Positions 1 through 64,000 of a stretch of DNA of 64,000 nt are shown in pieces. Origin of the DNA: Spirochaetia bacterium (GTDB taxonomy: Bacteria; Spirochaetota; Spirochaetia; UBA9216); the NCBI GenBank assembly GCA_963677925.2, contig CAXXYH010000003.1, positions 2,016,001-2,080,000 of the forward strand, given 5' to 3'. The notes under the pieces are model-generated. The model saw only the letters and a program-made list of their open reading frames with translations. It had not been told where the DNA came from and did not search any database. Each line of letters starts with the position of its first letter. The first letter of the stretch is position 1. A program made the translations under genes and the position numbers.

Positions 1-1
1 C

Positions 2-772
2 GCAGCCCTGCTTGCCGCCTGCGCCGTAGGAGCGGTGCTGTCGCTTATTCATGCCTTTCTCACAGTTACAATGAGGGCCCAGCAGGTTGTAAGCGGACTC
101 AGCATTACACTCTTCGGAACCGGAATGGCAAGCTTCCTGGGCCAGACAGTAGGCCCGGAGACAAACAGCAGCTACCTCGCCGGACTGACTGCAGCCAAAT
201 TTTCAACGCTTTCAATCCCCGGCCTCTCTAAGATTCCACTTATAGGGGTACTGTTCAATCAGGACATTCTGACATATATCGTGCTGATTCTTCTTCCGGT
301 CTCCTGGTTTTTCATGTACAAGACAAGACACGGCCTGAATCTGAGGGCGGTTGGAGAAAGCCCTGAAACCGCTGACGCGATGGGAATAAACGTAGCCAGG
401 ACAAGGTATATCTATACAATATTCGGCGGGATGATGTCCGCAGTCGGAGGCGCCCACCTGGCCCTCTCCTACACTCCGGGGTGGATTGAAAACATAACCG
501 GAGGACGGGGCTGGATAGTAATAGCCCTTGTAATTTTCTCACTCTGGAACCCATCAAGGGCTATCTGGGGAGCGGTGCTGTTTGGAGGAATCAACGCAGT
601 GCAGTTCAGGCTTCAGGCCTCAGGCACGGATATTCCGGCAACCTTCCTGAACATGCTGCCCTACATAGCGACCATTGTTGTACTTGTAATAATAACAGTC
701 TGGGAAAACCGTAAGAGCCTTTCAGGGCCTCCCCAGGCACTGGGAAATCCCTATGTCAGGGAAGATAAATAG
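2..772 (+). CDS. ABC transporter permease, nucleoside/simple-sugar family (5' truncated by window edge)
   Basis: Frame is open from nt 2. Multi-TM hydrophobic protein with GLNLRAVGESPETADAMGINV and GRGWIVIALVIFSLWNP motifs of BPD_transp_2-type permeases. Confidence 0.9.
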   Translation, partial: AALLAACAVGAVLSLIHAFLTVTMRAQQVVSGLSITLFGTGMASFLGQTVGPETNSSYLAGLTAAKFSTLSIPGLSKIPLIGVLFNQDILTYIVLILLPVSWFFMYKTRHGLNLRAVGESPETADAMGINVARTRYIYTIFGGMMSAVGGAHLALSYTPGWIENITGGRGWIVIALVIFSLWNPSRAIWGAVLFGGINAVQFRLQASGTDIPATFLNMLPYIATIVVLVIITVWENRKSLSGPPQALGNPYVREDK

Positions 773-781
773 CAGACAGAC

Positions 782-815
782 AGGAGCCGGATCTTTCAGC
801 CGGCTCCTTTTTTTT
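782..815 (+). terminator. Rho-independent terminator
   Basis: AGGAGCCGG-N9-CCGGCTCCT hairpin followed by a T run, between convergent genes. Confidence 0.85.
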
Positions 816-1449
816 AATACCCCAGGTCCTCGCCGATAAGAATCACTTTAATCCGGCCTGCACTCCAGCTTCTTCTGGTAATTACAATATTGCTGCAGAT
901 ACAGTCGTCTGAAAGACAGTCGCCGCAGCGTCCGGTCTTTCCGCAGGGAGTATTTTTATCAAGCCTTACTGCATTCTGCGGTGAAGCAACATTGTTTACC
1001 CTTGAAAGGGCTTCCTTTTCATCAGCAGCAACCTTGTTCATCCCGACAACAATAATCACACGGGCAGGCCCGAAAAGCAGCGCCGCAAGGCGGTTGCCTC
1101 TTCCGTCGATATTCACAAGCTTTCCATCCGCTGTTATGGCATTGGTTCCCATAAAATAATAATCACAGCTGAAGGCCTTGTGATATATCTCATCGGTTTC
1201 GGCTGGCGTTTCCGCCCTGTCCCTGTCCAGAAGATTAAAATTTCCGTTTCTGAGTGCGTCATGAAAACCGGCCTGTGCAAGAGAAACCGATCCGCCCCAG
1301 CTCACCGTTGAACCTTCAGGAATATCAGCCATGACAGCCTTAAGAGCGGAGGCGGAATCATCGTAGTATTCGGCATCCATATTCCGTTTTCTGATTTCTG
1401 AAAGCAGTTTTTTTGACATAGTTGAGTAGTATTTTTTTTTCACATCCAT
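814..1449 (-). CDS. LutC/YkgG-family (LUD domain) lactate utilization protein
   Basis: GTNAITADGKLVNIDGRGNR, IIVVGMNK and C-terminal Cys cluster PCGKTGRCGDC..CIC. Confidence 0.85.
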   Translation of the reverse strand: MDVKKKYYSTMSKKLLSEIRKRNMDAEYYDDSASALKAVMADIPEGSTVSWGGSVSLAQAGFHDALRNGNFNLLDRDRAETPAETDEIYHKAFSCDYYFMGTNAITADGKLVNIDGRGNRLAALLFGPARVIIVVGMNKVAADEKEALSRVNNVASPQNAVRLDKNTPCGKTGRCGDCLSDDCICSNIVITRRSWSAGRIKVILIGEDLGY

Positions 1450-1462
1450 AATTTTTAAAATC

Positions 1463-1487
1463 TATCACATAATTTTATTATATGATA
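1463..1487. promoter_or_regulatory. Imperfect inverted repeat, candidate regulator-binding site between divergent genes
   Basis: TATCAcATAAT-ttt-ATTATaTGATA: 11-bp arms with one mismatch, in an AT-rich spacer. Confidence 0.35.
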
Positions 1488-1506
1488 TCATTCGGAATAA
1501 TTTATT

Positions 1507-3060
1507 ATGGTAAAAGAAAATCAGCTATTAGATGAAACAGTTAGACTGTGTTCTGCACTGGCACGTGAGAACCGTCTGAAATCACTTTTCTCAATACTTG
1601 TAGAACAGACACTTGATATCAGCCGCTCCGAACTTGCGGGGCTCTACATATATCCGGAGCCTGATAAGGATCCCGAACTTGTATACAAAAGGGGCTGGCA
1701 CGAGATCCCCGTAAAACTGAACCGGAAATCAGAGCTTGTTAATTTCCTGGAAGACTGCGGCGAGGCTGTTGTTCTCAACAGCCGGAAACCAAGCCCCTTC
1801 TCTGAAGTTCTGCTTACAGAGGTGATGAACAGCGGTATTATCCTCCCCCTGAATGCCCCCGGCGAACGGATTGGCCTTCTGATTCTGAACTCGGATGCAG
1901 AGGGTTTCTACCGTGGAGAAAGGTTCAAATTCCTCGAATCAGCGGCCAAATTTACCGGGGGAATGCTACATAACTCGATTCTATACTCCCAGCTGCAGGA
2001 ACAGTTCAGGGTAATTGAAACAATGGAGCGCTACCAGGAAGGAATCTTTACATCGATGTCCGATTTCCTTATTACCACCGATCCTAACGGAAGTATACAC
2101 TATTTCAATGACGCGGCTGCGGAAAAGCTCGGCCTTAACGACGGGCATATCGGGAGTGACCTGAAAGACTTCTTCAAAAAGAAACTTACGCCCAGAGTCA
2201 TAAACACAATCTCCGAATCTGAAAAGAACAGCAGCATAATCCTCGGCCTCGAAGGCATATTCAAGGGTGAAAGTACAAACATAGATTACTCCCTCAACAT
2301 AACGCCGCTTCAGAGCAAACGCGGCCGGAAAGAGGGACTTACCCTGATCTTCAAGGATCAGAGTGCGGAAAAGGAACTGAAAAACAAGGTAAATATCGCT
2401 GTCGAAGAACGCAGAATTATTAAGGATATGTTCTCAAGGTATCTTTCCCACGAAATAGTCAATCATCTCATGGAACAGCCTGAACTGGTAAATCCCGGAG
2501 GCTCCAAAAAGACAGCAACCGTATTATTTGCCGATATCAGGGGATATACATCCTTCTCCGAAGGACAGGAACCTGAATTTATTATTGAAATTCTCAACGA
2601 ATACTTCCGTGAAGCTGTAGAGCTTGTCATTCAGCACGGAGGATATATCGATAAATTCATAGGCGACTGTATTATGGCGGCATGGGGAGTCCCGCTTTCA
2701 GATGAGAGGGAAGACGCAGTAAAGGCTGTAGAGTGTGCTGTGGAAATACAGAGACTTGTATCATCCAAACAGCGCCAATTCTTTACAGGGCCTGCACAAT
2801 CTCTTAAGATTGGTATAGGGATGCATACCGGCCCGCTTGTCGCAGGAAACCTTGGCAGTTCACGTAGAATGGATTATTCAGTCATCGGTGATACGGTGAA
2901 TCTGGCCGCAAGACTTGAAGGTGTTGCCGGTGCAAATGAGATAATTATCACTGATTCAACAAAAGCCCTGCTTGATAACCGTTTTAAACTAGAAAAACGT
3001 GCACCGGTAATGGTTAAGGGCAAAGTGAAACCAATAGAAATATATAATGTCGCGATTTAG
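1507..3060 (+). CDS. Class III adenylate cyclase with GAF and PAS domains
   Basis: LFADIRGYT, YIDKFIGD and MDYSVIGDTVNLAARLE retain both metal Asp, the ATP-specifying K/D and the transition-state N/R. N-terminal GAF-like and PAS-like segments. Confidence 0.92.
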   Translation: MVKENQLLDETVRLCSALARENRLKSLFSILVEQTLDISRSELAGLYIYPEPDKDPELVYKRGWHEIPVKLNRKSELVNFLEDCGEAVVLNSRKPSPFSEVLLTEVMNSGIILPLNAPGERIGLLILNSDAEGFYRGERFKFLESAAKFTGGMLHNSILYSQLQEQFRVIETMERYQEGIFTSMSDFLITTDPNGSIHYFNDAAAEKLGLNDGHIGSDLKDFFKKKLTPRVINTISESEKNSSIILGLEGIFKGESTNIDYSLNITPLQSKRGRKEGLTLIFKDQSAEKELKNKVNIAVEERRIIKDMFSRYLSHEIVNHLMEQPELVNPGGSKKTATVLFADIRGYTSFSEGQEPEFIIEILNEYFREAVELVIQHGGYIDKFIGDCIMAAWGVPLSDEREDAVKAVECAVEIQRLVSSKQRQFFTGPAQSLKIGIGMHTGPLVAGNLGSSRRMDYSVIGDTVNLAARLEGVAGANEIIITDSTKALLDNRFKLEKRAPVMVKGKVKPIEIYNVAI

Positions 3061-3081
3061 CGGCTATGGAGGAATATTCAG

Positions 3082-5655
3082 ATGGAGATAATCCCCGGAT
3101 TAATAATGCCGCTATGGGCAATTATTCTAATATTAAGCGCTGTAACGGCAATCATTATCTTTGTTCTTATCAAGCTGCTGCTCAACTTCCGCTTTCTTAA
3201 GACCTGCGACAAGGCCTGCTGTGATGAAGAACTGCTGAAGGCTTTTCTGGAAAAGTATCCGCCGGGGGCACGCCTTAGAAAGACCCGGCTGATTCAGAGA
3301 GCCTCAGAAAAAAACGAGAGAGACTTCATTGCATCAACAGGACTCGACATACTTTGGGAGGAAAGGCTCAGATCAAACCGGAGGATTTCCGATCTTAAAA
3401 AGCTGTTGAAATACTACCCCGACCGGGGCTTGTTTTACTGTCTTGAAGCAGGGCCCTCAAAGCCCGGATTCGGAAAAATCCTTGCAAAAAAAACAGCTGA
3501 CAGCAGTGATGAACTGCTGCTGAAACGAATTGCAATAGCGGGAAAGGGCACCGATTTCAGCGGAAAATATGCAGCTTCGCTTATTCCCGATCAGCTACAG
3601 AACCTTCTTGAAATGACCGGAGACCCGGAGTGGCAGGTCAGATTTTTCGCCCTTAAGCTGTTAATTCATTACAGCGATAAAAGAGCTGAGCGTGCAGGCT
3701 GGGAGGCATTCAAAGATCCGGCTTTTCGAATCCGTGCAGCCCTTGCTACAGAATTCAAGACGGCAGACAAAAAAATGCTTGGAAAACATCTGCTGGAACT
3801 GCTCAAGGATGACCCGTCTTTCACAGTGAGAACTGCTTCCAGAAAGCGTCTGGACAGCGATTATCCGGAGTTCTACCGTATAGACACCGGAGACCTTAAT
3901 AAAACCCAGCTTTTCCATGTACTCGAACAGCTTCATGACGACTCAAAGGAAGATGAAAATACCGCTCTGCAGTATTTAATTTCTGATGATATGGAAATCA
4001 GGCTTCAGGCTGCGGTATATCTGCAGAGACAGAATGCGCTGAGCCGCCTTTTTATAAAAGCCGATCTGGGAGACAAAGAAGGATACAGGCGCGTATCTAC
4101 CCTCCTGGCGAACGCATGCGATGTTAACTGTACAAATTTTCTCGAAAAAATAGGGACTGTAGAAAACCCTGCTTCAATAATGCTGGCTGCGGATCTGCTG
4201 AAGCAGAACGGCAGCCGGAAATTTGTTGACTACCTTGCCGAAAGAATCTTTGCTCCGGCACTTGAAGCAAATGCGAAAGAAGCATTCATTGAGCTGTATG
4301 CTTCCGGTGTGGAATGTATTGCGCTTCGGGGCAGTGATGATGCACTGAGACTGATGGATAAGGAGCTTAAAAAATCAGCTGATGATCCGGTTAGACTCGG
4401 CATACTGCTTAAAGCTCTTCCTGAGCGCGGAGAGGATATATTCATACCAACCCTGCTAAATTTTCTGACTGAGGGTAATTTCTGCAAGCCGGATCTTCTC
4501 AGACACACTATAGAGCGTTTCTCTGTTTCAACCTACCTTGAAGTGCTGATTTCCATTCTTCACAATGAAGGCAGCGGCTACGGGGATAATATCCGGAAAG
4601 AAGCCTTTAAAATACTCGGTGAACTTAGAATGCCCTGCTGTCTCCAGGTAATACTTGAAAACCTCACAATATTGTCTCCGGGCCAGCAGCAGGAATTTGC
4701 CGCCCTTCTTGCGGAATACGCTCCGGATGTTTTCGAACAGCGGGTTTCCGATCTGCTTGAGTCTGTTGATGCGGCCGTCAAGGCATCACTTATCAGCAGC
4801 CTCCCGGCAACCGGAATGACAAGTTTTGTGAAAACAATTAAGGATGCAGCCGGAGATTCGGATCCGGAGGTAAGAATAGCCGGGGTAAGAGCTCTGGCCG
4901 GATTCGGAGAGACGAAGGTTATCGGTCAGATGACAGCCATGCTCAGGGATCCTGTTGAAAGAGTCAGAATGGAATCAGCTGAGGTAATAGCGGCTTCCGG
5001 ACCTGCTGCAGCACTAACGGAACTTGAAAAAATTATAAAGGATCCTAATGAGGTAGATCCTGTCAAGAAAGCAGCAGTAATAGGACTTGGTTATTCCGAA
5101 CGTGAAGAATCAGTCGGAATCCTTGTAAATCTGCTGAAGGACCCCGACCTTGCCGATACAGCCGTACAGGCTCTCAGCGTAAAGAAACCGGGCAAGCTTC
5201 TCAAGCTTCTGCTTGAATACTTCAAGGATGCCTCCCCCGAAGTCAGGGACCGTATAGCCGAATCCTTTAAACTGATGGGCAGCAGTATAGAACCCGAAAT
5301 TGTTTCAATACTGAAAGAAAACATCACATCACTGCATGGAGTGCTTGCCGACATTCTGCTGAAAACCGGATACATTGATACAACAATGAAGAAACTTCTG
5401 CACAGAAATCCCGATGTAAGAAAGGACGCTGCTTCAGTTCTCAGCCTGATAAAAACAAAGGAAGCATTTAAGGGTATAGTACTCGCTTCAAGGGACCCGG
5501 ATCAGAATGTTCGGGTTGAAGTGCTCAAGGCCCTTGAAATGCTTAACACCAAAGAGGGCAAACCGATTCTTGAAGAGCTGAAAAATGACCCGGACAAACG
5601 TGTCCGTAAATACACGCTCTGGGCTCTGGAGCGTCTTGACGCTAAGTCGGAATAG
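3082..5655 (+). CDS. Membrane-anchored HEAT-repeat protein
   Basis: N-terminal TM helix, many DPxxxVRxxA repeats, GGAGG RBS upstream. Confidence 0.85.
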   Translation: MEIIPGLIMPLWAIILILSAVTAIIIFVLIKLLLNFRFLKTCDKACCDEELLKAFLEKYPPGARLRKTRLIQRASEKNERDFIASTGLDILWEERLRSNRRISDLKKLLKYYPDRGLFYCLEAGPSKPGFGKILAKKTADSSDELLLKRIAIAGKGTDFSGKYAASLIPDQLQNLLEMTGDPEWQVRFFALKLLIHYSDKRAERAGWEAFKDPAFRIRAALATEFKTADKKMLGKHLLELLKDDPSFTVRTASRKRLDSDYPEFYRIDTGDLNKTQLFHVLEQLHDDSKEDENTALQYLISDDMEIRLQAAVYLQRQNALSRLFIKADLGDKEGYRRVSTLLANACDVNCTNFLEKIGTVENPASIMLAADLLKQNGSRKFVDYLAERIFAPALEANAKEAFIELYASGVECIALRGSDDALRLMDKELKKSADDPVRLGILLKALPERGEDIFIPTLLNFLTEGNFCKPDLLRHTIERFSVSTYLEVLISILHNEGSGYGDNIRKEAFKILGELRMPCCLQVILENLTILSPGQQQEFAALLAEYAPDVFEQRVSDLLESVDAAVKASLISSLPATGMTSFVKTIKDAAGDSDPEVRIAGVRALAGFGETKVIGQMTAMLRDPVERVRMESAEVIAASGPAAALTELEKIIKDPNEVDPVKKAAVIGLGYSEREESVGILVNLLKDPDLADTAVQALSVKKPGKLLKLLLEYFKDASPEVRDRIAESFKLMGSSIEPEIVSILKENITSLHGVLADILLKTGYIDTTMKKLLHRNPDVRKDAASVLSLIKTKEAFKGIVLASRDPDQNVRVEVLKALEMLNTKEGKPILEELKNDPDKRVRKYTLWALERLDAKSE

Positions 5656-5658
5656 CAG

Positions 5659-7311
5659 ATGTCCGAACCCAGTTGGTGGTACGGTACCAATGTGTACCAG
5701 ATTTACCCCCGTTCCTTCTCCGATTCCAATAACGACGGAATCGGAGATATCCGCGGAATAATCAGCAGGCTCGACTACATAAAGGAAACCGGGTTTGAAA
5801 CAATCTGGTGTTCACCCTTCTATCCGAGTCCGCAGAAGGACTTCGGCTACGACATATCCGACTACCGCGGTATAGCTCCGGAGTACGGCAGTATGGATGA
5901 CTATTTCAGGCTCGTTGAGGAAATTCACAAAAGAGACATGAAAATAATCCTTGATATGGTTCTTAATCATACAAGCGACGAACATCCATGGTTCAGGGAA
6001 TCAGCCTCTTCCCTGGGCAATCCCCGGAGGGACTGGTATGTGTGGAAGGACGGCCGCGGAAGACGCCCGCCGAACAACTGGCTGAGCCAGGTTTCCGGTT
6101 CGGGCTGGCACTATTCCGACACAACAGGACAGTGGTACTGGGCCTCATTCCTGCCCTTCCAGCCGGATTTGAACTACCGGAACCAGGAGGTCAAAAACGA
6201 GATGCTGGACACACTGCGGTTCTGGCTTGAACGCGGAGCCGACGGTTTCAGGCTGGATATAATAGGAAGCATCTTCGAAGATGCGGATTTCAGAAACAAC
6301 CCGGCATCACTGAAACTTTTTCCTGACGAAACCCATGAAGGTATGCTTTTTAAAAGCACAAAAATGACGCACAATCTGCCCGAAAGTATTGAATTCACCA
6401 AAGAACTCAGAAGGGTCACAGAGGAGTTTCAGAATCCTCCCCGGATACTTGTAGGGGAGACATTCGGAACTCCCGATGATATCGCGGAATTCTGCAGAAA
6501 CCGGGGTCTGCACGCAGCGTTTGCCTTTAAATGCGCATCCGAACCCTTTACAGCCCCTTCGTTTCGAAAACTGATTCAAGAATACGAAGACTGTTTTGAA
6601 TATCCGCTTTCCCCATGCTGGGCTTTTTCAAATCATGACAGAATAAGGCGCTACTCTGCGCTCGGGAATAATGAAAAAAAAGCAGTGCTAAACTTGGTCT
6701 TCCAGCTGACGGTACGTGGTATTCCCTTCATCTACAACGGAGAAGAAATTGGGATGTCGAACGGAAGGATACCCGGAAAGCTGTCACTTGATCCGGTTTC
6801 AGAAGGCTTCAACAGGCTGCCCGGGCCGGTTTTTAACTTTATAGACCGGAAAGTAGGCTGTGCCCTGAATCGCGACAACTGCAGAACACCGATGCAATGG
6901 ACCTCCGAGCAAAACGCAGGCTTCACGGCTTCCGGAGCAGTGCCATGGCTGCCGATTAATTCTGATTACAAAACTGTTAATGCAGAAATACAGCAGAAGG
7001 ATGCCGGTTCACTCTACAACTGCTGCCGCCGCTTCCTTCATTTCAGAAACAGCAGCACTGCACTGCGATTCGGAAGCATTGAACTGCTGCCGGAAGACAG
7101 TCTTCCAGGGGGCGTACTTGGATACCGCCGAAAATATAAAGATGAGGAATGCCTTGTTCTTTTAAATTTTACCGGAAAGAAAAAAAAGCTCGGGGCAGGC
7201 CCCGCTGAGAGTTTCAGAAAAAGGATTTCAACACAGCCCGAAGGTTCAGCTCCGGAAACCGGAGATATAAGCCTGTCGGACTATGAAGGACTCGTCTTTT
7301 ACAATCAGTAA
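5659..7311 (+). CDS. GH13 alpha-glucosidase / oligo-1,6-glucosidase
   Basis: YQIYPRSFSDSNNDGIGD, DMVLNHTS, GFRLD, NHD and RDNCRTPMQW motifs. Confidence 0.92.
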   Translation: MSEPSWWYGTNVYQIYPRSFSDSNNDGIGDIRGIISRLDYIKETGFETIWCSPFYPSPQKDFGYDISDYRGIAPEYGSMDDYFRLVEEIHKRDMKIILDMVLNHTSDEHPWFRESASSLGNPRRDWYVWKDGRGRRPPNNWLSQVSGSGWHYSDTTGQWYWASFLPFQPDLNYRNQEVKNEMLDTLRFWLERGADGFRLDIIGSIFEDADFRNNPASLKLFPDETHEGMLFKSTKMTHNLPESIEFTKELRRVTEEFQNPPRILVGETFGTPDDIAEFCRNRGLHAAFAFKCASEPFTAPSFRKLIQEYEDCFEYPLSPCWAFSNHDRIRRYSALGNNEKKAVLNLVFQLTVRGIPFIYNGEEIGMSNGRIPGKLSLDPVSEGFNRLPGPVFNFIDRKVGCALNRDNCRTPMQWTSEQNAGFTASGAVPWLPINSDYKTVNAEIQQKDAGSLYNCCRRFLHFRNSSTALRFGSIELLPEDSLPGGVLGYRRKYKDEECLVLLNFTGKKKKLGAGPAESFRKRISTQPEGSAPETGDISLSDYEGLVFYNQ

Positions 7312-7335
7312 AAACGTGTATTTGTTGTTCAGGCC

Positions 7336-7785
7336 CTATTCAAGGCATATAATTCTGTAAACATCAGCGGGAGTTTCAGCGGCCATCAGTTTCTGACGGT
7401 GTTCATCATCCCTTAAAACCCTGCTTATTTCAGCCAGAAACTGAACGTGCGGTCCTGTACGGTGTGCGGGAGAGACGGTCATTATAAAAATCCTGCTTGG
7501 CAGTCCATCAAGCGATTTAAAGTCAATGCCTTCCCTTGTTATACCGACACAGGCAACAAGCTCATCGACGGCATCAGTCTTCCCGTGGGGAATGGCAATA
7601 CCGGTTTCCATACCGGTCGACATTTTGGCTTCACGGTCGAATATGCATTCCCGGACTTTGGCTTTATCTGATATCTTTCCTGAAACACTCAATAATTCTA
7701 TCAGAGAGTCTATGATCTCTGTTTTTGTGTTTCCTTTTAAATCTGTCGTAATTAATTCTTCAGTGAGTACTCTTTTAAGATCCAT
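7336..7785 (-). CDS. PTS EIIA component (fructose/nitrogen-regulatory type), stand-alone
   Basis: REAKMSTG..GIAIPHG phospho-His motif. Confidence 0.9.
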   Translation of the reverse strand: MDLKRVLTEELITTDLKGNTKTEIIDSLIELLSVSGKISDKAKVRECIFDREAKMSTGMETGIAIPHGKTDAVDELVACVGITREGIDFKSLDGLPSRIFIMTVSPAHRTGPHVQFLAEISRVLRDDEHRQKLMAAETPADVYRIICLE

Positions 7786-7792
7786 GTATGCA

Positions 7793-7821
7793 AGGATAAA
7801 TCCAGGTTAAGTAATTGTCAA
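7793..7821 (-). promoter_or_regulatory. Sigma-70-type promoter of the PTS EIIA gene
   Basis: TTGACA-N17-TATCCT, 7 nt before the ATG. Confidence 0.65.
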
Positions 7822-7867
7822 CTATAGTCTTCAGACTATTGCATTTTTAGAATATTGAGGCTTGCAG

Positions 7868-9604
7868 CTACTCTTCATCGGATTTAAGATCGCTTATCTG
7901 GGCAAACTCATCCCTGCATTTAATAAAAGCTTCAACGATATCGGGATCAAAATGCCGGCCGCTTTCCTCAGTGATAAGTTTGACGGCCTCTTCATGCGAG
8001 AAGGGTTTCTTATACGGACGTTCACTCCTGAGGGCATCATAAACATCGGCAAGCCCGACAATGCGTGCAGAGAGCGGGATTTCCGTGCCCTTTAGACCCT
8101 CCGGGTATCCGCTTCCATCCCATTTTTCATGATGATAGGAAGCTACTTCCTTACCTATTGTAAGAAAGGATTTATGACCTACATCATCGGCAATAACACT
8201 TAAGGCATCACCCCCCATCTTGGAGTGGGATTTCATCATCTCAAATTCTTCTTCAGAGAATTTCCCGGCCTTAAGCAGGACTGAATCCTTGATGCCGACC
8301 TTTCCGATATCATGCAGGACCGAGGAGAGCGAGAGGTCGTCTATATATTCCGGAGTGATGTAGCCCATATATTCTGAATGCTCACTCAAAGACTCTGCAA
8401 GCGCCCTCGTATAATCCTGGACACGTTCAAGGTGTCCGCCGGTACAGTGGTCACGGTACTCGGTCAGCTTTGCAAACCCCATGATGGCGGCAGCCTGGGT
8501 CTCCTTGAGCTGATAGAGTGAGTCGGTAAGCTGCTTCTCAAGCCGAATCTTTGTTGTAAGGTCTTTTTCAAGAACAAAGAGGGCGAACATGCCTTCACCG
8601 CTCAAATCTACAATATAATAGGTTACGTAGGTATACAGCAGCCCGCCGTTCTGACGTTTTCGCGGTATACCGATTTCTACATACCTTCCGCCGTTCTCCC
8701 GTGTAAGGTTGATAATCTCAAGAATATCGGGCCTGTCCGAACCGGCGGAGAAATACTTGTCATAATCTTCTCCCAGAACCTCTACCCGGCTGTATCCGTA
8801 CATGCTCTCGGCAGCGCTGTTCATATTCACAATCTTGCCGAGTTCATCAACAATAACGATGGATGAGGCGAAGTATTCAAAGAGCCTGTTATAGTTTGTC
8901 TGGCTGGCATCAAGCTGAGCCTTCAGAAGTTCCTCTCTTGAAAGGTCCTGAAAATGCGCAGTGTAGCCGGAAAGATCATAGTGTTCATCAAAATGCGGCC
9001 ATATTGTTTCAAAAAACTTCTTTTCAGCCCCGTCTTTTGATTTCAGACTGGCTGTCTGACTTAAAACAGTTCTTGATTCCACAAGGGTTCTTTTTCTGAG
9101 GTTGAAGGCATCCTTATCAGTATACAGCGAATCGGCCCCCTTAACTGACTTGAGATTCCAGCCCAGAAGTTCGGTGAAAGCGGGATTTGCTGTAATTATA
9201 TTACCCCTGATATCCATGGATACTACAGGGTCCGGAAGATTATAATAAAGATGCTTGTATACATTCCCCGTCCATGGAGCCAGTTTCTTTTCCTGAAATT
9301 CTTCAAGACGCAGAAGGAGAAGTTCATCGTTTTTCCCCTGGGCTATGTAGGTATATTTAAATTTAGATTCTTCATCTTTTCTGGATTTAATGCTGGCAGT
9401 ATGCTCAATCCCCTCCCCTCCGAACAGTTTAAAATTGGAGAGGAAAGTATGCTGATCGTCAAGAACAGACTGGAGCTCCAGATCCGTCATTTCCAGAAAT
9501 CGCTGGTTTATAAACTTTATCCGCCAGTCTTTCCGGTCAAGAAGAAGAAGCCCGTCCTGTGAGTTTTCAAATATCCTGATATAAAAATCCAGTTCTCCCG
9601 ACAT
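7868..9604 (-). CDS. PAS-domain HD-GYP cyclic-dinucleotide phosphodiesterase
   Basis: Several PAS-like segments; LHDIGK, HHEKWDGSGYP and ADVYDALRSERPYK motifs. Confidence 0.9.
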   Translation of the reverse strand: MSGELDFYIRIFENSQDGLLLLDRKDWRIKFINQRFLEMTDLELQSVLDDQHTFLSNFKLFGGEGIEHTASIKSRKDEESKFKYTYIAQGKNDELLLLRLEEFQEKKLAPWTGNVYKHLYYNLPDPVVSMDIRGNIITANPAFTELLGWNLKSVKGADSLYTDKDAFNLRKRTLVESRTVLSQTASLKSKDGAEKKFFETIWPHFDEHYDLSGYTAHFQDLSREELLKAQLDASQTNYNRLFEYFASSIVIVDELGKIVNMNSAAESMYGYSRVEVLGEDYDKYFSAGSDRPDILEIINLTRENGGRYVEIGIPRKRQNGGLLYTYVTYYIVDLSGEGMFALFVLEKDLTTKIRLEKQLTDSLYQLKETQAAAIMGFAKLTEYRDHCTGGHLERVQDYTRALAESLSEHSEYMGYITPEYIDDLSLSSVLHDIGKVGIKDSVLLKAGKFSEEEFEMMKSHSKMGGDALSVIADDVGHKSFLTIGKEVASYHHEKWDGSGYPEGLKGTEIPLSARIVGLADVYDALRSERPYKKPFSHEEAVKLITEESGRHFDPDIVEAFIKCRDEFAQISDLKSDEE

Positions 9605-9640
9605 ACTTTTAATAACCTTTTATACTAAACAATGCAAAAA

Positions 9641-10957
9641 TCAAGTTTCAAATTTTTTTAGTCTCTCTGTTAGCTGGGCATTCTGATCGTTGGATCTGGC
9701 AAGTCTTTTGGCCAGAAGCCTGGAAAGAAAGATACCGTAATAAGGATAATCACGAACAAGGGTAACAAAGGCCTTTCTCGATATTTTGATGAGTTTACCC
9801 TTTTCCGCTGCTTTGATGGTACCGTTCCGCTTGTTGCTCAAAAGGAATGACATCTCACCCATAAAAATATCATTCTGATTAAGCTCACCTACTTTTTTTC
9901 GGCGATGATAGACATAATATTTACCGGAAACTATATAATAAAGAAAGTCGCTTTCCTCGCCTTCCCGGAAGACTATATCACCCTTCTCAATTTCAAGAAT
10001 CTCTTCCATTCGAAACCGTATCGGAAAGGGCTGGGCTTCCTGCTCAACATGGTCGATAATCAGCGTAACCTGATTTCCGGTTTTGTTGTAATACAGTTCC
10101 CTGCACAGCGCCATGGCCATTCTGATACCCCGTCCGTGAAGAGAGAGTTCATCCTGATTTTTAAGTTTTTCATTAAGGTCGGAAACATCAAACCCCTTTC
10201 CCTCATCACGGATTGTAAAGCAGGTGTAATTATTATGCATCTCCCAGTCAAGGTGAACCCGTTTTGCGGCAATTGCCGTGTCTTCGCATTTTTTTGCTAT
10301 CAGTTCAACAATGTTGCCGCCGTCCTCCATAAAAACCGTTTTCTCATCATACGACAGCTCACAGTTTCCGTGTTCGATTCCGTTTACTATAAGCTCGGCC
10401 AGTGCAAGCTGAAGGTGCATTTTGGAATCTGTATCAATCTTTCCGGACTGCGAAAGAGTTGTCGCGGCAATTCCTGCGTAAATTGGAACAGACAGAATAT
10501 CATTTGGAATTAAAAATGAACCCGAGGTGCTTTCCATAATCTTCGATGCAAATCCGCGCTGAAAAATAATCTGGTAGTTTTCACGGATAATCTCGACACT
10601 CTTCATCAAATGGGAACGGAGCCTGAAAGTACTCAGCAGCGTCAGGACGTTTATATTCTTAAGCTTGTTAAGCAGATCAACTTCATCAATATGCTCCTGA
10701 TCATGAAGCCCGATAATACCAAAATGATGAAGCCAGAGATCCTGCTCAAGCCGATGAATCAGATCGTTCACCTTGATACCGGGATCAGAAAAATTAATTA
10801 TGACTATTTCGGGAAGCTCATAGTTGATAAATTCATAGATACCGTCATCATTCGATATGAACTCAAGGCGATAATACCTGTCCCCGCTCAGCTCAAAAGC
10901 CTGCATAATTTTTCTGTTAAGGTTTCCGTCAGAACTTATAATTCCCAATACTTTCAT
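9641..10957 (-). CDS. Pseudo-receiver + RsbW-like HATPase + cyclic-nucleotide-binding domain protein
   Basis: ELIVNGIEHGN, IRDEGKGFD and HGRGI GHKL boxes; C-terminal VFREGEESDFLYYIVSG..GEMSFL..KR cNMP-binding motif. Confidence 0.8.
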   Translation of the reverse strand: MKVLGIISSDGNLNRKIMQAFELSGDRYYRLEFISNDDGIYEFINYELPEIVIINFSDPGIKVNDLIHRLEQDLWLHHFGIIGLHDQEHIDEVDLLNKLKNINVLTLLSTFRLRSHLMKSVEIIRENYQIIFQRGFASKIMESTSGSFLIPNDILSVPIYAGIAATTLSQSGKIDTDSKMHLQLALAELIVNGIEHGNCELSYDEKTVFMEDGGNIVELIAKKCEDTAIAAKRVHLDWEMHNNYTCFTIRDEGKGFDVSDLNEKLKNQDELSLHGRGIRMAMALCRELYYNKTGNQVTLIIDHVEQEAQPFPIRFRMEEILEIEKGDIVFREGEESDFLYYIVSGKYYVYHRRKKVGELNQNDIFMGEMSFLLSNKRNGTIKAAEKGKLIKISRKAFVTLVRDYPYYGIFLSRLLAKRLARSNDQNAQLTERLKKFET

Positions 10958-12786
10958 TTGGCCATGACCTGCTTATAAACTTGTTTATCAATAAATATAT
11001 TTACAACATCTGAATTCAGATGATTTGCGTCTGCTTCCTCTTTAAGAATATCAAGAGCTGTATTAACCGGAATGGCGGGCTTGTAGGGCCTGTCATTGGC
11101 AGTAAGTGCATCAAAAACGTCGGCTACAGCCATTATCATTGACTGAAGGGGCATCTCTTCACCGGTCAGTCCGTCAGGATAGCCGGAACCATCCATTCTT
11201 TCATGATGTGCCCTTGCAATCTTCGGAAGGTTTTTGAAGGCGTCTGTCCAGGGGATGTTGATAAGAAACTCATACGAATGAACAACATGCGATTCAATTT
11301 CACGGCGTTCAAGTTCATTGAGATTACCTTTTTCAATCAAAAGCATTTCATATTCTTCGTTGGTAATCCATGGTTTAACCTTTCCGTCCGCATCTGTATA
11401 TGTCCTTCTGCGGTAAACCTCCAGCTCATCCGTCAGTTCTTCCACACTTACTCCGGGTTCATTCGCTTCAATGAGTGTAATAAGCGCCCGGTCTATATCC
11501 TTTTTCCAGACAACCTCACCGGTCTCCTGCATCAGCTGATTCTTGATGTAGGCAAATCTCATCTTGAGCAGTTCCAGCTGTCCCGGATACAGTTTCTTTG
11601 CTTTTATCAGAATAGGCTCACTGACGCCTACCTTGCCGAAATCATGCAGAAGCCCTGCATACTCAAGCTCTTTAAGCTGATCATCAGAAAAGGCAATATC
11701 TGCAAAATCACCGCAGCAGTCCTGATTAATCGCTTCGGCTATTGCAAGGCTGTATGCTGCCACGCGGCTTGAGTGACCGCTTGTAGTCGGATCCCGTGAT
11801 TCTATGGCCTTCACCGAAGCCCATACAAATCCCTTAAACAGGGTCTGAATTTCATTGTAAAGAATGTTGTTCTCCAGCGACACCGCCGCCTGCCCGGCAA
11901 GAGCAAGTACTATATCCTCATTCTCTTTAGAAAAGGGAATTACATTCTGGGCAAAATCTGCTTCAGTTGAAAGCCTGTAGTCGAAATCCTTCTTTCTGTT
12001 AATAAGCTGGATAACTCCGATTATCTTCGAATTGTGATCCAGCATTGGAACTGTAAGCATGCTTTTTGAACGGTATGCGGTAGCAATATCATAATCGCGG
12101 TTGAAGGAATATGCATTATCCCCGGATATCTCATAAACATCCGGAATATTCAGAATTTCACTGGTTTCAGCAACATAACCGGCAATAGATTTTTTATTCA
12201 GCTCCATTTTGAATTCGGAGTACTCTTTCGGATTTGAATCATTATGCGCTATTTTGAACAGAAGCCACTTACTGTTATCTTCAGGCTTTATTTCAAGAAG
12301 ATAGAGGCTTCCAGCATCAGCCTTGGTTATTTCACGGGTTTTAAGCAGGATATCATCAAGAAGGATATTATTATCACGCTCGGCAGAGAGAGCCACCCCG
12401 ATTGACAGCAGCTTTTTATTTATCTTCTGAAGTTCATCCGCCTTCAGCTCGATCATCATGCGCTTATACATATTATCGATGACATGAGGAAATATTCTAA
12501 GTCGCCGGGTTGAGAGCTGTTCAAAAACCAGAGGGTCATCGTCAAGTTCAGGACGACGGCTGTCATGGTAGGTAATAAGAACGCTTGCATTGCAGAGAAG
12601 CATGCTGAGCCTGCTCCGGAGTTTAATGAACTGACGGTATGTTGTAATGAATGCTGTAACGGTGTGTTCTTCCTTGGCTATCTGCTCAAGGTTTTCAATC
12701 GACTTCAGCTCTGCCCACTGCGGTATGTCAGCGTTCTCAAGGTAACCGGGGATTTTATTGATATGGTAGAGCAGCATCCGCTTCAT
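10954..12786 (-). CDS. GAF-domain HD-GYP phosphodiesterase
   Basis: GAF segment (ADAGSLYLL..SMLTVPM..GVIQLIN), LHDFGK, long insertion, HHERMDGSGYP, DRPYK. Confidence 0.9.
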   Translation of the reverse strand: MKRMLLYHINKIPGYLENADIPQWAELKSIENLEQIAKEEHTVTAFITTYRQFIKLRSRLSMLLCNASVLITYHDSRRPELDDDPLVFEQLSTRRLRIFPHVIDNMYKRMMIELKADELQKINKKLLSIGVALSAERDNNILLDDILLKTREITKADAGSLYLLEIKPEDNSKWLLFKIAHNDSNPKEYSEFKMELNKKSIAGYVAETSEILNIPDVYEISGDNAYSFNRDYDIATAYRSKSMLTVPMLDHNSKIIGVIQLINRKKDFDYRLSTEADFAQNVIPFSKENEDIVLALAGQAAVSLENNILYNEIQTLFKGFVWASVKAIESRDPTTSGHSSRVAAYSLAIAEAINQDCCGDFADIAFSDDQLKELEYAGLLHDFGKVGVSEPILIKAKKLYPGQLELLKMRFAYIKNQLMQETGEVVWKKDIDRALITLIEANEPGVSVEELTDELEVYRRRTYTDADGKVKPWITNEEYEMLLIEKGNLNELERREIESHVVHSYEFLINIPWTDAFKNLPKIARAHHERMDGSGYPDGLTGEEMPLQSMIMAVADVFDALTANDRPYKPAIPVNTALDILKEEADANHLNSDVVNIFIDKQVYKQVMAK

Positions 12787-15700
12787 CAGATATTTTGTAC
12801 AGCTTCTCCTTGAACTTCTTTACAAAAGCCGTAATATCCCGCCTGCTGCTTAAATCGGTTTCTACTGGAATTGAAAACAGGATTCTTCCGGAAAGCCCGT
12901 CTTCCAGCTGGTATATACGGCCACTGGTCAGATTATCGGCAGCCTTCAGGCTATATCTGTAATGATTATCCGATTTATTTGAGAAAATCTTAAAACCTGA
13001 TGATGTAAGGATATGTCTGAACCTGAATCCCGGCTCAAAATCCAGCCGGAGAGGAAATTTCAGATCTGTTTTCAGAAAAACCCCAGGGTTGAGTTCGTAG
13101 AGCTGCCAGGCCATTTCATCGCTCATTTCAGGTCTTCCCGAATCTTCAGCTATCGGGATGAGCTCTGTTAAAGCTTCCGAAAGTTCAAGCTTCTCCCAGT
13201 CGGGATCGAAGCTGCCGGCAGCAGTGCTGAGCATCACTGGATCTGATAAAAGCCTGCCCTTCTCCAGCAGGTAGGAGGGTTCAGCCTCCGGGGCGACTGC
13301 AGTCTCAATATCTTCAGCCTGTATCAGATAGGGAAGCGCCTTGCGCGGATATTTCTCTGCAGCCTTGTAGAAGGACCAGGCTGCATCCAGGCTGTTACCC
13401 TCCGCATAATTCTGGCTGCCGACATTGAAGGAGGCTTTCCGGTATCTGCGGTCGTGAAACCAGGAGAGCATTCTGTATTTTATGTTTTGAAACAGCTTTC
13501 CCAGCCTTGATAATCCAGTCTCCGGCATTCCTGCAGTACGGTATGCCAGGCCCTCGTAGATCTCAGCCAGGATTCTGTCCACCTCCATCAGATGCCTGTC
13601 CCGATCCACACCGAAGTAGTACATCCATGAATCATCGCTTCGGTTAAGAACCTCATTAATATGCGACAGGGCTTCATCAAGCAGACCGAAGGTAAGGTAG
13701 AGATCGGCATAGCCCATAAGGGCAAGCGGCGTAGAATCCAGAATATACGCCCTCTGATAATTCAGGAAGGCATTTGTGAAATCAAGCTTCCGGGTGAAAA
13801 GTTCAGCCCTGGCAATGTATCCGGGGGCACGTTCCGAGGTTTCAATGGACATGTTTGTGAGATCCATTGACTCCTGGTAGTGATAGAAGCCGTGTTCAAG
13901 CAGAGACAGATTGTAATAGGAGACTGAAGCAAAGTAGCTCCAGCCTTCATTAAGGGCTAAATCGATCGCCTTCTGATAATTCAGCCTGGAATTGTCATAG
14001 TCATACTTGCCCGAATATACAGTTCCAAGCGTCATATACAGGATGGGAGAATCGGGAAAACGTTCTACAGCATCCAGAAGAAGGGTCTCTGCGGAATTAA
14101 GCCTGAAGGTTTTAAAATACATCCAGCCCAGATCGGCAATGGCTTCGAAATTTTCAGGGTCAAGGATTAGTACCTGTTCAAGACTGGCCGTCGACTCGGC
14201 ATCATGGTTTAACAGCCCCTCTGAAACCGAGCGCATGTAGATTATGTCAGAGTCCAGAGGGTTAATTTCAAGAGCGCGGTTATAGTTTTCAACCGACATA
14301 TTGTACAGCTCACGATCCTGATAAAGTGTTCCAAGCTCAGTATATATTTCCGCGCTCTGAGGATATTCAGAAGCACCTTCTTTCAGCAGTCTGAGGGCCG
14401 CCTCGTAGTTTTCAGCATCCATCTCCCTGCCAGCCATATCAATATACCAGCCGGCATCCGGTGCCGCTCCGCCCTGTTCCGCCGAAGGATTATCCAAAAA
14501 ATCCTGAGCTTCAGCATGTGATACCGGCAGCATCAGCGCGGCTAAAACAAGAACGAGGGCTGTAATGCGTCTGCTTCTGAGTCTCCGGAACGGAAAAAGA
14601 ATAAAAAGAATACGCTTAAAATGAGAAACATTTTTAAGACTGATACGAAAGGCAGTCCATGAAGCATCAAGAGCCTCTGCATCAGCAGCGCTGTAACTGT
14701 CGGAGAATACCGAGGACAGGTAGAAATCTGCAAGGCCTGTAAAGCAGAGTCCTGTTTTTGATTCTGTTCGTACTGCATATTCATGAATGCTTTCATCTGA
14801 ATAACGGAATCCCCCAGAAGCTGAAGCCCAGGCGGAAGCCCTTCTGAAAACAGCGCGGGCTTTTTTTCTGCCGGAATTAAACCTGATTCTTATTAGAGCG
14901 GAAAGATGTACAGCGAATACGGTAAAAATATAAAGACATGCCAGAATAAAGGGCCACTTTGCAGCTGCGTAACGGATAACGGCCTTAAGGCTGAGCCCCT
15001 GAGTATCAGTATCAGCCGTCTCTTCATCAGGACTGTCTGCGAGGCTGTATTCATTTTCAAATATCTCTTCAACATATGAGGAATATTCATCCGGATTTAT
15101 CGAACCGAACTCAAGCTCTTCGCCGGGAGCAACAGTTTCTGATGTCGGATCGAACTCGACCCAGCCGAATTCCTCAAAAGGAACTTCAACCCAGGCGTGA
15201 GCCATATCGGCCCTTACCGGATAGACATTCAGGATACCGGACTGAGGGTCGATATAAAATCCGGCGGCAACCCTGGCCGGGATCCCAAGGCTTCTGCACA
15301 TCAGCGCCATCGAAAATGCAAAATATGAGCAGTATCCTTTTTTACTGTCGAAGAGAAAATAGTTAAGCTGGTTGCCGTCGACAGCGACGCCGGGTTTTAG
15401 CGAATAATAATAGTTATCACGCAGGTAATACATAATTGCCATCACCTTGTCGTAGTAGAGGTCCAGACCTTCAGTCACCTCTTCCGCAAGTTCACGGATT
15501 GCTTCATCATCGCCGTATTCTGTGTAGAAGCTGTACAGTCTGTCGGACATCGGGAGCATTCCCGCATCCATAAGATCCCATGAAGGCAGTTCAATTGCAT
15601 CGGAAACTGCCCGGTAGTTCCTGAGGAATGAGGAACCGTCCCAGTTGGTGAGCGGTGTTATTTCTACCGGGTAGTTGATTGCAATAAGTGATGAGGGATC

Positions 15701-16663
15701 AAAGTTGAGAATAAAATATTCCTGCTCGGCAGCTATGCGCTTCGGATAGCGCTCGGCATTGGTTACAGCCGGTCTGTCGGGCAGCACAGTCAGCTGCTCT
15801 TTTTCTCCGGGACCTGTCTGAATATAGAAACCGCGGTCCTCCCGGTAGCCGGAAAGATAGTAGCGCCGCAGATAAACCGAATTGAGATAGCCGTAGTTTC
15901 TGAACAGCATTACCAAATCGGTATTCATCGAAATCTCGCTTTCAAGCTTCACATAGTCTGAAAAATCAAAGCGGAAGAGCGTAGGTTTCATAAGGCCACC
16001 GCCCTCTCTTGCGGCCCCCTCCGAATAGCTTCCGAGAATAAGAAACAGCACCAGAATGATTGCTGGAATCACTGTGAGGAGAAAGGGCAGAAAGCGATGA
16101 ATAAACCCTGACTCACCCTCCTGACCGGAAAATACTATAACAAGAACCTCTGCTATGATGTAAATTACACAGATAAGCGCAAGGTAACCCTGATGGGGAA
16201 ATATTGTCAGTCTGTATCCTGCCTGAGTCCAGAGAAGGGAAGAGAGAATAAGCGCGTTTACAGCAAGCTCGGCAATGAGGAATTTCCTGCCCCATGATGA
16301 GAGGAAACCGCCTGCCCATATATACAGCATGGGGATAAAAAGCGGAATAAATGACGAATCGAAAAAGATCCCGTTGAAATTATATGCCGGATTTGCAGAG
16401 GCAGCGGCAAATCGGTCTGCAATAAAGATGTAGATGAACCTGATTACAAAAAGAAGAACTACCGCTCCCGGTAAAGAAGATACAAAACGCAGCCTGCTGC
16501 GGCCGCCGAGAACCCCTCCGACCGCCGCAGCGGCAAAACCTGAAATAAAGAGCACCGGAGATGCTATGTCGGAAAGAAACCGGAATCCTATAATAATCAG
16601 AACAAACTGGGCGGTGATGCGGAATGTAAGAACAAGTGCTTCGTTTCTAGAAAAACCTGACAA
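12755..16663 (-). CDS. Multi-TM transglutaminase-like protein fused to TPR repeats
   Basis: N-terminal TM helices; GYCSYFA / AHAWVEV / FDPT give the Cys-His-Asp triad; C-terminal TPR array. Confidence 0.85.
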   Translation of the reverse strand: MSGFSRNEALVLTFRITAQFVLIIIGFRFLSDIASPVLFISGFAAAAVGGVLGGRSRLRFVSSLPGAVVLLFVIRFIYIFIADRFAAASANPAYNFNGIFFDSSFIPLFIPMLYIWAGGFLSSWGRKFLIAELAVNALILSSLLWTQAGYRLTIFPHQGYLALICVIYIIAEVLVIVFSGQEGESGFIHRFLPFLLTVIPAIILVLFLILGSYSEGAAREGGGLMKPTLFRFDFSDYVKLESEISMNTDLVMLFRNYGYLNSVYLRRYYLSGYREDRGFYIQTGPGEKEQLTVLPDRPAVTNAERYPKRIAAEQEYFILNFDPSSLIAINYPVEITPLTNWDGSSFLRNYRAVSDAIELPSWDLMDAGMLPMSDRLYSFYTEYGDDEAIRELAEEVTEGLDLYYDKVMAIMYYLRDNYYYSLKPGVAVDGNQLNYFLFDSKKGYCSYFAFSMALMCRSLGIPARVAAGFYIDPQSGILNVYPVRADMAHAWVEVPFEEFGWVEFDPTSETVAPGEELEFGSINPDEYSSYVEEIFENEYSLADSPDEETADTDTQGLSLKAVIRYAAAKWPFILACLYIFTVFAVHLSALIRIRFNSGRKKARAVFRRASAWASASGGFRYSDESIHEYAVRTESKTGLCFTGLADFYLSSVFSDSYSAADAEALDASWTAFRISLKNVSHFKRILFILFPFRRLRSRRITALVLVLAALMLPVSHAEAQDFLDNPSAEQGGAAPDAGWYIDMAGREMDAENYEAALRLLKEGASEYPQSAEIYTELGTLYQDRELYNMSVENYNRALEINPLDSDIIYMRSVSEGLLNHDAESTASLEQVLILDPENFEAIADLGWMYFKTFRLNSAETLLLDAVERFPDSPILYMTLGTVYSGKYDYDNSRLNYQKAIDLALNEGWSYFASVSYYNLSLLEHGFYHYQESMDLTNMSIETSERAPGYIARAELFTRKLDFTNAFLNYQRAYILDSTPLALMGYADLYLTFGLLDEALSHINEVLNRSDDSWMYYFGVDRDRHLMEVDRILAEIYEGLAYRTAGMPETGLSRLGKLFQNIKYRMLSWFHDRRYRKASFNVGSQNYAEGNSLDAAWSFYKAAEKYPRKALPYLIQAEDIETAVAPEAEPSYLLEKGRLLSDPVMLSTAAGSFDPDWEKLELSEALTELIPIAEDSGRPEMSDEMAWQLYELNPGVFLKTDLKFPLRLDFEPGFRFRHILTSSGFKIFSNKSDNHYRYSLKAADNLTSGRIYQLEDGLSGRILFSIPVETDLSSRRDITAFVKKFKEKLYKISDEADAALPYQ

Positions 16664-17852
16664 AACGGCCTCCTGCGGCGGATAATTCCGATCCGACAGT
16701 CTGAGCCCTGCTGTTCACAGAGAGGCTCTGCCGCTGAAGCTTCCCTGCCAGCTGCTCTTCTGCCGGCTTTCTGAAAAAAACAGAGCTAAGCAGACTTCGG
16801 CTGTAGTCTCTGCTGTCTCCGGCCTTAAGACTGATCACAGGATGAACATCAAGACCGGCTGTATTCATTCTGCGCACTGCCCCGGCAGCATTTCTTGTGA
16901 CTGCGGTTGTAAGCAGAACCGCGCTTTTAAAGCGCCGATCAATATTCCAGCTTTTAAAACTGTCTGCAAAGACAGTACTGTCTGCAGATACAGCCTCCCC
17001 GGTACTGCCTGCATCCCACCATAATCCGGGATAGAGTTTTTCTGTCGGAACAACCGGTGCCTGCGGATATACGGCAAGGTTCACTTCAATTCCGGCATCA
17101 GCATAAAGCCTGCACATGCTCATAAGCTTTCCGACAGTCTCATCAAGATAAATATCAAGAAGATCACGGTATTCTCCATCCGGCTCAAAGCAGCAGCTAA
17201 GATCCGCAACCAGCAGAAGACGCTCTTCGGGAAGGGGGACTTCCTCGCCTATCCGGATAAACAGATCCCCGGAATGGGCATACTGCTTCCAGTTCAGCCG
17301 TCTTATATCATCTCCCGGGTAGTAGACCCGTGATTCAATCATATCTTCATTTCGCTTTTTCCGGCTGACTCTGGCTGCGGTTACTCCTCCCCGTGCCGGA
17401 GGTCTTTCGTTTATGGTGTTTTCATCAGCAACCAGGTTCACATCAACCGGACACTCACATCCGGGCTCAAGTTTAAGCCTGAAAAATCCCGGTATATCAC
17501 CGGTTTCAATACCGCAGCTGCTACAGGTATAAGCCCCTCGTTTTTCCGGTACTGTGCTTATACTTCCGGAGGGTTCCTGCCCGGGCCCGAGAGGGAGGCC
17601 CAGGCGGATATGCCTGTTCATCCATGTGAGCTCGGCAGTCAGCCTGCAGTAGAAGCCGGGCATCAGAAAAGACGGAGACATAGCTTCATATCTGAAGATT
17701 GTTTCTTCGCCGCAGGTAACCGGAAGTTCAGGACCGTAAATCCTTATACCATGCCGTATGCTTTTTTTAAGAGTCAGATACTGTATTACTGTGCCGGTTA
17801 ATGAGTATAAAAAAAGAAAGAGAAACCCGCTGCCCAGCAGGATTGTTCCCAT
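16647..17852 (-). CDS. DUF58 family protein (true start probably 17935, across a homopolymer frameshift)
   Basis: SRVYYPGDDIRRLNWKQYA motif; lies between MoxR and a transglutaminase-like gene. Confidence 0.8.
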   Translation of the reverse strand: MGTILLGSGFLFLFLYSLTGTVIQYLTLKKSIRHGIRIYGPELPVTCGEETIFRYEAMSPSFLMPGFYCRLTAELTWMNRHIRLGLPLGPGQEPSGSISTVPEKRGAYTCSSCGIETGDIPGFFRLKLEPGCECPVDVNLVADENTINERPPARGGVTAARVSRKKRNEDMIESRVYYPGDDIRRLNWKQYAHSGDLFIRIGEEVPLPEERLLLVADLSCCFEPDGEYRDLLDIYLDETVGKLMSMCRLYADAGIEVNLAVYPQAPVVPTEKLYPGLWWDAGSTGEAVSADSTVFADSFKSWNIDRRFKSAVLLTTAVTRNAAGAVRRMNTAGLDVHPVISLKAGDSRDYSRSLLSSVFFRKPAEEQLAGKLQRQSLSVNSRAQTVGSELSAAGGRFVRFF

Positions 17853-17915
17853 TTCAATACGGATAAGCCCTGTGATCAGAAAAACCAGCGAGGCAAAAAA
17901 AAACCTGCGCCTGTT

Positions 17916-18905
17916 TTAGTAATTGATTTTATCAAGACTGCCAATTATGAGTTCCCTTATCATTTCGCGGCTTCCGCTTTCCCTCTTTTTCATTACGATC
18001 CTGTGCGCGAGAACAGGTACTGCGAGGTCAATGATATCCTGATCGACAACATGATCTCTTCCGTGAAGCAGTGCGAGAGCCTTTGCCGATTTTATCAGCA
18101 TGAGCGAACCCCTCGGTGAGGCGCCCAGTTCTATTTCTTTTTTCGCCCTGGTCTGTGAAACGGCTGAAATAACCGCTTTTATAAGTTCGGGATGACAGTA
18201 AATCTCCCCCGCAGTATTCTGAACCGCAGTTATCGTTTTCCCTGTGCACACCGGGGTCAGTGACGGGATTGTTTTAACCGAGGGATCTTCGGTAACGATA
18301 AGAAACTCGGATTCTGCATCCGGATAGCCTATGGACAGCCTCATTAAAAACCGGTCCAGCTGCGCAGCCGGAAGCGTATAGGTACCTTCAATCTCAACCG
18401 GGTTCTGAGTGGCCATCACAAAAAAGAATTCACCAAGGCTGTGTGTTTTACCGCCTACCGTAACCTGATGCTCAGCCATGACCTCAAGCAGGGCGGACTG
18501 AACCTTCGGGGTTGTACGGTTTATTTCATCGGCAAGCAGAATGGATGTGAACACCGGTCCGTGCGCGAAATTGAAGCTGCCCGACTCGGGGTGAAAGACA
18601 TCGACACCGGTTATATCGTAGGGAAGAAGGTCGGGCGTAAACTGGATTCTGCTGAAGCCGGGAAAATCACTCTCAGATGTATCAATCAGGGAGGCAAAAG
18701 TCTTCGCTGCGGTTGTTTTCCCCAGTCCGGGCATATCCTCAACAAGGACATGACCGCCGGAGGCTGCTGCAGTTACAAGATACTCAAGGAATTCCCTCTT
18801 TCCCTTTATTACCCGCGATGCCTCCTCAACCAGACGGTTAAGGACTTCAGATGCTTCACTAAATGTTAATCCGCTCTCTTCACTCATTGTTATGGATTCT
18901 AACAT
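17916..18905 (-). CDS. MoxR-family AAA+ ATPase (start may be 18887)
   Basis: DMPGLGKT, RIQFTPDLLPYDITG, LADEINR, ATQNPVE and AQLDRF motifs. Confidence 0.95.
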   Translation of the reverse strand: MLESITMSEESGLTFSEASEVLNRLVEEASRVIKGKREFLEYLVTAAASGGHVLVEDMPGLGKTTAAKTFASLIDTSESDFPGFSRIQFTPDLLPYDITGVDVFHPESGSFNFAHGPVFTSILLADEINRTTPKVQSALLEVMAEHQVTVGGKTHSLGEFFFVMATQNPVEIEGTYTLPAAQLDRFLMRLSIGYPDAESEFLIVTEDPSVKTIPSLTPVCTGKTITAVQNTAGEIYCHPELIKAVISAVSQTRAKKEIELGASPRGSLMLIKSAKALALLHGRDHVVDQDIIDLAVPVLAHRIVMKKRESGSREMIRELIIGSLDKINY

Positions 18906-18910
18906 AATTT

Positions 18911-21900
18911 TCAGGCTGATACAATTTCAACAGCATCACGCAGGTAGAAAAGCCTGCACTCAGCCGGTTTGGAGAAAATACTGCTGGCAGCCCGGACATA
19001 GAGCTGCATCTGGGTACTGTATTCCTCAGGCAGACAGTAGCGGTCGGTCTTGAAATCCACAACAATTACCCGGTCTGACAGTTCAATAACAAGGTCCATA
19101 ATTCCGTTTACAGTTATCTCCCGGCCCTCATTCTCAGCAAGCAGTGTAAAGGCAAGTTCCGACTCAATATTTAAAGCAGCCGCTGCGGCCTCCCATACAT
19201 CGGAGCCGAAGAAACCGTCGGATATACGGAGAGCCTCGGCATAGACTGTCGGCCAGTCTTTTTCATTAATTTCACCGAACTGCGGCTGAAGCTCAGTCGA
19301 AGTGTAATCGGCCTTCTTAATCCGGTACTCGATAATCCGGTGGCAAAGTGTTCCAAATGAGGCCTCAAGTCCCGATTCTGCAATAATTGACGAGGCGGGT
19401 TCACTAAGCTCTGAAAGCATTTTCTCTTCAGAATACGCTGTTTGACTCTTTAATTCAGCGTTCAGACCTGTTGCCGAATACTGATACTTCGGCCGGCTGA
19501 AATCAAGAGGTGACCGCTGCCTGTACTGACTGATAACCATTGCATCATCGGGTGCTTCAGAGGCTCCGGCCTCGGTTCTCTCAAACCATTTGCGATCCCT
19601 GATTTCCTCAACTGTGAAAAGATCCTGATCGGCATCAAAAACCGTCTCGGAGCTCATTCCGGCCGAGGCAAGAAATATATTAAGCATTGAGGCGGGAGAA
19701 TTCCTGTTCTGCCTGCCGTGACAGCCTGAAATAACAAGATGGTTCCCGGCCCTTGTGAGCGCAACATAGAAAAGCCTCCGAAGTTCTGCTTCCTCACGGG
19801 CCTTACGTTCAGTTTTTCCAAGGGTGTAGAAATAATTACAGCGGGAACGGCCCTTTCCTGAGGTATCGGGAGCAACAAGGTTGAATGACAGACCGTATTT
19901 TTCAGAAATGCAGGCAGGCATCGAACTTCCGGTATCATTCATACCTGTATTGCCGGAGTTGGCAATTATCACTATCGGAAACTCCAGCCCCTTTGACTGA
20001 TGAACCGGCATCATCCGCACACCGCCTGTGGAATATTTCAGAATATTGAGATCGTTAACCTTGCGGTATTCACCGAGATTCTCACGCAGATAATCAAGAA
20101 AGACTGCAGCAGTCTCGGAACGATCATCCGCCTGAGCAGCAAGGGTCCGCAGATAGTCAAAGTATTCCAGATAGCCGCTGTATTCCGGATTCGCAAGCAG
20201 GATGTATCTGTAACCCGACTTGAACCACAGTGCTGAGACTATATCTGCGAGCGGAACACGATCCAGGGATGATGATATTTCAGAATAAAGCGCGGCCGCC
20301 TTCCTGTACTTCAGAAGATCATCCCCGCTGCTGCAGAGGCTCTCATTCCCATCAGTAAAAACGGGATTTTCAGAAAGCATCAGGCTTATAAAGCTTTTAT
20401 CTGAAAGATTCATGAAGGGAGAGCGGATTACCGCAGCCGACGCTGCCCGATCCTGCGGGTAGAGGCAGATCTGCAGAAAGCTGTAGATATCGTTAACCGG
20501 AGCCTCCTGAAAGAGAGTTCTGGTTGAGTGAACATCGTATGGAATAGACATTGCCCTGAAAACTTTCTCGTAGGTTTTCTGGTTGGCTCCGGATCTGAAA
20601 AGTACAGCATAATCATGATAGGCAGCCTTTCTGAGCTCACCCTTTTCAGAGACATCCAGAACACCGACGGTCTTTTTTATATACTCGGCAATACTCCAGG
20701 CTTCTGCCTCATCGTGATGAACATCATCATCTTCGGGGCTCTGATTCCATGGTTTATACAGAAGCCGGATATCAGGAGCTTTATTCAGAGGCCCAAGTCC
20801 TGGTTCAAGTGCTTCGAAAGCAGCCTGATAGTCCTCGGAACTTTCGCTCATGGCATTGCTGAAAACATTGTTGAAAAACCCGATAAGGCCCGGATCGCTT
20901 CGATAGTTCCGTTTCAGAGATAGGGCCTGCCCTCCTGCTTCAGCCAGTTCGCTGCTCAGCTGTTTAAACACACTGACATCTGCTCCCCGGAACATGTAGA
21001 TTGACTGCTTTTCATCACCGACAAAGAAGAGTTTCCCCGGATCCAGATCAGCAGTCCCGGGGATCCCGTCGGCCTCCTGACCTTCTTTCTCTGCAAGCAG
21101 ATAGAGCAGATCCTTCTGAACACTGTTGTTATCCTGAAACTCATCTATCATGATGAATTTGAAAAGACTTTTATAGTAGCGGCGCAGATTCTTATCCTGC
21201 TTAAGGCCTTCTACCGCAATACTCTGAACATCCCCAAAGCTTAGAATCCCGCTGAGCCGTTTTTTTCTGAACAAATGGGTCTGAAATTCCTGAGTAAGGG
21301 CAAAAAGTTTCTCAATAAGCTCCCGGCTGTCCAGCATACCGGTAATTTCATTGACTATGGACAGGAGACTTCTTATTTCATCGACGTATTCCTTGAAACT
21401 TACGAACTCTTCCTTTTTTGAGGAGCCGCGCGGCTTTTCAGTTTTAACCGTGGCCAGATATTTAAGCAGACCCGGGTAATCAGCATTCGCGGTAAGCTCA
21501 GTAATAATCTCCATATCGGGAAGGCTGGCAGCAGCGGTTTTCATACTTTCTGTTACAGGCTCAAGGGCCGCGGCATTTGCAGTAAATTCAGAAAGCCTCC
21601 GGACGGCTGTTTTCAGATCGTTTTCGGCGGTATGCATCTGCTTCTGAAAGATATCGGAAAAATCCAGCGGATTTCCGATTGAAAAACATGCCGAAGAAAG
21701 CCATTCAAAATATTCATGCCATACCTTTTCAAATCCGTTGATATAGATGAACTCCGCAAGGGCCTTGTCATCATTGTGACTCAGAATAAACTCAAGCCCT
21801 GCGGCCCCGGACAGTTCGGAAGCAAGGCCCTCATCGGTCACAAAGCCAGGTGCAATCCCGAACATGCCGCAGCAGTCGCGTGCAATACGCGAGCAGAAGC

Positions 21901-22186
21901 TGTCCAGCGTTGATATAACGGCCTTGTCAAATGAAGCGGCGGCATCGGCCACTCTTTGGTTCGAACGGTCAGAAGACATGAGCCTGTATATTCTTTCATA
22001 CATTTCAGCCGCAGCCTTGCGGGTAAAAGTCAGTGTAAGAATCTCCGAAACATCTGCACGGCCTTCGGCCACAAGCCGCAGGAAGCGCAGGGCAAGAACT
22101 GTTGTCTTGCCCGATCCGGCGCCCGCAGAGACTACCGAGTTAGTATTGGAATCTATTACAGCCTGCTGGTAAATATCGGGTTTCAT
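18911..22186 (-). CDS. AddA/UvrD-like ATP-dependent helicase-nuclease
   Basis: AGAGSGKT, TFTRKAA, IDEFQD, VGDEKQSIYMFRGAD, HQSKGLEF and YVALTRA; C-terminal GIMD..VVDFKT nuclease motif. Confidence 0.9.
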   Translation of the reverse strand: MKPDIYQQAVIDSNTNSVVSAGAGSGKTTVLALRFLRLVAEGRADVSEILTLTFTRKAAAEMYERIYRLMSSDRSNQRVADAAASFDKAVISTLDSFCSRIARDCCGMFGIAPGFVTDEGLASELSGAAGLEFILSHNDDKALAEFIYINGFEKVWHEYFEWLSSACFSIGNPLDFSDIFQKQMHTAENDLKTAVRRLSEFTANAAALEPVTESMKTAAASLPDMEIITELTANADYPGLLKYLATVKTEKPRGSSKKEEFVSFKEYVDEIRSLLSIVNEITGMLDSRELIEKLFALTQEFQTHLFRKKRLSGILSFGDVQSIAVEGLKQDKNLRRYYKSLFKFIMIDEFQDNNSVQKDLLYLLAEKEGQEADGIPGTADLDPGKLFFVGDEKQSIYMFRGADVSVFKQLSSELAEAGGQALSLKRNYRSDPGLIGFFNNVFSNAMSESSEDYQAAFEALEPGLGPLNKAPDIRLLYKPWNQSPEDDDVHHDEAEAWSIAEYIKKTVGVLDVSEKGELRKAAYHDYAVLFRSGANQKTYEKVFRAMSIPYDVHSTRTLFQEAPVNDIYSFLQICLYPQDRAASAAVIRSPFMNLSDKSFISLMLSENPVFTDGNESLCSSGDDLLKYRKAAALYSEISSSLDRVPLADIVSALWFKSGYRYILLANPEYSGYLEYFDYLRTLAAQADDRSETAAVFLDYLRENLGEYRKVNDLNILKYSTGGVRMMPVHQSKGLEFPIVIIANSGNTGMNDTGSSMPACISEKYGLSFNLVAPDTSGKGRSRCNYFYTLGKTERKAREEAELRRLFYVALTRAGNHLVISGCHGRQNRNSPASMLNIFLASAGMSSETVFDADQDLFTVEEIRDRKWFERTEAGASEAPDDAMVISQYRQRSPLDFSRPKYQYSATGLNAELKSQTAYSEEKMLSELSEPASSIIAESGLEASFGTLCHRIIEYRIKKADYTSTELQPQFGEINEKDWPTVYAEALRISDGFFGSDVWEAAAAALNIESELAFTLLAENEGREITVNGIMDLVIELSDRVIVVDFKTDRYCLPEEYSTQMQLYVRAASSIFSKPAECRLFYLRDAVEIVSA

Positions 22187-24924
22187 TATTTTCGGCCTCC
22201 AAACCTGACTGCGTATTTGCGGCGGCAGACGGGGTAAAAATCACAGCCGCTGCAGCGTTCGGGAGCGGTGAATATTCCTTCTCTTACCGATTTTCCCATC
22301 CTGATAATTTCATTCATCGTCAGGCGGCAGAGCGCTTCAGCCTGTTCTGCATCCAGAATTCCGGCCTCACCGGATACCTGAAAATGCTCGGCAGAGGTCA
22401 CGCTGTAATAGGATGTTGAATCAACCTCAAAACCGGCCTGCCTGGCAAGGATGATATAAAATGGAATCTGGTATCCGATAGGCGGCTTCATCAGCGCTCC
22501 CGACTCATCAAGGCTGAAATAGTCTGCAGTCTTCTTCTTTTTCCAGTTCCGCTTGTAGTCAATAACAGCAGCCCTGCCGGCTTTTACAGAGATCCTGTCA
22601 GTACGGCCTGCGGCCTTTATATTCTCACCGGGAATTTCGTACTCAAGCCAGTCTTCAATCAGCGCAGGAGTATAGCCGTCATAGAGGGCACCCTCCGCTT
22701 CAGGCATCCGTGACATGTATTCAAGAGCCCTTCTGCAGGCGGTATCCCAGGCAGGACCGAAGAAGTAATTCGCCCTTTTCTCCCAGTCCTCAAAAACAGT
22801 CCTGGCGGAGGTCCTTATCAATTCACGGTATTCATCCCGTTTTTCAACAGAAAAAGCCTGTCCCGATTCTTTAAGAAGAGTAAAGAAATGCCCCAGGATT
22901 TCATGAAGAAGCTCACCGTCGGTAAAGGGGTCTTCAACCTGCAGGACATACTCATCCGCACGGACCCCGAGTAAATCAGCCAGCAGATAACTGTAGGGAC
23001 AGTTTGTCCAGCGGTTGAGTGTTGTGGCCGATATTTTCAGATTCAGATCTTCACCGTAACGCCTTGCTATACAGGCTCCGGCAAGATCGGAATCCTGCAG
23101 AGGGGTGAAGGTAAAATCATCGGAAGCCGGAAGCAGCCCTGTTGCCGCCGAGTAATCAAAGCCGTCAGCCTGTGACTTCATAAGCGGCCAGTCGACTCCG
23201 AAATCTCCGTACCACCAGGATGTTTCAAGCTGTTCCGGGTCTGAAAAAACAGTACCGGCCTCCCCCTGCGCTCCGGAATCTTCGGAAAAAGCAATCCGGT
23301 CAACTGAACCGGCTGAAATAAAATATGCCGGGGCCAGGGCTACACCTGAGAAGGTCTCAGCCGCTCCGGAAATTACCGGACTATCTCCGCTTTTTGAATA
23401 AATCCGCAGGAAGGCTTCAGTCATATTATTTTCCTGAAGCTTCAGTCCCCTTCTTATCTGATCACCGAGGAAGGGCAACGGAACAGACACTACAGCAGAG
23501 TTCTCATGATTGAGTCCTGCAATAAAGTGATATTTCGGCCTTATACCCGCGGAAACCCTGTACCTGTACAGCGGAATGGCTTCTGCATCAGCCTGACTTA
23601 CATAAATCTTTTCCTTCAAAACCTCAATCCACAGTCCAAGCGGATCCCTGATGCTGATTCCCTCAAGGGCGTTTTCGGCATCCTGGAGTGAGGAGAGGAC
23701 CTCTCTTGTTCTCTGAAAAACCTTCAGGGTTTCAGGGTCCCAGAGCTCTTCATCGGTTTCAAGAAAGGTGCTGATGAATATCTGCATCTCGTCGCTGAGT
23801 TTTTTCAGGCTGCCGGCTTTTACAACTGCTGTAATTCTCTTTTTAAGTTTGAGGTAAAAATCCTTCAGCTCCCACCGCTTCATATTGCTCAGCCGCTGCT
23901 CCCAGACATCGCCATTACTTCCGGGACCGAAGTTGCGCAGACAGCGGTTCTCAATTCCGAAGCGGATAAGAGCGTCTGCAGTTTCTTTTTCCTTCCAGAG
24001 AAAGGCCCGGAACAGCAGAAGCACCTTCATTGATGCTATATCAAAGCTTCCTGAATAGCAGGACCGGATAAGTTCGGGAAGACGGCCGCCGGGCAGCTCA
24101 CCTACCGGTGTACCGCTTCTTACACTCAGCGGAATCCCGTAACGTCCGGCCTTGGAAACCATGTAAGCGGCAAGCGCCTCATCCGGACATGTCACCGCTA
24201 TGTCCTGATAGCGCAGCCCCTGCTGCAGCAGACCCGAAATACCGGCAAGAACTTCATCGCCTTCAATTGCCGAGTTGTCATAAAAACGGTAGCGGCAGTC
24301 CGCAGCCCCTGAGTCAGAAACAAAGCTGCAGCCGGAGGCGGCCAGAACGCTCCGGTATTCTTCAAAGTCTTCGATAAGTTCGGGGAATACTATGTAGTAT
24401 TTTTTATCCGGAGTGCTGATATCCGGCATCTCCCAGCCGGGCTCAAAGAGGCTGTTTTTCTCAAGAACAGAAGAATATTCCTCGTACAGTCTCATATAAT
24501 CATCCGACAGACCGTCACCGGCGGCTTCGCGGAACAGAGCCTCATTCGCATTGAAGGCATCAGCAAAACGCTTAAGTCCCGGAAGAACCCTGACAAGCTG
24601 ATCGGCAAAACCGGAAGCAACTTCGTCAAAACCCGAGGGGAGTATATATCTGTATACCGGAGCCTGTGAAATATTTCGTGCAAGCAGGTCTGCACAGAAA
24701 AGCTTGCGGTGAATTGAGTTTACCGGTCTCTCAATTCTGTCATGCAGGGTCACCGATTCCTTAAAACTGTCCCATGATAAAAACACATCGTTGCGTACAG
24801 CATCAGTCTGAAGGAGTTTCAGAGCCTTTATCCTCCAGCTGACTACAGCAGCCTCTGAAGGAAAAACATAAACAGCCCCGCCGGCTATACCTTCGCGAAT
24901 CAGCAATTCCTCGATTTTTTTCAT
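22186..24924 (-). CDS. AddB-like PD-(D/E)XK nuclease subunit
   Basis: Degenerate helicase-like N-terminus; GRTDRI..VIDYK; iron-staple Cys pattern (CPYSY ... CSGCDFYPVC); TAATG coupling to addA. Confidence 0.8.
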   Translation of the reverse strand: MKKIEELLIREGIAGGAVYVFPSEAAVVSWRIKALKLLQTDAVRNDVFLSWDSFKESVTLHDRIERPVNSIHRKLFCADLLARNISQAPVYRYILPSGFDEVASGFADQLVRVLPGLKRFADAFNANEALFREAAGDGLSDDYMRLYEEYSSVLEKNSLFEPGWEMPDISTPDKKYYIVFPELIEDFEEYRSVLAASGCSFVSDSGAADCRYRFYDNSAIEGDEVLAGISGLLQQGLRYQDIAVTCPDEALAAYMVSKAGRYGIPLSVRSGTPVGELPGGRLPELIRSCYSGSFDIASMKVLLLFRAFLWKEKETADALIRFGIENRCLRNFGPGSNGDVWEQRLSNMKRWELKDFYLKLKKRITAVVKAGSLKKLSDEMQIFISTFLETDEELWDPETLKVFQRTREVLSSLQDAENALEGISIRDPLGLWIEVLKEKIYVSQADAEAIPLYRYRVSAGIRPKYHFIAGLNHENSAVVSVPLPFLGDQIRRGLKLQENNMTEAFLRIYSKSGDSPVISGAAETFSGVALAPAYFISAGSVDRIAFSEDSGAQGEAGTVFSDPEQLETSWWYGDFGVDWPLMKSQADGFDYSAATGLLPASDDFTFTPLQDSDLAGACIARRYGEDLNLKISATTLNRWTNCPYSYLLADLLGVRADEYVLQVEDPFTDGELLHEILGHFFTLLKESGQAFSVEKRDEYRELIRTSARTVFEDWEKRANYFFGPAWDTACRRALEYMSRMPEAEGALYDGYTPALIEDWLEYEIPGENIKAAGRTDRISVKAGRAAVIDYKRNWKKKKTADYFSLDESGALMKPPIGYQIPFYIILARQAGFEVDSTSYYSVTSAEHFQVSGEAGILDAEQAEALCRLTMNEIIRMGKSVREGIFTAPERCSGCDFYPVCRRKYAVRFGGRK

Positions 24925-24981
24925 TGCAACATTCTAACATAAAACAGGTTCTTGACTATACTATTGATTATCGTTTTAATA

Positions 24982-25917
24982 ATGAAGATGCGTATCCCCA
25001 ACAGTACTATCACATTTTGCGTTAAGGCGTTATCGCAGTCCATGGACAACAGGACTATGTCAACGCTGACAAGAAGATTAATCCCGGGTTATGATCTTCA
25101 CCAGAGAACCGGAATCCCTTCAAGCGTTGCCATACCGAACCAGAACGCGGCACGCCAGGTTGTAAAAGATATAATTGCCTGCAATCTCTTTCTTGATTTC
25201 GTCCTTCTTCTTATAAATTTCAGTGACCAGGGAAAGGGCATTGCCGGCAGGAAAATCGCCATACCCTATCTCAGGCAGATACTCAACTCCGTATACCAGC
25301 TTGGATACATCTATGATCCCAGCAGCAGAATGTTCCTGGAAAACCCCGCGGTTAGAAAAACCAGAAACTGGGGAACACTGAAAAACAATGTAGAGTATAC
25401 GATTGCATTTCTGCGGATAGATATTGCCGGAAATACAAAGCTTGTTAGAAAGCACGGCGCCGATCAGATCAGGGAATCCTACCGGACGCTCCGCGGAATT
25501 GTAACCCGTGCTGTTGATAAAAGAAACGGCCGTGTCTGGGGATGGGACGGAGACGGCGGACTGGCCGCCTTCTGTTTCGGCAATATGAATGAAACGGCAG
25601 TACTGGCCGCACTTGAAGTAATCCATGAACTTTTTCTTTATAATCACACCGACTGCCCGGTAGACGACGGTATACATGTCAGAATAGCTGTGCACAGCGG
25701 CCCCTTTGAATACACATCCGGCAGTGAAGAGATCCAGCAGGCCGAAACGGTTAAAAAAGTTAATTCCATCGAAAAAAATCAGGCAGAAACAGACTCTGTT
25801 ACAACCAGCCAGGCTGTCAACGTAATGCTTGAACCGCTTACAGCCAGGCAGTTCGACAGCTTCAAGGCCAAGGATAACAGGGTCTATTACCGCTACAAAC
25901 TGGAGTTAGCAGACTGA
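24982..25917 (+). CDS. Class III nucleotidyl cyclase-like protein A (retains metal-binding Asp residues)
   Basis: FLRIDIAGNT, WDGDGG and RIAVHSG motifs, with an unknown helical N-terminal domain. Start is 24982 or 24988; the TTG at 24952 is more likely part of a -35 box. Confidence 0.75.
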   Translation: MKMRIPNSTITFCVKALSQSMDNRTMSTLTRRLIPGYDLHQRTGIPSSVAIPNQNAARQVVKDIIACNLFLDFVLLLINFSDQGKGIAGRKIAIPYLRQILNSVYQLGYIYDPSSRMFLENPAVRKTRNWGTLKNNVEYTIAFLRIDIAGNTKLVRKHGADQIRESYRTLRGIVTRAVDKRNGRVWGWDGDGGLAAFCFGNMNETAVLAALEVIHELFLYNHTDCPVDDGIHVRIAVHSGPFEYTSGSEEIQQAETVKKVNSIEKNQAETDSVTTSQAVNVMLEPLTARQFDSFKAKDNRVYYRYKLELAD

Positions 25918-26912
25918 TGCCGGAAATCATTATTTTTTCAGATATACGCGGGAAACTCAAATGTTTTGAGAGCTTTGAAAAGAAAAAGGATTATACTCTT
26001 ACCTACTGCATGCTTAATGAGATGCGTAAAATACTGAAGGCTCCATCATCAGATAATGTATATGTATATGATTACGCATCCGGGAGCGATACATCGGCGC
26101 TAAAGGATCTGAAATACATTCTTAAAAAAGAAGGTTTTCCCCTGCTGGTAGTAGACCGGAAAAACCAGATTGAAGATCCTGCCGGAATCATCTTCAAAGG
26201 TTTTGATTACATCAGTTCAGGCATGTACCGCAGCGGATATAAACCTGCAAGACTTAAACAGTATCTTGAGTTCAGGGCACAGGACCCGGAATTTGTAGAC
26301 AAGGAACCCTCACCGGCTCCGCAGGGCTGTTCAGAGCCTTCATACAGCGGTGTCGACTGGAAAAACATTAGAAGCGGCCGGGAATACACCTTCTTCATGC
26401 TGTATACCGAAATAAGAATAACCGCCGAGATGAAAAAGAAATCAGGAGCCGAATTTCTCACCAGAATGATTCAGGTCTTCCAGACTACAGTTGAGCGAAC
26501 CGTAACAGACTATGGAGGAAGGATATGGATCTGGAACGATTACGGCGGTCTTGCCCTCTTCCCCTATAACGGGGACACAACCGCACCTGTACTGGCTGCT
26601 GTCAAGCTTTTCATAAACAGGTTTACACTGAGTATTGAAGAGTTCGGGATGCATGATGCTGTGAGTTTCAGAGCGGCTATGCATCTTGGTAAGACCACTT
26701 ATAAAAGCCGCGGGAAAACAGGAACAATAATTTCGGATTCAATAAACTCTATTTACCATCTCGGAGCAAAATATACGGAGCCTGATCACTTCACCATTAC
26801 AGAGGAAGTTTACTCCGTGCTTACAAATAGAATGGCTGCTCTTTTCAGGAAAAACGGCGAATTTGAAGACCGGAGGATCTATCTTTTCAGGGACTTTAAA
26901 AGACCCTGCTGA
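25917..26912 (+). CDS. Class III nucleotidyl cyclase-like protein B (metal ligands degenerate, Asn retained)
   Basis: YGGRIWIWNDYGG, RAAMHLG and IISDSINSIYHL motifs; receiver-like N-terminus; TGATG overlap with the upstream gene. Confidence 0.7.
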   Translation: MPEIIIFSDIRGKLKCFESFEKKKDYTLTYCMLNEMRKILKAPSSDNVYVYDYASGSDTSALKDLKYILKKEGFPLLVVDRKNQIEDPAGIIFKGFDYISSGMYRSGYKPARLKQYLEFRAQDPEFVDKEPSPAPQGCSEPSYSGVDWKNIRSGREYTFFMLYTEIRITAEMKKKSGAEFLTRMIQVFQTTVERTVTDYGGRIWIWNDYGGLALFPYNGDTTAPVLAAVKLFINRFTLSIEEFGMHDAVSFRAAMHLGKTTYKSRGKTGTIISDSINSIYHLGAKYTEPDHFTITEEVYSVLTNRMAALFRKNGEFEDRRIYLFRDFKRPC

Positions 26913-26921
26913 CAGACTGTA

Positions 26922-26950
26922 TTGACAGCAGAAAGATGTTCTGGTATATT
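26922..26950 (+). promoter_or_regulatory. Sigma-70 promoter of tRNA-Ala
   Basis: TTGACA-N17-TATATT with an extended TG. Confidence 0.75.
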
Positions 26951-26961
26951 TCCGAACAGTC

Positions 26962-27035
26962 GGGGGTGTAGCTCAGTTGGCTAGAGCGCGTGAATGGCAT
27001 TCACGAGGTCAGGGGTTCGATTCCCCTCACCTCCA
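26962..27035 (+). tRNA. tRNA-Ala (anticodon GGC), CCA not encoded
   Basis: Acceptor stem GGGGGTG/CACCTCC with G3:U70, TAGCTCAGTTGG D-arm, CGTGA-ATGGCAT-TCACG anticodon arm, GGTTCGATTCC T-arm. Confidence 0.97.
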
Positions 27036-27044
27036 GTACAAAAA

Positions 27045-28685
27045 ATGGATATCGAAAATGATAAAAACGATAATCTTTTCTCCGGAGAGATGGACCCTGA
27101 CATAGCCGATTTAATGGGCTTTGACAACAATGAGGGTCCTTCTTTTGATCTGCTTTTTGAGGAAGGCACAGGCAATGAGCTGCCGCCCGAAGAACCGGGA
27201 TTCTCAAGCACCGAATTTGAAAAAATAACAAAATTTCTTGAAGATACTCCAAGCCAGATTTTCCGTAATAAGGAATACTATAAACAGGCACTTTCCGGCG
27301 AGGGTGATGAGGCTCAGCGCTTTCATAAAAACCTTACCGAATATATGAATACGGAAAACCCGAAAGACCGCTCAATGATCAGGGGCAAACTGATTTCCGC
27401 CTACTGGGATCTTGCTGAAAGCATAGCGAAGAAGATTCATGCCGGCCTGCCTGATCCGAAAAGATTTACATTGAGATACGGTTCTGTGCTTCCTAATATA
27501 ATTTCAGCCGAAACCAGAGACCTTCTTGCCAAAGTTATAGTTGAAAACAGTACACCCGAACCGGTCCACTACCTGGATGAATGGCTGTATAAAATATCCA
27601 CCGGTGCAGTAAACGCCTCCATTACCGATGAGGTCAAAACCACTAAACTGAAAAGCTCTGAAAACCTGAAGCCGCAGATTGACAAACTGCAGGGCCAGAG
27701 CCGCTCTATAATGGGTATTATTAAACGGAAACAGGAAATTCTCGCCGACAATGAGAACCTTCTGCTTGAAAAAATAAAGCTTGCCAGCGGCAAAGAAAGA
27801 AATCTCAATTACCCGGACCTTTACACCACATATAATTCAGAACAGAGGCGTGCTCATTACGATATCAGCCAGATTCTGAAATATCTGCAGAAACAGGACA
27901 AGGAAATTTCAGGGCTGTTTTTCGATCTTGAAAAAAACGACAAACTGCTTAAATCTCTTGAAGAAAAGGCTGAACGCCTCGGTGAGGTAATGCATGTCGA
28001 CACCTCGATAATAATCAAGGAGTTCGGTTCCATCAGGCAGATGGCCAAGATGTGTGTCGGACGGCAGGGCAATCATATTCCAATTCTGATGAAGCAGTAT
28101 TTCAATGCCGATCAGTATAACCTTGGAACAAGGGAAAACGTAATATGTGAACTATCCAAGGTTGAAACACTCGATCCGGGTCTGTTTATGCGAACCTTCA
28201 AACGCGAAACAACCAGAATTGTTCCCTATATCATCCTGATACCATGCTACGGCGAAAGAGGAATATGCTGGGAGCCCTTTGAAAAATACAACAGGGCGAC
28301 AAGCCGCGGAAGAATTGCAATTCCAATGTACTCAAAAGATCTAAACACAGCTATTATTGCCGCCATGGCAGACCTTAGATGGCAGGTGGCCAAAGAGAAG
28401 GCCCAGCACTACTGGATGGAAGAAGGCCTGACCGGTCATTATTACCAGTGGTTCTCTGAAAAACGTATGAAAGGTGATGTCCGGGAACGCTTCATCAACG
28501 ATTACATACTCTGGATAACCAAGGAAAGTGAAGGAACCCAGAAACTTGAGCGAGAGGTCAGGGGCATATTCTGGAGAGACATGCCCTTTCCCGATGAGAT
28601 TAGAGACAAATTGAAAAACCGGGGATTCGTCTACAACGAGCTCTATAAAAAAGACATCAACCGTTCAATGTCGGACGGATATTAA
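27045..28685 (+). CDS. Hypothetical protein with coiled coil and aromatic-rich C-terminal domain
   Basis: Long ORF. Start moved to the first ATG after the tRNA. Acidic N-terminus, coiled-coil middle, Trp/Tyr-rich C-terminus. Confidence 0.8.
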   Translation: MDIENDKNDNLFSGEMDPDIADLMGFDNNEGPSFDLLFEEGTGNELPPEEPGFSSTEFEKITKFLEDTPSQIFRNKEYYKQALSGEGDEAQRFHKNLTEYMNTENPKDRSMIRGKLISAYWDLAESIAKKIHAGLPDPKRFTLRYGSVLPNIISAETRDLLAKVIVENSTPEPVHYLDEWLYKISTGAVNASITDEVKTTKLKSSENLKPQIDKLQGQSRSIMGIIKRKQEILADNENLLLEKIKLASGKERNLNYPDLYTTYNSEQRRAHYDISQILKYLQKQDKEISGLFFDLEKNDKLLKSLEEKAERLGEVMHVDTSIIIKEFGSIRQMAKMCVGRQGNHIPILMKQYFNADQYNLGTRENVICELSKVETLDPGLFMRTFKRETTRIVPYIILIPCYGERGICWEPFEKYNRATSRGRIAIPMYSKDLNTAIIAAMADLRWQVAKEKAQHYWMEEGLTGHYYQWFSEKRMKGDVRERFINDYILWITKESEGTQKLEREVRGIFWRDMPFPDEIRDKLKNRGFVYNELYKKDINRSMSDGY

Positions 28686-28687
28686 GC

Positions 28688-30517
28688 CTATACCTTAAAC
28701 CGGTTCACCTGACTGTGGATTATCTCAGCCTGACTGCCGATATCTTCTGCAACATCCTTAAGATAGATAATAACCCTTGTAATTTCCCTCATCCCTTCTG
28801 AACTTTCATCCATAGCCACAACAACATCTCTTGAAATATCATTCAGCTGTTCCATGCCGCCCTTAATTCTCATTGACGAAGACTGAATACGTCTTGAGGA
28901 ATCAATTACTGATCCGGATACCCCCTGAAGACCGGTTACTGCTGAGAGAATCTGATCGCTCCCCTGTTTGAGTTCAACAGTGCTGGCTGAAATCTCTCTC
29001 AATGCATCGGCAACCATATTCACATCGCTGGTCATCTGATTAAAAGACTCGTTGCTGCTCTTATTCGCATCATAGGCAGTTGTAATTTCGCGGAGAACAA
29101 GCTCAAGAATAGAACTGATTCTCTTGGACTGCTCACCCGTTGATTCCGACAGCTTCCTGATCTCATCGGCAACAACAGCAAAACCCTTGCCGGCATCCCC
29201 GGCATGAGCCGCTTCAATCGCTGCATTCATAGCCAGGAGGTTTGTCTGTGATGCAATAGAGTTGATCATCTCGGTAATCTCTCCAATGGATCCCAGATTA
29301 TTATTTACCTGCTCCACGGACAAAAGAGCCTGTTCGACCTTTTCTCCTCCGGCTTTTACAGTATTCTCAAGCTCTGTCATCGCCTTTGCTTTTTCACGGG
29401 TAATATCAGCCACACTGGCTATTGAGGCAATCATCTGTGTAACTGCAGCGGTTGAATCATCAATCATCCCGTTCTGTTCAAGAATCTGCGACTCCATATC
29501 ATTTATGCTGGCATCTATATCAGCGATCAGATCTGTGGAAGAAACGATATTGTCATTTAGAAGACTGATTTTATTTTTCATATTGCCAATATTCTCAGAG
29601 ATTTCAACAGAGGCAACACTTGCCTCTTCCGAGTTATGAAGAAGATCGTTTTTATAATTGGTATTAAGCTCAACTGCCTCCTGCATCTTTCTGATTATAA
29701 GGGTAATACTGTCGAAAAAGACGTTAAGGTTATTGCTCATCACTCCAATTTCATCGCCTTTTCCAGCCGGAATACGCCTGGTGAGATCCCCGTCACCCTC
29801 TGAGAATTCGGAAGTCAGATCTGCAACCTGCTTTACAGGCCGGACAATAGAGAGATCAATAAAAAAGTAAACCAGAATGAGCGATAAAAAAAGTACAGCA
29901 ATTATGATATATATGGTGGTATGAGATCGCACTGAAATGCTGTGTACATTTCCAAACTCGGTTTCAGCCAGATCAAGTGAAAGGTTGGTAAGCTCATCCA
30001 TAACATTCCGCATATCACCAAAAGGCTGTTTATGTTCATCAGACTGAGTAAACTCAAGGGCTTCAGCTGCATCTTCAGGAATAAGGTCCATAGTATACGT
30101 AAGTGTTTTAATCCAGCCATTATAATATTTGTTAAAATCGGCAATATAGGATTCTATAGACTCCGGTGCTTTATTGCCCGTATCCGAAGTATATGAATTA
30201 ACAAATTTATCAAATCTTTCCCTCACCTGATCCCGGTTTTCATTCACATCGCCATAAAGAGCCGTCGCAGTTTCTGTATCGCCTTCAAGGTATTCTGTAA
30301 CAGCCTGAAGAAGGGCAAGTTCACTCTGATAGGCATCTCTGTCGGCTTCTATCAGAAAATCCATACTGACAAGTCTGATTTTGTAAATTTTCTCTGAATT
30401 ATAAACAAGGTCTCTGCAGTTAAAAAGAATTGCAGTAAACCCGATTACCAAAAGCAATAAAATCAGCAGGAAACCAAAGATAATTTTGCTTCTGAATGAT
30501 AAGACCCTTTTCATCAC
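28688..30517 (-). CDS. Methyl-accepting chemotaxis protein
   Basis: TM - helical sensor - TM - HAMP layout; [34 protein letters not shown]. Confidence 0.95.
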
Positions 30518-30619
30518 CGCCCTCCGGAAAATACAAATACAGACTTATAAAATTTAAGTATATGCATTTCCGGACCCGATGCAATTTATGTGCGGTCAGC
30601 GGGAGATTCTTAACTCCGT

Positions 30620-31396
30620 TCAGAGTCCGGTCGGAACGTCAATAAAGAAGGTTTCAATCCCGGTGTCGGCCTCACAGCGCTCTGCAAGAAGCCTGACACC
30701 CCAGGTTTCTGTATTGTAGTGGCCTCCGCTTACTAGGTTGATTCCGCGTTCAAGGCAGGGGTGATATACAGTGTGCGAAGCATCTCCGGTAATGTAGAGA
30801 TCAGCGCCCATTTCCATTGCTTCAAAAACATCATCTGTGCCTCCGCCGGAAATTACCGCAAAGGATTTAATCTTTGCCGGACCGAAGGGCAGTACTGAAA
30901 GACAGCTTTCCCGGGTAAGGCCCATCATTGAAAGCACAGAATCAAGATCCGCTTCCTGCTTCAGTTCCCCCGAAAACCCGATCATCATTCCCTTGTACTC
31001 ACCGAAGGGTTCGATATTGACGGCACCGAGGGCGGCACAGATTCCGGCATTGTTGCCGAACTCCGGATGCATATCAAGTGGCAGATGTGCCGCATATAGC
31101 GCAATATTATTTTCAATAAGGAATTTCAGTCTTTTATAGTGAGAACCCGTAAGAGCTTCCGGCCTTCCCCAGAAGAGTCCGTGGTGAACAAAAAGCATAT
31201 CCGCACCCTGTGCAGCAGCGCGTTCAAAGCTCTCCATGCAGGCATCGACGGCAAAAGCCGCCTTTTTAATCTCAGCATTCTCGGGCTCTCCGCTGCCCGA
31301 AGTAACCTGAATGCCGTTGAGCGAAATATCCCTTCCGCCGACCTCTTCAATCTTCAGATTATCCTTGAAATACCGGTCAAGTTCAGCAAGCGTCAT
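30620..31396 (-). CDS. Nif3-like dinuclear metal center hexameric protein
   Basis: LFVHHGLFW, YAAHLPLDMHPEFGNN and GGHYNTE motifs. Confidence 0.93.
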   Translation of the reverse strand: MTLAELDRYFKDNLKIEEVGGRDISLNGIQVTSGSGEPENAEIKKAAFAVDACMESFERAAAQGADMLFVHHGLFWGRPEALTGSHYKRLKFLIENNIALYAAHLPLDMHPEFGNNAGICAALGAVNIEPFGEYKGMMIGFSGELKQEADLDSVLSMMGLTRESCLSVLPFGPAKIKSFAVISGGGTDDVFEAMEMGADLYITGDASHTVYHPCLERGINLVSGGHYNTETWGVRLLAERCEADTGIETFFIDVPTGL

Positions 31397-32767
31397 CTAC
31401 TGCCTCCATAACTCTTCTGTATCTGGTACAGAATTATTTTTCATAAAGTACCCGATTCTTGAAACATTTATCAAATGCCGGAACGAAAGATTCTCGGAAA
31501 TACTGTTATTACCCCAGGAACCGCAGCCCAGTGTTGTAGTAGGAGTGAAGCCGTTGAAAAAGCTTCCTCCGGCGCTTGTTGATGAAGGCTGATTTATAAC
31601 GAGCCTGCTGGCCGGAAGTCTGAGGGCGGCAAGTTCTATAAATTCGCTGTTTTCGGAATGAATAGAAACCGAATGTCCGGCACCCTCAAGGTTCAGGTTG
31701 GCCGCTGCTATATCAAGGGCGTCATTAGAATCGGAATATGTATAGACAGACAGCACAGGACACATCTTCTCTCTGGAAAGATTATCGGCCGCTCCTCTGC
31801 CTGCAGCTTTCAAAAGTATAACCTCAGTTCCTTCCGGAATTTCCACTCCAGCAAGAGCCGCAACAGCGGCAGCCGGTTTCCCGACCAGAGAAGGATTCAT
31901 CCGGCCTTCAGGAAAAACAGCATTCCTGAAAGCCTCAACCTCCGCTTCAGAATCTGTATACCAGCAGCCGGCACTGCTGAATGCGGAAATTACCGAATCA
32001 AGATCACCGCGGTGTACTATCACGGACTGTTCGCCGGAACAGATAATACCGTTGTCGAAACTTCTTCCGTCCCGGATTTTAACCGCTGCTTCCTTAAAAT
32101 CAACATTCCTGTCAATTATACACTGAACATTTCCGGCGCCTACACCGAATGCAGGCTTTCCGCTTGAATAGGCGGCCTTGACCATTCCGGCGCCTCCGGT
32201 GGCAACAACAACATCTGCCGACGCCATCAGTACACGGGTATTTTCCCTTGAGTGTTCATCAAGAATCTGAATAAGGTGGTCAGGTGCACCGAGTTTTTTC
32301 AGTTCATTATTTATCAGCTCAACAGTTCTTGTACTGGTATTAATCGCCCTGTGATGCGGAGTAAAGATTATCGCATTGCCGCCCTTTACTGCAAACATAG
32401 CATTGCACATCGGTGTTACAACAGGATTTGTACATGGCGTAACAGCCGCAACAACACCGACCGGTTTTGCTATTTCAACTATACCGCTGTTCTCATCCCT
32501 GCTTATGATACCGCGTGATTTCACGCCTCTGAGGCTGTTCCATATAATTCCGGCCTTACCCCGGTTTTTTGCAGTTTTATGATCAACTCTGCCCATCCCG
32601 GTTTCTTCAACTGCCATAACTGCAAGTTCTTCGGCATTGTCATAAACAACCCTGCCTATAACCATAACTGCTTCATCAATTTTCTCCTGACTCCAGGATT
32701 CTATTACCTTCCGGGCAGCCTTTGCCCTTTTTATATATGCTGATATATATGTCTCTGCTGTGTTCAT
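31397..32767 (-). CDS. CoA-acylating aldehyde dehydrogenase (SucD/SauS/AdhE-N-like)
   Basis: PCTNP, VATGGAGMVKAAYSSGKPAFGVGAGN, DNGIICSGEQ, EKMCPVL and TLGCGSWGNN motifs. Confidence 0.9.
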   Translation of the reverse strand: MNTAETYISAYIKRAKAARKVIESWSQEKIDEAVMVIGRVVYDNAEELAVMAVEETGMGRVDHKTAKNRGKAGIIWNSLRGVKSRGIISRDENSGIVEIAKPVGVVAAVTPCTNPVVTPMCNAMFAVKGGNAIIFTPHHRAINTSTRTVELINNELKKLGAPDHLIQILDEHSRENTRVLMASADVVVATGGAGMVKAAYSSGKPAFGVGAGNVQCIIDRNVDFKEAAVKIRDGRSFDNGIICSGEQSVIVHRGDLDSVISAFSSAGCWYTDSEAEVEAFRNAVFPEGRMNPSLVGKPAAAVAALAGVEIPEGTEVILLKAAGRGAADNLSREKMCPVLSVYTYSDSNDALDIAAANLNLEGAGHSVSIHSENSEFIELAALRLPASRLVINQPSSTSAGGSFFNGFTPTTTLGCGSWGNNSISENLSFRHLINVSRIGYFMKNNSVPDTEELWRQ

Positions 32768-32821
32768 GCCAACCTCTGCTGTATAGATACTTTCACAAGA
32801 TTATAGTAGTATCTTTCTCTG

Positions 32822-34549
32822 ATGAAAACCCGAAAACTACTGAAAAACGATATCTGTACATCAGTTACAGAAGAAGATATAAAAGCTGTAAAGACCGATA
32901 AAAGCCTCAGAGTAATGATGGAGGAATCCTATCGAAGCGAACTTGAGGCAGGACTGCGTATAAGGGGAAGAGAATATAATATATTCGTCTGCGGCCCTCC
33001 CGGAAGTCAGAAATACGAGTCTGTTGAGGAAGTACTTAACTGTATCAAGACAGACGGGAACCTTAGCGGTAAAGCTCCGGTGTATCAAGTAAACAAGATA
33101 AACGAAACCGAGGCTGAAATAATCGCCGACAAGTCAGACGGTACGGCTTTTCCAGTTGTCACCGAGAATAACCCGACACCCGCAAGACTGTTCGGTACTT
33201 CAGCAAAAAACATTCAGGATATCAGACCCGGCTCACTGCATAAATCAAGCGGAGGTGTCCTAATCCTCAGAGCCGATGATCTAATTGCCGAAGAGGAAAG
33301 CTGGGACCTTCTTAAAAGAACTCTCAGAACCGGAATGATTGAACCGGCAAGAAGCGGAATATCAGAGGGATTACCCGAAACAGGAACTTTTGATGTTATT
33401 CCTTTTTCCGCAGATCTGAAAATTGTCATCATCGGCACCGAGAATCAATTCGATCTGTTTTATGCTACGGATGAGGATTTCCGCGACAGTTTTCAGTTTT
33501 TTGTGGAAACTGACGCAATTATTCCGCTGAACGAGACCAATCTTGAAATGTCGGTAAATATATTCAGAAATCACGCTGAAAGCCTGCACGGTAAAAGCCT
33601 TTCAGACGGCGCGGCTCTGGAACTAGTGAAACACAGCATCTCGCTGGCGGAAAACAGAGACAAGCTCAGCACATCTATAAACGAGATCCTGCCGGTTATA
33701 ACCGAAGCTGCCGAACGTTTTTCCAGCCCCGGAGAGATCGACGCGGAGAGCATCAGGAAGACACTTTCGGCAGTATCCGGCCGATACAATCTGCTTGAAC
33801 GCAGAATCCTTGAAGACATCAAATGCGGAGAGCTCAACCTTAAGGTTGACGGTAGTGAGGTCGGCAAGGTTAACGGCCTTGCAATCCTGGATAAGGGGCC
33901 CTATTCATTCGGAATCCCCGGACTGATTTCAGCAAGGATTGCACCCGGCGAAAGCGGGCTCGTCAACATAGAACATGAAGCAGGACTTTCGGGAGAGATT
34001 CACGACAAGTGGGTGCTTATTCTGGAAGGATTTCTACGCGGCAGCTTTGCCCGTGATTTTCCGATTTCAATATTTGCAAGCCTCTGTTTTGAACAGTCAT
34101 ACAGCGAGATTGACGGCGACTCGGCTTCATCATCCGAGCTCTACGCCCTGCTTTCCGCCATCTCGGGTGTTGCTCTGAGACAGGATATCGCAGTAACCGG
34201 AAGCCTCAGCCAGACCGGCGAAATTCAGGCAGTGGGCGGCCTCCGCGAAAAAATTGAAGGCTTCTACAAGGTCTGCCGTACAATCAATTTTACAGGAAAC
34301 CAGGGAGTTATTGTTCCCGAGAAAAATATAAAAAACATCATCCTGCCCGATGAAATACTGGATGATATTGAAAATGAACAGTTTCACATATACCCCGTGG
34401 AAACGGTGGATGACAGTATTGAAATACTTACCGGAATGACTGCCGGAAAGAGAAACGCCAGAGGAATTTTTCCAGCAGGAACATTTAATTCACTAGTTGA
34501 AAAGAAGCTTAAGCAGATTGCAATGCAGGCAAAAAACTTCGGCAACTAA
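32822..34549 (+). CDS. Lon-like (LonB/LonC, peptidase S16) protease, shortened
   Basis: GKVNGLA, FEQSYSEIDGDSAS (catalytic Ser) and GGLREKIEGF (catalytic Lys); Walker A degenerate (GPPGSQK). Confidence 0.85.
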   Translation: MKTRKLLKNDICTSVTEEDIKAVKTDKSLRVMMEESYRSELEAGLRIRGREYNIFVCGPPGSQKYESVEEVLNCIKTDGNLSGKAPVYQVNKINETEAEIIADKSDGTAFPVVTENNPTPARLFGTSAKNIQDIRPGSLHKSSGGVLILRADDLIAEEESWDLLKRTLRTGMIEPARSGISEGLPETGTFDVIPFSADLKIVIIGTENQFDLFYATDEDFRDSFQFFVETDAIIPLNETNLEMSVNIFRNHAESLHGKSLSDGAALELVKHSISLAENRDKLSTSINEILPVITEAAERFSSPGEIDAESIRKTLSAVSGRYNLLERRILEDIKCGELNLKVDGSEVGKVNGLAILDKGPYSFGIPGLISARIAPGESGLVNIEHEAGLSGEIHDKWVLILEGFLRGSFARDFPISIFASLCFEQSYSEIDGDSASSSELYALLSAISGVALRQDIAVTGSLSQTGEIQAVGGLREKIEGFYKVCRTINFTGNQGVIVPEKNIKNIILPDEILDDIENEQFHIYPVETVDDSIEILTGMTAGKRNARGIFPAGTFNSLVEKKLKQIAMQAKNFGN

Positions 34550-36060
34550 AACCTGGCTCTGAACTTATCAAAATCCTGAAACAGCGGTTCAACAGCCTTG
34601 TATGATTTTACCAGCATTTCCGACAGCTCAGCATAAAGCCCGCCAAGGCTGCTGTCGGTCTCAACAAGCTCCGCAACCGGGTTCATCTTTTCCGCCATGC
34701 TGAAATCACTGTAAACTCCGGTACCAACTCCGCCCAGAAGTGCAGCCCCCATACTTGTAGCCTCAAGCAGAAGCCCGGGAATCGTAAGATTCCGTCCGAA
34801 TACATCGGCAAAAATCCGCCGCCACACCTCGCCCCTGGCACCGCCGCCCATAAACATAACAGAATCAGCACCGCCGCCGGGAGCATCGAGCATCAGCGAA
34901 AGCGAAAGCCCGAGATTGACGGCTATACCTTCTATCACCGCCCGGCCGAGATCTCCGCGTGAAGTGGTCAAAGACATCCCAAGAAACTCCCCCCGTGCAG
35001 AAGAATTCCACCAGGGTGAACGTTCACCAATCAGATACGGAAGAAAGATAACCCCGTTTGCTCCGGGCGGAGAGGAGAGAACTTCGGTGTTAATCCGGTT
35101 CAGTGATTCGGCGTCGGAGTCACCGCTGATAATACTGCTGAACCAGCTGAATGCCGTACCTGCCGACTGCATTGTTGCACATGGCTGGTACAGGCCCTCA
35201 ACCGGATGGGCGAAAGTGAAGGCTCTCATCTGAGGATCATCAAGCGGCTTTTCGGTAGTAGTCGAAACCCATGCTGTGGATCCCATGTTGCAGTACGGCC
35301 TGCCAGGCGAGACAGATCCTGCCCCCAGAGTTGCACAGCCGCCGTCACCTGCCCCGATAACTACCGGAACCCCCTCAGGAATTCCCGTTGCTGCAGAGGC
35401 TGCGGCGCTGACTGTCCCTGTAATACGGGTTGAAGGCACAGCTTCGGGAAAAAGAGACAGCGGAATTCCTGTTTTTTCAAAAATTTCTTCAGACCAGCAG
35501 AATTTATTCAGATCAAAGGCATTGGTTCCAGAGGCGTCGTTATAATCTGTTAAAAAGGTGCCTGTAAGCCTGTAGTTGATATAATCCTTGGCCTGAAGAA
35601 CCTTGAATGTTTCAGAATAGATTTCAGGACGGTTCTTTCTTATCCACATTAACTTTGGAAGGGTATATGTTGAACTTGGACGGTGGCCTGTAATCCGGTA
35701 GATTCCCTCCATCCCGAATGTATCGATCAGCTCCTGTTCCTGCTTTGTGCTGCGCTGATCACTGTAGATTAACGCGTCATGGAGGGGCCTTCCCTGCCTG
35801 TCCACACATAGACAGGCCATCATCTGGCCGCTGAAAGACACCGCGGCGAGCTCGGAGGGTTCTATTTCTGAAAGGACTTCAGCAGATGAGCAGCAGACAG
35901 CCTTCCACCAGTCATCAGGTGACTGCTCAGCCCTGTTCCCGCTCAGGTAGGAGGTACTGTAAGCTGAAGTCCTGCTTGTTACGAGCCTTCCCATATCATC
36001 AAAAACTGCGGCCTTGTTTCCTGATGTCCCAAGGTCATGTGCAAGAATATATCTTCCCAT
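34546..36060 (-). CDS. FGGY-family sugar kinase (xylulokinase-like)
   Basis: AHDLGTSGNKA, SFSGQM, DASGT, FLPYLIGERSP and GGGA motifs. Confidence 0.9.
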   Translation of the reverse strand: MGRYILAHDLGTSGNKAAVFDDMGRLVTSRTSAYSTSYLSGNRAEQSPDDWWKAVCCSSAEVLSEIEPSELAAVSFSGQMMACLCVDRQGRPLHDALIYSDQRSTKQEQELIDTFGMEGIYRITGHRPSSTYTLPKLMWIRKNRPEIYSETFKVLQAKDYINYRLTGTFLTDYNDASGTNAFDLNKFCWSEEIFEKTGIPLSLFPEAVPSTRITGTVSAAASAATGIPEGVPVVIGAGDGGCATLGAGSVSPGRPYCNMGSTAWVSTTTEKPLDDPQMRAFTFAHPVEGLYQPCATMQSAGTAFSWFSSIISGDSDAESLNRINTEVLSSPPGANGVIFLPYLIGERSPWWNSSARGEFLGMSLTTSRGDLGRAVIEGIAVNLGLSLSLMLDAPGGGADSVMFMGGGARGEVWRRIFADVFGRNLTIPGLLLEATSMGAALLGGVGTGVYSDFSMAEKMNPVAELVETDSSLGGLYAELSEMLVKSYKAVEPLFQDFDKFRARF

Positions 36061-36148
36061 ACCAATCCCCTCAAAGCAGTGATTATATTATATCAACGGT
36101 AATAATTATAAACCCGGACTTTACTAAAGCATAGGCCGGATTTTTGTA

Positions 36149-36178
36149 TTGACATATGACAGCAACGAAAACTATACT
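36149..36178 (+). promoter_or_regulatory. Sigma-70 promoter of the HDOD gene
   Basis: TTGACA-N18-TATACT. Confidence 0.65.
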
Positions 36179-36216
36179 TATTTGTGATAAATTTCTAATT
36201 ACCTGTTGGAGTTCAA

Positions 36217-37701
36217 ATGCCTAAAAAAGTAGATGCAGCCCAGATTAACCGAGCAATAGTTTCTTCAATTCCAGTCACAATCAAAAGCTATACCCTGCCC
36301 CATGAAACCGAGATGTACATGGAAGAAATACTTGGAGTATACCTTGAAAAATTCGGACAGGGAGCACTGAAAGACAGAATATCATACTGCCTCAGAGAAC
36401 TTGCCGTAAACGCTAAGAAAGCAAACACAAAGCGTGTATATTTCTCTGAAAAAAATCTGGACATCAATGACTCTGAAGATTATTCGGTAGGCATGAAAAC
36501 CTTCAAACAGGAAACACTCGACAACATAAACTACTGGCTTGAAAAGCAGAAAGATGCAGGCCTCTATATTAAAATAGTATTTCACTCAAAGGGTGATTCA
36601 TTTTCAATATCCATTAAAAACAATGCGCTGATATCCCAGAAGGAGCAGATGAGGGTCTACGATCGTATTGCACGTTCACGAGCCTTCGAGTCAATGGAAG
36701 AGGCCCTGTCCTCAGTACTCGATGATTCGGAAGGAGCAGGACTCGGTATCGTGATTCTGGTTCTGATGCTGAAAAAGATCGGTCTGGATGAGGATGCCTT
36801 TGATATCGATGTTGAAGGCGATGAAACTGTAGCAAGAATAACCATCCCCTTTGCCAACGTGCATCTTGAAAACCTCAACCAGCTTGCACAGGAAGTTGTT
36901 GATGAGATTGAAGATCTCCCGCAGTTCCCCGAGAATGTCGTTTTCATACAGAAGCTAATAAATGATCCGGAATCGGAACTTACAGATATTGCAAGACAGA
37001 TAAGCATGGACCCCTCGCTTACCGCAGACCTTCTCAAGGTCGTAAACTCAGCCCAGTTTATGCTGCCCAAAAAGGTTGATAATATAGTTGAAGCGGTCAA
37101 ACTGGTAGGTCTCCGCGGTATAAGAAACATGCTGTTTTCATACGGAACACAGAAAGTACTTAAAACAGACCAGAAGAGCCTCTGGGATCATTCATACCGG
37201 GTCGCCTTCTACTCATATAATCTTGCAAAGAACTTCAAACGAAAGAAAGACCTGCTTGATGATGCCTATGTCGGAGGAATACTTCACGACATCGGTAAAA
37301 TTATATTTTCAAGTGTTCATCCGAACCTGCTTGAGAAAATATCAAGGTTCTGCTCTGAGAAGGAATTCCAGAGCGATATCATGGAAGAGCTCTCGGCAGG
37401 ACTCAACCACGCTAAAATCGGCGGCATGATTGCTGAAAAATGGAATTTTCCCGAATCGCTCGTAGATGCAATAAAATACCATCACGAACCTAACCAGGCG
37501 CCGCGTGCCACCAACGATGTCGTCAACACGGTTTATCTTGCAAATTCGATGAGCAATCTTGAAACAGGTGAAATTACATTTGAACAGATAGACCCGCAGA
37601 TTATGTCTGAGTTCGGTATTCAGTCTGAAGATCAGCTTGTTGCAATACAGCAGCGGCTCTCAGCTGCCTTCAATGCCGACAGGGCGAACAGTCCGGACTG
37701 A
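36217..37701 (+). CDS. HATPase-like + HDOD domain signalling protein
   Basis: N-terminal RELAVNA..GAGLG boxes; LPQFP, DPSLTADLLKVVNSA, LHDIGK and WNFPESLVDAIKYHH HDOD motifs. Confidence 0.88.
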   Translation: MPKKVDAAQINRAIVSSIPVTIKSYTLPHETEMYMEEILGVYLEKFGQGALKDRISYCLRELAVNAKKANTKRVYFSEKNLDINDSEDYSVGMKTFKQETLDNINYWLEKQKDAGLYIKIVFHSKGDSFSISIKNNALISQKEQMRVYDRIARSRAFESMEEALSSVLDDSEGAGLGIVILVLMLKKIGLDEDAFDIDVEGDETVARITIPFANVHLENLNQLAQEVVDEIEDLPQFPENVVFIQKLINDPESELTDIARQISMDPSLTADLLKVVNSAQFMLPKKVDNIVEAVKLVGLRGIRNMLFSYGTQKVLKTDQKSLWDHSYRVAFYSYNLAKNFKRKKDLLDDAYVGGILHDIGKIIFSSVHPNLLEKISRFCSEKEFQSDIMEELSAGLNHAKIGGMIAEKWNFPESLVDAIKYHHEPNQAPRATNDVVNTVYLANSMSNLETGEITFEQIDPQIMSEFGIQSEDQLVAIQQRLSAAFNADRANSPD

Positions 37702-37741
37702 TAAAGCCTAGTAAACATTTAAATACTTAATAAAATTATTC

Positions 37742-38584
37742 TCAGCTGATATGAAGGCTTTCAGACCATCGCTGCATAAGTATTCCGAATGAGACAGCAG
37801 CATTGAGTGAGCCCTTTGTTCCGTACATCGGAATCGATACAAGCCCCAGACTTTCACCAGCAAGTTCCCGTGCTGCGGGACTTATTCCCAGTTCCTCTGA
37901 ACCGATAATTGCAAGCCCGGTGTCAGGAAAGCAGAAACTTTCAATGGAGGTTCCGCCGAGTTCGAGAGCAAAGACGTTTTTACCCTCCGCAGCCTCCTCT
38001 ATGGGCATGCGCTTCCAGGGTATTCGATCCACAGTACCCATTGATGTCCGGCCGGCCCTGGGATGAGCTGGGTCAGGACAGTCGGGAGACAGGATAATGC
38101 CTGAAGCACCGAGAGCCTCGGCAGTGCGGAAAATTGCCCCGAGATTAAATGGGGAGCGTATATCATCAAGAAATATTTCGATTCCCGGTCTGCGCGCCTC
38201 TCCAGCATCTCCAGCCGGCGGCAGATCTGCGGAGTCCGGTTTGTGCAGCGCTGAAAGATCCCAGTCTGCAGCGGAATTACCTGTTTCAAGCAGGAGCAGA
38301 TGCCTGAGACTGTTTATCCGCCTATGCAGAAGCGGCAGGTTCTTAGCGGTAATATCAGCAAGAAGACTTTCCGCTGCAGCGATTACACGCCGGGAATCTC
38401 CGGATTCAAGCCTGATTTCCGGTGAGTCTACAGTGCTCATCAGCTGCTGAAGCAGTCCCCGGACATATTGAACATCAGACAAGCCGCCTTCACCAAGCTC
38501 TTTTTCGAAGCCCTGCAGCAGAACAATAATCTTACGCAGCCGGGTTCCGGGCTTTAATGAGGCTAGTTTTCTAAGCGTAATCAT
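37742..38584 (-). CDS. TrmH/SpoU-family RNA 2'-O-methyltransferase
   Basis: DDIRSPFNLGAIFRTAE, GSEELGI and IPMYGTKGSLN motifs. Confidence 0.9.
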   Translation of the reverse strand: MITLRKLASLKPGTRLRKIIVLLQGFEKELGEGGLSDVQYVRGLLQQLMSTVDSPEIRLESGDSRRVIAAAESLLADITAKNLPLLHRRINSLRHLLLLETGNSAADWDLSALHKPDSADLPPAGDAGEARRPGIEIFLDDIRSPFNLGAIFRTAEALGASGIILSPDCPDPAHPRAGRTSMGTVDRIPWKRMPIEEAAEGKNVFALELGGTSIESFCFPDTGLAIIGSEELGISPAARELAGESLGLVSIPMYGTKGSLNAAVSFGILMQRWSESLHIS

Positions 38585-38589
38585 AAATA

Positions 38590-39738
38590 TCAGAGTCCGT
38601 TTTTCAGAATTCCTATAATATCGTCAGATGAAAGAGGCGCGGGTAGCTGGGTGATAAAGTCAAAACTCTTAACAGTCTCTGCTATATTCCCAAGATCATC
38701 CATTGTTACACCGAATTCACTGAAGCGCATCGGTACACGCCTGAGCCCCACCCTGTGACGGATAGTATCAATAACACGCTGAGCTGCATCCACAACAGTC
38801 AGACCCTCTGTAGGTTCATTCAGAATCGGAGCAAGGCGTGCCACCTTTTCAGGATAAACCTGCAGCCCGTATTCAAGAATATGAGGGAGAAGCACTGCCG
38901 AAACAAGTGCCCTTGGTATTCTGAAACGGCTGGAAATAATCATTGACAGAGCCGCCCCGAGTCCCGGTCCGGCCATGGATAACCCCATGGAAGTAACCAG
39001 TCCGGCCTTGGCTGCCTTTTCAAAGGCTTCCTTGTCCGCAGAATTCTCATCAAGCCGCTTCTCGGAGGAAACAACGGCCGATACAGCCTTTAGAAAAAGG
39101 CTTTCTGAAAGAAAATTGCTTTTAACTGACATGTAGCCTTCTATTGCATACATCAGAGTGTCGAGAATAGTAAAAATAAATGTTGCAGGCGGCATTGTTT
39201 CCGCATTTGTCGGATCAATGAATACAGCGTGCGGGAGCACCCCGTTTGTATCTACTATCATGCACCGCCTGTTCCGGCTGTCGGTAAGCATGATGGAATC
39301 TTTGAACATGAAAGGATCCCTGCATGTTGAGGGGATGCCTATAAAAGGGAGTGCCGGGACGCCGGCCCTGGTGCCGTCAAGGTAATCATCTATTCTTATT
39401 TTTGCCGGGGTGAGTATGGCAGCAGCCCTTGCAATCGACATAGTGCGGACTCCGCCAATACCGAGAACGGTCCTTGCCTTGCTGCTTGAAGCAAGCTTTA
39501 CTATGGAATCAACAACACTGCATGTTGAATCGGGACCGATTCCGCTGAACACGATGCTGTCGACACCACGCTCAGCAAGCATTTTTTCAATACGCTTATG
39601 AAGACCGGTTTCAATAACATCAGCACCCGTGACAATGAGCGTGCGTCCGCCCGCCTTTTCAACAGTGATACCGATTTTTCCGGTTACGCCTTCACCCATA
39701 TTGATATTTACCGGAACATTGAAATTAAGATGCTGCAT
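38590..39738 (-). CDS. Iron-containing alcohol dehydrogenase-fold protein, probably metal-free
   Basis: Overall Fe-ADH layout, but the GGGS motif and the three His ligands are replaced. Confidence 0.8.
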   Translation of the reverse strand: MQHLNFNVPVNINMGEGVTGKIGITVEKAGGRTLIVTGADVIETGLHKRIEKMLAERGVDSIVFSGIGPDSTCSVVDSIVKLASSSKARTVLGIGGVRTMSIARAAAILTPAKIRIDDYLDGTRAGVPALPFIGIPSTCRDPFMFKDSIMLTDSRNRRCMIVDTNGVLPHAVFIDPTNAETMPPATFIFTILDTLMYAIEGYMSVKSNFLSESLFLKAVSAVVSSEKRLDENSADKEAFEKAAKAGLVTSMGLSMAGPGLGAALSMIISSRFRIPRALVSAVLLPHILEYGLQVYPEKVARLAPILNEPTEGLTVVDAAQRVIDTIRHRVGLRRVPMRFSEFGVTMDDLGNIAETVKSFDFITQLPAPLSSDDIIGILKNGL

Positions 39739-39760
39739 GCACTCACTCCTTCAAAAAGTG

Positions 39761-39798
39761 AAAAAAAAAGCAGAAAGCGCAATGATACACTCTCTGCT
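39761..39798 (-). terminator. Rho-independent terminator after flgM
   Basis: GCAGAGAGTG..CGCTTTCTGC hairpin followed by a T9 run on the minus strand. Confidence 0.75.
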
Positions 39799-39819
39799 GT
39801 AAGTCTCTCAATTGTTTAA

Positions 39820-40104
39820 TCAGGACAGGCCGAAAGCATCCATAAGACGTTCAGCAACTTCTTCAACCTTGCTGTCGAGATAATTGGGATCCTGGAGCTT
39901 CTGCTTTACTTCATTTACTCTGTCCATTCTGATGTCCGGAGCAGCTTTTGCAAGCTCTGTTGCCCTGTAGATCTCGCCCATATTCTTTGCTTCAGAAGAA
40001 ACACTGATGGTATCCTTGGAATCAACCTGCTGAGGTTTTCCTGTTTTTCCTGACTTATTGAGTTTTGATAACGGATCTAATGGTCCCAGTCTATCTATTG
40101 TCAT
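39820..40104 (-). CDS. flgM: Anti-sigma-28 factor FlgM
   Basis: 94 aa; DTISVSSEA..PDIRMDRVNEVKQKLQDPNY..VAERL pattern; preceded by a consensus sigma-28 promoter. Confidence 0.88.
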   Translation of the reverse strand: MTIDRLGPLDPLSKLNKSGKTGKPQQVDSKDTISVSSEAKNMGEIYRATELAKAAPDIRMDRVNEVKQKLQDPNYLDSKVEEVAERLMDAFGLS

Positions 40105-40128
40105 TTCTGAACCTGCCTTCCGATATGA

Positions 40129-40155
40129 TTATCGGCAATTCTTAACTATATTTTA
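40129..40155 (-). promoter_or_regulatory. Sigma-28 (FliA) promoter of flgM
   Basis: Perfect TAAA-N15-GCCGATAA. Confidence 0.85.
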
Positions 40156-40845
40156 ACTCTTTTTCTTACCAGAAACAAGTACAGAAAATTCTCCTTTCTG
40201 GCTGCTCCGCTCTTCCAGTACTGAAAGAACCTCATTGACAGGACCTTCCAGGAATTCTTCATGAATTTTAGTCATTTCCCGGCCTACAAGAACCTTCCTG
40301 TCAGAAGATAAATCGGCAATATCTGTTAAAAGCTTGATAATTCTAAACGGAGATTCATAAATAATGAAGGCTTCCGATCTTTCAAGAAGTTCTGCAAGCC
40401 GTTTTCTCCGTCTCCCCGGTTTCGGTGATAAAAAACCCTCAAATGTAACCCCCTTGTCGGGAAAAGCTCCGACACTGGTAAGGGTGGCAAAGGCGGATGC
40501 CCCGGGGATGGGAACTACATCAAATCCGCAGTCCCGGACATGTCTTACAAGGATACTTCCCGGATCGCTTAAGCCCGGAGTGCCTGCATCAGAAGCATAT
40601 GCAACATCTCGGCCCTCTTCGAGGATTCCCGCTATTTTCTCTGCAGCCTTTGCCTCATTGGCGGCTCTGCAGCTAATCAGCTGCTTGCTTATGCCGTAGT
40701 TATTTAGCAGTTTAAGAGTGTGCCTGGTATCTTCACAGGCAATAACATCAACTTCCTTTAACGTATCAAGGGCTCTCAGTGTGATATCCTTGAGATTTCC
40801 TATAGGTGTGGCAATTATATATAAAGTTCCCGAACCGGTTTTCAA
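40153..40845 (-). CDS. rsmI: 16S rRNA (cytidine1402-2'-O)-methyltransferase
   Basis: LYIIATPIGNLKDIT, ACEDTR, SDAGTPGLSDPG, YESPFR and REMTKIHEE motifs. Confidence 0.95.
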   Translation of the reverse strand: MKTGSGTLYIIATPIGNLKDITLRALDTLKEVDVIACEDTRHTLKLLNNYGISKQLISCRAANEAKAAEKIAGILEEGRDVAYASDAGTPGLSDPGSILVRHVRDCGFDVVPIPGASAFATLTSVGAFPDKGVTFEGFLSPKPGRRRKRLAELLERSEAFIIYESPFRIIKLLTDIADLSSDRKVLVGREMTKIHEEFLEGPVNEVLSVLEERSSQKGEFSVLVSGKKKS

Positions 40846-40893
40846 TTTATCCCCTCGTATTTTTTTCTATGTTCACATCGCTTTAAACAATTG

Positions 40894-40921
40894 TCAACAG
40901 CAGACGATTCAATACCGATAA
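40894..40921 (+). promoter_or_regulatory. Putative sigma-28 promoter
   Basis: TCAA-N16-ACCGATAA, 7 nt before the ATG at 40929. Confidence 0.5.
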
Positions 40922-40928
40922 GTTAAGG

Positions 40929-41357
40929 ATGAATAACGACAACCTGATTACAATTGCTGTACTTCTTGTACTTTTTATTATTTTTCTACTGCTAATCTGG
41001 TTTCTGTCCAACCGAAAAAACACCTCAACTGTTGTGAAAAAAGCTGCAGATAACAGAACTGACGGAGAAAAGCGGGTAAAACCCTGCCCTCTCTGCGGAG
41101 AACTGCTGACTAAGTCTGAAAAAGTACATTCTGTTTTATATCCCGGGAAACCTGACAGCCTGATGGAAATATTCGGCTGTCCCCACTGCCGCTTTCCGGA
41201 TTCAGAAAAAAGCCGCACATGCCCCGTATGCCGAAAAAAAATGCCCTCAGACAGTTTTCTAATTGCACGGGTTTTCAACAAGCCGGGAAAAACTCATGTA
41301 CATGTACTGGGATGTACCGAATGCTATAAGGGCAGAACAAGAATTAACAATAATTAA
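40929..41357 (+). CDS. Membrane-anchored protein with four CxxC motifs (putative double zinc finger)
   Basis: N-terminal TM helix; CPLC, CPHC, CPVC, CTEC. Confidence 0.75.
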   Translation: MNNDNLITIAVLLVLFIIFLLLIWFLSNRKNTSTVVKKAADNRTDGEKRVKPCPLCGELLTKSEKVHSVLYPGKPDSLMEIFGCPHCRFPDSEKSRTCPVCRKKMPSDSFLIARVFNKPGKTHVHVLGCTECYKGRTRINNN

Positions 41358-41368
41358 CATTCAGCAGA

Positions 41369-41397
41369 TTGATTGATTAGTAAAAAAGTAATAATTT
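41369..41397 (+). promoter_or_regulatory. Putative sigma-70 promoter
   Basis: TTGATT-N17-TAATTT, 6 nt before the ATG at 41404. Confidence 0.45.
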
Positions 41398-41403
41398 ATC
41401 GGT

Positions 41404-43170
41404 ATGAAATTCCATAAAAATGAGAACCTCTTTACGAAACCGAAGTTCTCCTTGAAATATAAATTTACAATCAACTTTGTACTGTTCGGGCTGATTGTCG
41501 GGGTTGTTTCATTCTACTTCACTGTGGCACAGTCAACAAGACAACAGCTTGAGGAGGCCAGTACACAGCTGGCTTCAAAACTGGAGCTGTACTATTCTGA
41601 GTACGACCCCGAAGATGCCCGTGAGAAGCTTAGAGAGGATCTTGATGCGATCCTCGATTCTGAATTAGTTGAACTGCCCGCCCTTCACCACTTCAATCTT
41701 TACTTTAAAAGATATACGGAGACGCATTGGCAGATTCATACTATCTACGCAGCAGATAAGGCAGACCTCGCTGGAAATCCGGTTTCTGATCAATTCCTGA
41801 ACAGAGTCCTCACTTCCGGAATGAAAATAACAGGTTTTCAGTTTTTTAAGAAAATAGATTCGGTAACCGCCTATATCAGCGCATCGGAAACAGAGCTTGA
41901 TGCAGTATTTGCCATAACGATAAAGAAAAAAGGAATACTTCATTACCTTTCAGAAAAACGCTACGATATGGTGATCTTTGGACTGAGCTTACTGATTTTT
42001 TCATACATCCTCGGTATAATTTTTTCCAGAAGAATTACAAAACCTATCTATACCCTTGCCCAGAAGGCTCTTGATTTTCATGAGGGAAACAATCGTATAA
42101 GTGTGGAATTATCAAGAAAAGATGAGATAGGCGTATTGTCCCGGATTCTGGATGAAACCTACAGGGAATCATCATCCCGCCTTCATGCCTTGGAGCTTAT
42201 GAACAGTATCGACAAAGCAGTACTCGGGGCGGTAACCATAGATGAGCTGATTCAGAGAGTTACTGAAATAATTTCAGAATTTATCCCTGGAAGCCGGGTC
42301 GCAATAGCAGTTTATGATGATGAGGATACGACATATCGGATAAAATCTGCGGCGGGTCACAGTGAAGTCAGCAGATCAGGACTGAGGTCTCCTGATACAG
42401 AAAATATTTTCGGTACAGAAGATCCCTACCGGATTCCGCTGTACATGCAGGGGAAATATTATGGCTCGCTTCTTGTTACCGGAAAAGAAGAGACGGGTTT
42501 ATCTGATGAAGAAAAGCTGACTTTAAAAAAACTGGGTGATCAGGCTGCTGTTGCGCTTCAGAGAGTTATAGAAATTGAAGAAAGAAACCAGATGCAGATG
42601 GGATCGATAATGGCGCTTTCCCGGGCAATTGATGCAAAATCAAAATGGACTGCAGGACACAGCGAAAGAGTCGCAAAATTAAGCGAGCAGCTGGCGAAAA
42701 AGCTTAATTTCGATGAATCAATGCTTGAGCGGCTGATTATCTCAGCACTGCTGCATGACATAGGAAAGATCGGAGTTCCCGAGGAGATACTGGATAAACC
42801 TTCAAAACTTGATGCTGATGAGTTCCGACAGATAAAAAAACATTCAGAGATCGGATACAGCATTACCGGAAGCATTCCCCATTTTTCAGACATTTGCGAG
42901 GGAGTAAAATATCATCATGAAAGATGGAACGGCAGCGGTTATCCAGATGGTCTTAAAAACATAAATATTCCCGTTTTTGCACGAATTATAGCACTGGCAG
43001 ATGTATTTGATGCGCTTACCTCCGAACGTCCGTACCGCAGCAACATGACTATGGAAGAAGCGCTTGTTTTTATTCAGGAACGCAGGGGAAAAGATTTTGA
43101 TCCGATGCTAAGTGATAAATTCATCCAAATGATTAAAAACACATTTGCAATATCCGCCGCTCAGCAGTAA
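41404..43170 (+). CDS. Membrane HAMP-GAF-HD-GYP phosphodiesterase
   Basis: Two TM helices, HAMP, truncated GAF, LHDIGK, HHERWNGSGYP, ERPYR. Confidence 0.9.
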   Translation: MKFHKNENLFTKPKFSLKYKFTINFVLFGLIVGVVSFYFTVAQSTRQQLEEASTQLASKLELYYSEYDPEDAREKLREDLDAILDSELVELPALHHFNLYFKRYTETHWQIHTIYAADKADLAGNPVSDQFLNRVLTSGMKITGFQFFKKIDSVTAYISASETELDAVFAITIKKKGILHYLSEKRYDMVIFGLSLLIFSYILGIIFSRRITKPIYTLAQKALDFHEGNNRISVELSRKDEIGVLSRILDETYRESSSRLHALELMNSIDKAVLGAVTIDELIQRVTEIISEFIPGSRVAIAVYDDEDTTYRIKSAAGHSEVSRSGLRSPDTENIFGTEDPYRIPLYMQGKYYGSLLVTGKEETGLSDEEKLTLKKLGDQAAVALQRVIEIEERNQMQMGSIMALSRAIDAKSKWTAGHSERVAKLSEQLAKKLNFDESMLERLIISALLHDIGKIGVPEEILDKPSKLDADEFRQIKKHSEIGYSITGSIPHFSDICEGVKYHHERWNGSGYPDGLKNINIPVFARIIALADVFDALTSERPYRSNMTMEEALVFIQERRGKDFDPMLSDKFIQMIKNTFAISAAQQ

Positions 43171-43179
43171 CATATAAAT

Positions 43180-44265
43180 ATGGTTACAAACGAAATGATA
43201 AAAAAGCTTCCGAAGGTGGAGCTTCATCACCACCTTGACGGCGGTGTCCGGCCGGCGACAATCATCGATCTGGCTGAAAAACAGAATATTGAAATCCCGT
43301 CTCATGATACAAACGAACTTGCAGACTGGTTTCACCGCGGAGCAGACCGTAAAAGCCTGGCTCTATACCTTGAAGGTTTTGCAGTCAGCTGCTCAGTAAT
43401 GCAGACTAAAGAAGCCCTGATAAGGATTGCCCGTGAAACAATAGAGGATTTAGCCTCAATAAACGTTAAGTATGCAGAGATCAGATTCGCTCCCATTCTT
43501 CATACTGAAACGGGACTAAACCTGGAAGAGATAGTAGAATCAGTTCTAATCGGGCTTGAGGAAGGAAAGCAGTCAACGGGTACGGCATACGGACTGATAA
43601 TCTGCGCAATGAGACATCAGCCCTCCCCGGTATCGCTTGAAATGGCGGAGCTTGCAGTTGCATACAGAAACAGGGGTGTTGTAGGATTTGATATTGCCGG
43701 GGATGAGTTCGGCCATCCGCCGAAAAGACACCTTGATGCCTTTCAGTATATCCGCAACAAGAACTTCAATATAACAATTCATGCCGGTGAGGCGTTCGGA
43801 ATAGAATCAATCTGGCAGGCTCTGCAGATATGCGGTGCCCACAGAATAGGCCATGCAACAAAACTTCTTGAAGATATGGTAGTCCATGGAACAAGAATAG
43901 AAAAACTCGGTTCAATTGCCGATTTTGTAAGAGATAAGCGAATCCCGCTTGAAATGTGCCTGTCTTCAAACATCCAGACCGGTGCAGCACCCTCTCTTGA
44001 CGAGCACCCATTTCATGTTTATTACCGGAATAACTTCAGAGTAACTCTCTGTACAGACAATCCGCTGATGAGCAACACCGATCTGGTAAAAGAGTTCTCA
44101 CTTGCCTCGGAGTACTACAATCTAACGATACGTGATTTTGAGCGAATTACTCTTAACGCAATGAAGTCGGCTTTTGCACATTATGATGATCGTCTTAAAG
44201 TTATCTATGATGTGCTTAAACCCGGGTATGCAAAAATAAGGCAGGAAACGGACCCGACAGAGTAG
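43180..44265 (+). CDS. add: Adenosine deaminase
   Basis: LPKVELHHHLDG, GFDIAGDE, TIHAGE, RIGH, EMCLSSN and CTDN motifs. Confidence 0.92.
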   Translation: MVTNEMIKKLPKVELHHHLDGGVRPATIIDLAEKQNIEIPSHDTNELADWFHRGADRKSLALYLEGFAVSCSVMQTKEALIRIARETIEDLASINVKYAEIRFAPILHTETGLNLEEIVESVLIGLEEGKQSTGTAYGLIICAMRHQPSPVSLEMAELAVAYRNRGVVGFDIAGDEFGHPPKRHLDAFQYIRNKNFNITIHAGEAFGIESIWQALQICGAHRIGHATKLLEDMVVHGTRIEKLGSIADFVRDKRIPLEMCLSSNIQTGAAPSLDEHPFHVYYRNNFRVTLCTDNPLMSNTDLVKEFSLASEYYNLTIRDFERITLNAMKSAFAHYDDRLKVIYDVLKPGYAKIRQETDPTE

Positions 44266-44360
44266 ACAGGAGATGACGATTTAGAAATCACAGAATCGCT
44301 GTCATATGAAATACCGTTTTCACTTGATAATCTGAAAAGTACAGGGATGTGCTTTTTAGA

Positions 44361-44885
44361 TTATTCAATATCAATAATTCCTGTAATACTCTTAAGAGAG
44401 TCTTTTTTAAGCTCCTTTACCATACACCATTGCGCAATATGTTCCTTATCGTTGATATGATAAATGCTGTATTGAAAAGTAGGCCTGAATCCCAGTCTTG
44501 AGTATATAGCCGGATCTCCGCATAGAAAAACAGCCGTAAACCCTTTTTTCAGAGCTTTCCCGCAGGCTGTTTGTATTAATGCACCGGCAATTCCTCTCCT
44601 GAAATATTCTGGATCAACGCAGAGAGGAGACAGAACCAATTCTTTAACCGAGCCATTAATTCCGTAAACTGACATTTCATATAGAACAATCTGTCCGACT
44701 ATTTTCCCGTTACCGTTTTCAGCAACCAAGGAAAGATCAGGAAAAAAAGTATCTCTCTTCCGTATTTCATTCAAATAGTCAGCCTCAGTTCCGTCACTGA
44801 AAGAAGTTGTAGCAAATGATTTTTTTACTAATGTATAGACTTCAGCATAATCACACTGTTTTTCCTGTCTAATATTTATACTCAT
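44361..44885 (-). CDS. GNAT N-acetyltransferase (YhbS-like)
   Basis: LSPLCVDPEYFRRGIAGALI acetyl-CoA motif and GDPAIYSRLGF. Confidence 0.88.
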   Translation of the reverse strand: MSINIRQEKQCDYAEVYTLVKKSFATTSFSDGTEADYLNEIRKRDTFFPDLSLVAENGNGKIVGQIVLYEMSVYGINGSVKELVLSPLCVDPEYFRRGIAGALIQTACGKALKKGFTAVFLCGDPAIYSRLGFRPTFQYSIYHINDKEHIAQWCMVKELKKDSLKSITGIIDIE

Positions 44886-44903
44886 GAAGATTCATCTATC
44901 TCA

Positions 44904-44948
44904 AAAATATAAAAAATAAGAACCGGAGAGCATCAACGATGCCTCCGG
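44904..44948 (-). terminator. Terminator-like hairpin in the 5' leader of the GNAT gene
   Basis: CCGGAG-GCATC-gtt-GATGC-t-CTCCGG followed by TTCTTATTTTTT. Confidence 0.45.
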
Positions 44949-45076
44949 GAGCCTCACAACGGAATAATGGGTAGAAAAACTTTCCGGAGAAGCAATCAAT
45001 ATATTTTTTATCACAAAACCGCCAATTCAACAAGAATTACTTTGAAAACTGCCCATTCCTGCCGATAGAGATAGTA

Positions 45077-45523
45077 ATGTACCAGCAATTCAGGACGGAA
45101 GGGTCAGCAGCGGTAGCCTCACAAACAGATATCTGTGCTCAGACTATTGATGAACTTCGGGAGCTGTTTCTCGGGCATTTTGACAACTACTGGTTTACAT
45201 CCCTTCTTGAAAAAAATGCTTTCAACCCCTATCGTCTGCGCTATGTCCATGACATGATTGGTATTCAGTCTGTTTACAACACCGAAAAAGAAGTCTTTCA
45301 GGACGGAATTGAAGCGCTTGAAGAGATTATTACTACATCAAAAAGGTATCTTCTTCCTGTAATACGCGATGAACTTAAGATATCCGGATTCTACCGTTCA
45401 AACGGAGGCCCTGGAAGCAGTAACGACAGACTGATGAGGGAACTGTTTTCCTGTACATTCTCACACAACCTTGAACGCCTCGAAGAACTCACAAGGGAAC
45501 TCAAAGAAATAATCAATGAATAA
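45077..45523 (+). CDS. Hypothetical protein
   Basis: 148-aa ORF overlapping the next gene by 8 nt; no motif recognised. Confidence 0.7.
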   Translation: MYQQFRTEGSAAVASQTDICAQTIDELRELFLGHFDNYWFTSLLEKNAFNPYRLRYVHDMIGIQSVYNTEKEVFQDGIEALEEIITTSKRYLLPVIRDELKISGFYRSNGGPGSSNDRLMRELFSCTFSHNLERLEELTRELKEIINE

Positions 45524-46247
45524 AAGCAAACTTATGATAGAAGCCTCAAGAAAGCTCAGCCGTGATGCCGGAGATCTGGGCTTCGCAGGAGATGTATACT
45601 GCTCCTATAACCCGCTCGAGTATGCCGCTGTACCGCATGAAAAATACCTGAGTCTATACGCTGGCAACCGGAAGAGGGTTATATTTGTGGGTATGAATCC
45701 GGGCCCATGGGGAATGGCCCAGACGGGAATTCCATTCGGCGAGATTGAAGCTGCACGTGACTGGCTGAGGCTTGAATCAGAGGTGAAAAAACCTGCTGTT
45801 GAACACCCTAAACGTCCGGTCGAAGGCTTTGACTGCGCCAAAAGCGAGGTAAGCGGCCGCCGGCTCTGGGGGCTCATGAAGAACCGCTTCGGAACACCTG
45901 AGAATTTTTTTGAAGATCATTATGTTGAAAACTACTGCCCCCTGAGCTTTATGGCTGAGAGCAGCAGAAATATTACTCCGGATAAACTTCCAGCGAATGA
46001 ACGCAACAGCCTTTTTGAAGTCTGTGACGAACATCTTAGAACCATCTGCGGAATCCTTGAACCTGAATGGGTAATCGGTGTAGGCAAATTCGCTGAAAAA
46101 AGGATAATGGCGGCCCTGAAAGACGGAATAGCTGAGGGCCTCTACAGACACGCCTCAATCCTGCATCCAAGTCCTGCCAGCCCGGCAGCAAACAGGGGCT
46201 GGGATGACGTTGTAATCAGGCAGATGCAGGAACTCGGTCTATGGTAA
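45516..46247 (+). CDS. SMUG1-type (family 3) uracil-DNA glycosylase
   Basis: GMNPGPWGMAQTGIPFG, SEVSGRRLWG, NYCPL and LHPSPASP motifs. Confidence 0.92.
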   Translation: MNKSKLMIEASRKLSRDAGDLGFAGDVYCSYNPLEYAAVPHEKYLSLYAGNRKRVIFVGMNPGPWGMAQTGIPFGEIEAARDWLRLESEVKKPAVEHPKRPVEGFDCAKSEVSGRRLWGLMKNRFGTPENFFEDHYVENYCPLSFMAESSRNITPDKLPANERNSLFEVCDEHLRTICGILEPEWVIGVGKFAEKRIMAALKDGIAEGLYRHASILHPSPASPAANRGWDDVVIRQMQELGLW

Positions 46248-47282
46248 AAACATACTAAGCATATCAGAAACTGCATCAAGCGCCGCGGAACTCTGAAAAG
46301 ATTTTTCAATTAATCCCTTCGTTCCCCTGATCATCTCAAAAGCCCGGTTTCTTGCCCTTTCAATACTGCCTGATGACTCTATAAGCGCAATAGCTTCTTC
46401 AATTGCCTCCCTGCCGTCTTCAGCGCCAAGCTGCGCGGCCTTATCAAACAGAGAAACAAGCTGGGGCAGTGAATCGGGATAGGCCATCGCATGAAGGATG
46501 ACAGGAAGGCTCTTCTTACCTTCTACAATGTCATCGCCCCGATCTTTTCCGGGGTTGCCGGTTGTAAGATTTGTAACATCATCGATAATCTGGAAGGCGA
46601 CACCGGCATCTTCAAATACATCGCCCAGAGTCACACAGGTATTGGGGTCGGTTCCGCCCACGGCAAAGCCGATCTGGGCAGCCATCCTGGAAAGTGCGCC
46701 GGTTTTAAATCGGCACATCTGAAGATATTCTTCGACACTCGGAAAGTATTCATGGTTGTTATGCCACTGAATATCCAGCCCCTGGCCGAAGTGAAGCCTT
46801 CTTAGGTTAAGAGTATAGTAGCGGTACAGCCTCAGCTTCATTTCATCATCCAGATCGCTCTCATCAATCAGGTAGGTCGGAAGAAAATAAAGAAGGTTGC
46901 CTGTGTTTATAGACATGTCCTCACCGTAAATCTTATGTACGGCAGGCTCGCCTCTGCGCATATCCGACTTGTCTTCGATATCATCGATGATAAGAGAGCC
47001 GTTGTGAGGAAACTCTACGAGGGGACAGAGCGGCATTATGCTCTCGGCATCACCGCCGGCAAGTTCGCAGCAGAGAACCATCAGAACAGGCCTCCAGCGT
47101 TTGCCCCCGCGGCCGAGCAGTTCAAGTGCAGGTTCATTAATTTTATCTACAGAAGTTTCAGTTATCTTATTTCTAACCGGTCCAGCAGTCCGTGATAACC
47201 AGCCCTTATCTGTCACAGCAGGAACAGATCGGGAGATCACCCCTTCTACCTTCTCCAGTAATTCCATATAATGTTTATCCAT
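46239..47282 (-). CDS. Polyprenyl diphosphate synthase (GGPP synthase-like)
   Basis: GGKRWRP, SLIIDDIED..RRG, GQGLD, KTG and FQIIDD motifs; ATG 47282 preferred over 47300. Confidence 0.9.
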   Translation of the reverse strand: MDKHYMELLEKVEGVISRSVPAVTDKGWLSRTAGPVRNKITETSVDKINEPALELLGRGGKRWRPVLMVLCCELAGGDAESIMPLCPLVEFPHNGSLIIDDIEDKSDMRRGEPAVHKIYGEDMSINTGNLLYFLPTYLIDESDLDDEMKLRLYRYYTLNLRRLHFGQGLDIQWHNNHEYFPSVEEYLQMCRFKTGALSRMAAQIGFAVGGTDPNTCVTLGDVFEDAGVAFQIIDDVTNLTTGNPGKDRGDDIVEGKKSLPVILHAMAYPDSLPQLVSLFDKAAQLGAEDGREAIEEAIALIESSGSIERARNRAFEMIRGTKGLIEKSFQSSAALDAVSDMLSMFLP

Positions 47283-47319
47283 ATATACTAGAAAGCACAA
47301 ACATGGGAGTTACGTCAAT

Positions 47320-47928
47320 ATGTCAAAGCAGAAAGGCGGAAAAAGAAGTGAAGCCGATCATTACACGATCAGGGCAAAGAAGGACGGATACCCCGCACGG
47401 TCAATTTTCAAGCTCGAAGAACTGAACCAGAAGTTCGGAATCTTCAGAAAAAACAGCCGTATTCTCGATGTTGGTGCTGCTCCGGGAAGCTGGAGCCTTT
47501 ACTGCCTGCGTAAAACCGGACCTGATTCAATAGTTGCTGCGGTGGACTTAAAAGAACTGACAATTAAACCGGATAAGAGGCTTTTTTTCTGGCAGGGAGA
47601 CTTTTTTGATGAAAAAATTCAGGCTGAAATCGGCGAAAAAGGCCCCTATGACGCGGTGATTAGCGATGCAGCCCCGTCAACAACCGGGAACCGGACAGTT
47701 GATGCAGGCCGTTCATACAGCCTTGCCGAGGGGATAATCGGGATGATCCCGGTATTTCTGAGCGAAGGCGGCAATTTTACAATAAAAATATTCCAGGGCG
47801 GCGATGAAAAAGCACTGGCAGAAATGCTGTCCCCGGACTTTGAAACGGTAAAAATATTCAAACCAAAGGCCTGCAGAAAGGAATCTTTTGAGACATATCT
47901 CACCGGCCTCAACTACCATAAAGCCTGA
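47320..47928 (+). CDS. rlmE: 23S rRNA (uridine2552-2'-O)-methyltransferase
   Basis: GYPARSIFKL, DVGAAPGSW, SDAAP and KPKACRKESFE motifs. Confidence 0.92.
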   Translation: MSKQKGGKRSEADHYTIRAKKDGYPARSIFKLEELNQKFGIFRKNSRILDVGAAPGSWSLYCLRKTGPDSIVAAVDLKELTIKPDKRLFFWQGDFFDEKIQAEIGEKGPYDAVISDAAPSTTGNRTVDAGRSYSLAEGIIGMIPVFLSEGGNFTIKIFQGGDEKALAEMLSPDFETVKIFKPKACRKESFETYLTGLNYHKA

Positions 47929-47973
47929 AAGCAGAAATTCCGACATTTTCTCATCTCTTTAAAATTTTCAGTA

Positions 47974-48001
47974 TCAATATTATAAATGTTGAAGCCGAAA
48001 T
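47974..48001 (+). promoter_or_regulatory. Putative sigma-28 promoter
   Basis: TCAA-N16-GCCGAAAT upstream of the TPR gene. Confidence 0.4.
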
Positions 48002-48034
48002 TAAACCGAGGGGTCAATCTTTGGAGAGGTTTCA

Positions 48035-48604
48035 ATGAATGCAAACGCGATTGATATTGCTGAGAACTTAATACTTACAGGCTACCTGAGAGAAGCCAGG
48101 AAAATACTGTCAACAATACTGCTGGAAGAGCCGGATAACGATCGTGCAATATGTTACATGGGAATAGTCCTCACGGAAAGCGGTGAAAATGATGAAGCAA
48201 TCAGAACTCTTGATTACTACATCAAAAAGAACACCGAGACTCCGGAAGCCTGGGAAGCCCTGGGCTGTGCCTGGTTTAAAAAGGGTGATCTGCTCAGAGC
48301 CGAAGAATACCTGCAGAGGGCTGAACGTCTCTCACCGGAGAGTCCGTCAATTATGAGAAACATAGGTGTTCTTTACGGTATCCAGAACAAGGTTGAAGAA
48401 TCGCATGACTATATAATGAAATCATATGATCTCAACCCCTACGATTACCGGACTCTGTATGCACTTACATATTCCTATCTCAACCAGAAGAAATATGAAG
48501 AAGCAAGGGATATAATAGAGGAAGCACTGTATCTGGATTTCCCTGCCGACATCAGAAAAGAACTTGAGCTTGTCTTCATAAAAATCCAGATCAACTGGAT
48601 GTAA
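48035..48604 (+). CDS. TPR-repeat protein
   Basis: Repeated TPR-like units (e.g. AWEALGCAWFKKGDLLRAEEYLQRA); GGAGAGG RBS. Confidence 0.85.
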   Translation: MNANAIDIAENLILTGYLREARKILSTILLEEPDNDRAICYMGIVLTESGENDEAIRTLDYYIKKNTETPEAWEALGCAWFKKGDLLRAEEYLQRAERLSPESPSIMRNIGVLYGIQNKVEESHDYIMKSYDLNPYDYRTLYALTYSYLNQKKYEEARDIIEEALYLDFPADIRKELELVFIKIQINWM

Positions 48605-49266
48605 TGCAAAGACTGAAGATACTTATACTTATAATATTTACAGCTGCCGCCTTTTCATGTGCAACAACAGCACTAAATGAAGGCGGTTTCCCGGATGAAA
48701 CCGGGCCTGTCCGGACTGAAACGGAAATTCAGAAAAAACTTCAGGCCTCCGCGGAATACATGCTTGGAAAGGAAAGCCTCGACATCAACGGAAGACATTT
48801 CAACATGGACTGTTCCGGAACCGTGCTCGCCATTTACTACCATGCAGGAATTGATCTTGAAAAAAGCTACGCTCTCTATGAAGGCAACGGTGTAAGACGT
48901 ATATACCAGTTCCTGCGTGACAACAGCCTTATACATACCGGTAAAACCCCCTCACCCGGCGATCTTATTTTCTGGGATAACACCTATGATCGTGACGGTG
49001 ACGGGAAATTCAATGACTATTTTACCCATGTAGGAATGGTAGTCGATACGGACAGCCGGGGAAATATCACATATATTCATGAAAACTATGCCAAGGGTAT
49101 AGTCTACGAAAAGATGAACCTTTTAAAACCGGATAATACAAGTCTCAACTCTCCGATGCGTATGAAGGGTTCTCCCCCTGACCCGGAGGGCCGGTATCTC
49201 TCCAGCCATCTGCTGCGGGTTTTCGGCCGGGCCTGGGAAGTACCGAAAGAATATTTTATTAAATAA
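48604..49266 (+). CDS. NlpC/P60 (CHAP-like) lipoprotein, putative peptidoglycan hydrolase
   Basis: Lipobox AAFSC; MDCSG, PGDLIFW, THVGMV and YIH catalytic pattern. Confidence 0.85.
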   Translation: MQRLKILILIIFTAAAFSCATTALNEGGFPDETGPVRTETEIQKKLQASAEYMLGKESLDINGRHFNMDCSGTVLAIYYHAGIDLEKSYALYEGNGVRRIYQFLRDNSLIHTGKTPSPGDLIFWDNTYDRDGDGKFNDYFTHVGMVVDTDSRGNITYIHENYAKGIVYEKMNLLKPDNTSLNSPMRMKGSPPDPEGRYLSSHLLRVFGRAWEVPKEYFIK

Positions 49267-49274
49267 ATCCCGCC

Positions 49275-49739
49275 CTAAAGCGGGAATTCCTTCGATATTT
49301 TAATTCTAAGCTCATCTGCGTCATAAATCTTCTCACAGTAATGACACATGTAGTCTGAGTTATTTTTTGTTTTGTCAAAACGGCTCTTCAGCTTTTCAAC
49401 ATTGGTAATACAGTTGGAATTGGGACAATGGGCGATATTTTCAAGGACCTCGGGAAGCTCAACCTTCCACTTGTCCTGCGTCTCGTAATTCCTGATGATG
49501 GTGATGGTCGCTGTGGGTGCAACCAGGGCAATCCTGTTTACATCATCAGCGGTAAGCTCATGATTCTCAATCTTTACAATATCCTTCCGGCCGAGCTTGG
49601 TACTTGAAAGATTCATTCCCACACTGACAAGATCCTTACCGCCTCCGTTGAGAATCTTGAGAACCAGAAGAGCCTTTCCGCCGGGAATATGGTCAATTAC
49701 AGTTCCGTCCTTGATGGCATCAACTTTCATCTGTTTCAT
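49275..49739 (-). CDS. pyrI: Aspartate carbamoyltransferase regulatory chain
   Basis: AIKDGTVIDHI, KDIVKIE, CPNSNCIT..CHYCE. Confidence 0.95.
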   Translation of the reverse strand: MKQMKVDAIKDGTVIDHIPGGKALLVLKILNGGGKDLVSVGMNLSSTKLGRKDIVKIENHELTADDVNRIALVAPTATITIIRNYETQDKWKVELPEVLENIAHCPNSNCITNVEKLKSRFDKTKNNSDYMCHYCEKIYDADELRIKISKEFPL

Positions 49740-50668
49740 GCTGCACCTCCTGTCATACCGGTAAGCGTTGAGAGAATTGCCTGCCTCATGTAAACGCCGT
49801 TCTCAGCCTGCTGAAAATAGTAGGCATGAGGTGAGCTGTCCACCTCTGTAGCTATTTCATCAACCCTCGGAAGCGGATGAAGAATCTTCATATTTTCCTT
49901 TGCTCCCCTTATTGTATTGTTATTAACAATATAGGAGCCTTTGAGCTTTTCATATTCCTCGGGGTCGGCGAACCTTTCTTTCTGTATTCTGGTGACATAC
50001 ATGACATCCAGTTCGGGAACAACTTCATCGACTGTTTCAAGTTCGGTGTATCCGATTCCGAGGTCGGTCAGCCCGGTTTTAATGTGCTCGGGCATATGAA
50101 GGTGGGTCGGGGATATAAAGTAAAACTCCGGCCTGAAAGGGACCAGTGCCTGGGCAAGCGAGTGAACCGTCCTGCCGAATCGCAGGTCGCCCATCAGGCC
50201 TATTTTAAGCCCCTCAAGCGTTCCCTGGGTCTTCTTGATTGAATACATATCAAGCAGAGCCTGGGTCGGATGCTGATTTGCCCCGTCACCGGCATTGACT
50301 ATGGGCAGGCCGATAATCTCTGACGCATATCTTGCCGCACCTTCAATGGCGGATCTTATAACCATAATATCGCAGTAACGCTCGATGGTTTTCAGTGTGT
50401 CGGCAAAGCTTTCACCCTTCTGTACCGACGTACCGCCGGTTCCTTTCATCAGCAGAGTTTCCCCTCCAAGTCTCTTCATCGCTGATTCAAATGAAAAGCA
50501 GGTCCTTGTTGAAGGCTCGAAGAAAAGCAGTGCTGCTATCTTTCCGCCCATGTCCGGTTTAAGCCGGCCTGACTCAATCAACCCCGCAGTTTCAACAAGG
50601 TAAAGCAGATCCTCTCTGCTGAGGTCCTTCATTGAAATAATGTGCCTCTGACTAAACTTATCAGTCAC
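49736..50668 (-). CDS. pyrB: Aspartate carbamoyltransferase catalytic chain
   Basis: FFEPSTRT, NAGDGANQHPTQ, TRIQKER and LHPLPR motifs. Confidence 0.96.
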   Translation of the reverse strand: MTDKFSQRHIISMKDLSREDLLYLVETAGLIESGRLKPDMGGKIAALLFFEPSTRTCFSFESAMKRLGGETLLMKGTGGTSVQKGESFADTLKTIERYCDIMVIRSAIEGAARYASEIIGLPIVNAGDGANQHPTQALLDMYSIKKTQGTLEGLKIGLMGDLRFGRTVHSLAQALVPFRPEFYFISPTHLHMPEHIKTGLTDLGIGYTELETVDEVVPELDVMYVTRIQKERFADPEEYEKLKGSYIVNNNTIRGAKENMKILHPLPRVDEIATEVDSSPHAYYFQQAENGVYMRQAILSTLTGMTGGAA

Positions 50669-50687
50669 GTGCTCTCCTCCCTGTAAT

Positions 50688-52085
50688 TTATTTTGCTTTA
50701 AAAGCCTTCCAGGCTCTTTCTCTGTATATTTCCGCTGTTGCTGCAGGATCTTCCGCAGCGATGATTCCGCGGCCGACTATGATGCAGTCCGCACCACCTG
50801 CCATCGCATCCTCAACTGAAAGGTACTGCTGCCCCAGTTTGTCGCCGCCCTGCTGAAGCTGTACGCCCGGCATAAGCAGAAGCTGATTCTGCGGAATCTT
50901 TTTCCTGAATGCTTTGATATCCTCCACAGAACTTCCATGTCCGATATAGCCTGATACGTATTCCGGATTTGACTTTCCGGTTGAAATAACCTTATCGGTG
51001 TAATCAGGTGTTATCAGATTGCCCTTACTCGACATTCTGGCAAGAAGGAAAGCCGCCTGGCCGTTGCCGTCTGAGTTTTTATATCCCTCGCTGAACAGGC
51101 CTTTCAGGGTTCCCTCGCCTGCGATCAGGTGGCTTGTTACACAGTCTGTCCATTCTGCAATCCGGTATACACCGCCCCGGAACTGATGGCTGACAGTATT
51201 TCCGATATCAGCAAACTTGCGGTCTTCAAAAATCAGGAAGTCCTTATCTGAAGCAAGTTTTCTGAGCCTTGTGATGAAGTCCGGGGTAAAGCCCCTGATG
51301 ATATCAACATGGGTTTTAACCATGGCAATGTACATTGCAGTAGTTTCCAGTATGCTGAAAAACTTTTCCGGGTCCTCGGTATCAAGCGAGAGGATAAGAT
51401 TTGTCTTCTTCCTTTCAATTACACCAAGAAGCCTGTCAGTAAAGCTGTTGGCCTCTACACTGTTTTCAACTGCGGCAGGTTTTGACGGAGCAATACCCGA
51501 GGTAAAAGCTTTTATCTCATCAGCCTTTGACTTCTCAAGGCTTCCGTCTTCCAGAAGTACACTGACAACCTCATCCAACGATACGAGACTGTGAAGTTTC
51601 AGACCCTCAGCAGCAAGTTCTGCAGTTCCGTTCAGGCTGCGGTCAATCACGACCAGAATGTCCTCTACGCTGAAGCCTTCCATCCTCAGGCTGTCGGCTG
51701 TTTCAAACTTTGAGCTTCCGGTTGTAATCAGGTCGTCAACAACAAGGCACTTTCCCTTAAGGTCGGGGTCGCCGACAACCAGACCGCCTGCTCCGTATGT
51801 CTTCTCTTCCTTGCGCAGCATGAACAGGGGTTTCTTAAGCCTTTCCGCCATAATCACAGCCGAAGGAAGTGCAGTGTAAGGTATTCCGGTTATGCATTTA
51901 AAATCCAGTTCAGCAGCCTTTTCCGTGAGCATTGTGCACATCAAATCGTGAAGTTCCGGATGCGATATCACCTTCCTGAGATCCAGATAGAAGGGAGATT
52001 CCAGTCCGCTTTTAAGGGTAAACTTTCCAAACTTTACAGCCCCGATGCTGTAAAGCCCCTTGATAAATTTTGTCTTGTTATCCAA
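50688..52085 (-). CDS. Bifunctional orotate phosphoribosyltransferase / OMP decarboxylase (UMP synthase, PyrE-PyrF fusion)
   Basis: N-terminal [25 protein letters not shown]; C-terminal [33 protein letters not shown]. Confidence 0.93.
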
Positions 52086-53442
52086 TTATTTTTCCTCCGG
52101 TTATGGTTTTATATATTCTGGTTTTAAGCCGCATTCCGTTGTACGGCGAATACTTTGCCTTTGTTCTGAATGATGCAGCATCAACACTGTATTCCGGACA
52201 AGTCTCAATTACTGCAAGAGATGCGGCAGCGCCATGTTCGATTTTACCCGCCTTACTTATTCCGAAAATCTCTGCTGCCCGTCCGGATGTAAAATGCTGA
52301 AGCCTTGAAACGGATTCCGGATTAACCCCGCCGCTGAAACCGAAAACAAATCCGGCCGCAAGCGGAAGGACCGTTTCAAGCCCCGGAAATCCTGAAGGTG
52401 ATGCCATAAAATCATCTGATTTATCCTGCGGGATATGCGGAGCATGGTCAGTACCGAAAAGGTCAATCGCGGCAGTACCTGAGAAACTTAAAGCATCACA
52501 GAACGCCTTTTCAATCATCTGTCGCTCAAGAGAGTCTCGGACAGGAGGATTGACCCTGGCCCAGGACTGAGGCCCTCCGTATACCTTCAGGGTTGTATCC
52601 AGAAGGAGGTGATGTGGAGTGAGTTCTCCATAAACAGAATCTTCTCCAAATCTTTTTTTATGGTTCAATATCATGTATATTTCCGCCGCTGTTGAAACAT
52701 GACAGAGATATACTTTCGCTGATGTATCCGAGGCAAGCTTCAAAACCAGATTGGTTCCAGCTGCCGCAGCCTCTGCAGGCCTTAGAATATTATGAAGTTC
52801 AAGACCCTTAAATCCAGCCGACCATTTGCCCGGCTTCCTGAGTTTTTCAGCCAGCTCGGAATGAACAGCAACAGGCTTGCCTGCTTCAGAAGCAGCGGCA
52901 AAAACCCGCCTTAGAAAATCCTCAGCAGAGCTGCTGCTGTTTCCGCTTGATTCGGATAGAAAAATCTTAACACCGGGAACATCAGGTTCATCTAACAGTG
53001 CCGGGAGCTCATCGATAGAATCCTCTGAACAGCCTGCCCAGAAAAATCTTTTCAGCGGAAGACCGGCCTGATCAGCCTCTGATGCTGCCTCCCGTTTCAT
53101 TTTAAGGACATCCATTGATTCAAAGGCCGGACTGTTATTGGGCATGTCAAAAACTGCCGTTACACCGCCGTGAAGGGCCGCTGAAGCGCCGGAAACCCAG
53201 TCTTCCTTATTGGATGCGCCGGGACAGCGAAAGTGTACGTGGGGGTCTATCATTCCGGGAATTACCGTCTTTCCGGCAAGATCAAGCTCATCGCAGCCGG
53301 TACTGTTCTTAAGCTTATGGCCATCTGCAGACACAGAAATTATCTTTGCAGAGTCAATTTCCACATCAACAGAACCGCCTGAAGTAAGACAGTTTCTTAA
53401 AATGAGCCTTTTAAAATCAGCTGAATCTGATACAGCATTCAT
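52078..53442 (-). CDS. pyrC: Dihydroorotase
   Basis: [28 protein letters not shown] and TDHAPH motifs; pyr operon context. Confidence 0.9.
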
Positions 53443-54365
53443 CTTGCAGACTCCCCGGCAAATCGGTTTTTGAACTTTTCAACACTGCCGCTTGCCGTCC
53501 TTTTATAAACTCCGAAATCCTCAAGCTGCTCCACCAGCGCCCTGCTTAGTGCCGGTCCCTCCTTGCAGACTCTGATTCCGGAGGGGTCCATTACACAGGA
53601 ACCGCAAATACCGATTGCACATTTCATATAGCGCTCGAAGAGAAAATCGTAATCCATGTCCGGACCGAATACCTGAATGAGGCTTTTCATCATCAGGTCC
53701 GGGCCGGAAGAATATACAAAGTTGTACTCACCCTTCATTGATTCAAGCGCCGCAGCAGCGGTTCCTTCGAAGACGTCCGAAGCTCCGCATGCATCCTCGG
53801 CCACTCCTGTAAAAATAACCCCGAGAGCCTCGAATCTTTCCCGGAACAGGATGTCTGCAGCTGTTCTTCCGGCTGATATAACCCTGATATCCGACCGTGA
53901 TGCACCGCTTTCGATAAGCTTTACAGCAAGCAGGTAAAGAGGCGGAAGTCCGAATCCGCCTCCGGCGAGCACCGGCCGAAAATTTTTGGGTTCAATACCT
54001 GCACGGGCGGCTGATTGATGGCTCAGGTCCGCATTGTCACCGGCTGCTGCTGAACCTGCTTCCGAGCGGTCTTCGCCGGGTATAAAAAAAGAGGAACCGT
54101 AAGGTCCCCTGATACTGATAATATCTCCCTCATGAAGGTTGAACAGGCGGGCGGTAAAATTGCCTACTTTTTTAATGGTTACCGAAAGGCCGGCATCGTC
54201 ACAGGCGGATATAGAAAAGGGCTTTTCCCCGCCGTTGAAATCCGTAAGCATTACAAACTGGCCGGCTGCTGCGCCTGGATTGAAATCAAACCTGAATGTT
54301 CTTACATCAGGAGTTTCTTCGATTATTTCTGCAATCGGTATTGTAATTCTTCTGTCTTTAACCAT
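53439..54365 (-). CDS. pyrK: Dihydroorotate dehydrogenase electron-transfer subunit
   Basis: GQFVM..KPFSI, RGPYG, AGGGFG and MKCAIGICGSC..VCKEGP 2Fe-2S motif. Confidence 0.9.
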   Translation of the reverse strand: MVKDRRITIPIAEIIEETPDVRTFRFDFNPGAAAGQFVMLTDFNGGEKPFSISACDDAGLSVTIKKVGNFTARLFNLHEGDIISIRGPYGSSFFIPGEDRSEAGSAAAGDNADLSHQSAARAGIEPKNFRPVLAGGGFGLPPLYLLAVKLIESGASRSDIRVISAGRTAADILFRERFEALGVIFTGVAEDACGASDVFEGTAAAALESMKGEYNFVYSSGPDLMMKSLIQVFGPDMDYDFLFERYMKCAIGICGSCVMDPSGIRVCKEGPALSRALVEQLEDFGVYKRTASGSVEKFKNRFAGESAR

Positions 54366-54375
54366 ATTTTACTCC

Positions 54376-54408
54376 AAAAAAAACCGGATCATAAAAAATG
54401 ATCCGGTT
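54376..54408 (-). terminator. Intra-operon intrinsic terminator/attenuator between pyrD and pyrK
   Basis: AACCGGATCAT-TTTTT-ATGATCCGG followed by T8; begins at the pyrD stop codon. Confidence 0.75.
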
Positions 54409-55322
54409 CAATATATCCGACTGATATCAGTCACTGCGGTCAGCTGCTTTCTTTCAAGAAAACATCTGATGCCGTCATTAATTTCTCTGAAAACCTCAGG
54501 TCCGCTGTAATAGACAGCCGTCCCGACTCCGACTAGATCCGCTCCCGCCATGATCATCTCGACCGCATCCTGCCAGTTCGAAATTCCGCCCATTCCGATA
54601 ATCGGAAGACTGATACCAGCTTTTCGGCACTCATAAACCAGCCGGAGTGCAACAGGCTTGATACAGGGCCCCGATAGTCCTCCGGTCACATTGAACAGAA
54701 CCGGACGGGCAGCTTCGATATCCACCGCAATACCGGGACCTATTGTATTAATCATACACAGTGCATCAGCCCCTGCTTCGGCAGCTGCTGCAGCAATATT
54801 TGTAAACCCTGTAACATTCGGAGAAAGCTTTGCTATAACCGGAAGCCTGCTGACAGATTTAACCGCAGATACAATCTCGGCGACCGACACCGCAGATGCA
54901 GCAAGCGGAACTCCAAACTCATCCATCACATTGGGACAAGAGAGGTTCAGCTCAAGAAAATCAGCATTTGATGAATTAGCTTTTTCAGCAAGCAACCTGA
55001 AACCGTTAACATCGGTCGCAAAGATACTGAGGTTGAGAACTCCTGTATTCCTGCTGAATTTCTGAAGTTCGCTTATACCTTCATCGATACCCGGGTTGCA
55101 TAAGCCCATACAGTTGAGCATACCGCCCTCAACTTCGGCAACGACCGGACCTTCATGTCCTTTACGAGGTTCAATTGTAAGTGATTTTGAAGTTACTATC
55201 CCGGCGCCTGTACCGGAGAGTGAGTTAAGACTGGAGAATGAAATATCAAGGACACCGGCGGGCAGTACCAGCGGTGAACTCAGCTCTTTCCCAAGAAACT
55301 CTGTCCTTAATATCTTATCCAT
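54408..55322 (-). CDS. pyrD: Dihydroorotate dehydrogenase family 1B catalytic subunit
   Basis: GLCNPG, ELNLSCPN, AKLSPN, INT and GGLSGPCIKP motifs; ATG 55322 has a GGAAGG RBS. Confidence 0.93.
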   Translation of the reverse strand: MDKILRTEFLGKELSSPLVLPAGVLDISFSSLNSLSGTGAGIVTSKSLTIEPRKGHEGPVVAEVEGGMLNCMGLCNPGIDEGISELQKFSRNTGVLNLSIFATDVNGFRLLAEKANSSNADFLELNLSCPNVMDEFGVPLAASAVSVAEIVSAVKSVSRLPVIAKLSPNVTGFTNIAAAAAEAGADALCMINTIGPGIAVDIEAARPVLFNVTGGLSGPCIKPVALRLVYECRKAGISLPIIGMGGISNWQDAVEMIMAGADLVGVGTAVYYSGPEVFREINDGIRCFLERKQLTAVTDISRIY

Positions 55323-55346
55323 ATCCTTCCACTTGAGATTTTTGCG

Positions 55347-55376
55347 AGAATAACTGTTTTTTGTATGATCTGTCAA
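55347..55376 (-). promoter_or_regulatory. Sigma-70 promoter of the pyr operon
   Basis: TTGACA-N18-TATTCT. Confidence 0.6.
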
Positions 55377-55418
55377 TGCCGAATGAGGGCATATTGCACA
55401 ATTAATCAAATTTTCTGC

Positions 55419-55447
55419 TTTACAGCCTAATATCTCCTGCTTAGAAT
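55419..55447 (+). promoter_or_regulatory. Sigma-70 promoter of the DUF4230-like gene pair
   Basis: TTTACA-N17-TAGAAT, 5 nt before the ATG. Confidence 0.55.
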
Positions 55448-55452
55448 AGCTT

Positions 55453-56040
55453 ATGGGTCAAAAAAACGGCATAAAACTTCTTTTTCCGCTTTTGGCAGCA
55501 GTAATATCACTGCTTGCTGCAGGCTGTTCAGAAGAACAGCCCCCTTCTGTTGAAAAACTTGAAGCCTCGGTCCGCAGCATTTCCTCGGTACCGGCATGCG
55601 AGCAGCTCTATCGTGATATTGTATATATCGGAGAAGAGCAGAAACTGTTGTTTTTTAAAACCGTGGACAAGCAGCTGCTTTTCTCAATAGATATAATAGT
55701 ACAGGCAGGAATAGAGAATACCGATCTGATAGAAATCCAGTACACCGGAAACAGTGACAGCGGCATACCTTCAGTTGTCATCAGCCTTCCGGACCCGGTA
55801 ATTCTTGACGTGGATGCCGATGAATCATCTATAGAACAGTTTTTTATTAAAGAGTACGGAAAGGCCGTCACAAGACTGGAATACTATGATGAGATTAACC
55901 GTAAAAAAGAGGAAATAAAGGCTGACGCTGTTAAGAACGGCATCCTTGAAAGAGCTGATGCCAATATCAGAAACCTGATTAGCAATATGATGAACCTTGC
56001 AGGGGTTGAGGTTAAAGAATACAGGAGGAAGGAAGGATGA
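55453..56040 (+). CDS. DUF4230-like lipoprotein
   Basis: Lipobox LAAGC; VQAGI..ISLPDPVILDV..GILERADAN pattern. Confidence 0.65.
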   Translation: MGQKNGIKLLFPLLAAVISLLAAGCSEEQPPSVEKLEASVRSISSVPACEQLYRDIVYIGEEQKLLFFKTVDKQLLFSIDIIVQAGIENTDLIEIQYTGNSDSGIPSVVISLPDPVILDVDADESSIEQFFIKEYGKAVTRLEYYDEINRKKEEIKADAVKNGILERADANIRNLISNMMNLAGVEVKEYRRKEG

Positions 56041-56801
56041 GCAGAAAATCTTCCTCTAAAAGATTCCCCTTCCGCCTGCTTCTGATCCTCATGATTATTG
56101 CAGGTTTAATTTTACTTCTTTTTGCAGCAGAGAGAGTATTTGATTTTGATATTCCAAATCCCTTCTACCGGGTAAACAGAATCCGGAACAGTACCGTAAT
56201 TCTTGATGACATACGTGATACAGCACGCCTGAATACTGTTGAGCTTGTTTATAAAACAGTATTTCCCTACGATCTTATTCCTGAAGATACAGACTGGTCC
56301 GGTCTTTTCAGACGGCTCCGAAGCGGCGGCAGTATGAGTGCGCAAGAGCTGGAACTGCTTGCGGTTTTCGGAATAGCAGCTGATGCCGGAATAGATTTAA
56401 GCGCTAAAGAACATCAGTTTGCAGTAATAACAGCAAGACTGACAGCAGGTTATGATTTTGCAGGGACTCCGTTTGAGGATCCGGAAAAATACAGTGAAGA
56501 TGCAGCCGATTTTATCCGTTATGATGATGAATCAAAGAGTCTGTACATTCGGCTTCCCGAGGCAAAGATAACTGAAATTAAGGTTGATGATGAAGACAGC
56601 AGCAGCTACGGCTATCCGGATATGAAGGTCTCACCTGAACAGTGGCGGGTTCTAAGCGGAATTATTACAGAACACATAAAATCAGAAGCCCGCAAACGCA
56701 GACTGACAGAGATTGCAGAAGAAAGGGGAAAAGCCGTAATAAAAAAGATGTTCAGTGCGTCAGGTTACAAAAATATTATTTTTACTGATCAGATTCGATA
56801 A
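56037..56801 (+). CDS. DUF4230-like membrane-anchored protein
   Basis: N-terminal TM helix; LTAGYD..IRLPEAKITEI..AEERGKAVIKKMFSASGY pattern; ATGA overlap. Confidence 0.65.
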   Translation: MSRKSSSKRFPFRLLLILMIIAGLILLLFAAERVFDFDIPNPFYRVNRIRNSTVILDDIRDTARLNTVELVYKTVFPYDLIPEDTDWSGLFRRLRSGGSMSAQELELLAVFGIAADAGIDLSAKEHQFAVITARLTAGYDFAGTPFEDPEKYSEDAADFIRYDDESKSLYIRLPEAKITEIKVDDEDSSSYGYPDMKVSPEQWRVLSGIITEHIKSEARKRRLTEIAEERGKAVIKKMFSASGYKNIIFTDQIR

Positions 56802-59211
56802 ATCCGCTGGATGAAAGATAATCTTTCAGGTTTGTAAAGGCTTCCAGCAGGCTCTTGTAATTGCTTTCCGAAAGCTCCTTCTGGCCGTCACGGCATGAGT
56901 ATTCCAGCTCCCTTGCGGCTTCGCCAAGCTGCTTCATCTCAAGATTAAGAGCACTGCCCTTGATTGAATGCGCAATTTCGCGTCCGGTCTCAAGCTTATC
57001 AGCTGCAAGGGCGGATGAAAGATCCGGTATCTGTCCATCCACCTTTTTCACATAATCGTTGATCAGCTTTCTTACTGTGTCTTCATTGCCAAGAAATGTA
57101 TCTACTGCTTCCTTGAAGTCAAAAATTTCACTCATATCCGGTTCCGGCTCCTTTTGTATGTTCTTTACAGGTTCTGCAGAAACCTCTTCGGCAGCTGCTT
57201 CATGTCTTTTCCCGCGCCACTTTGAAAGTACAATATCTATATCCTTTTTCTTAAACGGCTTTGTCAGGAAGTCCGACATACCGGATGCCAGACATTTTTC
57301 ACGCTCTCCCTTGATGGCACTTGCGGTTACGGCAACTATGGGCGCATCAAATCCCAGCCGGCGAATTTCCGTCGAAGCTTCATATCCGTTCATTTCAGGC
57401 ATCTGACAGTCCATAAAGATTATATCCGGCGCCGCTTCTTTTACACTCTCTACAGCTTCAAGACCGTTCGAGGCAACAACTACATCACATCCCAGATTCA
57501 CAAGTATAGCCTTGAAAAGCTGCTGATTGACTTCATGATCCTCGGCAACAATTGCAAGAGGCCGGCCGGTATCAATGTCATCATCCAGAGGAAGAAGTTC
57601 ACATGCTTCGTCATCTTCCGCGGCTGTCTGCATTCCGGCAAAAACTGAAAACAGCTGTTCTTTTTTTACCGGTTTATTCAGATATCCGCTGAACCACTGC
57701 AGCAGCTTCATTTTTGCCTCTTCAGCGCCCCTTCCGGAGGGACTTACAAGATACATTTTCAGCTGATTCAGAGAGGAAAAGGCCGGATCGCTGCGCAGCG
57801 AATTTATCTCACTGGCCATATACCAGCCGTCCATTCCGGGCATTATCTGGTCGATAAAGCATGCTGAATACGGGTGTTCCGAGGCCGCAGCCCCCTTTAG
57901 CATCTCTAACGCCTTTGCGCCTGAGGAGGCCTGCTCGACCGAACAGCCCAGCTCTGAAAGATATGCTGAAAGATTCAGGCGGGCTGTATCATTATCATCA
58001 ACAACAAGAACGAGCTCACCGGAATGCGTATTCCTGTAGGAAATAAAGGGACTTTCGTCCTTCTGTTTTTTAAACTTTGCAGTAAACCAGAAAACCGATC
58101 CCTGTCCCGATTCCGACTCGACACCTATCTCTCCGCCCATTATCCGGCAGAGGTTTTTTGATATGGTGAGCCCCAGACCGGTTCCGCCGTATTTTCTGGT
58201 AGTGGAAGAATCAACCTGTGAAAACTCCCGGAACAGAACATTCATCTTATCAGCCGGGATTCCAATTCCTGTGTCTCTTACCCTGAAAAGGATAAGCGCA
58301 TCATCCTCACCATCTTCGGCCAGGCTGATTCTTAGTTCGATCTCACCTGATTCAGTGAACTTCATGGCGTTATTGAAAAGGTTTACAACAATCTGCCTGA
58401 GCCTTGTCGGATCTCCGAACACCAGATGGGGAACATCGGGTTCAATATACAGTGATGCTTCAAGGTGCTTCTTATGAGCTTCGAGCGCAATCAGATCGAC
58501 TGCACTGTGGGCAACCTCCAGCAGATCCATCTCAATATTTTCAAGTTTAAGTTTACCTGATTCTATCTTCTCAACATCCAGAATATCGTTTATCAGGCTG
58601 AGAAGAACTTCAGCTGAAAACATTATCTGGCCGGTATATTCCTTCTGCTCGGCATCCAGGGCTGTCTCGTTAATAAGCTCGGACATACCGATGATAGTGT
58701 GAATTGGAGTGCGGATTTCATGACTCATATTAGCCAGAAATTCTGATTTTGTTTTTGTAGCTTTTTCTGCTTCAAGCTGGGCTGATAAAGCGGTGGTTTT
58801 CTGCTGCTCAGCAAGAGTCTTTGCCTTTTTAAGCTGCTTTTCAAGAACTATCTGACCGGTAATATCTTCGGAAACAAAAAGCAGTACATTTGAGTCAAGA
58901 TGCGCTGAAAAAACTGCCGAAACAAATAGCCGGCACCAGCCGTATTTATTTCCGTCTTTGTAGAACCTTGCATCAAATCTGATACTTTCTTTCTTTCCTT
59001 CTATGAGGGTTTTTATATTGCTTCCAAGGGTCTGTGCGTCTTCTTTGAATATATTGGTATAAAAACTTTTGCCTTCAGCCGCTCTGAAAAACAGTCTTTC
59101 CGATGACGGATTTATCCTCATGATTGTTCCGTCATAATCGGTAACTGTCATTCCAAGCGGAGAAACTTTAAAAACTTCGTTGGTAAACTGTCCTATTTTT
59201 TCCATAACCAC
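56782..59211 (-). CDS. Hybrid sensor histidine kinase (PAS-HisKA-HATPase-REC-REC-HPt)
   Basis: FLANMSHEIRTP, NNAMKFT, DTGIG, GGTGLGL, two receiver domains (IDQIMP, MDCQMP) and AHSIKGSA. Confidence 0.95.
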   Translation of the reverse strand: MVMEKIGQFTNEVFKVSPLGMTVTDYDGTIMRINPSSERLFFRAAEGKSFYTNIFKEDAQTLGSNIKTLIEGKKESIRFDARFYKDGNKYGWCRLFVSAVFSAHLDSNVLLFVSEDITGQIVLEKQLKKAKTLAEQQKTTALSAQLEAEKATKTKSEFLANMSHEIRTPIHTIIGMSELINETALDAEQKEYTGQIMFSAEVLLSLINDILDVEKIESGKLKLENIEMDLLEVAHSAVDLIALEAHKKHLEASLYIEPDVPHLVFGDPTRLRQIVVNLFNNAMKFTESGEIELRISLAEDGEDDALILFRVRDTGIGIPADKMNVLFREFSQVDSSTTRKYGGTGLGLTISKNLCRIMGGEIGVESESGQGSVFWFTAKFKKQKDESPFISYRNTHSGELVLVVDDNDTARLNLSAYLSELGCSVEQASSGAKALEMLKGAAASEHPYSACFIDQIMPGMDGWYMASEINSLRSDPAFSSLNQLKMYLVSPSGRGAEEAKMKLLQWFSGYLNKPVKKEQLFSVFAGMQTAAEDDEACELLPLDDDIDTGRPLAIVAEDHEVNQQLFKAILVNLGCDVVVASNGLEAVESVKEAAPDIIFMDCQMPEMNGYEASTEIRRLGFDAPIVAVTASAIKGEREKCLASGMSDFLTKPFKKKDIDIVLSKWRGKRHEAAAEEVSAEPVKNIQKEPEPDMSEIFDFKEAVDTFLGNEDTVRKLINDYVKKVDGQIPDLSSALAADKLETGREIAHSIKGSALNLEMKQLGEAARELEYSCRDGQKELSESNYKSLLEAFTNLKDYLSSSGFIESDQ

Positions 59212-59220
59212 TGCTGCAGA

Positions 59221-60477
59221 TTAGAAATCTGAAACAAGAACTTCGAAGGCCTTCTTCTGCAGATTTTCGGGTTTCAGAGGTTTTATCATGTAGCTCTTGA
59301 CGCCGAAACTCATAGCCTTGCTTACTGTTTCCTTTCTTGTCAGAGCAGAGAATACGATGATCGGAATATTTACACCAAGCTGCTTAAGATACTGAAGAAC
59401 CTGAAACCCGTTCATTTCAGGCATCATCAAATCAAGGAAGATCAGGTCAAACTTGGCATCCTTTAATCCATCGACAAACTCTTTACCGTTATTAAAAGTG
59501 ACCATGTTCCAGCCGGTATCCGAAAGTACGGTCTTAACCAGTTCCTGAATGACAATATCATCATCGACAATAGCAATATTAGCTTCAGGGACAACACGTT
59601 CTTCTTCGGCCTCAGGCTGCATCTGTTCACCTTCAAAACGCATCTCAATAGACTCTTCCGTATCCTTTACTGGAGCTGTTCTGGTAAGAATTCTGTCCTG
59701 AGCTACTTCATCGTGTGCTATCTGATCGGGTTTAAGACCAAGCAGATCATCCATAGCCTTTTCAAGGCTGTCAGTCACTTCAATACCGCGGTAATCGGCA
59801 TTCTTTTTAATGAAATTCTTAACAAATTCATTTCCGGCCAGTATTTTAATGAATCTCGGACGGCTTTCAGTCTGAAGTATTATTGTGTCCATAAGAAGCT
59901 TCAGTTTATCGCTGTCGCCTTCACCGAGTTCAATATTGGACATCATCATGAGGACCTTCGGCGTATTCACAGCATATAACTGCATCAGTTCGGTAATTTT
60001 GAACTTCAGAAGCTCGATCTTTTCAGCATTAAGCCCCATTGCTATTTCAATAAAAAGTATATCATCATTGAAATGTGCTTCGATGATACATGGTGTGCGG
60101 TCGATTTCCAGTTTCACCTGTAAAAAACCCGAAATAGTCTGAAGCAGAGCATCGAGTTTAAGCGGCTTTGAAAAGAACTTTTTTACGTTATATTTTGCTA
60201 CAGTAAGTATTTTCTGCCGATCGATTTTCGAAGAAACCATAATAACCGGAACGTCATTAACGTTCGGGTCTTTTGATTTATCCATGAGAAATTCGAGGCT
60301 GGATTTTCTGGAAAGGTAGTATTCCATGATAACAAGGTCCGGAAGTTCACTGCGAAGTTTCAAATTACCTTCGAATCCGTTTTTCGCTTCAACTATTTCA
60401 AACCCGTTTTCTCTAAGTTTGTTTGCAAGATATTCCCTGAATAGATTTGATTCATCAATTATCAGGATTTTTTTCAT
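59221..60477 (-). CDS. Response regulator with two receiver domains and a central STAS-like domain
   Basis: REC1 has Glu at the phospho site (VIMEYYL); REC2 is canonical (FLDLMMP); alpha/beta middle domain. Confidence 0.85.
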   Translation of the reverse strand: MKKILIIDESNLFREYLANKLRENGFEIVEAKNGFEGNLKLRSELPDLVIMEYYLSRKSSLEFLMDKSKDPNVNDVPVIMVSSKIDRQKILTVAKYNVKKFFSKPLKLDALLQTISGFLQVKLEIDRTPCIIEAHFNDDILFIEIAMGLNAEKIELLKFKITELMQLYAVNTPKVLMMMSNIELGEGDSDKLKLLMDTIILQTESRPRFIKILAGNEFVKNFIKKNADYRGIEVTDSLEKAMDDLLGLKPDQIAHDEVAQDRILTRTAPVKDTEESIEMRFEGEQMQPEAEEERVVPEANIAIVDDDIVIQELVKTVLSDTGWNMVTFNNGKEFVDGLKDAKFDLIFLDLMMPEMNGFQVLQYLKQLGVNIPIIVFSALTRKETVSKAMSFGVKSYMIKPLKPENLQKKAFEVLVSDF

Positions 60478-60496
60478 ATTAACCCCTATCGAAAAG

Positions 60497-60532
60497 AACC
60501 GGGAACAGTTATTTTTTTCTCTATTCCCGGTT
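60497..60532 (-). other. Stem-loop in the pheT / response-regulator intergenic region
   Basis: AACCGGGAATAG-N12-CTGTTCCCGGTT followed by CTTTTC. Confidence 0.5.
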
Positions 60533-60539
60533 TACTTTA

Positions 60540-60566
60540 TTATCGACAAAAATTTTTAAGAATTCA
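60540..60566 (-). promoter_or_regulatory. Putative sigma-28 promoter of the regulator-kinase pair
   Basis: TGAA-N15-GTCGATAA. Confidence 0.5.
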
Positions 60567-60606
60567 ATTTAAGGGGTTAATTTCTCATAATTTTGCATTC
60601 AGCCGT

Positions 60607-63030
60607 TTATCCCTGTTTCAGCGGATAACCCGCTTTTTCCAGTGCAGAAACGATTTTATCCTCAGCTTCCCGCAGGAATTCCGGGGTAAGGGTCTTTTCA
60701 CGGTCAATAAGCCAGGTTCTAAGCGTGACAGTTTTCTCTTTTTCAGAGAGCTGATAAACATCGGCTATTCTGGAATCTTCCAGTTCCTTAATCTTAATCT
60801 TTTTGACAACTGAAAGGATATCGGAAACCGGTGTATCATTACCGGTAACAACAGTACAGTCAAAAGTTGCGCCGGGGAACTTCGGTAAAGGCTTATACTT
60901 TGTCTTATCCTTAACTTCAACACCCATAAAATCTGTTATATCAAGAAGTGCAATTACCAGATTGCCCTTGATCTTAAACTTCCGGCACATCAGCGGATGA
61001 ACTGTGCCGATAAATCCGCAGGTCTTCCCCATAACCCTGATATCAAGATGCTCATAGGGATGGATACCTGTCCATTCTTCAGGAAGAAGAGGGTTCCGGA
61101 ACTTTGGATTAGGCTGCTGTATCTGGGCATTCAGACTGAGGTTCTCAAGAAGATCCTCCATCAGATTCAGGACATCCATAAAGGGAGATCCCTGCTTGTC
61201 GAAAAACATAATGCCGAACTGATGCCTATCTTCGCTGAAGTCCTTTTCATTTTCAAGGTAGCTGCGGCCCAGTTCAAAAAGCCTGAAAACAGGGTAGTTT
61301 TTCTGGTTAAGGGCAGCCTTCTCAAGAAAGGAAGGAATAATTGATGGCCGCATACGGTCAGTTTCGGGGCTGATGGCATTTGCAAGTACAAGGTTATCAT
61401 TCTTATTATGCCACTCGGCCTGCTCAAGAAGTTTTTCTCCGATAAGCGGATATGTGAAAATCTCAAGAGCCCTTCCGCGGTAAACCATAAAGTCCTGAAT
61501 TTTTCGTTCAAGAGTCTTGGCATTACTGAGCCTAACTGCAGTAATCTCATTGTGCGGGGCCAGGGGTACGAGTCTGTCATATCCGTAGATACGGCCGATA
61601 TCCTCTATAAGGTCTGCATCAACCTCTACATCCTTGGTTGCACGGAACGAGGGAACAGTGACTTTCAGTGAATCACCGGCATCCTCAATTACGTATTCAA
61701 GTGCAGTAAGAATTTCTGTAACTTCCTTTTTACCAAGCGATGTGCCGAGAATTGAGTTAACACGCTCGATTCTAAGATCTATTACAAGCGGAGGAGCAAG
61801 AGTAAGACCGTCGGTTACAAGTGAACCGACAACCTTTGCTTCAGGACAGCTTTCCTGCACAAGCTCAAGCAGACGAAGAACTGTCTTCTCGATCTGATGG
61901 CTGTCCAGTGATTTTTCATAGCGCTGTGACGCATCGGTTCTGAGTCCGAGTCTTGTGGATGTATGCCTGATTCTTTCGGGTTTCCAGTTGGCCACTTCGA
62001 TGAAGATCCTTGAAGTCTCAGGCTTTACACTGCTGGTTAGACCGCCCATGATACCGCCGATTGATGAGGGACCGGCCTCATCACATACCATTGTATCTGA
62101 AGGAATCATCTTTCTTTCCATCTCATCAAGAGTAATGAAAACTGATTCTTCACGGTTCTCACGCACGATAATTTTTCCGCCGTTGATTGTATCGCGGTCA
62201 AACATATGGTTGGGCATACCAAGCTCAAGCATTACATAGTTTGAGATATCAACTATATTATTGATAGGACGCATTCCGCATGCAAGCAGTCTGCGCTGCA
62301 TCCAGGACGGACTTGATTTAACAGTTACATTATCAACACTCAGGCCGCTGAAGCCGAGGCACGCAGTATCCTTTTCAACAGTAATGCTTACCGGAGATTT
62401 TTGGTCATTATAAAAGCCGCGCATTTTCTTAAGCCATTCATCAGAGAAAGGTTTGGCAAAAGGCTTGCCGAATGCGGCTGAGAACTCTCTGGCCATGCCG
62501 TAATGACCCCAGAGATCAGGCCGGTGCGTAATTGATTTATTGTCTATATCAAGAAGAACATCGCGCTTGAGATCCATATACTCTTCAAGGCTCTTTCCAA
62601 CAGGCGCATCAGCGGGAAGCTCCAGCAGCCCCTCGTGTCCGTCACCCAGACCCAGCTCATCCTCGGCACAGAGCATTCCTTCGCTTAAAATACCGCGGAT
62701 TTTCTTGGGTTCAAGAGTAAAGTCGCCGGGCAGGGTTGTACCTACAGGAGCAAAGGGAACTTTCAGGCCTACTGCTACATTGGGTGCACCGCAGACAACC
62801 TTATGGGTACCGTTTCCGGTGTTGAAAGTTACAAGGTTAAGCTTGTCAGCCTCGGGATGAGCCTCGATTGCGGTAATCTCAACAACCTTTACATCCTTCA
62901 TATGTGAATTGGTTTCTTCAACGCCCTCAACTTCGCATGTAGACAGGGTGAACTTTACACCCAGCTCCTGTGCCGTAAGGTCGGATGGAATTTCAACAAA
63001 ATCTTTTATCCAGTCTAAACTTATCTTCAT
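60607..63030 (-). CDS. pheT: Phenylalanyl-tRNA synthetase beta subunit
   Basis: HPEADKL, VVCGAPNV, SEGMLC, RPINNIVDISNYVMLELG and RIYGYD motifs. Confidence 0.96.
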   Translation of the reverse strand: MKISLDWIKDFVEIPSDLTAQELGVKFTLSTCEVEGVEETNSHMKDVKVVEITAIEAHPEADKLNLVTFNTGNGTHKVVCGAPNVAVGLKVPFAPVGTTLPGDFTLEPKKIRGILSEGMLCAEDELGLGDGHEGLLELPADAPVGKSLEEYMDLKRDVLLDIDNKSITHRPDLWGHYGMAREFSAAFGKPFAKPFSDEWLKKMRGFYNDQKSPVSITVEKDTACLGFSGLSVDNVTVKSSPSWMQRRLLACGMRPINNIVDISNYVMLELGMPNHMFDRDTINGGKIIVRENREESVFITLDEMERKMIPSDTMVCDEAGPSSIGGIMGGLTSSVKPETSRIFIEVANWKPERIRHTSTRLGLRTDASQRYEKSLDSHQIEKTVLRLLELVQESCPEAKVVGSLVTDGLTLAPPLVIDLRIERVNSILGTSLGKKEVTEILTALEYVIEDAGDSLKVTVPSFRATKDVEVDADLIEDIGRIYGYDRLVPLAPHNEITAVRLSNAKTLERKIQDFMVYRGRALEIFTYPLIGEKLLEQAEWHNKNDNLVLANAISPETDRMRPSIIPSFLEKAALNQKNYPVFRLFELGRSYLENEKDFSEDRHQFGIMFFDKQGSPFMDVLNLMEDLLENLSLNAQIQQPNPKFRNPLLPEEWTGIHPYEHLDIRVMGKTCGFIGTVHPLMCRKFKIKGNLVIALLDITDFMGVEVKDKTKYKPLPKFPGATFDCTVVTGNDTPVSDILSVVKKIKIKELEDSRIADVYQLSEKEKTVTLRTWLIDREKTLTPEFLREAEDKIVSALEKAGYPLKQG

Positions 63031-63040
63031 AGTCTTTCCC

Positions 63041-64000
63041 CTAGTACGCCTTGAACTGTTCTGAGAACTTCAGATTTCCGGAATGCAGATGTCTCACATC
63101 ATCGATGTGATATCGCATCATTGTCAGACGGTCGATACCCAGACCGAAGGCAAAACCGTTCCATTTATCCGGATCAATACCGCCGGTCCGGAGAACATTC
63201 GGGTGAACCATTCCGCAGCCCAGGGCCTCAACCCAGCCTACCTGCTTGCAGACTGAACATCCCTTTCCGCCGCAGAGCAGGCACTCATAATCAAGCTCAA
63301 ATCCGGGCTCAACAAAGGGAAAGAACCCCGGCCTTAATCTTACCTTGATTTCCTTCTTGAAAATCTCGGAAAGCAGTGTTCTAAGAAAGTGAATCATGTG
63401 CGGTACAGAAATGTCCTTGCCGACCATCATGCCTTCAAGCTGATGAAAAGCCGCCTCATGACTTGCATCCAGAGTTTCACAGCGGAAAACCTTGCCCGGG
63501 CCTACAAATTTAAAAGGAGGATCCTTAAGTTCCATACCCCTGATCTGAATGTTCGATGTATGGGTTCTAAGAAGATGCTTCATATCCTTGAACCAGAAGG
63601 TATCCTGCATATCGCGCGCAGGATGCGATTCCGGAATATTAAGCGCTTCAAAATTGTAGTATTCATTTTCAATATGAGGACCGTCAAGGATGTCAAACCC
63701 CATGGAAAGAAAGATATCCTCAAGCTCTCTTGTAACCTGGGTCAGAGGATGCAGTCCTGCAGCCTGCTGGCCGAGATCCTTTATGCGGTTTGTCCAGCTT
63801 ATATCCTGGCGCTGCTTTGCGAGTTTCTGGTTAATTTCTTCGATTTCAACTGCCTGGGTCCGCTTGTCTATGGCATCAAGCATTTCCTGCTTTACCTCGT
63901 TGGCTTTTGCACCGAAGGTTTTCTTATCTTCAACAGAAAGATCCCGCATTCCGCTCATCAGACCATTCAGTTTTCCCTTCTTTCCCAGATAATCAGCCTT
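63041..64000 (-). CDS. pheS: Phenylalanyl-tRNA synthetase alpha subunit (5' truncated by window edge)
   Basis: Frame open to the edge (KADYLGKKG); HPARDMQDTF, LLRTHTS, FPFVEP and GFAFGLGIDR motifs. Confidence 0.96.
   Translation of the reverse strand, partial: KADYLGKKGKLNGLMSGMRDLSVEDKKTFGAKANEVKQEMLDAIDKRTQAVEIEEINQKLAKQRQDISWTNRIKDLGQQAAGLHPLTQVTRELEDIFLSMGFDILDGPHIENEYYNFEALNIPESHPARDMQDTFWFKDMKHLLRTHTSNIQIRGMELKDPPFKFVGPGKVFRCETLDASHEAAFHQLEGMMVGKDISVPHMIHFLRTLLSEIFKKEIKVRLRPGFFPFVEPGFELDYECLLCGGKGCSVCKQVGWVEALGCGMVHPNVLRTGGIDPDKWNGFAFGLGIDRLTMMRYHIDDVRHLHSGNLKFSEQFKAY

Follow-up and report, generated by a model that had tools for sequence, protein, structure and literature searches.

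Two coupled spirochaete genes with complementary class III cyclase half-sites: a candidate heteromeric nucleotidyl cyclase

Two adjacent genes of a Spirochaetia genome, here called A and B, encode paralogous proteins with a predicted class III nucleotidyl cyclase fold, each of which keeps one half of the catalytic residues. An earlier note on the 64,000-nucleotide stretch of DNA that was analysed (the window) had described these complementary half-sites and read them as an obligate A/B heterodimer with a single active site. The observation is confirmed, and the interpretation is partly supported. The reading that we favour, with modest confidence, is an obligate heteromeric class III nucleotidyl cyclase, encoded by one bicistronic message, whose two genes stem from a duplication followed by reciprocal loss. 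In such an enzyme, A and B would be produced in step from their common message. A would provide Asp147 and Asp191 for metal binding, and probably also Arg234, which lies on the conserved strand beta4. B would provide Asn277 for the transition state, His281 in place of the canonical Arg, and the loop that contacts the base and phosphates (R265-T270, I205). Because the half-sites are split between A and B, a complete catalytic centre would exist solely where the catalytic faces of the two proteins meet. We infer that the half-sites meet in trans in an active complex, with the receiver-like domain of B and the helical N-terminal domain of A as likely regulatory inputs.

The gene pair and its predicted fold

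The neighbours of A and B in the window are an AddB-like nuclease, a tRNA-Ala gene, a 563-aa protein without a family, and an MCP (Table 1). Pfam and NCBIfam searches of A, B, and the downstream ORF returned nothing useful. Gene A probably starts at the ATG at 24988 (309 aa), a start that fits the family consensus MR.... The TGATG overlap reported earlier between two adjacent cyclase-fold genes is confirmed by the ORF coordinates, the TGA of A (25915-25917) and the ATG of B (25917-25919) having one base in common. Among 107 junctions across the family, with start sites picked heuristically, the spacing from the A stop to the B start is 0 nt in 35, an overlap of 1-4 nt in 22, and a gap of 1-12 nt in 25. 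The proposed stop/start coupling therefore extends to translational coupling family-wide, with 82/107 junctions ranging from a 4-nt overlap to a 12-nt gap.

Table 1. Features of the A/B locus, in window coordinates.
Feature	Coordinates	Strand	Basis or remark
Sigma-70-like promoter match, weak, upstream of A	24934-24962	+	9/12 consensus positions; consensus match only
Gene A (311 aa), metal-binding half-site subunit, predicted cyclase fold	24982-25917	+	ORF 24952/24982..25917
A N-terminal helical domain, residues 1-125	24982-25356	+	AF2 helices, pLDDT about 90; no family recognised
A cyclase homology domain, residues 126-311	25357-25914	+	Structure comparison; profile against PDB
Asp147 of A, first metal-binding position	25420-25422	+	Aligned to canonical Asp; Asp in 66/66 first genes
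Asp191 of A, second metal-binding position (GDGG)	25552-25554	+	Canonical alignment; Asp in 66/66 first genes
Lys258...Ser262 of A, at the transition-state Asn/Arg positions, both lost	25753-25767	+	hhalign to canonical domains
TGATG stop/start overlap of A and B	25915-25919	+	Sequence
Gene B (331 aa), Asn/His half-site subunit, predicted cyclase fold	25917-26912	+	ORF
B N-terminal receiver-like (beta-alpha)5 domain	25917-26291	+	AF2 secondary structure; profile matches
Asp52 of B, phospho-acceptor position, invariant	26070-26072	+	Alignment to receiver domains
B cyclase homology domain, residues 140-331	26334-26909	+	Foldseek, hhalign
Glu165 of B, at the first metal position	26409-26411	+	Alignment; Asp there in just 4/65 second genes
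Tyr209 of B, replacing the Asp of the second metal position	26541-26543	+	Gapless A/B alignment
RGKTGTIISDSINSIYH of B, most conserved stretch of the family	26709-26759	+	Thr270 (base-contact position), Asn277, His281 (canonical Arg position)
Promoter-like site of tRNA-Ala(GGC) itself, 5' of the tRNA	26922-26950	+	
tRNA-Ala(GGC)	26962-27035	+	3' boundary of the two-gene unit

The C-terminal 176 residues of A and B share 25% identity (BLASTP E 9e-17), and the A-family and B-family profiles align in hhalign with probability 99.1 (E 1e-18). This similarity is far above chance and, on sequence grounds, makes A and B paralogues. The motifs quoted in the earlier note are all there: NWGTLKNNVEY/DWKNIRSGREY and GRVWGW/GRIWIW in the two proteins, RIDIAG, WDGD, and AETVKKVNSIE in A, and YTEIR, WNDY, and SDSINSIYHL in B.

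The predicted models of A (pLDDT 93.4) and B (pLDDT 84.9) support the class III fold that had been proposed for both. Structure comparison with VIA gave the A model Z 21.3 to 2w01 (rmsd 2.4, 174 residues), 21.0 to 1wc1, and 20.2 to 1cs4_A. The top Foldseek matches of both models are class III cyclases at probability 1.00, with E about 1e-9 for A; B matched 2w01 with E 1.8e-8, 4wpa with TM 0.79, and 1ybt with TM 0.80. At the sequence level, the A-family profile reached 3mr7 (E 5.8e-7) and Ma1120 (E 5e-5) in the PDB and, weakly, soluble guanylyl cyclase 4ni2 (E 0.039). The B profile reached no cyclase in the PDB, its one match being a weak receiver match of the N-terminal domain. Separately, membership of A in the GGDEF family was ruled out (VIA Z <=12.6 for GGDEF domains versus 21 for cyclases).

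Pfam PF00211 matches neither A nor B at E<=1, and a whole-genome search with this model found 10 other cyclases, neither A nor B among them. It weakly reaches 6/54 relatives of A (best E 0.0053) and 0/21 relatives of B. Homology of the A/B family to cyclases is supported by profiles despite the missing match. Against the canonical cyclase of the window, BLASTP gave no match for A and a weak colinear match for B (E 0.022). Seven of the 10 canonical domains of the genome entered a profile-profile alignment; of the other three, one had a stop within its excised sequence. The alignment placed A with probability 96.6, reproducing the earlier by-eye alignment of A to the intact cyclase. For B, the by-eye alignment held at Glu165, Asn277, and His281 but not near the second metal position, where the weak profile match (probability 23) introduces a gap of 3 residues and puts Leu212 at the site. 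In the A/B family, the beta4-beta5 'dimerisation arm' falls short of that of the genome's canonical domains by 4-6 residues.

Reciprocal half-sites, co-occurrence and origin

Residues at the catalytic positions were counted in non-redundant cyclase domains from 119 loci. The first genes carry Asp+Asp in 66/66 and Asn+His in 0/66, and the second genes carry Asp+Asp in 0/65 and Asn+His in 63/65. The division of labour described earlier, with the metal Asp pair in A and Asn plus His for Arg in B, is thus a property of the family. The canonical transition-state pair of Asn and Arg on helix alpha4 is absent both from A (Lys258, Ser262) and from B (Asn277, His281). In A, the Asn position is Lys in 37/48 main-clade sequences, and the Arg position is variable (E, Q, D, M, ...). 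In B, Asn is present in 65/65 and His in 63/65 of the wider set of second genes, and an alignment of 21 sequences shows G266, K267, T268, G269, T270, S273, D274, S275, N277, and H281 to be invariant.

The loss of metal ligands from B is less clean than had been claimed. At the second position the claim holds under either alignment, as neither Tyr209 (gapless A/B alignment) nor Leu212 (weak canonical alignment) is an Asp. Tyr209 is assigned here on the gapless alignment to A and not on the weak canonical alignment of B; it adjoins Asp208, and Phe or Tyr occupies the position in 37/52 main-clade B sequences. At the first position the claim does not hold fully, since an acid is present, namely Glu165 in B and Glu in 35/52 main-clade B sequences and 38/65 of all second genes.

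The base-specifying positions carry non-canonical residues, as the earlier note had stated. In B these are Ile205 (Met or Ile in 37/37) and Thr270 (Thr in 23/37), the alignment being least certain around 262-270. In A, the corresponding residue is Gly187 (Asn or Ser in most A sequences). As aligned, the B residues, Ile/Met and mostly Thr, fit neither the Lys/Asp code for ATP nor the Glu/Cys-type code for GTP.

A co-occurrence survey of the kind proposed earlier found A and B strictly together. B lies downstream in 29/29 A-centred loci, and A lies upstream in 30/30 B-centred loci. Among 79 species-representative loci retrieved with B-specific motifs, A is directly upstream in 72/72 that can be tested (65 flagged automatically and 7 by inspection, where A overlaps the stop-to-stop frame of B), and the other 7 begin at a contig edge. 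All 79 named records belong to Spirochaetota, and B-type genes occur in about a quarter of 401 sampled genomes.

Single-gene relatives do exist, but as a separate group with complete catalytic sets. Asp+Asp plus Asn plus His, Lys, or Arg are found in 24/27 of these solo proteins, the three exceptions being one A-type gene at a contig end and two fragments. Their canonical Arg position is His in 21/27 and Lys or Arg in 5/27. These single-gene relatives with all four residues are a new finding and speak in favour of a split cyclase. In a FastTree phylogeny rooted on 7 canonical domains of the genome, the solo proteins form a basal, paraphyletic grade, and the A clade is sister to the B clade (support 0.946). 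In the favoured reading, a single-gene enzyme with all four residues was duplicated in Spirochaetota, and the copies then underwent reciprocal loss. One natural A/B hybrid (G331) carries all four residues; it is unlikely to be an assembler artefact because A and B have few bases in common at the junction.

The unit appears to consist of two genes. When the window neighbours were compared by tblastn with all loci, they were found solely at the window's own locus, which gives no conserved third gene. Pfam searches of 94 flanking ORFs from 74 other loci found varied housekeeping or signalling genes, with no recurrent partner and no cyclic-nucleotide-binding effector. No fused A-B chain was seen among proteins of 546-2000 aa, which is weak evidence. 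Among the best 150 of 572 B-profile matches, a single long protein was present, P0249 (630 aa), whose N-terminal region is of the P-loop type and which lacks any A portion; P0259 is a B protein whose linker is long.

Predicted complex, N-terminal domains and alternative readings

Complex prediction supports binding of A to B. The A:B model reached ipSAE 0.84 (runs of 0.82, 0.84, and 0.84) with a partner pLDDT of 86, the best control scored 0.00, and at least 95% of contacts recur between the runs. The same mark was reached by 116/157 solved complexes and 2/215 mismatched pairs, counts that are only rough for A:B because custom alignments were used and cyclase dimers are present in the PDB.

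In the model, the 1:1 interface is not the beta2-beta3-centred catalytic one. Residues 204-223, 284-292, and 305-310 of A face residues 222-248, 303-309, and 325-331 of B, so that helix alpha3 packs against helix alpha3 together with the C-terminal strands, and neither beta2-beta3 loop (A 189-192, B 207-210) takes part. Conserved residues lie inside this interface, namely the A tail ...Y.Y.L.WE and, in alpha3, E212, H215, and N221 of A and N234 and E241 of B. By MI-APC over 109 pairs (effective number 83), the 25 listed contact pairs covary between the two proteins more than random pairs do (mean z 1.0), a level that 0/5000 random draws reached under a crude null. The block of beta2-beta3 against beta2-beta3 has a mean z of -0.13; its columns hardly vary, so it has no bearing on the canonical contact. 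The top MI-APC pairs were rejected as a contact predictor, being dominated by clade-splitting columns such as A Glu120.

The Gs-alpha site of adenylyl cyclases lies on alpha2'/alpha3'. From this site and the ferredoxin-like topology, we reason that alpha3 lies on the side of the sheet away from the catalytic face. If alpha3 is distal to that face, the model does not bring the Asp pair of A to the Asn and His of B, and the half-sites could build a composite site only through an additional face-to-face contact, such as one within an A2B2 assembly. For the earlier claim of a heterodimer with one active site, the model supports binding but not the claim as stated: the predicted interface is alpha3 and the C-termini, not the canonical head-to-tail one that would create a single site in a simple 1:1 dimer.

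Both N-terminal domains fit their earlier descriptions. Helices are predicted for that of A, and it matches no family: Pfam and NCBIfam gave no match, a protein atlas search gave no usable one, and the wide VIA search of the A model barely probed residues 1-126. Its profile scores 130-177 bits in A-type proteins and 20-60 bits in solo relatives, which indicates conservation among the former and weak conservation among the latter. The receiver-like character of the B domain, which is followed by a predicted disordered linker (residues 125-139), is supported by hhalign against 27 receiver domains of the genome (probability 83.8, E 7.9e-6; probability 0.7 for the A domain as control). Its profile also found 8svz in the PDB (E 0.02). 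The domain has no match to Pfam Response_reg (PF00072), and the 77 receiver matches that the genome yields at E<=1e-10 do not include it. Of the conserved receiver set, it has Asp52 at the acceptor position, with Asp80 where Thr or Ser would be expected and no Lys.

The strongest alternative to a heteromeric cyclase, itself unlikely, is that A and B form a stable, non-catalytic pseudo-cyclase heterodimer, joined back-to-back via alpha3 and the C-termini, that acts as a sensor of a nucleotide or partner or as a scaffold, with the receiver-like domain of B as input. The modelled non-catalytic interface, the shortened dimerisation arm, and the scores of both proteins below the Pfam cyclase model agree with this alternative and count against a cyclase. 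The chemistry that would rely on His for Arg and on Glu165 in B counts against a cyclase too. Cyclase-like domains that are not enzymes also exist. One is 6yii, an 'adenylyl cyclase-like ATP-binding protein' (Z 16); another is AdvA of Acinetobacter baumannii, with PA4961, described in a preprint as having the cyclase homology fold, no usual dimerisation arm, and no activity (bioRxiv 10.64898/2026.04.03.716176). In this comparison, 7sua matches the A model with Z 14. AdvA lacks the canonical catalytic residues altogether, whereas A and B each strictly keep one half-site. Half-sites this strict (Asp+Asp throughout A, Asn and almost always His in B), lost in exactly reciprocal fashion from a complete ancestor-like form, would be unexpected in a dead scaffold, and a sensor would not need metal ligands in A plus a transition-state pair in B.

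Two elaborations of the heteromeric cyclase attempt to accommodate the modelled interface. The fuller one, to which we assign a lower probability than to the pseudo-cyclase, is an independently evolved split cyclase that pairs back-to-back via a new alpha3/C-terminal interface, becomes catalytic only where the A face and the B face of different heterodimers meet in an A2B2 ring or alternating polymer, uses His for the universal Arg, makes a messenger other than cAMP or cGMP, and is under atypical receiver control. Less probable again is a catalytic higher-order heteromer (A2B2 or an alternating polymer) as an alternative in its own right, in which the alpha3/C-terminal contact alternates with a canonical face-to-face A:B contact; the latter would form the composite site and might be where regulation acts. 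Such an assembly would reconcile the modelled interface and its covariation with the reciprocal half-sites, and the conserved C-terminal tail of A and the conserved alpha3 residues lie in the modelled interface; the models so far are 1:1, and the proposal depends on the view of alpha3 as distal to the catalytic face.

Least probable is one enzyme with one regulator, for example an A homodimer with Lys258 for Asn that B modulates or inhibits upon phosphorylation of Asp52: the conserved Lys of A, the receiver-like domain in B, and the ability of soluble guanylyl cyclase catalytic domains to pair as homodimers too (PMC3591389) would suit it, but A lacks the Asn/His pair in 66/66 with no conservation at the Arg position, B lacks the Asp pair in 65/65, and neither the invariant Asn/His nor the invariant stretch GKTGT..SDS.N...H would be required of a B with a purely regulatory role.

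Comparison with known cyclases and significance

The heteromeric cyclase that we favour has its nearest parallels in animals. In the C1/C2 core of mammalian adenylyl cyclase, one domain supplies the metal Asp pair and the other the base-specifying and transition-state residues, giving one competent and one degenerate site (PMC4174876). A and B resemble C1/C2 (1cs4; Z 20.2 for A against 1cs4_A) in being two paralogous class III domains with reciprocal half-sites. Unlike C1/C2, which form one chain, they are encoded by two separate coupled genes, have His for Arg, no Lys/Asp purine code, and a shorter arm, and are predicted to touch through alpha3 and the C-termini rather than through a wreath-like cleft interface. 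Soluble guanylyl cyclase alpha1/beta1 (3uvj, 6jt0) is described in PMC3591389 as separate homologous polypeptides with split active-site residues and a pseudo-symmetric second site, and A and B share the separate polypeptides and split catalytic residues. That enzyme is eukaryotic, and H-NOX, PAS, and coiled-coil domains enforce its pairing, whereas the spirochaete pair carries a receiver-like and an unrecognised helical domain. As far as the sequences tell, the pair arose independently of soluble guanylyl cyclase, from the bacterial solo form. The chytrid rhodopsin-guanylyl cyclases (RGC/NeoR) are class III enzymes that 'function exclusively as heterodimers' (PMC8815786); unlike A/B, they are eukaryotic, membrane-bound, and light-gated.

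Among bacterial enzymes, both domains are closest in structure to the homodimeric class III cyclases CyaC (1wc1), Cya2 (2w01), Ma1120 (4wp8), and Rv1900c (1ybt). The solo relatives resemble them in having four catalytic residues in one chain. The A/B family differs from them in falling below PF00211 thresholds, in having His for Arg, and in that A and B each lack one half-site. The Pycsar pyrimidine cyclases (7r65, 8jsf, 8jsz) have a class III fold with non-purine specificity, and their VIA Z to A is 16.5-19.9. Pycsar cyclases are homodimers encoded beside an effector gene in defence islands. A Pycsar-type defence system does not fit A/B, which have no effector beside them in the window or among the 94 flanking ORFs scanned from 74 other loci, and whose housekeeping neighbours vary between genomes.

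To our knowledge, bacterial class III cyclases are taken to be homodimers. One active site split over two different domains is seen as a hallmark of animal adenylyl and soluble guanylyl cyclases. A literature search that reached few subscription journals turned up no class III cyclase of bacteria that is heteromeric and encoded by two genes. The spirochaete family would represent the same split outcome in a bacterial phylum, with intermediate stages still extant: a single-gene form with the complete set, a pair of sister lineages whose losses are reciprocal, and one natural A/B hybrid that again has all four residues. Because these stages are extant, the route to heteromeric cyclases is directly testable by swapping or mixing subunits. 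As the family is unseen by Pfam and B is annotated 'hypothetical', cyclic-nucleotide signalling in spirochaetes would be under-counted, and an unusual product is conceivable, given His at the Arg position and specificity residues that are not of the purine type.

Predicted fold of the two proteins

The proteins of the pair, A (first gene) and B (second gene), match no family in Pfam or NCBIfam at E<=1, and a PF00211 search of the whole 5.04-Mb genome retrieves 10 other cyclases, neither A nor B. Their C-terminal halves are paralogous (25% identity, E 9e-17; profile-profile E 1e-18). A profile of 54 A relatives matches solved class III cyclases (3mr7, 5.8e-7; Ma1120, 5e-5; also 7r65, 1ybt, and sGC alpha). 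Against 7 of the genome's 10 canonical cyclase domains, the A profile reaches a probability of 96.6, and the B profile aligns weakly but colinearly (probability 23, E 8.8e-4). The AlphaFold2 models are confident (pLDDT 93.4 for A, 84.9 for B), and all top Foldseek matches of both are class III cyclases. In an exhaustive structural search, A scores Z 21 to the cyclases 2w01, 1wc1, and 1cs4, and at most 12.6 to GGDEF domains. Profiles, predicted structures, and Foldseek support the class III fold that the earlier note had proposed for both proteins. In some sources A carries the name 'class 3 adenylate cyclase'; B is listed as 'hypothetical'. Among 1.84 billion representatives, the B profile matches 572 clusters at E<=0.001; at E<=1e-30 the number falls to 218.

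Residues 1-125 of A are modelled as helical and have no match in any source searched, in keeping with the unrecognised helical domain described for A from the sequence. Residues 1-125 of B form a predicted (beta-alpha)5 domain in the AlphaFold2 model. Compared with 27 of the genome's own receiver domains, this domain gives a probability of 83.8 (E 7.9e-6) versus 0.7 for the A N-domain as control, so the receiver-like assignment stands. The domain is atypical, however, since its invariant Asp52 occupies the phospho-acceptor position but Asp80 replaces the expected Thr/Ser and the domain lacks the conserved Lys. The pair has no linked kinase gene.

Gene order and co-occurrence

Features of the A/B region and its neighbours (window positions)
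Feature	Position	Strand	Basis or remark
Canonical GAF-PAS-cyclase	1507-3060	+	PF00211 E 5e-32
HEAT-repeat protein, 857 aa	3082-5655	+	22 bases after the GAF-PAS-cyclase
DUF58, MoxR-type AAA ATPase, AddA-like UvrD helicase-nuclease (1091 aa), AddB-like PD-(D/E)XK protein (912 aa)	16647-24924	-	AddB-like gene divergent from gene A
Gene A	24982..25917	+	ORF, 311 aa; alternative TTG 24952 also open
TGATG, one base common to A stop and B start	25915-25919	+	sequence
Gene B	25917..26912	+	ORF, 331 aa; head to tail with A
tRNA-Ala(GGC)	26962-27035	+	own strong promoter-like site; starts 50 bases past B end
ORF, 563 aa	26994-28685	+	as mechanically listed; begins within tRNA-Ala(GGC)

The TGATG overlap, the opposite-strand AddB-like nuclease gene upstream, and the downstream tRNA-Ala with its separate promoter-like site mark A and B as a two-gene unit. 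For A, the ATG at 24988, two codons 3' of the start first chosen, fits the family consensus start MR.... The 563-aa protein, for which Pfam and NCBIfam return no family, must start later than listed, near 27048, because the listed start lies inside the tRNA.

In a phylum sample of 401 genomes, the A profile matches 128 and the B profile 96. Because each profile also matches the cyclase domain of the other protein, and the weakest A matches are probably ordinary cyclases, counting was moved to the level of loci. B lies directly downstream in 29/29 A-centred loci (one cut by a contig end), and A directly upstream in 30/30 B-centred loci (one A frameshifted). An independent scan for B-specific motifs, with one genome per species, yielded 79 loci, whose titles all name Spirochaetota or one of its subgroups. 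A is directly upstream on the same strand in 72 of them (65 flagged by script, 7 on inspection), the remaining 7 start at a contig edge, and none of the 79 has space for A yet lacks it. The co-occurrence that the earlier note had marked for checking thus holds at every B locus with upstream sequence (72/72).

Across 107 non-redundant junctions, with start sites picked by a heuristic, the A stop and the B start adjoin directly (0 nt) in 35, overlap by 1-4 nt in 22, and lie 1-12 nt apart in 25. In the 35 pairs without a spacer (L015-L039 and others), the B ATG follows the A stop in frame, so that one stop codon alone parts the two frames. Neighbours vary by lineage, with no third conserved gene around the pair and no cyclic-nucleotide-binding effector among them. 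At L084 (G110:C18, 1995-3752, minus strand), B has a 586-aa stop-to-stop frame that overlaps A, and the B N-domain matches the profile weakly. P0249, a 630-aa protein found with the B profile, carries a B-type cyclase domain behind a 420-aa region with the P-loop motif GPHGSGKTT. Either a merged gene call or a genuine fusion could explain this protein; it is no A-B fusion, as it has no A part.

Reciprocal half-sites and single-gene relatives

By alignment, Asp147 and Asp191 of A fall at the two canonical metal-ligand positions, and Lys258 and Ser262 at those of the transition-state Asn and Arg. In B, the metal positions hold Glu165 and Tyr209, while the transition-state Asn and Arg correspond to Asn277 and His281; Tyr209 is placed by the gapless A/B alignment, and the weak B-canonical alignment puts Leu212 there. 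This pattern was checked on 119 loci from other genomes, counted as non-redundant domains. Both metal Asp are present in all 66 first genes and in none of 65 second genes, and Asn with His in none of the former and 63 of the latter (Asn on its own in 65/65). The division into an Asp half and an Asn/His half, first read by eye, is therefore a family trait, and 13 divergent pairs with a different second-gene N-domain keep it too. Conservation within the family peaks in the B stretch RGKTGTIISDSINSIYH. At the canonical purine-specifying positions, B has Ile/Met and mostly Thr, and the solo forms (single-gene relatives outside the A and B clades) mostly Ser and Arg; the second position sits in a loop that is the least certain stretch of the alignment. 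These residues justify no product prediction.

Solo genes resemble A in architecture, match the N-domain weakly, and lack a partner gene within 2 kb. Both Asp and Asn occur together with His (20) or Lys/Arg (4) in 24/27; the exceptions are one gene truncated at a contig end and two fragments. Single homologues, which the earlier note had regarded as evidence against an obligate pair, thus do exist but form a distinct group with a complete site. Genomes with solo loci (L070-L082, L086, L087, L089, L110, L111, L117-L121) often also have an A/B pair. Three relatives of about 200 aa (L112, L113, L114) consist of the cyclase domain alone, two without Asn/His and one with Asn and Lys. L085 (G080:C1, 1911-3593, minus strand) is a 561-aa frame with a C-terminal solo-type cyclase domain and about 350 aa ahead of it.

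A maximum-likelihood tree, with the canonical domains of the genome as an insecure, long-branched root, places the solo genes at the base as a paraphyletic group and the A clade as sister to the B clade (support 0.946). Such a topology would be expected from one duplication with subsequent reciprocal loss, and on it His, not Arg, is the ancestral residue of the entire group. A natural hybrid occurs in G331 (L083, C6, 2001-2972, minus strand), as one in-frame gene without a partner within 2 kb. Its A portion, made up of the N-domain and the cyclase domain up to GDGGL (the first half), is joined to the second half of the B cyclase domain, so that a single chain carries Asp, Asp, Asn, and His. 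Relative to a same-genus genome, about 98% of residues match the A protein up to GDGGL, and about 95-100% match the B protein thereafter. An assembler join seems unlikely, as the parents have few bases in common at the junction.

Modelled interface and probable mode of action

Full-length A and B 140-331 were submitted with author-built alignments in a single job of three runs and three controls. The complex model has an ipSAE of 0.84 (median of three runs) versus 0.00 (best of three controls), with contact agreement of at least 95% and a partner pLDDT of 86. The ipSAE mark is reached by 116/157 solved complexes and 2/215 mismatched pairs, counts that are rough with author-built alignments, and a family whose dimers are already solved can score well because the predictor has learned them. 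In the predicted interface, the alpha3 helices pack antiparallel (A 204-223 and B 222-241, centred on A215/B233), with further contacts between A 284-292 and 305-310 and B 303-309 and 325-331. Conserved residues in the modelled interface include Glu212, His215, Asn221, and the C-terminal tail of A, and Asn234 and Glu241 of B. The 25 listed contact pairs covary above random (mean z 1.0; 0/5000 random draws as high) under a null that ignores phylogeny and column variability. The model supports a stable A:B pair.

Unlike what solved cyclase dimers would suggest, the beta2-beta3 loops are absent from this interface; the beta4-beta5 dimerisation arm is 4-6 residues shorter in A/B than in the canonical domains of the genome. 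Reasoning from fold topology, alpha3 would sit on the side of the sheet opposite the catalytic face, and the model does not by itself support a composite site. Of the heterodimer with one active site proposed earlier, binding is thus supported by the model, but the predicted interface is not the canonical catalytic one.

On balance, A and B probably make up an obligate heteromeric cyclase. In its composite site, the A Asp pair and the B Asn/His would act in trans on the same substrate molecule; without this, the reciprocity and strict conservation of the half-sites would be difficult to account for. The modelled interface speaks against a simple 1:1 wreath-like dimer as the full account. Back-to-back A:B heterodimers meeting face to face, as A2B2 or a polymer, would reconcile that interface with the half-sites. 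The main rival, a non-catalytic pseudo-cyclase pair, would leave the half-site conservation unexplained, and we consider it unlikely. For the composite-site cyclase, the full-text literature, with most subscription journals outside coverage, yielded no bacterial two-gene heteromeric class III precedent. To our knowledge, heteromeric class III cyclases are eukaryotic, namely membrane adenylyl cyclase, soluble guanylyl cyclase, and the chytrid rhodopsin cyclases, whereas the A/B pair, probably such a heteromer, is bacterial.
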